Source: a virus
Lineage: Duplodnaviria; Caudoviricetes
Direction: 5' to 3' (one strand)
IMG/VR virus record: IMGVR_UViG_3300012982_000003
Coordinates: 1 to 40,627 of that record
DNA: 40,627 nt
In this document: positions 1 through 40,627 of the stretch, one piece after another
Position numbering within the stretch: position 1 is the first letter of the stretch
Layout: the number at the start of each line of letters is the position of its first letter
The notes under the pieces: generated by a model
The model's database searches: none
Told to the model about the DNA's origin: nothing
The model's input: the letters and a program-made list of their open reading frames with translations, nothing else
Translations under genes and position numbers: made by a program

Positions 1-66
1 GAGCCAAGTGGGGAGCCAAGTGCGGAGCCAAGTGGGGAGCCAAGTGGGGAGCCAAGTGCGGAGCCA
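1..66 (+). repeat. 12-bp coding tandem repeat GAGCCAAGTG(G/C)G, five copies plus a partial, encoding SQV(G/R)
   Basis: Read directly at 1-60 plus GAGCCA; truncated by the window edge. Confidence 0.95.
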
Positions 67-697
67 GTCTGTTAACAATTATCGCGGCGGCGCATTTTGG
101 GCCTCGTGGTGCGCCTACATCACCTTTCTGCGCGATGTTGCGGCCTGGAATGACTCAGCACTGAGCAAATTCAAAATCGACGAAGATTTATCAACCTCAT
201 GCGGCTGGGTCTGGTGGCACGAAAATGTACTTGCTATCTCTGATCGGCCAGCAGAGTTGCGCCGAGACGATCAAGGCCGGCTTCATGCAGAGCATGGGCC
301 ATCCATCGCGTATCGAGACGGATGGAGCCTATATCACTGGCATGGTGTATCGGTGCCGTCAGAATGGATTACTGAAAAAAATTCGCTCACTGCGGCAACG
401 GCGCTTTCGTGGGAAAACATTGAGCAGCGCCGTGCAGCTTGTGAAATTGTTGGCTGGCATAACGTGCTATCGCAACTGAACGCTCGAACAATCAACAAAA
501 ACAGCAATCCGCAAATAGGGACGCTGCTGGAAGTTGATTTACCGGATAGCGGGAAAGAACGGTTTCTGCAAGTGAAGTGTGGTACTGGCCGGGACTTTTG
601 TATTCCGGTGCCGCGCGAAATGAAGACTGCTGAACAAGCGCAACTGTGGACATACGGCGTCGATGACGCTTCCTATTTACCCGAGGTGAGGACTTAA
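1..697 (+). CDS. DUF6745-domain phage protein, 5' truncated
   Basis: SQV repeat linker followed by CGWVWW...SDRP...DDQGRLH..HGP.I.Y.DGW.LY.WHGV.VP and ENIEQRRAACEI, typical of DUF6745. Confidence 0.8.
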   Translation, partial: SQVGSQVRSQVGSQVGSQVRSQSVNNYRGGAFWASWCAYITFLRDVAAWNDSALSKFKIDEDLSTSCGWVWWHENVLAISDRPAELRRDDQGRLHAEHGPSIAYRDGWSLYHWHGVSVPSEWITEKNSLTAATALSWENIEQRRAACEIVGWHNVLSQLNARTINKNSNPQIGTLLEVDLPDSGKERFLQVKCGTGRDFCIPVPREMKTAEQAQLWTYGVDDASYLPEVRT

Positions 698-699
698 CA

Positions 700-1044
700 A
701 TGGAAATCATAACTTTCAAAAACTGCGCAGCACAGGGCGATATTCTCATTCATCGCATTCAGGCTTTGCCGCTTGGCGCGATAAAGCAATCCGATGACAG
801 CGGCAAGCACATCGTCGCGCACAGCGAGACCGGACACCATCATACCGTCGCTTCCGCTGGCGTTGACTTTTACCATGCTGCAAATGATCCGATGGTGATG
901 TTCTTGGTAGTCGATAACGAAGCCGATTTGATTCATAACAGGGGTTTCGACACGCATAAAACTATACGGTTCGACAAGGGTATCTATGAAATAAGACGTC
1001 AGCGCGAGCATACCCCAGAAGGCTGGCGGCGCGTTGCGGACTAG
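700..1044 (+). CDS. Conserved phage protein usually paired with DUF6745
   Basis: QGD, HSETGHHH, H...H and YEIRRQRE motifs; GAGG RBS. Confidence 0.75.
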   Translation: MEIITFKNCAAQGDILIHRIQALPLGAIKQSDDSGKHIVAHSETGHHHTVASAGVDFYHAANDPMVMFLVVDNEADLIHNRGFDTHKTIRFDKGIYEIRRQREHTPEGWRRVAD

Positions 1045-1054
1045 AGGTGAAGCC

Positions 1055-1309
1055 ATGAGCGCAATCATTGCAAACAGTCTTGAAAGCCTAATCGCACAGT
1101 TGAAGAACGATCCTGTCGAGTTGGCGCAGAACTATATTGCGGACCCGACCATGTTGCTGCAAGAACTGCTCGGATCGATTCATCGCTACGAGCGCATGTG
1201 TTCGGGTGATTCACGCGATGAACGCGAACAGGAAGCACGCTTGACGTTGGATGACATGATTATGTTTCGCGATGAGGCAATAAAAGTCGCGGCTGGGTTG
1301 TCTTTTTAG
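1055..1309 (+). CDS. Hypothetical protein
   Basis: GAGGTG RBS before ATG at 1055. Confidence 0.65.
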   Translation: MSAIIANSLESLIAQLKNDPVELAQNYIADPTMLLQELLGSIHRYERMCSGDSRDEREQEARLTLDDMIMFRDEAIKVAAGLSF

Positions 1310-1321
1310 GAGGGTGAAGCC

Positions 1322-1480
1322 ATGACCAAAACAGACTACAGCACCACGCTTCGCCCTTGGTGGCGTCGTCGTCCGATGGCTACGCAATCACCCCGCGATG
1401 GTGAAAGACTGCTCGCGCGCACCCTTGAAATATTGCTGGCCGTGGTTGCTGCGGCGATTGCGCTGGGGCTGGCGGCATGA
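1322..1480 (+). CDS. 52-aa protein with hydrophobic C-terminus (not in ORF track)
   Basis: AGGAGG RBS; translates MTKTDYSTTLRPWWRRR...LLAVVAAAIALGLAA; ATGA overlap with next ORF. Confidence 0.6.
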   Translation: MTKTDYSTTLRPWWRRRPMATQSPRDGERLLARTLEILLAVVAAAIALGLAA

Positions 1481-1545
1481 CCATGGAACTCGTAGTCCTT
1501 GTGGCAATCATCGTGATAGTTATTTTTTTGAGGTATATGAAATGA
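1477..1545 (+). CDS. 22-aa single-TM peptide MTMELVVLVAIIVIVIFLRYMK
   Basis: ATGA overlaps at both ends; hydrophobic core with basic tail. Confidence 0.5.
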   Translation: MTMELVVLVAIIVIVIFLRYMK

Positions 1546-1793
1546 CATCATTGGCCGACATCCCGAAAGACATTTTCGATGCGCTGGTCGAGTATATGGT
1601 CAAACGTCATCCCGTAGGCGATTTTTTGTATGCCGCGCTGAGTAACGATTTTATGGGTGCAATCTGTCGCGCCGATGATCAAAATATACATGCTCTGCAT
1701 GCAATCGCGATCTATATCTACAACGAAATCCCATCAGCGGCTTGGGGATCGAAAGCGAAAGTTGATGCGTGGCTTGCTGGATACGCGCCATGA
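1542..1793 (+). CDS. Conserved hypothetical phage protein
   Basis: GAGG RBS; PVGDFLYAALSNDFMGAICRAD...IYNEIPSAAWGS motif seen in phage early regions. Confidence 0.7.
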   Translation: MTSLADIPKDIFDALVEYMVKRHPVGDFLYAALSNDFMGAICRADDQNIHALHAIAIYIYNEIPSAAWGSKAKVDAWLAGYAP

Positions 1794-1995
1794 CTGATCT
1801 GCAAGCCATACTGCACAGATTCCGCAATCCGTCGCCACGCGATGATCACGAGGCGCGTAAGGCACGCTTGCTACGTCTATCCGACCGTTCCCCGGATGCT
1901 CTTGACAAGATTTTGCAGTCGAGCGGCGCGGGAATATTCGCCGCTGGCAGGATGCGGAGAATGCTTATTTTGATAAATTGGAGAAAGAGACATGA
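1790..1995 (+). pseudogene. Small early gene frameshifted by a 35-bp insertion
   Basis: Removing 1874-1908 gives MTDLQ...KARLLDFAVERRGNIRRWQDAENAYFDKLEKET*, with ATGA overlaps to both neighbours. Confidence 0.6.
1874..1908 (+). repeat. 35-bp exact dispersed repeat, copy 1 (copy 2 at 16197-16231)
   Basis: CGTCTATCCGACCGTTCCCCGGATGCTCTTGACAA read at both positions. Confidence 0.95.
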
Positions 1996-2846
1996 GCGCA
2001 GCATTACAAACAGCAGAAGCAGGAACGAGTCTGGTTGCTCGGTTCGCGTCGCGCTACGGCGTCGAGCCTAACAAGCTGATGACGACGCTAAAGGCCACGG
2101 CGTTCAAGGTTAAAGACGGCGAGGCCACGAATGAGCAGATGATGGCACTGCTTATTGTCGCAGACCAGTACGGCCTAAATCCATTCACGAAAGAGATTTA
2201 CGCATTCCCCGACAAGAAGAACGGCATCGTCCCCGTTGTTGGCGTGGATGGCTGGAGTCGCATCATCAACGAGAATCCGGCTTTTGATGGCATGGATTTT
2301 AATGAATCGCAAGAAACCGCAACGCCAGACGGCGGCAAGGAATGCCCGAGGTGGATTGAGTGCGTAATCCACCGCAAGGACAGGTCGCATCCGATCCGCA
2401 CGAAGGAATATCTGGACGAAGTATACCGGCCAGCTTTTCGCGGCCAGAACGGTCCTGTCGTCGGTCCTTGGCAAACTCATACGAAGCGGTTCCTGCGGCA
2501 CAAGTCAATGATTCAATGCGCGCGCATCGCGTTCGGGTTCGCCGGCATATTCGACCAGGACGAAGCAGAGCGGATCATTGAAGGCGAGACATTCCGCGAA
2601 GAATCGACGCGCCCTGATATCGAAGTCGCCAAGGAACAATTTGCGGATGCTATCACAGCCATCAAGGACGGTATTAAGGAAGGCAATCTGGTGGCGGCAT
2701 CGAAAGTGTGGAACGAATTATCGAACGATACGCAAATGCGCCTATGGGTTGCGCCAACAAAAGGAGGCCCATTCAGCGCCGAGGAACGTGAAGTAATTCA
2801 TTCATCGCAGTTCGCACAGGCTTACTTTGGAGGCAAAGACCAATGA
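1992..2846 (+). CDS. bet: Phage single-strand annealing recombinase, Red-beta (Bet) family
   Basis: LIVADQYGLNPFTKEIYAFPDK..GIVPVVGVDGWSRIIN and WQTHTKRFLRHKSMIQCARIAFGFAGIFDQDEAERI. Confidence 0.95.
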   Translation: MSAALQTAEAGTSLVARFASRYGVEPNKLMTTLKATAFKVKDGEATNEQMMALLIVADQYGLNPFTKEIYAFPDKKNGIVPVVGVDGWSRIINENPAFDGMDFNESQETATPDGGKECPRWIECVIHRKDRSHPIRTKEYLDEVYRPAFRGQNGPVVGPWQTHTKRFLRHKSMIQCARIAFGFAGIFDQDEAERIIEGETFREESTRPDIEVAKEQFADAITAIKDGIKEGNLVAASKVWNELSNDTQMRLWVAPTKGGPFSAEEREVIHSSQFAQAYFGGKDQ

Positions 2847-3889
2847 GCGCGCAATTACAAGAGCAGTCCGGCATCCCGCTTATCAAGTACAGCGTTACCG
2901 ACGCGAAGCTCGCCGAGTTGCGCGAGAAGTACAAGCACGTACCGAACGCGGAAACCGAAGTTGGTTACAGCCTCATCAAGGCCGCTCTGTCTGAACTGGT
3001 GCCGCTGCGTACTGGCGTGGACAAGAAGCGCAAAGAACTCAAGGCCGATTCACTGGAATGGGGCCGCAAGGTCGATGCAGAAGCGAAGCGCATAACTGAG
3101 GCGTTGGAAGCTATCGAACGGCCGTTGCGAGAAGCCAAAGACTGGGTAGATGCCGAAGCCGAGCGCCGCAAACAGGAACAAATTCAGGCGGCAGCAAAAG
3201 CACTGGCGGCAGTTGAAGCGCGCATTTCCCGCATTCTGGGATTTGCCGAGTATCTGATCGGCGCGACGGCTGCGAACCTGCGCGAATCGCTGTTGAAACT
3301 CGACGCCATACCGATTGACGACAGTTTTGAGCCGCTGAAAAGCAAAGCCACCGCGGTACATGCCGAAGTCCGAAAGAAGATCGAATCGGCCCTTGCGGAA
3401 CGGGTACTGTTTGAAGAACAGCAGGCCATCCAAGCCAAGCAGGCCGCTGAACTCAAGGCCCAACAGGATGCGCTCGCCGCAGAGCAAGCCGCGCTGACGG
3501 CTGCGCAGGAAGCCCACAACGCCGCGATGCGCGCCGAGCAGGACAAGGCTGCGGCAGAGCAACAACGCATTGAGCGCGAGGCCGCTGCAAAGCGCGACGC
3601 TGAACTTGCAGCAGAACGTGCGGAAGCGGCAAGAATCAAGGCTGAGAACGACAGGCTCCAGCGCGAAGCATCTACGGCAAAAGCGGAAAAGGAACGAGCC
3701 GAAGCGGCCGAGCGCAAGCGCCTTAAAGACGAAGCGCGCCGCCCCGATACTGAAAAGCTGATCGCGTTTGCCGACGAATTGCTGGCCTTGAAAGGGCCAA
3801 GTGTAAAAGATCAATCCTGCAAAGAGCTTTTATATATTGCTCTTCATCAGATCCATGAAGCGGCGAACAAACTGAAAGAGGCCGCATAA
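2843..3889 (+). CDS. Coiled-coil phage protein (DUF1351-like N-terminus)
   Basis: LRTGVDKKRKELK...GRKVDAEAKRITE.L..IE.PL followed by an Ala/Glu/Gln-rich helix; coupled to bet. Confidence 0.7.
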   Translation: MSAQLQEQSGIPLIKYSVTDAKLAELREKYKHVPNAETEVGYSLIKAALSELVPLRTGVDKKRKELKADSLEWGRKVDAEAKRITEALEAIERPLREAKDWVDAEAERRKQEQIQAAAKALAAVEARISRILGFAEYLIGATAANLRESLLKLDAIPIDDSFEPLKSKATAVHAEVRKKIESALAERVLFEEQQAIQAKQAAELKAQQDALAAEQAALTAAQEAHNAAMRAEQDKAAAEQQRIEREAAAKRDAELAAERAEAARIKAENDRLQREASTAKAEKERAEAAERKRLKDEARRPDTEKLIAFADELLALKGPSVKDQSCKELLYIALHQIHEAANKLKEAA

Positions 3890-4000
3890 TGAGCGACATT
3901 GAATTTGTAAATGGTCTGCTGGTAAAGGCTCCGCACGCCAAGGCACCGGATTACGTCCGAGTGGATCAACGTAGTGATTAAGGTTTCCGGCAAGACTGGT
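3889..4000 (+). pseudogene. Internally deleted remnant of a small conserved phage protein (possibly SSB-like)
   Basis: MSDIEFVNGLLVKAPHAKAPDYV in one frame, EWINVVIKVSGKTG in the next frame; TAATG overlap. Confidence 0.55.
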
Positions 4001-4519
4001 ATGAACGAAATTCCAAGAGAGATATTAGCGAAGCTGGCATCAAATCAAGACATCAATGCCGGGTACATCACCAAGCTTGTCAATGCCGGGTACATCACCG
4101 ATCTGGCCAATGCCGGGTACATCACCGAGCTGGCCAATGCCGGGTACATCACCAAGCTGGCCAATGCCGGGTACTTCACCAAGCTGGTCGATGTGCCAGT
4201 TATCGACAAGCCATACACTCGCATTGTATCTGACATAAAAGAAGGTCGGCGAATTCACAGGCAGTCAACGTTCGGGCCGGATAGAGATCCTTCGACCAAT
4301 CTATGTAAGACGCCGATGTGCACCGCTGGACACATAGTCAATCTAGCCGGTCCAGAAGGGTATGCGCTCAAGGAAAAATACGGGTGGAGTGCGGCCGCTG
4401 CAATCTTATTTGAGAAAGCACACCCCGGCTGGCCTCAGCAAAACTATGGGAACATCCCACAAGAATGGGCGATGGCGTTTTTGGAGACGATGGCTGAGCG
4501 CGAGGCGAGCGAGCCATGA
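4001..4519 (+). CDS. Repeat-containing protein (NAGYITxLA x5) with C-terminal CxTxxCxAG domain
   Basis: ORF track; C-terminal LCKTPMCTAGHIV.LAG..G..L motif resembles the domain following pentapeptide repeats in phage proteins. Confidence 0.7.
   Translation: MNEIPREILAKLASNQDINAGYITKLVNAGYITDLANAGYITELANAGYITKLANAGYFTKLVDVPVIDKPYTRIVSDIKEGRRIHRQSTFGPDRDPSTNLCKTPMCTAGHIVNLAGPEGYALKEKYGWSAAAAILFEKAHPGWPQQNYGNIPQEWAMAFLETMAEREASEP
4054..4188 (+). repeat. 27-bp coding tandem repeat, five copies
   Basis: CAATGCCGGGTAC(A/T)TCACC.... units start at 4054, 4081, 4108, 4135, 4162. Confidence 0.95.
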
Positions 4520-4535
4520 ACGACGAGGAACTGAC

Positions 4536-4967
4536 ATGAGCAAACAACTGATAGCCGCAATCGATCACTGGCTGGCCTGTACTGAAATGACCGGCAACGT
4601 TGGGACTGCCGAAGAACTATTGATGCACGCCCGAAAAGAACTCGTGAAGGGATTCGAGTTCAAGGACGAGTTCAAGGATGTTAGCGGTGCCACGGCTGAA
4701 GGCTTTTACATCAAAGATGATGAAGCGAAGGCCGATGTTGGCAAACAGATAGAAGAGCAGTGGCGCGGGGCGAAAGAGGCAATAGAGGCAATAGCTAGCA
4801 TTGGTCAGGACGATACCCTGCTTGCTAAGCTGCTGGCAGAGCGTGACGCCCTCGCGATCAAGTTGCAGGAGGTTAAGGAGTGGACAGAAAATCCTTGTAT
4901 CAGTGATGCGCTGTGGTCCGAAGGATATATTCAGGCGCGCGAAATCGTGAAGGAGATTTTGAAATGA
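4536..4967 (+). CDS. Hypothetical protein
   Basis: GAGGA RBS before ATG 4536; ATGA overlap with next gene. Confidence 0.65.
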   Translation: MSKQLIAAIDHWLACTEMTGNVGTAEELLMHARKELVKGFEFKDEFKDVSGATAEGFYIKDDEAKADVGKQIEEQWRGAKEAIEAIASIGQDDTLLAKLLAERDALAIKLQEVKEWTENPCISDALWSEGYIQAREIVKEILK

Positions 4968-5149
4968 CTGACACCGGCGACCGCCCGACCTACCAAGTGC
5001 TTGCCCTGCAAATGCAGATCGTCCGCGCGTGGATTTCTGCAATGAAGGGCGTTGCGATTGTGGATGAGATTGACAGGGCATCTTACGAGGCGGCGTGCCA
5101 ATTGGAAAGGCTGATCGATGTGGGGAAGGACGGCGAGAAACTGACATGA
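4964..5149 (+). CDS. Hypothetical protein
   Basis: AAGGAG RBS, ATGA overlap. Confidence 0.6.
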   Translation: MTDTGDRPTYQVLALQMQIVRAWISAMKGVAIVDEIDRASYEAACQLERLIDVGKDGEKLT

Positions 5150-5198
5150 CTGCGCCCGGAGCATTCCCGCTCCGCGATGAACAGATTGGAGGAATGAT

Positions 5199-5483
5199 AT
5201 GAAAATCAGAGAGGAAATTTTTCGCAGCGTCACGAGAAATGTCCCAGAGGGAGTGATTCCTCCGCGCTGGGCGCTGATTATACGCGCCGTGTTATTCCCG
5301 CTTGATGCATTCTATTGGCACATGAATAAATCGCGCGGGTACAGGTGGGATAACGACACATGGAGTATTTACGGCGTCACCTATTCTGGCAAAGGTCTCA
5401 AGCTGCTGGCTCAAGCGACCGGGGAAACGTACCGCATAACCAGAACAGGGGAAACTTTAACATTTGAGCGTGTGTCTGGTTAA
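5199..5483 (+). CDS. Hypothetical protein
   Basis: GGAGG RBS; ORF track. Confidence 0.65.
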   Translation: MKIREEIFRSVTRNVPEGVIPPRWALIIRAVLFPLDAFYWHMNKSRGYRWDNDTWSIYGVTYSGKGLKLLAQATGETYRITRTGETLTFERVSG

Positions 5484-5504
5484 TGATCCTCACTCGTTGG
5501 CGCT

Positions 5505-5708
5505 ATGAACCCTAACTTACTAAGCCAAGACGACCTGCGCGAGTACACGGGCATCGTGCACAAGAGCCTGCTGGTCGAGTGGCTGAAAAAGAACCGTGTT
5601 GCTTACTACATGAACGCGAAGGGCGAAATTGTGACGACGCTGGCCGCGCTCAACAAACCGTTGATCGGGTCCGAGACCGAGAATAGAGTGGTGCCGGAGT
5701 TTACTTAG
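5505..5708 (+). CDS. xis: Excisionase-like protein (DUF4224 type)
   Basis: LLSQDDLREYTG......EWL.......NAKG pattern; immediately upstream of integrase. Confidence 0.75.
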   Translation: MNPNLLSQDDLREYTGIVHKSLLVEWLKKNRVAYYMNAKGEIVTTLAALNKPLIGSETENRVVPEFT

Positions 5709-5717
5709 GAGAACATC

Positions 5718-6689
5718 ATGGCCCGCAAAAGAAATCCTGAAAACGATTGGCTACCACCGCGTGTATCACCGGGACGATCCGCTTACGAGTACCGATTCCG
5801 TGGCAAGATCACGCCGATATGCCCCTTGGACTCGCCGAGGTCCGAGGTCTGGCGCGCCTACGAGTCCTTCATGACCGGCACGCAGGAACGGCGCACCCTA
5901 CGCTGGCTGTCAGACAAGTTTTTGGGGTCAGAACGATTCCTGGCGCTGGCTGCGAAGACACGCCGAGAGTACGAGCGCCAGAGCAAAAAGATCATGGACT
6001 ATCCGCTTAAGTCGGGGAAGTTTGGAGACGTGGACCTTTATGACTTCACGCCGGGCGTGTTCCGCCAGTATCTTGACCGTGCCGACCATAAGCCGATGGC
6101 GAACAGCGATCTTGCCTATATCAGCACAGTATGGTCATGGGGCTACGAGCGCGACATGGCTCCAGCAAACCCCTGTAAGGGCGTCAGACGCCATAAAACG
6201 CCGCCTAGAACGCGCTACGTGACACACGATGAGTTTGCTGCCGTCAAGGCCTCTGCGCCGGCTTACATCCAGGTTGCAATGGAACTGGCTTACCGCTGCC
6301 GGATGCGCTGGGTCGAGGTATTCAGACTGGAATGGGCGGACGTGTCTGACAAGGGCATCCTGCTCAAGCGGGTGAAAGGCTCCAAAACCCAACTGATTTT
6401 GTCCTCGCCTGAACTTGTGGCCGCGCTGGATCAGGCCAAGGCGCTGCCGGGGGCTAAGTCGCTGAAGTACGTCATTCACGACACGGCCGGCCAGCCGTAT
6501 CTCTACGACACGTTTTCAAGTGCGTGGGGCAGGATTGCTACGAAGACCGGAGTTTCGTTCCACTTCCACGACTTGAAAGCTAAGGGAGTGACGGACTTCG
6601 ATGGCAATAAGCTACTGGCATCCGGCCACAAATCGGCATCTATGCTCGCGGTTTATGACCGTGGGATTGATGAGGTTGATGCGACCTAG
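5718..6689 (+). CDS. int: Tyrosine integrase
   Basis: NPCKGVRR, R in RCRMRWVE, KGSK, FHFHDLKAKG, SGH, VYDR catalytic Tyr; AGGAG RBS. Confidence 0.95.
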   Translation: MARKRNPENDWLPPRVSPGRSAYEYRFRGKITPICPLDSPRSEVWRAYESFMTGTQERRTLRWLSDKFLGSERFLALAAKTRREYERQSKKIMDYPLKSGKFGDVDLYDFTPGVFRQYLDRADHKPMANSDLAYISTVWSWGYERDMAPANPCKGVRRHKTPPRTRYVTHDEFAAVKASAPAYIQVAMELAYRCRMRWVEVFRLEWADVSDKGILLKRVKGSKTQLILSSPELVAALDQAKALPGAKSLKYVIHDTAGQPYLYDTFSSAWGRIATKTGVSFHFHDLKAKGVTDFDGNKLLASGHKSASMLAVYDRGIDEVDAT

Positions 6690-6699
6690 GGGTATTTAA

Positions 6700-7131
6700 A
6701 TGCCAAAGCCGAGAAACCCTGAAAACCTTCATCTTCCCAAAAACGTCTATAGGGGCAGGAGTGGTTATCATCTAATAAAGCCATATCTGCGACTTTGCGG
6801 CCCCGATGCGACAATAGAAGAAATCAAGGCGTCTCTGCAATTGATCGATGACGGAACAGGATTTCCCACGAAGAATCAGATACTGCATATATCAAAGCCA
6901 GTTTCTTTGTGTGGCATATATTTTTTAATAAAAAACAAAGAGATTGTATATGTTGGTAAAAGCACAAACATAAGATCACGAATAGTGAACCACTATTTTT
7001 CTAAAAAAGATTTTGACAGGATATCTGTAATTGAACTGGATAAGAGCCGACTCGATTCTTATGAAAAACACTATATAAAATCTTTAAGGCCGAAATTTAA
7101 TACCCTCGGCGTGACCATATGTGAAAGATAG
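6700..7131 (+). CDS. GIY-YIG nuclease fused to an integrase-like N-terminal DNA-binding domain
   Basis: GIYFLIKNKEIVYVGKSTNIRSRI.NH...E..YI..L.PKFN; N-terminus aligns with Int residues 1-45. Confidence 0.85.
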   Translation: MPKPRNPENLHLPKNVYRGRSGYHLIKPYLRLCGPDATIEEIKASLQLIDDGTGFPTKNQILHISKPVSLCGIYFLIKNKEIVYVGKSTNIRSRIVNHYFSKKDFDRISVIELDKSRLDSYEKHYIKSLRPKFNTLGVTICER

Positions 7132-7172
7132 GATGAAGACTCAGTCTAAGCACGAATTATGACAGTTACAAA

Positions 7173-7310
7173 ATTAAACAAGTTACTGAGAGTAAAGGAG
7201 AAAAATGGTGCCGGAGAGAGGAGTCGAACCTCCGACCTACTGATTACGAATGAAATCTGAAACAGATATATATTAATCGGTTGCGACCGTTCATTGAAAT
7301 GAAAAGATTG
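7173..7310. promoter_or_regulatory. AT-rich attP arms with three imperfect IHF-like sites (7173-7185, 7271-7283, 7298-7310)
   Basis: ATTAAACAAGTTA, TATTAATCGGTTG and AATGAAAAGATTG compared with WATCAANNNNTTR. Confidence 0.45.
7206..7251 (-). other. attP core: 46-bp 3' half of tRNA-Thr(CGT)
   Basis: Reverse complement ATTCGTAATCAGTAGGTCGGAGGTTCGACTCCTCTCTCCGGCACCA has CGT anticodon loop, T-arm and CCA; 5' half absent; phage genes on both sides. Confidence 0.92.
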
Positions 7311-7372
7311 TGCTTTATTTGACAATTCTGGAATTATTGTACACTTTAGAGGACCAGCAAAGGAGAGCTGAC

Positions 7373-7462
7373 ATGTGGGCATTATGGGTTGGATTGACGC
7401 TGCTCGGCGTATACGGTTTCGCCTGCTGGGCGGTGCTGAAGTGCAACAGGTGGGAGCGATGA
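7373..7462 (+). CDS. 29-aa membrane peptide MWALWVGLTLLGVYGFACWAVLKCNRWER
   Basis: AAGGAG RBS, ATG 7373, ATGA overlap with the 7459 ORF. Confidence 0.6.
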   Translation: MWALWVGLTLLGVYGFACWAVLKCNRWER

Positions 7463-7463
7463 C
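7448..7463 (+). repeat. 16-bp direct repeat AGGTGGGAGCGATGAC, left copy (right copy 8730-8745)
   Basis: Read directly; extends to 18 of 19 bp. Confidence 0.9.
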
Positions 7464-7692
7464 ACTACAAGAAGCGATAGACGAAGCAGTTAGAAGTGGC
7501 GAAATTTACATTATGGATTCGCCGGGCCCGATAGTTATGGGGCGTGGCGAAACTATAAATGGGAAAGGATGCCTGTTATCAAAAGAAAAAGGGTCGCTCT
7601 TCATATACCCTCCTCAGATGATTGAACAAATGATGAGGGCGGCAGCTGAGCGTGGCGACTTGTTTTTTGACTTTACAAACTGCGAGAACTGA
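7459..7692 (+). CDS. Hypothetical protein
   Basis: GGAG RBS and ATGA overlap favour start 7459 over 7375. Confidence 0.55.
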   Translation: MTLQEAIDEAVRSGEIYIMDSPGPIVMGRGETINGKGCLLSKEKGSLFIYPPQMIEQMMRAAAERGDLFFDFTNCEN

Positions 7693-7731
7693 GAGATAAG
7701 TATTGATGTTCTTGACCGCAGAAGATGAGCG

Positions 7732-7908
7732 ATGATAAATCAAATACCAGATTTTAAGACATGCGATCATTCATGGATATTAGTGCCTGAGTCCATATTT
7801 GCGTCAGAGTCAATTGACGTGGTGGCATGTGATAAATGCAAGTGTCAGGGGCAACGAATAGAACTGTTAGACTCTGAAATAGTCGGCATATTCTGGGAAG
7901 GCAGATGA
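7732..7908 (+). CDS. 58-aa Cys/His protein (CDHSW...CDKC), possible Zn ribbon
   Basis: Translated by hand; ATGA overlap with the glycosyltransferase. Confidence 0.5.
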   Translation: MINQIPDFKTCDHSWILVPESIFASESIDVVACDKCKCQGQRIELLDSEIVGIFWEGR

Positions 7909-8744
7909 AGGATATGCGAATGCCTTTAATCAGCATCATCATGGCTACTTACAATCGCGAGGGTACTTTGAAACGCGCGATTGACAGCGTTCTTGTCCAA
8001 GGCTACCACGATTTAGAATTGATCATTGTCGATGACGGCTCAACGGATAACACGCATGCCCTGCTCGGGCAATACAAAGACCCGCGCATTCGCATTTACT
8101 CACACCATCCAAACCGTGGGGTAACAGCCGCCAAAAATCGCGGACTAGACGCCATCAATGGCGACTGGTTTACCTTTCTGGACAGCGATGACGAAATGCT
8201 CCCCGAGGCATTGGCGACGTTCGAGGCCGTCATCAAATCAAATTCAAAAATCGACGCGATCACCTGCAACTGTATTGACTCGGTCACCGGCCATTTTTCT
8301 GGGCGAGGATTCGACAGCGATCAATATCTCGACGAGCAACAGGCGTTGAACGCTAAAGGCGAGCACTGGGGACTGACAAAGACTACCTTGTTGGGAACTG
8401 ATCGGTTTAACGAGGAACTGCCGGGCATGGAAGCAACGCTTTGGTCCAAGATCAATAGCCGCGCCACGCGATATTACATTCACAAGGCACTCAGGATTTA
8501 CCACACAGAGGGCGACGACAGGATCTCCACGGCCAACAGATCACGGGGAAATAGCTATCGCACATTTAGGGCGCTGGTCAATGAGACTCATTATTTGAGG
8601 TCGCTCGCGCAATCCAATTCCACGGCGTTTGCTAAAACCTGCATCAAGGGGGTGCTGATCGGAATACGCAATCTCGACCTTTCAACGGCTTGGCGTTATG
8701 CTGCTAAATTGGTGTGGATTTTGCCTAATAGGTGGGAGCGATGA
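7905..8744 (+). CDS. Family 2 glycosyltransferase (probable lysogenic conversion)
   Basis: ISIIMATYNR, IIVDDGSTDNT, NRGVTAAKNRG, FLDSDD; alternative start at 7920. Confidence 0.93.
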   Translation: MKDMRMPLISIIMATYNREGTLKRAIDSVLVQGYHDLELIIVDDGSTDNTHALLGQYKDPRIRIYSHHPNRGVTAAKNRGLDAINGDWFTFLDSDDEMLPEALATFEAVIKSNSKIDAITCNCIDSVTGHFSGRGFDSDQYLDEQQALNAKGEHWGLTKTTLLGTDRFNEELPGMEATLWSKINSRATRYYIHKALRIYHTEGDDRISTANRSRGNSYRTFRALVNETHYLRSLAQSNSTAFAKTCIKGVLIGIRNLDLSTAWRYAAKLVWILPNRWER

Positions 8745-8745
8745 C
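8730..8745 (+). repeat. 16-bp direct repeat, right copy
   Basis: AGGTGGGAGCGATGAC, abutting the o-spanin stop codon. Confidence 0.9.
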
Positions 8746-8982
8746 CTACCGTAGCGCGGCCTTGTCGGCGTTGCACGCTTCAACGGCCTGCCGGCATGAC
8801 CGCGCATATTCGATTAGGCTATCCCCGTCAGTGGGCGGCGCCGGTAGTTGAGTCGGCGCCGTCAGGCTTGGCGGGATCGACGGCTTGCACGCCTGTGACG
8901 TAGTCGCGCACGCTGAGAGGCAAAGGACGAGAACCACAAACGGCGAGCCAATCAACAGTAGCTTTGTCATGTAACTTGGCAT
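8746..8982 (-). CDS. Rz1: o-spanin lipoprotein
   Basis: GGAG RBS, lipobox LSAC, Pro-rich body, C...CNADK; overlaps i-spanin. Confidence 0.85.
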   Translation of the reverse strand: MPSYMTKLLLIGSPFVVLVLCLSACATTSQACKPSIPPSLTAPTQLPAPPTDGDSLIEYARSCRQAVEACNADKAALR

Positions 8983-9256
8983 TTTGATATCTCCGTAGTT
9001 CGCTCTCAGAACGCGCCTGCGCGGCTTTCGCGACAGACAGGCGCATGGATTGGGCCGCCAGCATGTGTTGATCCTGCACAAGCTGAGCGGCCTGCTGCTT
9101 GGCCTGCTCCCGGTAGGCGCCGAGGTTCTGCTCGTGCACGCGCCATGCGTAGACGCCGATCACCAGCCCGACGACGAGCATCACTTCCCAAAACAGTTTC
9201 GATCCGAGCAGTGGGCCCGCAACGGTGCGGCCTAGCCAGGCGAGTGGGGTTATCAC
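8828..9256 (-). CDS. Rz: i-spanin
   Basis: GGAGG RBS and GTG at 9256; N-terminal TM then coiled coil, W....PLP motif. Confidence 0.8.
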   Translation of the reverse strand: MITPLAWLGRTVAGPLLGSKLFWEVMLVVGLVIGVYAWRVHEQNLGAYREQAKQQAAQLVQDQHMLAAQSMRLSVAKAAQARSESELRRYQNAKLHDKATVDWLAVCGSRPLPLSVRDYVTGVQAVDPAKPDGADSTTGAAH

Positions 9257-9426
9257 GAGAACACCCTCCACAGCACAGCGGTCATCGCGACCACGATGAA
9301 AACAATCATCCCGAGCAACGCAAATAGTTGGTCGCCAGAATCACTCGGATGGGGACGTTTGCTGTCCACATAGCAGAGCGCAGCGAGGAAAAGTGAAACA
9401 ATGAAAACGATCAGGGTGGGTTTCAC
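9253..9426 (-). CDS. 57-aa two-TM protein (holin/antiholin candidate; not in ORF track)
   Basis: MKPTLIVFIVSLFLAALCYV...LFALLGMIVFIVVAMTAVLWRVFS; GTGA overlaps on both sides. Confidence 0.6.
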   Translation of the reverse strand: MKPTLIVFIVSLFLAALCYVDSKRPHPSDSGDQLFALLGMIVFIVVAMTAVLWRVFS

Positions 9427-9713
9427 GTCGCCTCTCCATTAGTGATGAAGCCGTGCCAATGACCAGATGCGCTTGCGTCAACTGACGGCGATAATGACAG
9501 GTTGTCGAACGCTTCACCGGTCATTGTCCAGATGTGATTAGTATCTGGTGAATGCGCCATGATGTAGGCGTCGATCATCGCCTCTTGCCCGGAGTGATGG
9601 AATTTCACGCCCAGCCTTTCAGTTCGGCAATGCGGGCAATCGAACGTCAACCCAACGATAGGACCGTCATGCTGAAGCACATACCAGCGCGGATTGAGGT
9701 CTGTCAGTTTCAT
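9423..9713 (-). CDS. DUF6527-like metal-binding protein
   Basis: FDCPHC, W...G....LSLSPSV, HWHGFITNG. Confidence 0.65.
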   Translation of the reverse strand: MKLTDLNPRWYVLQHDGPIVGLTFDCPHCRTERLGVKFHHSGQEAMIDAYIMAHSPDTNHIWTMTGEAFDNLSLSPSVDASASGHWHGFITNGEAT

Positions 9714-9716
9714 TCA

Positions 9717-9962
9717 TCAACTCCCATCATCCTTCGATTTGCCGTCCTTCAACCCAATCGCCGTCGCCACGTCAATCGGCTTAAGAGGTTCCGAAGTCGC
9801 CTCACGGGCCAGCACAACCAGCACGCCGACCACGAACAGCAGTATCCCGCCCACCTTTGGCGACAGGAATTGTTGCAAGGCCGAGAAATTGGACTGCACG
9901 GCCCCTAATACAGTGACGCCAGTACCGAGCCAGTAGGTTTTAGACAGCCAGCGTGACTTCAT
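9717..9962 (-). CDS. Putative holin (two TM)
   Basis: SKTYW N-terminus, two hydrophobic segments, R..T..PL and charged C-terminus; lysis cassette. Confidence 0.65.
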   Translation of the reverse strand: MKSRWLSKTYWLGTGVTVLGAVQSNFSALQQFLSPKVGGILLFVVGVLVVLAREATSEPLKPIDVATAIGLKDGKSKDDGS

Positions 9963-10093
9963 CTATCTTTCCTCGATTATGAGCGGGCCGGCTTGCTTGG
10001 CCCATATGCGCCCGGATGAACTGGTCCCATTTACGGGCTTGTTGGACGCTCATCCACGGGAATGGGTAATACACGTTTACGATCCAGTGGCCG

Positions 10094-10633
10094 TCAGCCG
10101 ATATATTCGGCGAGCCGGTCACAGCGGTTCAGCCAGCCGCTTAGGAACCGGCCTTGCGTGGGGTCGCGCTCGACGTCGTCGTGGTACCAGTCGCGTCGTG
10201 CTTGAATGTAAGCGGCTACCAGTTCGTGCACATCCTGCGCGTGAATAGCCTCCAAGGTGGCGCTGCCGATAGAGCCGTCTACCGTGACGCCAAGGACCGT
10301 CTGTAGCGTGCGCTTGGCCCCGGCAGGCCCGTGGTTAACGCACCAGTCGAAGTGCGCTATGGCAAGCTTTACGGGCATCGGCTGACAGGTACCAGCCATC
10401 CAATACTCGGACTGATAAATCGCATGCACTTCGTCGTCGGTCAGCATGCCGACAGGCTGCATTTGCAGCTTTCTGGCAAAGCGCCATGCCGAGTAGGTGG
10501 ACTGGGTTATCCCGCGATTGGTCATGCCGCCGTGGTCGGCGGGATCGTTAGACATGCCGCCTTCGGCCCACAACGTGAACCGCAATGCCGCTTCAAACGG
10601 CGGCTCATTCTGTGACCAGCTTATGGGGATCAT
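10094..10633 (-). CDS. Endolysin, glycoside hydrolase 108 with peptidoglycan-binding domain
   Basis: EGGMSNDPADHGGMTNRGIT, FDWCVNHG, VDG.IG..T, FLSGWLNR. Confidence 0.93.
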   Translation of the reverse strand: MIPISWSQNEPPFEAALRFTLWAEGGMSNDPADHGGMTNRGITQSTYSAWRFARKLQMQPVGMLTDDEVHAIYQSEYWMAGTCQPMPVKLAIAHFDWCVNHGPAGAKRTLQTVLGVTVDGSIGSATLEAIHAQDVHELVAAYIQARRDWYHDDVERDPTQGRFLSGWLNRCDRLAEYIG

Positions 10634-10887
10634 GCCTTGTCCTCCTTATTGTCCAGCTTGCCTTCGATACGATCCAGCTTGCTGAATATCGCATCGGAAA
10701 AATTCTTAAAATCTGACTTGCTGATGTAATTGTTCGCGACCGTCAATGCTTGCAGACTGATCTGCGCCTGTAATTGATCGTCCTTATCGCGAAGCTCATT
10801 CAAGGTGCCGTGAATGCTGCGAAGCAGAAACAGCACCAGTCCGCCGACCGCAAGGGCTAGCAAGTTGAAGATCGTGTTTAAATCCAT
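10630..10887 (-). CDS. Single-TM coiled-coil protein, holin-like
   Basis: N-terminal TM, YISKSDF...F.KLDRIE.KLD.K motif; ATGA overlap with endolysin. Confidence 0.65.
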   Translation of the reverse strand: MDLNTIFNLLALAVGGLVLFLLRSIHGTLNELRDKDDQLQAQISLQALTVANNYISKSDFKNFSDAIFSKLDRIEGKLDNKEDKA

Positions 10888-10904
10888 GCGCTACCCCCAG
10901 ACAT

Positions 10905-10924
10905 AAAAAAAGCCCCGAGGGGCT
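10905..10924 (-). terminator. Intrinsic terminator
   Basis: AGCCCCTCGGGGCT hairpin followed by a T run on -. Confidence 0.8.
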
Positions 10925-11240
10925 AGAAACCTTTTAACGTTCGCCGGATGTATAACCATATCCGGCTCGGCGTGAGACTCATCAATATGCCGAGGAAGAA
11001 CCCGGAAGGGCTGGCCTTTAATCCAGCAAGCCACGCGCCAGGCTCGAATCCGCTCTTGTGGTCAAGGTGCCATTGCTCATGCGCGGTGACGGATTCGACA
11101 ACGCATTTAGGGAGGTCGGACCGGACGTAGGCGACGCCCTTTGCCCAGTCGGCATAGCCAAAGTAATCTTCACCGGTGAGACTGATCATCTGTGATTTTG
11201 TGATATAGCTAATGCGAGGATCGACCATTATGGATTCCAT
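10923..11240 (-). CDS. Small zincin-like protein with HExxH motif
   Basis: VTAHEQWHL then E..AW; preceded by a G...beta-strand..RSDLP pattern. Confidence 0.6.
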   Translation of the reverse strand: MESIMVDPRISYITKSQMISLTGEDYFGYADWAKGVAYVRSDLPKCVVESVTAHEQWHLDHKSGFEPGAWLAGLKASPSGFFLGILMSLTPSRIWLYIRRTLKGF

Positions 11241-12295
11241 CAGACGAGTTTGTAGGTAAAGGACAAATTACCAACACCTTTGACTCCTGATGCCGTGAAG
11301 CCTGTATCGGAAGAATTCAATGTTAATTGCATCGTGCCAGAGGATTGCGCTCTGACAGTGCCCCCACTGTACTGGACTGCACTATTATTCCATACGCGCA
11401 CACACGTCTCGCCCTCCCCAGCCCCTACCGCTGGCGTAATCGCCGCCGGGAGGCCGGTGATCTGCAAGGACGTTGAGTTACTGGTGGCGGTCATAGCAGG
11501 TATCACAACCGTGACCATATTTCCGTTCTTGACATAGGTGGCAGTTACGGTTGGACTGGTTGTACATCCTACGAGTGTAGCGGTAAATGATCCTGATACT
11601 GACTGCGCAGGCGGCAGCCCACTGACAGTCCCGATGCCAACAAATCTCCAGTAGGTACCATCCATCTCCCAAGTAATAACATCGCCAACAGCCGCCGTGT
11701 AGGGGCCGGAACTTCCGGCAGGAGACTGCATATTTGCACTGCCTGGAAAAATATGCGCAGCATTGCACATGAATTGGCGAACGCTTCCGTTAACTACATA
11801 TCCGCCTGCGGTTCCCCAATCAGTAATCGATACCGCTGGGCCGTTCAGCCAGATTTTGTCTGAGTTGATGCCCTGTATATTATTGCTGCCTGCACCTGGC
11901 ACGATGACAGTGTACGGAGTCGCGTTGATCGCGCCGGTGAGATTGCCGCCTGCTGTCGTCAGCAGAGTAGCTGGCCCTGCTGGAAGAGTTAGTGCGCCGC
12001 CTGATCCGTTGATTGTCGGCGTGTTGATGACGGGACTTGTCAGTGTCTTATTTGTGAGCGTGTCTGTTGATGTGCGACTTACCAGTGTATCCGGTCCATT
12101 AGGGAGTGTAAGAGTGCCGCCAGAACCGTTTACAGTCGGCTGATTGAGGACTGGGTTTGTCAGCGTTCCACCATACGCAGCAGCCGCGTTGGCATTGACG
12201 TTGGATACAATGGCATTAAAGTTCGCCATCAACGGCGTCGCGTCTTCTGTCTGACCGTTCGCTATGCTGTTCGGAAGCGGGTTGATAATCGCCAT
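11240..12295 (-). CDS. Tail fibre
   Basis: NG...DA..LMANFN anchor, TDTLTNKTLTSPVIN fibre repeat, C-terminal GSFT.TL...Y.K.GN.V...ITGLP domain. Confidence 0.8.
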   Translation of the reverse strand: MAIINPLPNSIANGQTEDATPLMANFNAIVSNVNANAAAAYGGTLTNPVLNQPTVNGSGGTLTLPNGPDTLVSRTSTDTLTNKTLTSPVINTPTINGSGGALTLPAGPATLLTTAGGNLTGAINATPYTVIVPGAGSNNIQGINSDKIWLNGPAVSITDWGTAGGYVVNGSVRQFMCNAAHIFPGSANMQSPAGSSGPYTAAVGDVITWEMDGTYWRFVGIGTVSGLPPAQSVSGSFTATLVGCTTSPTVTATYVKNGNMVTVVIPAMTATSNSTSLQITGLPAAITPAVGAGEGETCVRVWNNSAVQYSGGTVRAQSSGTMQLTLNSSDTGFTASGVKGVGNLSFTYKLV

Positions 12296-12478
12296 TTAAT
12301 GCTCCAACATTTTCCGGTAGTGAAATAACACGCGCACGTACAAGTCTACGGAGATATCTTTCCGTATCAGAATCGTGTCGGTGTGTTCGATATGGCCGAG
12401 CACGTCTTCTCCGGCCCGGTCGATCATTTGTTTCTGTGTCAGATGGATAACCTTTACTTCGGTATCCAGAAAGCTCAT
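12296..12478 (-). CDS. 60-aa paralogue of the 10923-11240 protein with degenerate HExxH
   Basis: T.KQMI...GED..G.....IRKD.....V..H alignment; ATGA overlap with ligase. Confidence 0.6.
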   Translation of the reverse strand: MSFLDTEVKVIHLTQKQMIDRAGEDVLGHIEHTDTILIRKDISVDLYVRVLFHYRKMLEH

Positions 12479-13788
12479 GTTTTGTACTGCGTCGACTTTG
12501 AGTATCCCATCGCATGAAGCGCCGGGAGTTGCTTGATAAGACGATTACCTATGTCGGTCCGGTACATCGGGGAATTAGGAATCTCTATTTTTTTGACGTT
12601 CTTGTAGGCCATGCGCTTAGCCTCATTCACGGTATCGCCGACGCCGGTTATAACGGCAACGTAGTCGCCGGCAGTCACGGGCATTTGAACGTCTTTTATT
12701 TTGCCGTCAACCTCGTCTGGAGCAGTACCCAGCTTGACCTCGCAAGGATGGAAGAAATACTCAATATCCTTGGACCCATAAATTGGGACGCCGGATACTT
12801 CTTTATTGGTCATCTTTGAGTAAGGATAATCCGGGATCGACATGACCACGCCTACAGCGATATCTTCAGCAGGTGTAAACGTGTCTTTGCCGTCGAGGAG
12901 ATCAGGCATCCAGTCAACGATATCTTCGTGCAAAACCTGCATGATGTTGGACAGCGGCCAGCCAAGTCGGCATGTCCACTCCAAAGGACACGGCGTACCG
13001 TCCTCGCCAATGATGCAGTTGATATCCACATAGCCGGTATGACCTGTTTCGTGTAACACCTGCTCTAATGGCTTTAGAACGATGTCGGCGAGCTTTGACT
13101 TATTGACGTACTGAACGACGGTGCCCTGCTCCCCAGTGGCAACGCCAAGATCGTCATTCATCAATTTCTTGAATTCGTAATTCTCGCAATACCACTTCGA
13201 GAATCCACCGGGGCCAAACCAGCCACCAACAGCCATTTCAATGCCGGGAACGAACTCTTGCAGGATGAACGGGGATTTTAATTTCTGCTGCTTCTTCCAG
13301 CGTTGGAGCATGTAGATCATGTCTTTCGGAGACTTGGAGCAATACGACAAGGCTTTGTCGGCATCGCCTGATGGCTTGGACACGAACCGCTTTCTGGTCT
13401 TATCGACGTACTGTATGGCTTTGTCGTAATCGCTGAACGTCTTGGATTGGATAATCTCAAGACCGCACCGCTTCAACGCCTGCTGGCCTTTCTCACGGTC
13501 AAGTTCAAGCTCGGCAGACGCCAGCGTCGCACCTAATATCGGATAACCGTATTGACGGTAGGTCTCCAACTGGTGCAGGTACTTCGTGTTATCCGTGAGC
13601 AGAACAAGGTCGGCCCAGCGCATCCACTTGGTCCAGTCTTTAACCTTCTCTATCATGCCGTCGCCGACCGTGTTGACGGTCTGGTTCTTCTCGTTGGCCA
13701 TGAACACCTTCACGGCATGGCCTTTCTTGATACAACGCAGTGCGAAGTCCAAGGACGCGGAACCCACGTCGATTATCAGGATGTTGAT
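12475..13788 (-). CDS. PurD (GARS)-like ATP-grasp ligase
   Basis: ELELDR, FVSKPSG, FILQEFVPGIE, TGEQG, LEWTCRLGWP, GDTVNEAKRMAY, YRTDIG; start 13788 (ATC) or 13767 (GTG). Confidence 0.88.
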   Translation of the reverse strand: MNILIIDVGSASLDFALRCIKKGHAVKVFMANEKNQTVNTVGDGMIEKVKDWTKWMRWADLVLLTDNTKYLHQLETYRQYGYPILGATLASAELELDREKGQQALKRCGLEIIQSKTFSDYDKAIQYVDKTRKRFVSKPSGDADKALSYCSKSPKDMIYMLQRWKKQQKLKSPFILQEFVPGIEMAVGGWFGPGGFSKWYCENYEFKKLMNDDLGVATGEQGTVVQYVNKSKLADIVLKPLEQVLHETGHTGYVDINCIIGEDGTPCPLEWTCRLGWPLSNIMQVLHEDIVDWMPDLLDGKDTFTPAEDIAVGVVMSIPDYPYSKMTNKEVSGVPIYGSKDIEYFFHPCEVKLGTAPDEVDGKIKDVQMPVTAGDYVAVITGVGDTVNEAKRMAYKNVKKIEIPNSPMYRTDIGNRLIKQLPALHAMGYSKSTQYKT

Positions 13789-15509
13789 GGCGACTTCCTT
13801 GCTTTCATTCGGCGTTTACGGGCGGCGTCACGCTCTGCTTGTTGCTTTAGAGTGATGGAAGATTTAGCGCCAGCAGATGCCGAAGTACCTTTACCAAGCG
13901 AACTATTGACTACGGAAGAAACGGGCTTTGCAATTGAATTGGCACCATAACTGGGGTGAACGAAAAGCTTCTGGTAAGGTTTGGACATGATTAAATGTCT
14001 GGCGGCAGGACGTGCCGCCACGCCAGCCATTGCCAAAGGATTATGAGAAGCCGCTCCCATCAATCCGCCAACGCCATAATCGAAAATAGTGAACGGATTG
14101 GAAGACGTTTCTTTCGGGATTCGGTTAACGTCCTTAAAGACGTTGGCAAATTCACCGATGGTCTTGAATGCGCCGGTCATTGGTTTTTCGGCCTGCACTC
14201 TGGCGGCGAACTTCTGAGGATTAACGCGGCCAGAACCTTCTTGTATGGCATCCTCGACGGTGTGCGCTTTGGCCATCAACGTCCTTGCGTCCCTGAATCC
14301 CTTTAACATGGATGTGCCTTGCTTGCCGGTTGCCGCAAGCTGCCTTTCAATCTTGTCCTCAATGGCCTTTGCGATACCGAGATTGGCTTTACCTAGTGCG
14401 TTATCGCCAGTCTTGAACGCCTTGCTAGCATCGTCCCTTAGAATCTGGACGGCATCAATCGCGTCGGCAGCATCAAAATGCTTAACCCTGAACGAATCGA
14501 CAAGATTGTTAACATCCGACTTCACCGCATCTGGAAATGAATTACTCGCGCCCTTGTACTTGGCTACGATGTCATCCAGACGGGCATTATATTTTGCATC
14601 GGTCGATACAATGCCGGCGCTCTTTACCGGAACGTAGCCGTCCTGATATGCCTTCGCCCTGATCTGCTGCATGGACTCTGACGTGATAGGCGCATCTTTA
14701 GGCAGGCCCATTTCCTTCCTGACTAATCGCTCTGTCACGTCTTGATTCTTTATTTCTGCCAATTGCTGGCTTTTGAACTTTCCAGACACGCCAGATAGTA
14801 GACGGCTGCCAACGCCAGCGCCGGCCATTGGTGGCGTCACCACATAACCTTCTTTCTGTGCTGCTGAGAGCGTGGCATCCCTTACTGAATTTTGTGACTG
14901 TCGAGTAGCCGCTTCTTCGGATTTTCTGGCTACCCTCTGAGACAACCATGAACCGATCTTGTCCCCGGCAAACTTACCCGCAGCACCACCCGCAGCGCCG
15001 GCAGCGATATTAAGCCCGCGAGACTCGCCTTTAGACGTTGGCTGCAAGGCGCCCATCGCGGCACCTACACCCATCGCGCCACGCAATGTTCCAGCGCCGG
15101 GGATAACAGCGCCGGCAGCGACAGAACCAAGAACGTTACCTACCTTTCCGGAGGTTGTCGCCATCAACGGCGCGTCGAGTTTTTTGGATTCGTCTACGCC
15201 TGACTGGACGTTGCTCGGATTGAACATATCCGTCTTATTCAGGACGGGGACGTGGGACAATATCTGCTGTGCGCCACGGCCCATATCGACAACAGACTTA
15301 CCAGCGCCAGCGGCTACCTTGTCGAAGGTAGACATGCTGTCAGTGGGGTCGTATTTATCCGGCTGAGCGAGGTTATGGGCACCCAAAGGCGGAACCGACT
15401 TGAACAGGTCGGGGTGATCTTTACGCAGCGTCGCATCTATTTTGTTATGGTCCCAGTCATCTGGGAAAGCAGCGTAGTTCCCGTCTGGCAGCTTGGCGTA
15501 TTGCGGCAT
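13776..15509 (-). CDS. Ejection/internal virion protein (largest)
   Basis: Ala/Gly-rich; position after tail hub; TAATG overlap gives start 15509. Confidence 0.65.
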   Translation of the reverse strand: MPQYAKLPDGNYAAFPDDWDHNKIDATLRKDHPDLFKSVPPLGAHNLAQPDKYDPTDSMSTFDKVAAGAGKSVVDMGRGAQQILSHVPVLNKTDMFNPSNVQSGVDESKKLDAPLMATTSGKVGNVLGSVAAGAVIPGAGTLRGAMGVGAAMGALQPTSKGESRGLNIAAGAAGGAAGKFAGDKIGSWLSQRVARKSEEAATRQSQNSVRDATLSAAQKEGYVVTPPMAGAGVGSRLLSGVSGKFKSQQLAEIKNQDVTERLVRKEMGLPKDAPITSESMQQIRAKAYQDGYVPVKSAGIVSTDAKYNARLDDIVAKYKGASNSFPDAVKSDVNNLVDSFRVKHFDAADAIDAVQILRDDASKAFKTGDNALGKANLGIAKAIEDKIERQLAATGKQGTSMLKGFRDARTLMAKAHTVEDAIQEGSGRVNPQKFAARVQAEKPMTGAFKTIGEFANVFKDVNRIPKETSSNPFTIFDYGVGGLMGAASHNPLAMAGVAARPAARHLIMSKPYQKLFVHPSYGANSIAKPVSSVVNSSLGKGTSASAGAKSSITLKQQAERDAARKRRMKARKSPSTS

Positions 15510-16810
15510 TACTGGCCTTTCGTGTAGTCGATGATGACGTTGCCGGGAGGTTGTCCATCTGTCGACTGGAACTGACTCGTATCTCCGCCGTTCGCATCTA
15601 CAGCATCCCAAACCGGGTTATTGCTGTTTGGAGCAGGATCATAGAGTGTATGGTTGGCAATTGCCTTGATTCGCCTGATCTGATTAAGCTTGGTTTGCAC
15701 CGTAGTCTTCGCATCGCCCAGTACAGGAACAAGCTTCTTCGCTTCCGCAACCTTTGCGTCGCTGATTTGACCACGACCCATAGATTGTAGAGACGCAATT
15801 GCTATGGCGAAACGATTTGATAGCGTGTCGTACTGCTGGCTTTGTTCTGGCGTGATGGATTTTTTGAAGAATCTTGAAATAGCGCCTTCGTGTTCAGTGT
15901 CCTCAAAGAACGGACTAGCCGTGTCTGTGGCGAGTTTTTCTATCTGTGACAGGCCGTAGTCTATTTCGCCAATGTCTACTTTCACTGACGCGAGCATTGT
16001 TGGATTCATGCGCTGAGCCAGCGGGACATTGGCAGAACCAATCCCCCTATATACTTTTGCGTTAGGATCGTAACGACCGCCTTTAATTGGCTCAAGCTCT
16101 GATCCGTCATCTTTCCATCTAAATCCTGCCGGCGCTTTCTGTCCGTTAGACATGGACTTTAAGGTAGCATCAAGTCGCTTTCCTTCCATGTCGAGTCGTC
16201 TATCCGACCGTTCCCCGGATGCTCTTGACAAAGAAAGCTGCTCGTTGGCCCTGTCATCACGCTTGGCCGCTTCCGCTTCGGCCAATGTCCGGTGCTGTTC
16301 TTCCTCGCTGGCTTTCACCATCGGGGCGTACTGAGTCCATGCGTCTTGCAGAACCTTCTGTATTGCCATCTGAGGAACGCCCTTTTGAGACATCGCCTGA
16401 CCTTCCGTCATTAGGCGCTGTTGAAGCTCGGCGATGGTCTGCGGAAACCCGGTAGGCGATGCCTGTGGCTTCTGAGGACGGGGCGGCAATTGCGGCGGGT
16501 TCATCTGGGAAGATGGCACGCTCGGCAGTGCTTGGTACGGCTGAATCTGCGGCTGCTGCATCGGCATGGAAGACTGGCCGGGACCAGGCGCTTGAGCAGG
16601 AGCGGCGGGCGGCGGCGAGAATCCGCCAATGTCTCCCATGACCTGGCCTGTGTACCCCACATTCTGCATCTCCTGCTGCTGCTGAAGCGTCTTCAACTTC
16701 ATCTGTTCGAGCAATTGCTGGTTATAGGCTCGCTTTACTAATTCATCTTGACCGGCGTAATACCCGGTCATTCCATTATTAATTCCGCTCAGCAAATTGT
16801 TTAGGTTCAT
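15509..16810 (-). CDS. Ejection/internal virion protein
   Basis: Gln/Pro-rich N-half, APAGFRW..DG..LEPI.GG motif common in DNA-transfer proteins. Confidence 0.65.
   Translation of the reverse strand: MNLNNLLSGINNGMTGYYAGQDELVKRAYNQQLLEQMKLKTLQQQQEMQNVGYTGQVMGDIGGFSPPPAAPAQAPGPGQSSMPMQQPQIQPYQALPSVPSSQMNPPQLPPRPQKPQASPTGFPQTIAELQQRLMTEGQAMSQKGVPQMAIQKVLQDAWTQYAPMVKASEEEQHRTLAEAEAAKRDDRANEQLSLSRASGERSDRRLDMEGKRLDATLKSMSNGQKAPAGFRWKDDGSELEPIKGGRYDPNAKVYRGIGSANVPLAQRMNPTMLASVKVDIGEIDYGLSQIEKLATDTASPFFEDTEHEGAISRFFKKSITPEQSQQYDTLSNRFAIAIASLQSMGRGQISDAKVAEAKKLVPVLGDAKTTVQTKLNQIRRIKAIANHTLYDPAPNSNNPVWDAVDANGGDTSQFQSTDGQPPGNVIIDYTKGQ
16197..16231 (+). repeat. 35-bp exact dispersed repeat, copy 2 (in-frame part of the ejection gene)
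   Basis: Identical to 1874-1908; encodes LSRASGERSDR on -. Confidence 0.95.
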
Positions 16811-16821
16811 TTGTTAAAATC

Positions 16822-18168
16822 CTAGAACTGACGCGGTCCGCCAACAAGCGGATTAGCCCAAGGGTTGCTTGAGAAGAAATCAGGCGTCTGGCCGCTATTA
16901 CCGCCAAATATCCCGCTGAATACATTGCCAAGACCGCTTTGGGCAAAGTTTGATCCGGCCTGCTGCTGCTGCTGATTGTTATATGCTTGGTTGAGGCTGG
17001 CCTGATTGAATGCGTTCTGTTGTGCGGAGCTACCAATGTCCATATAGGCGCCCGCCTGATTCATCGAATTGCCCATCTGCTGGAAGTACGGCGTCAGCGC
17101 ATTCTGGTAACTGGTGATCGCACCGAACTGGTTTGTGCCAATCGTATTTGCTGCGTTGTATGGGATACCGCCGATGTTCTGAGCGGTTTGCATGGTCGAA
17201 TCGCCAAGGGCTGATGCCCCGGCCATATCAGCGGCATAGCCGTGGTTCGCCACGTTAAGACCGGACAAGCCCTGCATCTGACGTTGTAGCTGTTGATTCT
17301 GCCAGTCTATATTGAAGTTCGACATGGCTTGGTTTTCAAGACCGGCACCGTATGGCGATGTACCTACACCTGCGGCCGATGACGCGGCCCTAACCTGATC
17401 CTGTAGCTGCTGCTGGGTACGGTTATAAAGCGCCTGCTGCGGATCCATAGCTGTGTTAAACACGGTATTGCCAGCCGACAGCATGTTATTGCCAGCACCG
17501 TACATGCCCTGAATAGCCGCCTGCTGTTGCGGCAACAGACCTTGCGCAATTTGACCCGCTTGATTGGCACTGTTCTGCATGCCTTGGGCCTGCGGGTTGT
17601 TATAAATCTGCTGGTAGGCGGAGGTAATCGGGGAGGGCGTGAAGGGTGTTGGCTGACCAGACTGTGAGGGCGCAGGAAGACCCTGTGTGCCAGTTACATG
17701 TCCCTGCATGCCAGTTGTATCCGGCGCTGCACTCAAAGGTTGCGGAATGTCATTCTGGTGACGCCCATAACGATTGCTATATTGCGGGTTAAACCCTGAC
17801 TGGTTAAAGTTACTAGACTGTTGTGGTTGTGGTTGTGGTTGCTGAATCGATGGCGCTGCTGGCATGGGCGCTGCTGTTGGCGGACCGCCCATGCCCATCA
17901 ACGGCCCGTAATACTGGTTAATCGCGTTCTGGTATTGGTTGAATGAGTTCTGATAGTTGGTATCCATCCCCGGCTGATTCTGCGGGATGTATACAGGCGG
18001 GGAGCTTGTTGACCCGCCACCGGCCCGTGATCCACCGCCACCGCCGAGAGAGCCCGCAACCGAACTACCCAGTGCGCCCCCCAGTAAAGCGCCCCCCGAT
18101 GCACCTAAAAATGTTCCAGCACCTAGTGACCCGCCAAGAATTGCTCCGCCAGTCGCAAAGAAAGCCAT
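16822..18168 (-). CDS. Ejection/pilot protein
   Basis: Gly-rich hydrophobic N-terminus, Gln/Asn-rich body, synteny with P22 gp7-type genes. Confidence 0.65.
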   Translation of the reverse strand: MAFFATGGAILGGSLGAGTFLGASGGALLGGALGSSVAGSLGGGGGSRAGGGSTSSPPVYIPQNQPGMDTNYQNSFNQYQNAINQYYGPLMGMGGPPTAAPMPAAPSIQQPQPQPQQSSNFNQSGFNPQYSNRYGRHQNDIPQPLSAAPDTTGMQGHVTGTQGLPAPSQSGQPTPFTPSPITSAYQQIYNNPQAQGMQNSANQAGQIAQGLLPQQQAAIQGMYGAGNNMLSAGNTVFNTAMDPQQALYNRTQQQLQDQVRAASSAAGVGTSPYGAGLENQAMSNFNIDWQNQQLQRQMQGLSGLNVANHGYAADMAGASALGDSTMQTAQNIGGIPYNAANTIGTNQFGAITSYQNALTPYFQQMGNSMNQAGAYMDIGSSAQQNAFNQASLNQAYNNQQQQQAGSNFAQSGLGNVFSGIFGGNSGQTPDFFSSNPWANPLVGGPRQF

Positions 18169-18707
18169 CAGATACCTCCAATCTTCACGATATGGCCTTC
18201 CGCCAATGGGAACTCAGCGTAATCCGGTGCGATGATTATTTTCTCCAACTCGTCAACGTCCCTGATGTCGTCTGGATTCGGATGAATGGTCGTCCAGATA
18301 ACATCTGTGTGCGCATACAGGGCGCGCTTTGTTCCGGCAGACGACACCATCGAATGGGGTGCTTCCAGCGTTTCAAGTCCGTCTTTGGTGAGGACCGTTA
18401 CCCGGCCTTTTGAGATGAAGTTGAAGTGTGCGAAGCGGTGTATCTTGCCGGTGATGACTGAACCTGCGGCGATATGAATTTCACGGCAATAGACGCCGGG
18501 CGGGAAGTAATGAACAAGCGGGCAGTCTTCTGGATCAAGCCTGATATCATCTGGAAACGATTTAAGAGACGCCTCAAGAGTTGCTATCTTCGCCCTTATT
18601 TCAGATTCCGTAATGTCTTTGTGAATCTGTAGCTCAGTGCAGCCAAGATCGAGCCTGTTGATCCATGATTTCCCGGTTTCGTCTTGACCCATGTTGACTC
18701 TAAGCAT
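18168..18707 (-). CDS. Cupin-like phage protein
   Basis: FPPGVYCREI.I.AG..ITGKIHRFAH.N.ISKG, SSAGTKR, WTTIH. Confidence 0.7.
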   Translation of the reverse strand: MLRVNMGQDETGKSWINRLDLGCTELQIHKDITESEIRAKIATLEASLKSFPDDIRLDPEDCPLVHYFPPGVYCREIHIAAGSVITGKIHRFAHFNFISKGRVTVLTKDGLETLEAPHSMVSSAGTKRALYAHTDVIWTTIHPNPDDIRDVDELEKIIIAPDYAEFPLAEGHIVKIGGI

Positions 18708-20316
18708 TCATGTACCCCAATACCTGATAACGGAGGTTGAACTGTTTAACTGACGTGCCCGCAATGGCGGTCGATGTCATGCTGAAAGAAAGCTTTTTGG
18801 TAACGATTGGCTTGTCCCATTTCATCGTGTAAACGTGCGCGTTCAATGAATTTGCCGACCATGTGCCAGTTCCCCATGTGCCAGTTCCCCATATGCCTAC
18901 GGTCGGCTGCGTCGTGACGCCGCACGTTCCGATAATGCTTCCAGAATCGTTCAGCGCATTAAACGTGTAGGTGTTTTGAGGACCCTGATTAGGGGCAAGC
19001 TCAACAGTGCTTTCGACGATGCACTTTTCCATCATGTCACCCGTGTCTGGCATGCTGGCGGTTTTGAGATTGATCTGGTAACTCGCGCCGTTGTCCGTAA
19101 ACACGGATGTCGATGCCTGTACGATCTGGCTATTAAGCAGCTTTGAAGTCACATCGTTTCTGGCGAGAATCACGGACCCGCCATAGGTTGTCGAAAGCTC
19201 TGGATACGGAACCGCTACATGGAATCCGAACGTATGCGGCCCGCTCCATTTCTGTGAAATGAAATCAAACCAGAACTCGACCGGCGTGTAAGATGTCGAA
19301 TTGAATGTCGTGTCCAGAGATATGCGGTAAGTGCCGTTGCTGAACACCGCGCAGGCCCTTGAAGGACGCGTGCAGGCAGTGAACGGCGTCACAATGTCGA
19401 TGTTGAAGTAATCGACAACGCCAGACTGATTCACGATCCGGATACCGTCGTACTCCATGAACAAGAGACCGACCGGGGTGGCTACAATCGTTCTTGGCGA
19501 AACACAGCCATTCGATCCGGATAACTGGTTAAGCGCCAGCGTACTAAGCGCAGAATCTCCAGTGACTTGCCATATCGAGTGATCCTTAAAAAGAATCAAC
19601 GCCTGCAAGACGCCTTGTGACGATGTGGACAGCGGTAGTCCCACGCTGGCCGTGATATTCGTGGTATCGCCCACCGTCAAAATCTGGTTGGCGTTGGTTA
19701 TCGTCTGTGGAACCAGAACGTCACTGTAATAAACAACATTGCCGACTGAGTACCATGCCCGGTTACCGAACTGTGAAACTGCTTGCGCTATCCACGTCTG
19801 TGCGCCGGCTGCCACAGTCACTTGAAGCTTGTTGAATGTCGGCGCTGCCGGGTTACTAAGATCGAAGTAATAACCCTGAACATTCAATCCAGTCGTGTTC
19901 GGATGCGTGACCAGCAACTTGGTACTGACCAGCGCCATCGTCGGCGGCGTCCAGTCACCGGTAATCGCAACCGCGTTCGGCAGCGTCGTTCCGACTGCGA
20001 CCGTAACAGTCACAAGGGCGGCTGTGCCAAGGTCGTAACAGAAAGGCGCGTCTGTGCCGCCTGACGGCCCGGCAAGGCCATAAACCCGGCTGCCTATCTG
20101 CATGGCAACCGAGATAACCGCGCCGGCGCCGACCGCTGCGGTAATGTCCTTCAGTACCGTGACGCCTGGTCTGCTCGTCCAGCCGTGCAGGTTGTAACGG
20201 TCTACAACGAGGTTTTGCAGCATCCGGCACGCGCCTGGGAAGCTCGTCGTCTGATCGGGTGAATCGGTAAGCCCTATCGGCGTAAACGTATACGGCTCGG
20301 ATTTACGAAGCGGCAT
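18700..20316 (-). CDS. Tail hub/nozzle (P22 gp10 / tubular protein B-like)
   Basis: 538 aa beta-propeller-like, GCVSPRTIV..P.GL.F motif, WGTGTWG; synteny. Confidence 0.7.
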   Translation of the reverse strand: MPLRKSEPYTFTPIGLTDSPDQTTSFPGACRMLQNLVVDRYNLHGWTSRPGVTVLKDITAAVGAGAVISVAMQIGSRVYGLAGPSGGTDAPFCYDLGTAALVTVTVAVGTTLPNAVAITGDWTPPTMALVSTKLLVTHPNTTGLNVQGYYFDLSNPAAPTFNKLQVTVAAGAQTWIAQAVSQFGNRAWYSVGNVVYYSDVLVPQTITNANQILTVGDTTNITASVGLPLSTSSQGVLQALILFKDHSIWQVTGDSALSTLALNQLSGSNGCVSPRTIVATPVGLLFMEYDGIRIVNQSGVVDYFNIDIVTPFTACTRPSRACAVFSNGTYRISLDTTFNSTSYTPVEFWFDFISQKWSGPHTFGFHVAVPYPELSTTYGGSVILARNDVTSKLLNSQIVQASTSVFTDNGASYQINLKTASMPDTGDMMEKCIVESTVELAPNQGPQNTYTFNALNDSGSIIGTCGVTTQPTVGIWGTGTWGTGTWSANSLNAHVYTMKWDKPIVTKKLSFSMTSTAIAGTSVKQFNLRYQVLGYMNA

Positions 20317-20984
20317 TACCAGCCCTGTAACTTGGTCGGACGATAGGACCCACCATTCCTAAATGTGCGCGGGTCCTTCTTGACGGTGTTCACGTAGCCG
20401 CCCATGTCGTTATCCATGCGCAAGTAGTCACGAAGCATGTCCTGCCCCATCGACTCGAAACTGGCCCACCGTTCATCGTCGGTCAGTTTCATCATCTGGG
20501 TTGCCAAGGCGTGAATAAGGTATTGCTGATACGGGAACCAAGGAACGGTCGTGCTGGTATCCGCGTTGGCGATATCCGCAGGGGATGCGATGTAACGGAC
20601 GCTCAAGGTGAATGAGATTCCAGGATAAGGATATAAATAGATCGTGGAATTTGAGTTATCCGTCGCAAAACTATCCGGGTACTGGCTGTTGCTTGACCCC
20701 GTGTATTGCTGGTCAAAGTCTTGTAGAGCGATCTGATTCAGATAAAAAACCGTGCCGCTGATGTTGTAGAAAACTTCTTTTTGTCTCAGATAATCAGCCG
20801 GCAGTGGATACGAGAAAGTCCCGGAAGTGACGGCAATGGTCGTCAGCTTCCGGGTTAATGTATTGTCGTAGGTCAGCGCAAGACCGTTTAGCAGGGCGTT
20901 CAACGCATTAGTGGCCTGAACGGTATAGCCGGGGCACTTTGCGATCTGCAACGCCTGTGTAACGATCTGCGCCGAGGTCAACAT
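20316..20984 (-). CDS. Head-tail adaptor (tubular protein A-like)
   Basis: SGTFSYPLPADY, IYLYPYP motifs; synteny. Confidence 0.7.
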   Translation of the reverse strand: MLTSAQIVTQALQIAKCPGYTVQATNALNALLNGLALTYDNTLTRKLTTIAVTSGTFSYPLPADYLRQKEVFYNISGTVFYLNQIALQDFDQQYTGSSNSQYPDSFATDNSNSTIYLYPYPGISFTLSVRYIASPADIANADTSTTVPWFPYQQYLIHALATQMMKLTDDERWASFESMGQDMLRDYLRMDNDMGGYVNTVKKDPRTFRNGGSYRPTKLQGW

Positions 20985-21364
20985 ACTGCTTTTTTCTTCT
21001 CTTTAATGGCGGCCTTGCCCTTTTCGATATCTTCTGCGATTCGCCCTATATTCACCTTCATGGTATTGACATGCTGCTTGTCGGCGGAGTTGAGTTTCCC
21101 TTCCCGTTTTTCTTTTTCCGTGAGTTCGTGGAATGCCTTTTCGTTGGCCGACAATTGGTCTTTCGCTACTTCAAGATTGGCTTCCAGAAGAACGATCTCG
21201 TTCTTCGTTCGTTGACGCTCCATAGACTTCATGATTTTGTCTAGCTCTAAATCCATTTCCTTGTTCGTAGCGCCTTCCGCGAAGTTTCCCGTGACATCAA
21301 CGTTTCTGCCGTTGCCAAGGTCGTAGCCGACGCGGAACATGTAACCTACTTTCTTTTCAGACAT
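20978..21364 (-). CDS. Hypothetical coiled-coil protein
   Basis: GGAGG RBS and TAATG overlap give start 21364. Confidence 0.65.
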   Translation of the reverse strand: MSEKKVGYMFRVGYDLGNGRNVDVTGNFAEGATNKEMDLELDKIMKSMERQRTKNEIVLLEANLEVAKDQLSANEKAFHELTEKEKREGKLNSADKQHVNTMKVNIGRIAEDIEKGKAAIKEKKKAVC

Positions 21365-21621
21365 TAAAACCTCCGCTTGTTTTTCGATAAGACGTTGCCG
21401 GCGATATTCCCGGTATTCATCACATGGTCGTACTCCTGCGTGTTGTGCATGATCCACATCAGATCAATTGCCGTTTCTTCTGTGACGGTGTAGGTCTGTC
21501 CGTCGAAATAAGGAACGCCATTCAATGTGATCTTGTTGTCTGTGCTGCCGACACGGACGTTAACGTTGACCAGCGGTCGTTCCTCCTTCACTTCTTTCTT
21601 TACGCTCAGTGTTTCAGCCAT
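21364..21621 (-). CDS. Conserved hypothetical protein downstream of capsid
   Basis: GGAGG RBS; ITLNG..Y..GQTY.V motif. Confidence 0.7.
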   Translation of the reverse strand: MAETLSVKKEVKEERPLVNVNVRVGSTDNKITLNGVPYFDGQTYTVTEETAIDLMWIMHNTQEYDHVMNTGNIAGNVLSKNKRRF

Positions 21622-21633
21622 AAATCCTCCAAT

Positions 21634-21686
21634 AAAAAACGGCCACGAAGGCCGTCATTAAAAAGGAGGGGGCGCTTGGCCCCCTC
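21634..21686 (-). terminator. Two tandem intrinsic terminators after the capsid gene
   Basis: GAGGGGGC-CAAGC-GCCCCCTC then CTTTTT; ACGGCC-TTCGT-GGCCGT then TTTTT. Confidence 0.75.
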
Positions 21687-21699
21687 AATGTCGCTACGA

Positions 21700-23118
21700 T
21701 TAGTACGCCACGCCGTAGGTCGTCGCCGCGCCAGCACTCAAGGCAGGGGTGCCAGAAGTGAAGCTCGGAGAGAACTGCGAGTTGGACTCGATGCGCATGA
21801 AGAACGCCTGATTGGTAATCATCATTCCGTAGAAAACCTTCCACGCGATCACACGCAACTGGTTGTGACGATCCGACTTATCCGCTTCGCGCAAATACTC
21901 GAAACGGGGCTCATCAAGATCGACAACCGCGTAGGCACCCTTGCCGACTATGAATGTCGGGAACACGGTCACACCGGAACCGGGCTGTGAGGGCGGAATC
22001 TGACTACCGTTATAGGTAGAAACAGCGGTCAGCGTCACAGCGGTATTGGCCGGAACACCAACTAAGAAGCCTGCCGCACCACCCGTAGTCGGTGCGCCGG
22101 TATAAGTACCCGTGGCAATCGTCATGCCCGCTTGTGCGTTGGTTGCACTCACGTACACGTTGTAGACCATGCCGGGGACGTTCGGCGTTGTCATGGTGAT
22201 GACATTGGGACTCGTCACCGCAACAGACTGGATGTTATAAATCTGCTGCTCCATGCCGGTCTGTGCAGGGCACCCGACCACTTGCGTATACCACGTTGCG
22301 GTTGCGAAGCTGCCGCCAGTGCTAGATGCCGCAGGCGTCGGACCCGCCCCGGCATTGGCCCAGTACGGCACCATGTTGGAGGTCGTAAAGGCCACGCCAT
22401 TCCAGACGCCTACTTCTGTGCCATACAGGCGTTCAACATCGCTGTACTGCCATGCCGTCGATACCGTCGAATTGGACCGGAAATCCTGAGCAACCAACGG
22501 ATGTGTAATCGCGGCATAAACAGGCGCACCATAGGGCTTGACCTTTGTTCCTGCGCCTACCTCATAGGAATCCTCGCCTCGTGAATCGAAACGCGGCACG
22601 CCCAATGTAGTCATAGCGCCAACGGCTTTGTAAATATCCGATGGAGACAGTGAATCGGACGCCGCCGTGGTCAACCCAGCACGATTCGCCCGGCCATTGG
22701 AATAATTGATGTTGGTGCCCGCCAGAAGACCGTTGCTGCCGGTATAGGCATTGCGTTCCAGCGTTTCAGACATCTGTATTGCCGTTAGGCGAACTGCCTG
22801 CTGGAATACGTCATGCTTGATGGTCAATTCCGCCACATCGGTCAACTGAACCGAGTCGCCCCACTGCTGGACGGTCGCCGACGCCTGACTGATCGTCATG
22901 GTCTCGCTGACGGACGGTACGCCTTCAGACAAGGTTGCGACGGGCAGCGGCAGACGCGAGTAACGGGTAGCCGTATAGGTGGTGCCCATGTTCTTCGGCA
23001 GTTTGATCTTGTCTGCGAAGGCATAAGCGGTTAACTGACGTTTTGCAATCGGCAGAACTTTTTCTGCAAGATACGCTTGGACGTCAGCGGAAAATGTTGC
23101 TGATGTGTTATTTGGCAT
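21700..23118 (-). CDS. Major capsid protein, N4-gp56 family, with inserted beta-rich domain
   Basis: LPKNMG, LSEGVP, QQWGD.V.LTDV, HPLV..D, EVG...GV.F, DKSD..NQ...IAWK. Confidence 0.9.
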   Translation of the reverse strand: MPNNTSATFSADVQAYLAEKVLPIAKRQLTAYAFADKIKLPKNMGTTYTATRYSRLPLPVATLSEGVPSVSETMTISQASATVQQWGDSVQLTDVAELTIKHDVFQQAVRLTAIQMSETLERNAYTGSNGLLAGTNINYSNGRANRAGLTTAASDSLSPSDIYKAVGAMTTLGVPRFDSRGEDSYEVGAGTKVKPYGAPVYAAITHPLVAQDFRSNSTVSTAWQYSDVERLYGTEVGVWNGVAFTTSNMVPYWANAGAGPTPAASSTGGSFATATWYTQVVGCPAQTGMEQQIYNIQSVAVTSPNVITMTTPNVPGMVYNVYVSATNAQAGMTIATGTYTGAPTTGGAAGFLVGVPANTAVTLTAVSTYNGSQIPPSQPGSGVTVFPTFIVGKGAYAVVDLDEPRFEYLREADKSDRHNQLRVIAWKVFYGMMITNQAFFMRIESNSQFSPSFTSGTPALSAGAATTYGVAY

Positions 23119-23130
23119 AAATCACCTCGA

Positions 23131-23754
23131 TTAGATAAGAATGTCCCTCAGCCTTTCTTCGGCCGTGGACGTGGTTTTCCCTGCGGCAATATCTGATCTT
23201 GGGGAGGTTGGTGTTCCTTTGGCTGACGCAACGCGCTTTTCGCCTTCGCGCTTCTTGGCCGACTGCGAGCGGATATTCTCAACACGATCTTTACCCATCA
23301 TGTAATAGAAAATCCCCTCGCGTGTTGCGTTGACACCGTTACCACGGGCCTTCTGCAACTCGGCTTCGACCTTATCTGCATACTTCGCAAAGTCAGGACT
23401 GGACGCGAACTTCGTTGTGAACGTTACCCGGTCGTTGGCATCCAGCGTTTGCATGTGCATCTGCTGGAGCTGTGTGTTGACTTGGCGTCTCCACGCTTCA
23501 TCTGGATCGAGTTCTTCTTGAGGTTGACGCATTTCAGCCTGCCGGCGATAAAACTCCGCCTGCTCTGAGGCTGCCTGCGCCTTGGCCTGCGCTTCGGCAC
23601 GCTCCCGAATCAACGCCTGAACACGGGCCTGCGCTCGGGATACCGGCTTATCGTCTTCCTCATCAACCGGCTCTGTTTCTTCAACAGGCGGGTCGATAAC
23701 TTCTTCCTCGGTCGGTTCAACAACAACTTCTTCGGGCATCGTTTCGTCAGTCAT
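23131..23754 (-). CDS. Scaffolding protein
   Basis: Acidic N-terminus, RAQARVQALI coiled coil; between portal and capsid. Confidence 0.75.
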   Translation of the reverse strand: MTDETMPEEVVVEPTEEEVIDPPVEETEPVDEEDDKPVSRAQARVQALIRERAEAQAKAQAASEQAEFYRRQAEMRQPQEELDPDEAWRRQVNTQLQQMHMQTLDANDRVTFTTKFASSPDFAKYADKVEAELQKARGNGVNATREGIFYYMMGKDRVENIRSQSAKKREGEKRVASAKGTPTSPRSDIAAGKTTSTAEERLRDILI

Positions 23755-23768
23755 TTATCAATCTCCTC

Positions 23769-23818
23769 GGTGAACTACGGCCACCAGTCGGGTGTGACGC
23801 ATAACGTGCGTCGGTCGG
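23769..23818 (-). promoter_or_regulatory. Structured leader with two similar hairpins next to the scaffold RBS
   Basis: CCGACC-GACGCA CGTTA TGCGTC and CCGACT-GGTGGC CGTA GTTCACC-GAGGAG. Confidence 0.5.
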
Positions 23819-23834
23819 GGTAAAACGCGGGCAT

Positions 23835-23858
23835 AAAAAAAGCCCCGTTAGGGGCTTT
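23835..23858 (-). terminator. Intrinsic terminator after portal
   Basis: AGCCCC-TAAC-GGGGCT followed by a T run. Confidence 0.8.
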
Positions 23859-23868
23859 CTAGATTCGT

Positions 23869-25893
23869 TTACCGCATGCCTGCGGCGGGGTCTTGCATTC
23901 GTTCCTGCGGTATTGCACCGGGGGGATTCTGAACAGGACGTTGCGGTGCCGGCATCGCGCCGGGTCTCGGTGTTCCAGGGACCCCCGGATTACCCGGTAC
24001 ACCGGGCTGCCCTTGGTGCGGTGCGGCTGCCTGCGCCTTGGCCTGCATCTGCGCCATGTGCTTCATGATGTGCTGGCGGAATGCGCCTTGAAGGTCGCCG
24101 GTCAACTGCGCAGCTTGTTGGTGCGATTGCACATGCTGAGCATCGTCATCCATCGGCGAGACTTCTACCGGAAGATTGTTATGCAGCATCATGTTTTCTT
24201 CGTCTGGCGATATCGTCATCTTGTGCCGGTTGTCGATAATGACGCGCGGCGCTACAGATGGACCCAGAACCGACTCGGTGACGTAATCGACGATAGGACC
24301 GATATCCAAGGTGCGGCCATTCAATGCTTGCGGCGGAAGTCCACGCAGGACGTTCATCAAGCCTATCTGCTGCTGGACACGCTGCGCGCCCTGTAAAGAC
24401 TCGGTACCGAGCCAGCGGAAGTAATACCGGGTATTGAACTGCTGCGGCGGTATCTTCTCGACGCGCGACTGAACGCCTATCTCTCCCTCGGTCATGACAG
24501 TCAAATCGGTGTCACGGTATTGCTCGTCAAGTTCAAATATCCATTCCAGAATAGGATTCATGACTTCGTTTTCGACGCGGCGTACCGTGTCGTTGATGTT
24601 CTGCAACGCCTCCGACTGCATTTGTGCAATCGCCTGGGCGTTCTTTCTGCCCGGAGGCGCCTTGCCCATCATGGCGTCGTTAACGTCCATAGACTCCATG
24701 ATCTGGGACTTTAAAATCTGCACCATGCCGAGCGCGTCATTCCACAACTGGGGGAAGCTCGCGAACTGTGTATCATTCGGGCTGGTTTCCCAGATAGCTG
24801 CCTTGGCGAGAATCATGGACTCGACGCGCGGATTCTTGAGCGGGTCTGTCATGATGATCGGCAACAGGGAATAGGAAGCTGAATCCATTCCCATGTTGAT
24901 GACATCGTTAACCTGATATTGGAGCTGAGCTACCGCATCCATGCGGGGCTTGCCCCAGAATGAACCCGATATGCTGTCGCAGGGAACCGAGATAATTGGT
25001 ATCTTGCCGCTCCATGTCTGGCAACGTCGTATACCGGGAACGATATCCTTCCCGCCAAAATACACTTCGCAGAGTTCGTCCTCATCCTCGTCAAGCTTCA
25101 TTTTGATGAACGCTTTGTAAACGAGGTAATAGGTTTTCTTTCCGTCCGACTTAACACCGGCATCGGATGTTCGTTTTGTTGCTGGCGACTTGTCCTTTTC
25201 GCCCTTGCTCATCAAAGTGACTTGAGACTGGGTAAAGATTCCGTCCTTGACGTATCTCTTGAGCGCGCCTTCCGACAACCGCAAGGCGACCGCAACAATC
25301 TCGGCATCCTCGATGTTATCGACGGTTGCCGGCATAACAAGCAGGTCTTGAGCGGGGATAATGGTGATGTCCGGTCCTTCTTCTACAACCTCATCCTGCT
25401 CGATATCCTTTACCTCGTCCTTCATGATGCGATGAACAACGCCGCGCTTGATAGATTTCCATCCCATCATCAATGACCACTGACCTTCCACGTCGCCATT
25501 GCGAAGGAGCGCCGGGATAAGGCTTCTCAGCTTTGCAAAGCGTATATGACGGTGAAGGATTGAAAGCGTTGCGTAGTGCGTGTCATTGGTCTCAGAGACG
25601 CACTCGATAAGGCGACCGACATTCGGGAATAACTGACCCATGAACCGCTTGACGCGGGATTCAACGGCGTCCCGTACTACCGGGTAGAAAACCTTGGAAT
25701 CACCGTCATAGGTCTGGTTTTCATTCAGCTTGCAGTTATAGATATCCCAGTATTCGTCTATCTTCTTAGATTGGTCGCGCTTATTCTCGAATCCCTTGAC
25801 CACCTTTTCATAAAACTCTGCGGCACGTTCCCTGATGATCTTCTGGCTGGCGAAGTTTTTCTGTCTATCAATGCCGGGCACGGGGATTTGCAC
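23869..25893 (-). CDS. Portal protein
   Basis: 674 aa after terL; FYPVVRDAVE, SFWGKP, NDVINMGMD, Pro/Gln-rich tail. Confidence 0.85.
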   Translation of the reverse strand: MQIPVPGIDRQKNFASQKIIRERAAEFYEKVVKGFENKRDQSKKIDEYWDIYNCKLNENQTYDGDSKVFYPVVRDAVESRVKRFMGQLFPNVGRLIECVSETNDTHYATLSILHRHIRFAKLRSLIPALLRNGDVEGQWSLMMGWKSIKRGVVHRIMKDEVKDIEQDEVVEEGPDITIIPAQDLLVMPATVDNIEDAEIVAVALRLSEGALKRYVKDGIFTQSQVTLMSKGEKDKSPATKRTSDAGVKSDGKKTYYLVYKAFIKMKLDEDEDELCEVYFGGKDIVPGIRRCQTWSGKIPIISVPCDSISGSFWGKPRMDAVAQLQYQVNDVINMGMDSASYSLLPIIMTDPLKNPRVESMILAKAAIWETSPNDTQFASFPQLWNDALGMVQILKSQIMESMDVNDAMMGKAPPGRKNAQAIAQMQSEALQNINDTVRRVENEVMNPILEWIFELDEQYRDTDLTVMTEGEIGVQSRVEKIPPQQFNTRYYFRWLGTESLQGAQRVQQQIGLMNVLRGLPPQALNGRTLDIGPIVDYVTESVLGPSVAPRVIIDNRHKMTISPDEENMMLHNNLPVEVSPMDDDAQHVQSHQQAAQLTGDLQGAFRQHIMKHMAQMQAKAQAAAPHQGQPGVPGNPGVPGTPRPGAMPAPQRPVQNPPGAIPQERMQDPAAGMR

Positions 25894-27328
25894 TCCGATA
25901 TTTCACGCCGTTTCTGAAATCGTAATTCAATATGTTTTCCTCGGAAGGCTTGGTAATCGCATGACGTAATGACAAACACGCATACCGTGTTGCAGACATC
26001 AAATCTTCATCCACATCGACTATCAGGCCGTTCTTGCGGTGATAGGATTTAAATTCATCGAACCATTCCGTCAGATTGGCAAAGACCTTGAATCTCCCGG
26101 TGTTCATGCGCGTGAACATCTCGAATATGCCGGGTTCGACTTTATTTCCGCCCTGCCCATCTTTCTGTCCGTCAGCGGGCGGATTAGAAAACTTGTCACG
26201 CCTGAGATTCGCGCCGAGTTCACGGTACTGGTGAGCCAGTGACTGACCAGAACCTTTCTCTGTATTCAGACCGTCATGCGGCCAGACGACAGGTATCCAC
26301 TCGCCGCGCGCATTGATGGCCGCAACGTGCATGGGCGGCAGCGTGTGACGTTCCCGGATAGCGTCATACACATAGGCGGTGTCGTTATCACGGTCCCATG
26401 CTATCCAGACACAGGCGAACGGATGGTCCCAGCCAAAATCTATCGCACATATGCGAGGCCAGTGCTTCGGTATATCGAAGGGCTGGACCTTTATATTTTC
26501 TTCTGGAATGGGGAACACGAGTCCTGAACCTATGATCGGGATACCACGTGAGCGCATGTCTCTTTCGAACGGATCAAGCTGCGCGAGTTTTTCCTCCTTG
26601 ATCTCATCCGTCATGTGCGGCGAGTCGTCCCACGAGGCCCGGATAATCGCCTGACCGGGCCTGCGGTGATTCATGAACATATCGACCACTTTGGTCAGTC
26701 CCGCCTCCGGGGTGTAGGTCAGCATCAACAAGCTCTTGTTTGAGACTGCTGCGCGCTGGTACTGCGACCAGATATCGGAAGGCGGTTCTTCGTCGCACCA
26801 GCCAAGGTGTATACGAGTACCCATGTGCTTCTTTGCGCCCTGCTCATAGGCGCGGAACATGACCTTCGACCAGCGGCCATTGACGTTCCTAACCATCACG
26901 GTGTCATAGGCGTTGATGATTCCTGACTTGCGATGACATTTGCCGATGCACTCAAGCGGGATAGTGCCAGTGCCTAATTGAGCGTCATCGGCCGGGTCTC
27001 CGCAGAGAATCAGTTGCAGAATGTCCCGGACAGTATCGTGAGTGAGGCCACCGACCATCGCGGTGATGTTGGTTCTGAACCTGACACCCTCCCACCAGTC
27101 CGGGTAACGTCCGGTGAGGTGAATAGCCGTTTCAAATCCACCCGCCCATGTCTTTCCGATGCCGTTACCGGCCTGCAATGCTTTCTGTGTAGCCGGAAGG
27201 CCTTTGTCACAACGGGCGTTGTGAAAATATTTCTGGAATGAATAAGGTTCGTAATGCTTAAGTCGGTTCGTTCTTTTTTTTATATCGAGCCTTTGATAAA
27301 GATCAAAAAGCTCCTTAATTTCATCCAC
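25868..27328 (-). CDS. terL: Terminase large subunit, P22-like
   Basis: Walker A AGNGIGKT, HLTGRYPDWWEG, Walker B WCDEEP, DFGWDHP, WPHDG, DLMSATRY. Confidence 0.95.
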   Translation of the reverse strand: MDEIKELFDLYQRLDIKKRTNRLKHYEPYSFQKYFHNARCDKGLPATQKALQAGNGIGKTWAGGFETAIHLTGRYPDWWEGVRFRTNITAMVGGLTHDTVRDILQLILCGDPADDAQLGTGTIPLECIGKCHRKSGIINAYDTVMVRNVNGRWSKVMFRAYEQGAKKHMGTRIHLGWCDEEPPSDIWSQYQRAAVSNKSLLMLTYTPEAGLTKVVDMFMNHRRPGQAIIRASWDDSPHMTDEIKEEKLAQLDPFERDMRSRGIPIIGSGLVFPIPEENIKVQPFDIPKHWPRICAIDFGWDHPFACVWIAWDRDNDTAYVYDAIRERHTLPPMHVAAINARGEWIPVVWPHDGLNTEKGSGQSLAHQYRELGANLRRDKFSNPPADGQKDGQGGNKVEPGIFEMFTRMNTGRFKVFANLTEWFDEFKSYHRKNGLIVDVDEDLMSATRYACLSLRHAITKPSEENILNYDFRNGVKYRSANPRARH

Positions 27329-28515
27329 TATCTTGCCTGTGACGGTCTCAAACGATATCCAGCAGGACCACGCCGCAATTGCGATCTACGCGCCGGTCCA
27401 TACGATGGTGTCGGCGGTGGGCCGCCCGGTGTCTTCAACAGCACGATCCCGTCATATCCTTGCAATAGCACGTTCGTGATCGGCGAGCCGTTGTTATAGG
27501 GCTGCACACCGGCAATGGCTTGGTAGCCTGATTCAATTGTTGTGGTCACTGGAGTTGACACATTCGAATTACACAGAACGATGCCGTTGGTGTAATTGCG
27601 TCGCCACACGCCAGTCGAACCAATCTGGAAACAGGCACCCAGGGCAGCGCCAAGGTCGACGTTGTATTCCTCATACCACGGCGGGACGACGGCGCCCACA
27701 GCAATATCCGTATAGGCAAAATAGCCGTCGTAAAGCAGCGTGGTCGTCAACGCGAAACGCATCAACTTATAATCTGTGAGCGCGCCCTGCGCTTGTAGAG
27801 CCACAATGCCGCCCGGTTTTACATTGGCAATTCTTGCCGTGTAACCGGTAATGACATTATTCCACCCGGCGTTGATAGCAGACCACGACAGGGATGGTGC
27901 AATAGCCCCCTCATACAGTGCGTGGTCGCAAAGCTGCGGATACACACTCATATCGCACGCTGCGTTGGCGAACAGTTTTATTGACGGGTTGATCGTTCTG
28001 ATCTTCGCCCACTGGTATTTATTCCCGGCCTGATACGTGGCCTGCGGGATGGGTGATGTGCCGTCTCCAGCCAAAGATGAGTCGCGCACATTGTCTAAAA
28101 ACTGAAAATCGAATGGCGTTGTTTGCTTTGCCGGCGCAAAGAATGTGTCGTAGTCACGCTGCGCTAGCCACTCTGCATAAATCTGACTCATGTCCGTCAG
28201 ATAGTTTCCGGGGAAAGACGCGACTTTGCTACCGTTTACAAGAAGCCAATGATTGTTATTGGTTAAATAATTGGTCTTGTCGGCATCGATATTGTATGGA
28301 TTGACCGGAGACTGGCATTCTTCCAGAATCGTGTACTGACCGACCACGCAACTTGGATTGAACGATTTAATCCCTGCGCACACACCCGTCATGTTCGTTT
28401 GGATATTCCAAAGCCCAATCATCACCCCATTGAACATTGCAAGTTGCTGCTGAATCTTTGGATTACCCAAACTTTGTGTGAGGTTTCCACTGCCGGAAAC
28501 CGCAAACAGTTTCAT
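27328..28515 (-). CDS. Putative glycoside hydrolase (GHL15-like TIM barrel)
   Basis: FLDN, MRFAL...LL.DGYF, WYEEY.VDLG, GVWRRNYTNGIVL.N, DGIVL. Confidence 0.7.
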   Translation of the reverse strand: MKLFAVSGSGNLTQSLGNPKIQQQLAMFNGVMIGLWNIQTNMTGVCAGIKSFNPSCVVGQYTILEECQSPVNPYNIDADKTNYLTNNNHWLLVNGSKVASFPGNYLTDMSQIYAEWLAQRDYDTFFAPAKQTTPFDFQFLDNVRDSSLAGDGTSPIPQATYQAGNKYQWAKIRTINPSIKLFANAACDMSVYPQLCDHALYEGAIAPSLSWSAINAGWNNVITGYTARIANVKPGGIVALQAQGALTDYKLMRFALTTTLLYDGYFAYTDIAVGAVVPPWYEEYNVDLGAALGACFQIGSTGVWRRNYTNGIVLCNSNVSTPVTTTIESGYQAIAGVQPYNNGSPITNVLLQGYDGIVLLKTPGGPPPTPSYGPARRSQLRRGPAGYRLRPSQAR

Positions 28516-30191
28516 ATCGACTTATAGACGATGTTGTAGACGGTGTTAATAGCCAATGCCGTATCGCAAATTAAATCGAAACTGTTTGTCCGGTAATCGT
28601 AGTTCTGATGACACGAACCAATAATGCCTTGGGCCGCGGCATTCTGCGCTGAGAAACTGACGATGAACCACTCTTTTGCATTTGCAGTCGTCACCGTTGC
28701 CAGCAGGCCGCCGGCCGTTATTGCCGAACCGCCCGTACTGATCTGAATCTGACCGAATAAACTGTTTGCATTCGTGTAGATAAATCCGGGGCCATAGGCG
28801 ATCACGGCCTGTCCTGTAGGGCCGCCGAGTTGCGCATCCGCGCCGCGTGCGACCGACATGTTTTCTTCGCCGTTCTGGTGACCATCCCACGTTCCCCAGC
28901 CGCGACGGTTATTAATCGTGCCACGTCCATTGCCGATGTAGTGCGTGAGATACGCCGCGTCATCAAAATCTGTCGATAAATTAGACGTACTGGCGTGGAC
29001 TGATGAAGTGGTTGAGCCATGAATCACTAAATGATTCTCAAATCCACCGAGAATCGAAGACATGCCTATTGTTGAGTTATACAAACTCTGCGCGACAATA
29101 CCGGTACCAGAACCGGAAGGGCTGCCTGCCAGTGTGACGCCTAAGAAGTGACAGCTATCGATACCCGTTGCCACACCGTCAAAAGCCGCCATCGTCATAC
29201 AGGGGAAACCGCCTGTCTTAAGTCCATTAGTGACGGTGCCTGATCCGGTTGCAAGGACGTTGGTTAGGCCGTTGATGCGATTCGACAGCGTGATAACGTT
29301 ACCAACAACAGAGGTTACAAAGTACGTCCAGCCTGCGATAAATCCATACTGGGTTGCCGTTGGCACGACCGCATAGCCGACTAGATACTGGGTGCCGTCT
29401 GTGACTGTAATATTCGCGCTGCCGCTGGTATACGTCGCATTCTGTGTGAACGCCGCCTGATAGTAGGCCGATACTTCCAACTTATTGGCTTCAATGCCTT
29501 GCAGGTTGCATCCGGCCAACGCTTCAAATCTCAGGCCGCGATTCTTAAGATAGCGACGATGCACCTGAAACTGTTTGAATACGCTCTTGCCGGGGATGAA
29601 AGTGCCCTGAGCAACACTTGAAACAAACCGCATGCCGCCATCGACGCCGTCTGTCTGATCGGTGCAAAACAGGTTGGACAAATCCAGCCGAGAGAAATTA
29701 TGCAGCTCCAGCGGCATGGTATTTTTCGTGAGCCAGATATTGTGCAGTGACGAGCCAAATAATCCGGGGTTATTCACGCCGCCGACTTTTATTGGGTATC
29801 GGAATCCCTCAATTGCGCAATCTCTCAAGTGGACATTGCTGACTGCGGTATTTGAAAATCCTACGGGCGGAGACCCGAGATCGGTATTGTTTGCCGTGAA
29901 ACAATCGTAGTTTCCCGTGTAATCGCCAAGGAATCGAGTGCCCGATTTAAACACCCGCGAATCATCCAGCGTGTTGCTGTTGCCGCTGTTATTCCATGTC
30001 GGCGGGACGCCGAACATGCGTATGCCGGGCACCCAGTTGATTGGGCCTGAGCAGACATAATCGGCATCATCGAAATAAATATCTCCGCGTCCTATTGTCG
30101 CTATGACGTTGTTGATGGCTATTTGAGCGTTGGCATCTTGCTTTGGTATATAAACTCCCGGAACGATCTGAACAGGTACTTGAGACCCCAT
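28512..30191 (-). CDS. Tailspike-like beta-helix protein B
   Basis: AQIAINNVIA...G.IYF....Y pectate-lyase-type start; paralogue of 30546-32366. Confidence 0.7.
   Translation of the reverse strand: MGSQVPVQIVPGVYIPKQDANAQIAINNVIATIGRGDIYFDDADYVCSGPINWVPGIRMFGVPPTWNNSGNSNTLDDSRVFKSGTRFLGDYTGNYDCFTANNTDLGSPPVGFSNTAVSNVHLRDCAIEGFRYPIKVGGVNNPGLFGSSLHNIWLTKNTMPLELHNFSRLDLSNLFCTDQTDGVDGGMRFVSSVAQGTFIPGKSVFKQFQVHRRYLKNRGLRFEALAGCNLQGIEANKLEVSAYYQAAFTQNATYTSGSANITVTDGTQYLVGYAVVPTATQYGFIAGWTYFVTSVVGNVITLSNRINGLTNVLATGSGTVTNGLKTGGFPCMTMAAFDGVATGIDSCHFLGVTLAGSPSGSGTGIVAQSLYNSTIGMSSILGGFENHLVIHGSTTSSVHASTSNLSTDFDDAAYLTHYIGNGRGTINNRRGWGTWDGHQNGEENMSVARGADAQLGGPTGQAVIAYGPGFIYTNANSLFGQIQISTGGSAITAGGLLATVTTANAKEWFIVSFSAQNAAAQGIIGSCHQNYDYRTNSFDLICDTALAINTVYNIVYKSI
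28894..28940 (+). repeat. 47-bp exact repeat (other copy 30934-30980)
   Basis: CCCCAGCCGCGACGGTTATTAATCGTGCCACGTCCATTGCCGATGTA. Confidence 0.95.
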
Positions 30192-30517
30192 CAGGACACC
30201 TTGTGGTATGAAAAGGTGGCCGCCCCAGACAACAGGATAACGTCTATGACATATTGATCGGGGACAATGAAATTGTCTTTGTTATTACTTCCGAGCAAGT
30301 AAAATCCGTTATTGACGGTCACAGGCGTTACGGCAATGGATGACGCAAGTTCAATTTTTAACCAGCAATCGACAGTGCACCAAAATGCGTATCTTCCGCC
30401 AGAAAGCGCGCCAGTTGAGACATGTGTTGCCGATACGGAGAGTTGCTGCTGACTGTTGCCGGTTATGATCAATAAATCAGGCGCTCTGGACTGATTTAGT
30501 AATTGGTCATTGTTCAT
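30191..30517 (-). CDS. Small beta-rich virion-type protein
   Basis: Start at MNNDQ (30517); TGATG overlap with next gene. Confidence 0.6.
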   Translation of the reverse strand: MNNDQLLNQSRAPDLLIITGNSQQQLSVSATHVSTGALSGGRYAFWCTVDCWLKIELASSIAVTPVTVNNGFYLLGSNNKDNFIVPDQYVIDVILLSGAATFSYHKVS

Positions 30518-30545
30518 TTTCTGATATCTCGCCGATAGAAAATCT

Positions 30546-32366
30546 TCACGGCGACGTATACCCGAATCGATAGGTCGTGCTTGCCGCAAGGCCGACAGTG
30601 TCAATCCAAACCTCAAAACGATCCGGGAAAAAGCCGCTGACATCGTTGGAGTTCATGTGCACATTGGGCATTACGCCAAGTGCGGCAGCGTTCAGAGGGA
30701 ACAGATTGACGATGAAAAATTCTTTGGCAACATTGGATATCAACGTACAGAGTTTCCCGGGCGTCAGCGTGCCCGTCCCTGTCGTGATCGAAATCATGCC
30801 CTGCGACATGGTGGCTTCAATCGCCGTACTGCCATAGCCAATAGCGACCACGCCACCGGTACCAATTTGCGCCACAGCACCGGGCGTTGCCGTGCCATTC
30901 ATCGGCATGCCGGTGGTGTGCCCGTTCCATATCCCCCAGCCGCGACGGTTATTAATCGTGCCACGTCCATTGCCGATGTACTGAGTCAGGTACGCGCCGT
31001 CATCCCAATCGGTGTTGATGAGGTAATCGGCCATCACGCGGCAATCCGTCGTGCCGCGCAGCACCGAGTCATTAGTGAATGCGCCGCCCGGACAATTCCA
31101 CTCGAACTCGACATCGGCTATACACTGCCCCACAACGCCAGCGACTGTCGCGGTCAGATAATTTCCGCCAGCGGCGCCTTCCACATCGATTGATCGGAAC
31201 TTGGAATTTATAACACCGCTCACGATTGTGTTTGGAGCGCCGCGCCCAATAACCGTTATGCTGGCGTACCCGCTGGAGACCAGCGTCACCGTCGCGTTGC
31301 CGTTCGACACGATAGGCGTGCCGCCCATCATGCTGGCGAGTGTGATATGTGTGGCATCGACGATTGAAGTGACAAAGTAGTTTCGGTAATTGCCTGCGCC
31401 GCCAAAAAATGACGGCGGTCCAGAGCCGACGTTCCCGCTGAGAATGCAGGGAAAATCTACCCGGTAGATACTGGAGTCGGGCACCTGTACGTTTGCCGAT
31501 CCGCTCGTGAATATGGCGGAGTCATTGATGTTGCCATCGCTGCCGAACGCATAGGATTCTAGCCGGTGACAATCGAGTTGATTCAATTGCGACCCGGTCA
31601 AGGACTCAATGACGAGACCCTTGTTATATTTAGATCGTTTCAGGCACTCGACCTGCCCAATTCGACTATTGCCCGGCGTTAAAATACTGGACGATGCGAC
31701 ACTACCGACAAAATGGAATCCACCGTCATAGGTGGCATTGGTGGTGTAGTCGAATAACCGATCAAAGTCAGAATGAACGAAGTTGTGAAATTCACACGGG
31801 TACTTATTGTTGGCGGTCCAGATGTTGAAGATACGGGCGCCGTACAATCCCATGTTGTTGGCCGCGCCGAACTGCATGGGATAACGGAAACCATCGATAT
31901 ACATATCTCGTATCGTGACATTGTCTAGCGTGTTGTTTCCGAAACCGGGATTGACAGGCGATCCCGGGTTAGTGTTATTACCCACAAACGCATCGTAGGT
32001 CGCTGTGCCATTACCGAGTATGCGCGTACCCGATGAATAGACGCGGCCCGCGTCGAAGACGTTGTTGTTTCCGGAGTTAACAAAGGTCGGCGGGACACCG
32101 ATGATGGTTATGCCTGACGGGACGGTGACGGAGGCTGCAAACACATACGTCGAATCGTTCAGGAATATCGTGCCGGTACCTATCGAGGCTATCGCATTGG
32201 TAATCGCCACGTTGTCGGCAACGCCCGTCGCGGGGACCACCGCCGAATTGGTGGGCGCAACATTCCGGTTAACGTGATCCACAATCCAGTTGAGGTCATT
32301 GTTGACAGCGCCGGCATCGGCGTACTGTCCAACAATCGGTGAAGGCAGGGTTGTGATAATCGTCAT
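30546..32366 (-). CDS. Tailspike-like beta-helix protein A with fibre-type N-terminal anchor
   Basis: TGVADNVAITNAI...GTIFL...TY; N-terminus resembles that of the 11240-12295 fibre. Confidence 0.72.
   Translation of the reverse strand: MTIITTLPSPIVGQYADAGAVNNDLNWIVDHVNRNVAPTNSAVVPATGVADNVAITNAIASIGTGTIFLNDSTYVFAASVTVPSGITIIGVPPTFVNSGNNNVFDAGRVYSSGTRILGNGTATYDAFVGNNTNPGSPVNPGFGNNTLDNVTIRDMYIDGFRYPMQFGAANNMGLYGARIFNIWTANNKYPCEFHNFVHSDFDRLFDYTTNATYDGGFHFVGSVASSSILTPGNSRIGQVECLKRSKYNKGLVIESLTGSQLNQLDCHRLESYAFGSDGNINDSAIFTSGSANVQVPDSSIYRVDFPCILSGNVGSGPPSFFGGAGNYRNYFVTSIVDATHITLASMMGGTPIVSNGNATVTLVSSGYASITVIGRGAPNTIVSGVINSKFRSIDVEGAAGGNYLTATVAGVVGQCIADVEFEWNCPGGAFTNDSVLRGTTDCRVMADYLINTDWDDGAYLTQYIGNGRGTINNRRGWGIWNGHTTGMPMNGTATPGAVAQIGTGGVVAIGYGSTAIEATMSQGMISITTGTGTLTPGKLCTLISNVAKEFFIVNLFPLNAAALGVMPNVHMNSNDVSGFFPDRFEVWIDTVGLAASTTYRFGYTSP
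30934..30980 (+). repeat. 47-bp exact repeat, second copy
   Basis: Identical to 28894-28940; offset 2040 bp. Confidence 0.95.
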
Positions 32367-32749
32367 AACACTACCTCCGCGCCAATCGAATAAGTCACAC
32401 TGCTAGCGTCTCCTGCGACCATGTGGACACGCCATGTCTTGGGCAGCGCATCACTCACCGCTGTCGCAGACGCCGTAATGCCCGGATACACCTTCAACAC
32501 CGTGGTTCCTGTCACCGTTATCGCGGCCCCGGCCAGCAACGTGTAATAAACCCCGCTCACCGGGTCTTTCCCCTGAATACTTGGCGTCATACCCGCCACA
32601 GACGCATTGGCCGTCACATTGATAATGACGTGAACCCCGCGACCGCCCGCATTGTCCTGGTCAGACGTATCCGTCGTGACCGTGCGCGCCGCACTCGGCA
32701 GTAACGTCAACTCCCGGTTTCCGGCATTGATATCTACAGGCAGACCCAT
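32363..32749 (-). CDS. Conserved beta-sandwich phage structural protein
   Basis: LLPSAART, IQGKDPVSG.YY.LL, L.VYPG, LP.TWRV, TYSIG. Confidence 0.7.
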   Translation of the reverse strand: MGLPVDINAGNRELTLLPSAARTVTTDTSDQDNAGGRGVHVIINVTANASVAGMTPSIQGKDPVSGVYYTLLAGAAITVTGTTVLKVYPGITASATAVSDALPKTWRVHMVAGDASSVTYSIGAEVVL

Positions 32750-32750
32750 G

Positions 32751-33020
32751 TCATTCCCCTAATGTCAGCAATTTCGGATTCTCGGCAACAATCGCCCGTA
32801 TCCGCTCAATGATCTCTTCTTCACTCAATCCGTCCGCGTCCAGCAGCCGATACTCCACCGCCTGCAAACTCGGCACGCACTTGTCCAGCACAACCTTCGC
32901 CGCAGCGACCTGAGACGGACTCATATCGCGCTCACCCACAACGTGCTCCGTCAATATGTCCATCACCGCCCCACCCTTCTCGGCACGGTCCTCGGACTTC
33001 AATCGGTCAATCATCGACAT
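32751..33020 (-). CDS. Putative terminase small subunit
   Basis: MSPSQVAAAKVVLDKCVPSLQAVE...LSEEEI motif; near head of the late operon. Confidence 0.5.
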   Translation of the reverse strand: MSMIDRLKSEDRAEKGGAVMDILTEHVVGERDMSPSQVAAAKVVLDKCVPSLQAVEYRLLDADGLSEEEIIERIRAIVAENPKLLTLGE

Positions 33021-33408
33021 GAATCACACCCTCTTGCTCCCACCATGACTTCTTCTTCGGACTCTTTACCCGCCGCCCGTCATAAGCAGGGCCACAAACA
33101 TAAAACTCATTCGCCGTAATCGAGTTGTTCGGAATCGGCGGCAATGGCTCATAAGGCTTCGTTGGCTTCCTGCCCTTCCGCCCCTTACCCAGGGCGTATA
33201 TCTCCCACGCCGCCACAATCTCCTTCACGCTGATCTTCCCGCCCGTCAACTCACTCACCCGCTCAGCCCTGGCCTTCGGTATCCCACGGCGCTTCCACTC
33301 ACGCAGCCGGTACACCGTGATCCCCACTTCCTTCGCGACAAACACAGCCCGATGCCGCGCTGGCAAATGACCGGCGACGATCTTTAGCAATCGCTGATAT
33401 AGGCTCAT
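33007..33408 (-). CDS. Cro/YdaS-like HTH protein with C-terminal extension
   Basis: VAKEVGIT...LREWKRRGIP..RA..V..LTGG.IS. Confidence 0.65.
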   Translation of the reverse strand: MSLYQRLLKIVAGHLPARHRAVFVAKEVGITVYRLREWKRRGIPKARAERVSELTGGKISVKEIVAAWEIYALGKGRKGRKPTKPYEPLPPIPNNSITANEFYVCGPAYDGRRVKSPKKKSWWEQEGVIHVDD

Positions 33409-33595
33409 TTCAAAATGGCGAAAAATATGGGGGGGATACAGATTCAACTCACAACACCCCGTCCGGTCCCCGGAGTTCGGGCGCACATGCCCGATTAGGC
33501 GCTAGATCGAGTCCAGCCCGGGCTTTGACGTACAGATTGATGGACAAATACAGGCTAAGCTATTGATTATACTTACTTAGACAACTGATAGCTTA

Positions 33596-33754
33596 TCAGT
33601 TGGCCAGCTTTCTCACGGCCAGGACTAGGCGCAGGTACTCCAGCACGATCTTAGGCGTGTCATGGCCCCAGCGCGTGACTGTGTTAGCTGAGACGCCTAC
33701 ACGACGCGCTAGCTCGGCCCTGGTCCAGCCGATCTGATCTAGCATTTCCTGCAT
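33596..33754 (-). CDS. 52-aa XRE-type HTH protein (not in ORF track)
   Basis: MQEMLDQIGWTRAELARRVGVSANTVTRWGHDTPKIVLEYLRLVLAVRKLAN; GGTG RBS. Confidence 0.75.
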   Translation of the reverse strand: MQEMLDQIGWTRAELARRVGVSANTVTRWGHDTPKIVLEYLRLVLAVRKLAN

Positions 33755-33972
33755 AAATCACCATAATGTGGATACTGGCCCGGCGAATCATCCATATAAT
33801 GGTGATGCTGGCCGTATGTGTGTCTGGCGGGACAGTTTCGGGCTTGTGTGCCCGATTGTGCCCTACATCGTAAATAACTCTTTTAACATCAAGGTTTTAG
33901 ATATCAAACGATTGTTTGCGATATCTTATCGCGCATCCATGCGTGAAATAGGAGGCTCTTACTATATGGTGA

Positions 33973-34191
33973 TTAGGCTAACTTGGCTTGCATAGCGGTA
34001 ATCTCGGCTTGCATGCTGGCGATTGTGGTGGCATCAGCCTGCTCTGCGGCCGTGACGGCTGCGGCCACCTGTTGCGGGATAGCGGCCAGCTTTGTATCGA
34101 TAGCGGCGCTGAGGGTGTTTAGGCTTGCTTGTAATGCGTCGATAGCTTGTGACATGTGGTAAATCCTCTTGATTGTCGTAAATATTGACAT
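33973..34191 (-). CDS. Ala-rich coiled-coil hypothetical protein
   Basis: ORF track; alternative start 34155 with GAGGA RBS. Confidence 0.6.
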   Translation of the reverse strand: MSIFTTIKRIYHMSQAIDALQASLNTLSAAIDTKLAAIPQQVAAAVTAAEQADATTIASMQAEITAMQAKLA

Positions 34192-34494
34192 TGATTTGTT
34201 TGACTAATTCCGGTTTGCGTAGGATATACGCTCGTATTGTGTCGCTGCGCTTGACACTTTTTGTATTACAGTGACTTGTGCGTGATTGCGTGCAATCAAT
34301 AGGTTACGCGGATTTGCGCTGTAACTCATTGATCCGTCGTGACGGTAAATCTTACACTTCCGTGTTGTGACTGTATGTGACTTGCCGATGATTTACAGCG
34401 CGCCGCTATAGTATCAATACCTTGCGAGTGCTAGCGCGCAATTGGCACAGCGTATGCTATGTGTATAGCAACACCAACCAAAGAGGGTAAGAAG

Positions 34495-34685
34495 ATGATC
34501 AAGCACAGCAACCAATCGTGGGAAGTCGGCGAAGTCGTCAAGATCGGATTCATGAGCTTGCGCGTTATCCGCAAGGAACCAACCCCCGGCGACTGCCAGA
34601 CGCATACATTCTCTGCGGCCTGGGCGCAAGCGCGTCAAGGCAATACCGGTTCGTGCCTCACAATGGGCTGAACCGGATCAACTAA
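34495..34685 (+). pseudogene. Frameshifted small phage protein
   Basis: MIKHSNQSWEVG...PTPGD continues in another frame as PDAYIL...YRFVPHNGLNRIN*. Confidence 0.6.
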
Positions 34686-34762
34686 CCCACCGCAACACCC
34701 GCCCATATCCGGGATTAGATAGGGACCGTATCCAGATCGGTAAAATCTGGGAGGATCGGAAA

Positions 34763-34999
34763 ATGAGCAGCAACACGAAAAGAGTCACGGCTTTTGCATT
34801 TTATCACCCCTCACACAATATTCATCGCGCCCCAGTACCGGCCACACACTATCAAATATGGCAGGTGACTGGGCGAGGGACAGAGTGGAAGCGCGGCCCA
34901 ATTAATGAGTTTTGCATGATCGGTATAGCTAATACCGAATGGATTATAAATAAAATGCCCCTGTCGCCGCAGGGTGAGCCGCTGACTGGAGGCAATTAA
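34763..34999 (+). CDS. Hypothetical protein
   Basis: GGAGG RBS. Confidence 0.55.
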   Translation: MSSNTKRVTAFAFYHPSHNIHRAPVPATHYQIWQVTGRGTEWKRGPINEFCMIGIANTEWIINKMPLSPQGEPLTGGN

Positions 35000-35000
35000 A

Positions 35001-35282
35001 ATGAGCATGATTAAGATTATTTCTCCAGATGGAAAATACGCCCTCATCGCTGATCGTGATGAAGCTGGCAAAAGTTTGCCGCCGCTTTCTTCTGGATTCT
35101 CTCGCGAACCAGGCACAATACTTCGCGTATCCTCTACCGTAGCCCAACCATTTATTTGTGCGAACTATGATGCAGAAGGCCATTTCGTTGGCGGCCGCAC
35201 ATACAGCGAGGTAAATAAAAATTCGGCAATTACCGCCCTGAAAGAAAAAGGCTTCCGCATCGAGGAGATCACTAATGCGTAG
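35001..35282 (+). CDS. Hypothetical protein
   Basis: GGAGG RBS. Confidence 0.6.
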   Translation: MSMIKIISPDGKYALIADRDEAGKSLPPLSSGFSREPGTILRVSSTVAQPFICANYDAEGHFVGGRTYSEVNKNSAITALKEKGFRIEEITNA

Positions 35283-35514
35283 CACAATCATAATCAGCAA
35301 GCGCGGCGACGGCTACGTGAGCACCGTATCCGGTAAGCACGGTGGCGGCCATAGTGGCGCAAAAGCCGGCTTGACTCCGTACGAGGCAGCCGCGACCGCT
35401 GCCAAATACATGATCGAGTATGCGCAGAGCAACCAGGAGGGCGGTGACCTTATGGCGCCCACCGAAGTGCTCGACCTCGTACCGGCACACCTGCACTCAC
35501 TCCCGGCAAAGTAA
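35275..35514 (+). CDS. Hypothetical protein
   Basis: GAGGAG RBS; overlap with previous gene. Confidence 0.6.
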   Translation: MRSTIIISKRGDGYVSTVSGKHGGGHSGAKAGLTPYEAAATAAKYMIEYAQSNQEGGDLMAPTEVLDLVPAHLHSLPAK

Positions 35515-35558
35515 TTTCAACCCCGCGCCACGGACGGCGCACTGAATGAGGATGTGAC

Positions 35559-35717
35559 GTGTTATTGACCAATCGCAAACCCGCACAGCCGACAATCACG
35601 GTCTCGATGCGGCTACCGCCTGAGATCCATGCCAGACTGGTCGCTGCGGCCAAGCTGGCGAAGATGCCACTTAATCAGTTTCTAGTCCGGCTTGTAGATG
35701 CCGGTACGAAACGCTAA
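35559..35717 (+). CDS. Arc/HicB-type ribbon-helix-helix regulator (not in ORF track)
   Basis: VSMRLPPEIHARLVAAAK......NQFLV; GAGGA RBS, GTG start. Confidence 0.75.
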   Translation: MLLTNRKPAQPTITVSMRLPPEIHARLVAAAKLAKMPLNQFLVRLVDAGTKR

Positions 35718-35746
35718 CCCGCCCCGCAAATCCCCAACCCTAACGC

Positions 35747-35768
35747 AAAAACCCGCAGGGATGCGGGC
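35747..35768 (-). terminator. tR'-like terminator just downstream of the late promoter
   Basis: CCCGCA-TCCC-TGCGGG followed by TTTTT. Confidence 0.75.
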
Positions 35769-35809
35769 TAAAGTGTCGTGCTTTGGCGACAGAAATACAC
35801 AATGCGCCC

Positions 35810-35838
35810 TTAATACCAAACTACTGCCACCGTGTCAA
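35810..35838 (-). promoter_or_regulatory. pR'-like sigma70 late promoter
   Basis: TTGACA-17 nt-TATTAA overlapping the stop codon of the Q-like gene. Confidence 0.8.
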
Positions 35839-36257
35839 CAGACTTTTTCGCGCTCGTCCAAATCGGCGTAAACGTCCAGATAATCAGAGCGCCAGCCCTT
35901 CACCTTTCCCCGCAAATCGGACAGGACGCGGAAATAGGTGCGCTCGCTCAAGCCAGCCGCAAGGAATCGCCGATCCCCGCGCATGCCGTAACCGTCCTTG
36001 CCCACGTATTGGCACCAGGCGACCGTCAGGAGCCGCGATTCAGCCGGCAAGGCGCGCAGCCATTGGTCCAGCCGCGAAAGCATCACATCGCCATCGTAGA
36101 GCGGCACACGCGGGCCGAACGTCTCAGACATGCCCAGCCCATCATGCATTACCCGGCCAATTGTCGTCGTCGAGGGATAACCCAACCCGGACACGCCGCG
36201 CACACGCCATTGGCCCCAATCCAGCAGTAGCAAATGTCCACGGTCGAGTTTTACCAT
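35835..36257 (-). CDS. Q-like late antiterminator
   Basis: LLLDWGQW....GLGYP and C-terminal HTH-like GLSERTY; lies after rusA and before promoter/terminator. Confidence 0.7.
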   Translation of the reverse strand: MVKLDRGHLLLLDWGQWRVRGVSGLGYPSTTTIGRVMHDGLGMSETFGPRVPLYDGDVMLSRLDQWLRALPAESRLLTVAWCQYVGKDGYGMRGDRRFLAAGLSERTYFRVLSDLRGKVKGWRSDYLDVYADLDEREKVC

Positions 36258-36434
36258 CAATTATCCGCCAGCTTAAATTTACGACACCGCCCCACCCGCC
36301 ACGCTATAGGCGGATTCAGCCCTTTGCCGCACACTATCCGGCCATCATGCAGATCGTGCTTCCAGCGGCATGCCTTCTGCAATCTGCAAAGCCTGCGCGC
36401 GGGCCTCGGTTTGGGTTAGGATAGTTTCGGGCAT
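36257..36434 (-). pseudogene. Frameshifted small Cys-rich protein
   Basis: MPETILTQTEARAQ in one frame, CRWKHDLHDGRIVCGKG...RCRKFKLADN* in the +1 frame; TGATG overlaps at both ends. Confidence 0.45.
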
Positions 36435-36808
36435 CAGTAAACCACCCTCGCGCCGTCCAGCTCGATAAGCTCGATATGCACGCGCCCGTCTCGTTCAATG
36501 GGTCCGCGAATAATCAACAGCCGGTCAATCTGCGAGTCGTCGACGTAGATGCCGGCATGCGCCAAAGCGTCTAAGATCGCCTTGGGCAAGTTATCAAGGT
36601 CGCGCCTGCGCCGGTCTGGCGGGTAGGCCGTAATCGTGGCGTGTAGGCGGCCTGTGAGCGGCTTGCCGTGGTTTCGCACACGCTCGGGGAGGCACTCGCT
36701 TATCACGGCTTTGCGATAGTCGCGCCCGGCCTTGCTGGTCATGGTTCGTCCGGCAACGGTTCGCCAATAAGTGTTCACGGAAGGCGGATAAGGAAGCGAC
36801 AGGATCAT
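36434..36808 (-). CDS. rusA: Holliday junction resolvase RusA
   Basis: LPYPPSVNTYWR, PPDRRRRDLDNLPKAILDAL, DDSQID. Confidence 0.95.
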   Translation of the reverse strand: MILSLPYPPSVNTYWRTVAGRTMTSKAGRDYRKAVISECLPERVRNHGKPLTGRLHATITAYPPDRRRRDLDNLPKAILDALAHAGIYVDDSQIDRLLIIRGPIERDGRVHIELIELDGARVVY

Positions 36809-36909
36809 TGCAGGATCATCAATACCGCGAAGCCGGCCAAATAAAACATCATGCACGCATACGCCACGAACGCGATGCGCATGAACAACTTATATCGTTC
36901 CCTATCCAT
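36805..36909 (-). CDS. 34-aa membrane peptide
   Basis: MDRERYKLFMRIAFVAYACMMFYLAGFAVLMILQ; ATGA overlap with rusA. Confidence 0.5.
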   Translation of the reverse strand: MDRERYKLFMRIAFVAYACMMFYLAGFAVLMILQ

Positions 36910-37045
36910 TCGCCACCATCCAGCACACAAGCAGTATCGCCAGTAGCAGGCACACAAACCCAGCCACGGCAGTCAGCCAGTTCGCACGCTCGTCGTAGTT
37001 CGCGATCTCTCGATTGTCTGTGTCCAGCTTGTCGTTCTGATTCAC
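36902..37045 (-). CDS. 47-aa protein with C-terminal TM
   Basis: GGAGG RBS, GTGA overlap; ...WLTAVAGFVCLLLAILLVCWMVANG. Confidence 0.55.
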   Translation of the reverse strand: MNQNDKLDTDNREIANYDERANWLTAVAGFVCLLLAILLVCWMVANG

Positions 37046-37356
37046 GTTCTCACCCTCCGCAATTCCCAACCGTTTTCAAGTCGGCGCAATAGCGTCATGA
37101 TGACAAGAAATTCAAATTCCTCGCTTCTCTCAATGCTTTTGCTGCCGCCGTTTTTGCCTTCGCTAAACTCGGCATCACAATCCGCGCATAGGTCCGCTAC
37201 AACAACGTCTGCGCATTTAACGCCCCTGCCCTTTCCGAACAAATGCTGACGCAGCCCGTTGTAATGAGCCGCGCGAATCGTGTCCTGGTTCATGAAGCAA
37301 CGGATGCACTCGCGGCCCTCAGCGTCGGCTAGGTATGTGCGGTTGGTGTAGGTCAT
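37042..37356 (-). CDS. YbcO/DUF1364-like Zn-binding nuclease-fold protein
   Basis: CIRC, AAHYN, GKGRGVK..D, LCADC. Confidence 0.7.
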   Translation of the reverse strand: MTYTNRTYLADAEGRECIRCFMNQDTIRAAHYNGLRQHLFGKGRGVKCADVVVADLCADCDAEFSEGKNGGSKSIERSEEFEFLVIMTLLRRLENGWELRRVRT

Positions 37357-37772
37357 GCGGACCTCGCGGCTAGCTGTTCGTACCCTTCATCGCGGGGTTC
37401 GGGTATGTAAACGCCGTCATCCGATAAAACCAGATCGATGCCATTGTCAAACTCTGCGTATTCTTTCGCCGTGTCCGGTGACGGCAATCCGCGAACGCTG
37501 CCGTCTGGCATATCGACTACGCCGATCAGCTTTCGCTTGTAAAACTCATGCCACGTTTCGCGGTCATATTTCTTGCCGTCTACCCAGTAGTTTTCCGAAA
37601 GCCATGCCATGCGTGCCCAGTGCCGCTTACGCTGCTCGTGGTTCGCTTGTTTCCGATACAGCTTTACCGAGACCTCAAAGTGCGGCTTGCCCGGCGTCTT
37701 GAGCGGCAGAGACGTGATACACGCCAAAGCGCGCTTGCGGTCTGAGTCGGTGATTATCTCGAAGGCCTTCAC
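37353..37772 (-). CDS. ninB: NinB-like recombination protein
   Basis: EQ...HW, DGKKYDRETWHEFYKRKLIG..D.PDG. Confidence 0.7.
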   Translation of the reverse strand: MKAFEIITDSDRKRALACITSLPLKTPGKPHFEVSVKLYRKQANHEQRKRHWARMAWLSENYWVDGKKYDRETWHEFYKRKLIGVVDMPDGSVRGLPSPDTAKEYAEFDNGIDLVLSDDGVYIPEPRDEGYEQLAARSA

Positions 37773-38371
37773 GACGGGCTCCCGTCTCTCAGGTGAATAC
37801 GATCAAGGGCATCCCACATGCGTAGGCTGGCAAGTCTGGCAATGTCTACCGCGTCAGAGGCGTCTATCTGTTCTGCTTCACGGCATGGCGTAGCGCGTAT
37901 CTCGACACGAGTTACAAGCCTGCCGTCGCTGTCGGTGGCAATGGTTATCACGCCGCTTTTAGACGAGGGCAGGCAGGCAATAAGTTCTGGCTTCCAAACA
38001 TCGATTGGCACGGCGTAGTAATGTTTCCAAACCCTATGAGGCCAGTCGCGACGCCTACGTTTAGCTTCTCGTTCTGGATCATCGTGGCGCATAAATGGGC
38101 CGTCGATCCTCCAGTCCCAGTTGTGAAACCATTTGTCTTTCTTGGCGTCCGCCTTCAAATCTTGCCTACTGATCTTGATCTCGATATCGATGATTTGCAG
38201 CCTTCGTGTCACCACAAGCAAATCGCACTCCGACCCAGGCCATGTGCAATTTGGGACGATAACAAGGTGCTTGCGCTCAAATACCTGCCGAGCCAAGGCG
38301 GCGGCGATCCGCGTCTCGCTCCACGAAACACCGGCGCGGGTGATGTCGTTGCGTAGGATGATGGTGGTCAT
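37769..38371 (-). CDS. PD-(D/E)xK nuclease-like protein (MmcB-like)
   Basis: ECDLLVV...DIEIKISRQDLKAD..K, HYYAVP. Confidence 0.7.
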   Translation of the reverse strand: MTTIILRNDITRAGVSWSETRIAAALARQVFERKHLVIVPNCTWPGSECDLLVVTRRLQIIDIEIKISRQDLKADAKKDKWFHNWDWRIDGPFMRHDDPEREAKRRRRDWPHRVWKHYYAVPIDVWKPELIACLPSSKSGVITIATDSDGRLVTRVEIRATPCREAEQIDASDAVDIARLASLRMWDALDRIHLRDGSPS

Positions 38372-38556
38372 GCTTTCACCCGCTTGAAATTAGGCTCTAG
38401 CACTTCTTCGTGCAGGTAGTCCTCGCAGTTCGTGTGCTGGCGCATCGTCACGACACCGGCTATTTCGCTGTACTCGCTCCAATACCGATGCCCAGCCGGA
38501 ATCTTTCGCGAGCATTCTGTACAGCGGTAATACTTTTTGGCCGTCGCGATCTTCAC
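38368..38556 (-). CDS. Small Zn-finger protein
   Basis: CTEC...I..G..Y...HTNC; GGAGG RBS and GTGA overlap. Confidence 0.6.
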   Translation of the reverse strand: MKIATAKKYYRCTECSRKIPAGHRYWSEYSEIAGVVTMRQHTNCEDYLHEEVLEPNFKRVKA

Positions 38557-38735
38557 GCCAGCCTCCACACTTCCGAGTCGTGCCGCCTGTCCCCGCTATC
38601 GCACACAAGCCCCTGTGCGCTCATCTGCGCCACGATTGCCGCAACCGTGCCACGATATCCACGAAGGGCTTTTGTCAGCTCGTCAACCGTTGCAGGGCCG
38701 ATTCTGAGTAGCTTGGTGAGTAGGTCGCGATTCAT
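38553..38735 (-). CDS. Small winged-helix-like protein
   Basis: GPATVDEL...L....GTV......GLV.DSG.RR. Confidence 0.6.
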   Translation of the reverse strand: MNRDLLTKLLRIGPATVDELTKALRGYRGTVAAIVAQMSAQGLVCDSGDRRHDSEVWRLA

Positions 38736-39091
38736 GCCTTCACCCGCTCGGCAAAGGTGGCATGCGCTTCAAGATACTCACTGGCCGCAGTTCTCGGCAC
38801 AGGGACAGGCAAGTGCGCAGTTTTCACTTCGTCCGCCTTGCGCATGTAGTGCGCCGCGCAATGGCTAATCCAGCGCACGAAAGTGAAGTCAGGTTTCAGG
38901 ATGAGTTGCTTGTTTTCAACTCGCCCGAAGTTTGAAAAAAATCCGGTGCGCTCATGTCCCGCAACTCGCACAACGCAAAACAACACGGCAACGTCTTCGC
39001 GGCAATCTGGCGATGAACAAATCGACGGCGGACGCGGAACGTCCGGCAAAATATCTTCACGCAGGCCGTCAAAGCGTTTTGTGATTGACAT
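38732..39091 (-). CDS. Hypothetical protein
   Basis: ORF track; GAGG RBS; coupled to neighbours. Confidence 0.6.
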   Translation of the reverse strand: MSITKRFDGLREDILPDVPRPPSICSSPDCREDVAVLFCVVRVAGHERTGFFSNFGRVENKQLILKPDFTFVRWISHCAAHYMRKADEVKTAHLPVPVPRTAASEYLEAHATFAERVKA

Positions 39092-39833
39092 GGTATTTGC
39101 CCTCGATGACCTTGATGATGTTGCTTGCGTTGACGAGCCATTCGAGGTCAGCGCGGAATGGAGGCCGGGTATCGTGGCTGGGTATTCGACCCATCAGGAA
39201 ATCCGACTTGCGGACGATCTGGAAATATTCCCGCCACGAGTCCAAGTCGGGCAGGTCGTCTGCCCATCGCTGGCGGATGTGTCCCTTGCGTTTCTCCGAG
39301 AGCTTCACGCACTGGGGAAGTTCTGGGAGCAGTGCGTGGTAGGTTTCGAGAATTTCGACGAACGGCACTTGCGGTCGGGACGGAGTTCCGACAAGCACCG
39401 TAGGTGCTAAAGTAGGTCCTGATCCTAGGTCCACGATCCTAGGTCCTGATCCTAGATCAGCATCGATTGTTCGCGAGGACTCGCGAGGATTCGCGAGTGG
39501 GTCATTTGGAGCGGGTAATCGTGATGGTGTCGGCCTGTCTATTTTTTGATGTTTCAACCAGTTGCATATTTGCAGATAGGTTGACCCCTCGACCAAGTAC
39601 CGAAGGACGCAGTTCTGGTCCTCAAGCTCTGACAGCCAGCCGTCGATGAGTGCCGGTGCATCGTCATCGTATGGGTAGAGAAGGCTCGCGAGCATTCGCG
39701 AGGGCGCGCGAGTCCTCCCCTCATCATCAACAATTGTCATGGGCTGAAGAAACAAAAGGCGCGCGTCACGGGAAATTGCGCCCATGCTTTCCGATTGCGG
39801 AAACTCAGGCTTTATCGAACGGATGCGTGCCAT
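39069..39833 (-). CDS. Phage replication initiator
   Basis: MARIRSIKPEF...ARLLF....DDEGR...W.KHQKIDRP; C-terminal SDFLMG...ADLEWL....KVIEGKY. Confidence 0.85.
   Translation of the reverse strand: MARIRSIKPEFPQSESMGAISRDARLLFLQPMTIVDDEGRTRAPSRMLASLLYPYDDDAPALIDGWLSELEDQNCVLRYLVEGSTYLQICNWLKHQKIDRPTPSRLPAPNDPLANPRESSRTIDADLGSGPRIVDLGSGPTLAPTVLVGTPSRPQVPFVEILETYHALLPELPQCVKLSEKRKGHIRQRWADDLPDLDSWREYFQIVRKSDFLMGRIPSHDTRPPFRADLEWLVNASNIIKVIEGKYHVNHKTL
39412..39497. repeat. Iteron-like repeats inside the initiator gene (candidate ori)
   Basis: GATCCTAG x3 within TAGGTCC repeats at 39412-39458; TCGCGAG x3 at 39471-39497 and similar repeats at about 39687-39711. Confidence 0.55.
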
Positions 39834-39889
39834 CTATGCCTGTCCCCAGAATGAGACAAATCGAAAAAAGGCCAAAAAAAAGACGGTCA

Positions 39890-40123
39890 TCATTTTTTTA
39901 CCACAGGATTAAGCGAGAGGTATTTCATGTACGCAGCACTGAAATGAGACGTGGTATGAGCGATGCCAAACGAGTTTTCAAATTCGCGCGCAATCTCTCC
40001 CCAAGTCATATCTTTTTCGGTTCTCATGATATGAATGGCTTCGCCGTATTCGTAAAGTGGCCTATATTGACGCGGATCCGGCAGTGCTTTCGCATACGCA
40101 ATGACGTCCTCTATGTCTGGCAT
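39890..40123 (-). CDS. Hypothetical protein, possible HTH
   Basis: AAGGTGG RBS; MTWGEIAREF. Confidence 0.6.
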   Translation of the reverse strand: MPDIEDVIAYAKALPDPRQYRPLYEYGEAIHIMRTEKDMTWGEIAREFENSFGIAHTTSHFSAAYMKYLSLNPVVKK

Positions 40124-40152
40124 ATTTATGCCACCTTTCCCTATAACTTGAG

Positions 40153-40506
40153 TCACGCCGCACCCCTCCGCCCGCCCTGGTCCGACGCACGACGCGCTAG
40201 GGAGCGCGCACGGCCCAGAACCATGTTGCTGTACTGGTTGATTGCAAAGTTGCCGCAAACGGCTTGAAAAATGATTCCCTTGCCGGGCGGGATGCCAGCA
40301 AGACCGTTAATCATTTTCGAGAACGTGGCCCTATCGACGCGTACCCTGTCAGCAGCTTCGCGCTGTGTCATTTCCTTATCGCGCCGATGCGCCCAGCACA
40401 TTTGTATGGCTTCTTTTTCGGACTTTAATTTGCCGATGATCGACATATCTAAATCGACAGCTTCACGCAAAACGCCGCCGAAAAGCCTTAAATCTTCCTG
40501 TTCCAT
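40153..40506 (-). CDS. HTH regulator in the CII position
   Basis: MTQREAADRVRVDRATFSKMING, F..VCGN.A..QY; GAGG RBS at 40506. Confidence 0.65.
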   Translation of the reverse strand: MEQEDLRLFGGVLREAVDLDMSIIGKLKSEKEAIQMCWAHRRDKEMTQREAADRVRVDRATFSKMINGLAGIPPGKGIIFQAVCGNFAINQYSNMVLGRARSLARRASDQGGRRGAA

Positions 40507-40614
40507 GATGGCCTCTATGTAATCAGACATAAAAAACTTTTGTCCATAATTTGTGGACGTTGAGTTGCGTTGAAGGTCTTGCGCATGGCAAATTTTTTTC
40601 GCCGTCACAACAAT

Positions 40615-40627
40615 AAAAAAAGCCCGC
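40615..40627 (-). terminator. 3' half of a probable terminator (tR1-like), truncated
   Basis: GCGGGC followed by T7 at the window edge. Confidence 0.45.

Follow-up and report, generated by a model that had tools for sequence, protein, structure and literature searches.

Here we describe a short duplicated segment in the early operon of an uncultured temperate phage, which lies within a small gene directly upstream of bet and is identical to part of a late gene of the same genome. The window, i.e. the whole stretch of DNA that was analysed, is an entire IMG/VR entry of 40,627 bases, classed as linear and 94% complete. The annotated phage genes encode a Bet-like protein, an excisionase (xis), an integrase (int), a portal protein, a terminase, a major head protein, an endolysin and an O-like replication protein. 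The plus strand carries the genes from 8 to 7131, and the late operon is located on the minus strand. The features that concern the duplication are listed in Table 1.

Table 1. Coordinates of the features of the phage contig.
Feature	Position	Strand	Description
5' half of broken gene	1790..1873	+	28 codons; ATG overlaps the stop of gene 1542-1793 (ATGA)
Inserted exact copy	1874..1908	+	35 nt; self-match with 16197-16231
Orphaned 3' half	1909..1995	+	28 codons; stop overlaps the bet start (ATGA)
Stem-loop right of insert	1922..1945	.	7-bp perfect stem, 10-nt loop, 13 nt past the junction
bet-like ssDNA annealing protein	1992..2846	+	phrog_252, E 2.7e-82
Second broken early gene	3889..4003	+	small conserved gene; about 20 internal codons missing and frame change compared with homologue P0008
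attP-like core	7204..7251	-	equals the 3' part of tRNA-Thr(CGT); xis and int lie upstream
Donor gene	15509..16810	-	433 codons, late operon; plausible ejection (internal virion) protein
Donor segment	16197..16231	-	codons 194-205 of the 433-aa late protein; native (homologue alignment)

The phage and its candidate host

Four genomes of a collection that covers 185,579 species have a tRNA-Thr(CGT) whose 3' part matches the att core exactly over 46-48 nt. These genomes are titled Acidiferrobacterales (one MAG), Gammaproteobacteria (two MAGs) and Proteobacteria (one MAG), and from the tRNA-Thr match alone we infer Acidiferrobacterales as the candidate host order. The att core has phage genes to its left and right, so the contig represents the excised form. 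Among 103 genomes of the candidate order, neither a Bet match nor a prophage relative was found, with two candidates per genome scored in the prophage scan.

An exact-sequence look-up found 11 of 20 window proteins, 10 of which belong to one-member clusters confined to their own contig. Among the 11 proteins found, only xis has near-identical relatives, and these include the xis of three ENA contigs. The phage contig itself is a singleton, and no close relative of the insert region was found.

Several other features of the record were noted. The late operon contains a gene for a GARS-like ATP-grasp protein (12475-13767, minus strand; PF02843, PF01071) between the virion genes and the lysis cassette, and a glycosyltransferase gene (7905-8744) is located beside the att core. 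Small plus-strand ORFs and an HTH gene interrupt the minus-strand late region at 33520-35900. In the early operon, five tandem 27-nt units (4052-4220, plus strand) encode 9-residue repeats within the ORF 4001-4519. The contig begins within the 12-nt tandem repeats of a DUF6745 gene (1-66); short tandem repeats are likewise present at the contig ends of G110 and G122. There is no clear cI/cro pair at the contig ends, and it probably lies in the unassembled gap.

A copied segment in a broken small gene

The sequences at 1874-1908 and 16197-16231 are identical at 35 of 35 nt, in direct orientation and 14,323 nt apart, while the number of exact 35-mer pairs expected by chance in the window is 1.2e-12. 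Their flanks are unrelated: alignments of the 30-nt flanks score 5 and 5, which equals the random median of 5, and junction similarity scores are 3, 3, 4 and 3, compared with a random mean of 3.6. A self-versus-self search, which the earlier note on this DNA had proposed for exact matches of 25-40 bp, yielded the 1874/16197 pair as the only non-tandem, non-paralogous exact match longer than 25 nt in the window. A 47-nt exact match (28894/30934) is part of a paralogous repeat (96-105 nt, 82-84% identical; over 105 nt, 28869-28973 and 30909-31013 share 82% identity) in two unannotated late genes, and its exact core possibly reflects a recent gene conversion between paralogues. A diversity-generating retroelement was considered and rejected; the record has no RVT_1 match, and the two 35-nt copies are identical, without adenine-specific TR/VR differences.

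The 31 longest of 45 Bet-encoding phage records in IMG/VR (used whole, 1.43 Mb in total) served as controls for exact matches more than 1 kb apart. None of the 31 contained an isolated two-copy exact repeat of at least 28 nt; the matches flagged were one 27-mer in G134, which belongs to a larger duplicated module, and three 22-mers elsewhere. The module of G134 (L234-L237; about 27000-33600 and 61200-67900) is a diverged duplication of several kb within a single phage record. Given the tiny chance expectation and the absence of such repeats from the controls, the 35-nt copy is neither a chance match nor a routine occurrence, and the complete identity of the two copies points to a recent event. 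The value of 35 nt is an upper bound on the length of the insert, as the ancestral junction is not fixed by any homologue, and inserts of 32, 29, 26, 23 or 20 nt would restore the frame equally well, with the remaining matched bases representing microhomology at the target. When the flanks are joined without the insert, they read CTAG, a 4-base palindrome at the insertion point that was noted post hoc.

The copy at 16197 is in-frame coding sequence of the minus-strand ORF 16810-15509. The sole homologue found for the encoded protein (P0006) aligns without gaps across residues 167-222, so this copy is native. The protein itself has neither a PHROG nor a Pfam match. Among the named Atlas clusters, PF16928 comes closest to it (0.92; 143 features shared, at a tool threshold of 170), and the gene adjoins another with an internal-virion-protein match. 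Gene position and the sub-threshold PF16928 lead make an ejection (internal virion) protein plausible.

The copy at 1874 separates two halves of a small gene. Its removal joins the ATG at 1790 to the TGA at 1993-1995, which overlaps the bet ATG at 1992; the bet start keeps an upstream GGAG motif, and bet is followed by a coiled-coil gene (within 1992-3889). With the insert, the upstream frame continues to a stop at 2071, inside bet, and there is no upstream start in frame with the orphaned half, whose frame is closed by a stop within the insert (1903-1905). Frame restoration is a weak test, since about 55 placements of any 2-mod-3 deletion that removes the stop at 1903-1905 also restore the frame. 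Independent support is provided by codon usage, scored with a model trained on 29 genes of the same phage. In the insert-free joined frame, positions 1909-1992 score 9.78, compared with a mean of 7.21 for true coding windows, and only 0.4% of 700 open off-frame windows reach this value; in the frame that is read with the insert, the 3' half scores -3.81. The score of the 5' half is intermediate (-1.54), with 5% of true coding windows lower and 10% of off-frames higher. Because the 3' half scores as coding only in the insert-free joined frame, and because this frame ends in the ATGA overlap, the segment was copied from the late gene into the small gene, which it broke.

These results bear out most of what the earlier note had read from the letters: an exact match between loci 14.3 kb apart with unrelated flanks, an in-frame minus-strand donor at 16197 and a recipient at 1874, and a frameshifted small gene that, once the insert is deleted, again ends in an ATGA overlap with bet. 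Two of its descriptions need to be narrowed. 'Spacer-sized' applies to 35 nt as an upper limit and not as a fixed length, as shorter inserts fit equally well, and 'ejection gene' is a plausible designation by position that has no PHROG or Pfam match behind it and a PF16928 lead below the threshold.

Relatives of Bet with identities of up to about 70% over most of the protein were found at 45 viral and 59 metagenome loci, and tblastn detected neither half of the small gene at any of them. Further searches for homologues of the small gene gave either nothing or chance-level matches (best E 8), and xis, gene 2843 and gene 1542 as queries led to no close locus. Searches of viral and metagenome contigs with the 35-mer, and of viral contigs with 18 nt of the right flank, gave no match; these searches may omit the phage's own or very near records. 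An exact look-up of five insert-overlapping ORFs returned no match, which carries no weight because four other plausible genes were missed as well. The missing piece of the second broken gene (3889) is absent elsewhere in the window, and its lesion suggests either relaxed selection on the early operon or error-prone assembly.

Possible origins of the copy

A chimeric library molecule, formed for example during amplification, or a low-coverage misassembly would mean that the real phage has an intact gene. The evidence comes from a single metagenomic contig whose identified proteins, with the exception of xis, cluster only with themselves, and the frameshifting lesion in gene 3889 is only 2 kb away. 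Against an artefact, none of the 31 other phage records carries an isolated exact copy of comparable length, so such a copy is not a routine product of these assemblies; for a k-mer assembler to place it there, both junctions would have to occur in the reads, and in a chimera formed in vitro, two neighbouring bases would have had to be brought back together with a foreign piece between them. We consider an artefact unlikely, but a source of error to be reckoned with. A polymerase that switched templates out and back, possibly aided by Bet and with the microhomology hidden inside the 35-nt match, is a quite unlikely source. Shorter inserts with 3-15 nt of hidden microhomology would restore the frame equally, and the phage encodes a Bet-family protein next to the insert, as in the relaxed recombination by Red-beta/Bet proteins of temperate phages that is described in the available part of PMC3945230. 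According to the same part of that paper, efficient exchange by Red-beta requires 23-27 bp of exact pairing, and no recombinants with a non-homologous locus were detected (<5e-9). In the phage, by contrast, exact pairing of this length occurs nowhere outside the insert; the flank scores are at random level, with no pairing of at least 23 bp at the crossovers, similarity beyond the match is absent at both junctions, and a YqaJ-family exonuclease partner was not found in the 94%-complete record.

Alternatively, a prespacer made by Cas1-Cas2 might have been captured off-target and resolved from a half-site without target duplication, which we judge improbable. The length of 35 nt is in the spacer range of cas1-adjacent arrays of the candidate host order, in which 18 of 103 genomes encode cas1; of 28 cas1 loci that partly overlap, 16 have an array, and three of these 16 include some 35-nt spacers (3/7 in L134, 2/11 in L136 and 1/11 in L148). 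The first base of the right flank is G, a 7-bp stem follows within 20 nt (as at 3% of positions), and 16 of 36 positions agree with the L136 repeat, which is in the top 2% of background. This agreement, however, is the best among 16 comparisons made with 8 repeats and thus expected by chance, and the true host repeat may differ; the folding of the stem-loop, matched by 26 of 200 shuffles, is not significant. As the earlier note had stated, no CRISPR repeat, target duplication or convincing PAM is evident around 1874-1908. The trinucleotide TTC, which we take to be a PAM motif (an assumption that extends to the CRISPR subtype names), is one base off the donor end instead of adjacent to it, and TTC occurs within 1 nt of either end at 10% of positions. 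Its location at the end joined to the repeat-like flank is the opposite of the canonical orientation. Moreover, cas1 was found neither in the phage nor in any of the four att-matching genomes, the 35-mer occurs in none of the order's 103 genomes even when up to 3 mismatches are tolerated, and the cas1 loci contain no convincing spacer match for the insert (longest 17 nt, E 0.19). Spacer acquisition entails duplication of the repeat, and integration at off-target sites occurs in E. coli (PMC7054753, in the part available, citing Nivala 2018); the in vitro off-target sites of Pyrococcus furiosus Cas1-Cas2 are paired at repeat length, repeat-like and favour G (accessible sections of PMC6698737). 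The insert resembles such events, as far as these excerpts describe them, in a length that may fall in the spacer range (35 nt at most), the G at the junction and a weak, one-sided repeat-like hairpin. It differs in the absence of a target duplication of repeat length (about 28-37 bp), the non-adjacent PAM, a phage without cas genes and a repeat likeness that is not significant after 16 tests. The full scenario, in which the phage's late gene supplied the prespacer, which was then integrated at a repeat-like hairpin of the early operon and resolved without target duplication, is very improbable. More doubtful still is a selected trans-acting antisense element, whose early transcript would pair with the late mRNA and damp the ejection protein via duplex cleavage. 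The early plus-strand transcript does carry 35 nt of perfect complementarity to the late mRNA, as the earlier note had pointed out, and the predicted duplex has -72.7 kcal/mol; complementarity is given by any direct copy because the early and late operons face opposite ways. A perfect duplex of such length could be an RNase III substrate, as for lambda OOP-cII. Lambda OOP and P22 sar are phage antisense RNAs that are likewise complementary to another locus of the same element. Nothing beyond this complementarity speaks for the antisense function that the note had listed as an option. Between 1300 and 2300, there are no promoter-like sites (1.0 expected) and no plus-strand terminator-like site, and 1500-2300 has no Rfam match. 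The target is located in the middle of the coding sequence, 580-614 nt past the start codon. Accessibility of the insert is low, with a mean unpaired probability of 0.31 that ranks at the 12th percentile among local windows. The insert by itself folds unremarkably, as 36 of 200 shuffled sequences do equally well; no relative was found that shows conservation, the insert breaks a gene, and early and late transcripts would be expected at different times. A hybrid promoter from the TTGACA of the insert (1902-1907) was rejected, the -10 box being absent at 16-18 nt, as was a structured RNA at the insert, with folding at shuffle level and no Rfam match. In the complementarity of a short sequence to another locus of the same element, the insert is comparable to the phage CRISPR mini-arrays and repeat-like regulatory RNAs described in the accessible text of bioRxiv 10.1101/2023.03.03.530964, where the mini-arrays have two repeat-like flanks. 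Unlike mini-arrays and antisense RNAs, it is without flanking repeats, a promoter or a terminator of its own, and its target is mid-CDS. A function of the 35-nt insert is unsupported.

A probable captured fragment of the phage's own DNA

We consider it somewhat more probable than all other readings combined that the copy is a fragment of self-DNA that was captured once as filler during the end-joining of a break in the small gene and is likely functionless. The clean join, without target duplication or long flanking homology around an ectopic piece, is best accommodated by capture at a break. A double-strand break would have occurred at 1873/1909 in a cell with several copies of the phage genome, and a short degradation fragment of the late gene would have been joined into it by host end-joining, via Ku/LigD or microhomology and using 0 to few bases. 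The phage would have survived if the 56-codon gene was dispensable, and the second broken early gene (3889) fits relaxed selection on the early operon. In the candidate host order, 19 of 103 genomes encode Ku; it was not found in the four att-matching genomes, which are incomplete. End-joining and template switching are indistinguishable from one sequence. Of the ectopic capture that the earlier note had listed as a further option, fragment capture by some repair route is retained, and the two examples given for it are not, Cas1-Cas2 for the missing target duplication and Bet for the missing homology that it requires.

In bacteria, non-homologous end-joining is able to capture DNA into breaks, as documented for Ku/LigD of Sinorhizobium meliloti in the available portion of PMC6379672. 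The phage insert has in common with that system that a piece was joined without flanking homology or target duplication. The capture published there, as far as that portion goes, was a resistance cassette at an I-SceI break and not a 35-nt self fragment, whereas the piece in the phage genome is natural, self-derived and at most 35 nt long, and both its break and its joining enzyme are conjectural.

The insert is best read as neutral or as a loss-of-function change. Its more direct predicted effect would be in cis, namely that the small gene, and with it the translational coupling to bet, is lost. A repair scar is a known kind of event, and as a single case it matters little: a small piece of phage DNA disabled a gene of the phage it came from. 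If, however, the insert measurably silenced the late gene, it would represent the one-step birth of an antisense regulator. A literature search based on titles and the first parts of abstracts, with most subscription journals outside its scope, found no description of duplication-free, spacer-sized self-insertions in phages. If the origin from a prespacer were true, CRISPR adaptation of the host would act as a mutagen, inserting self-copies of spacer size into the genomes of phages and thereby yielding ready-made, perfect antisense sequences; and if self-copies in phages peaked at spacer length with a PAM bias, they would constitute a duplication-free footprint of CRISPR adaptation.
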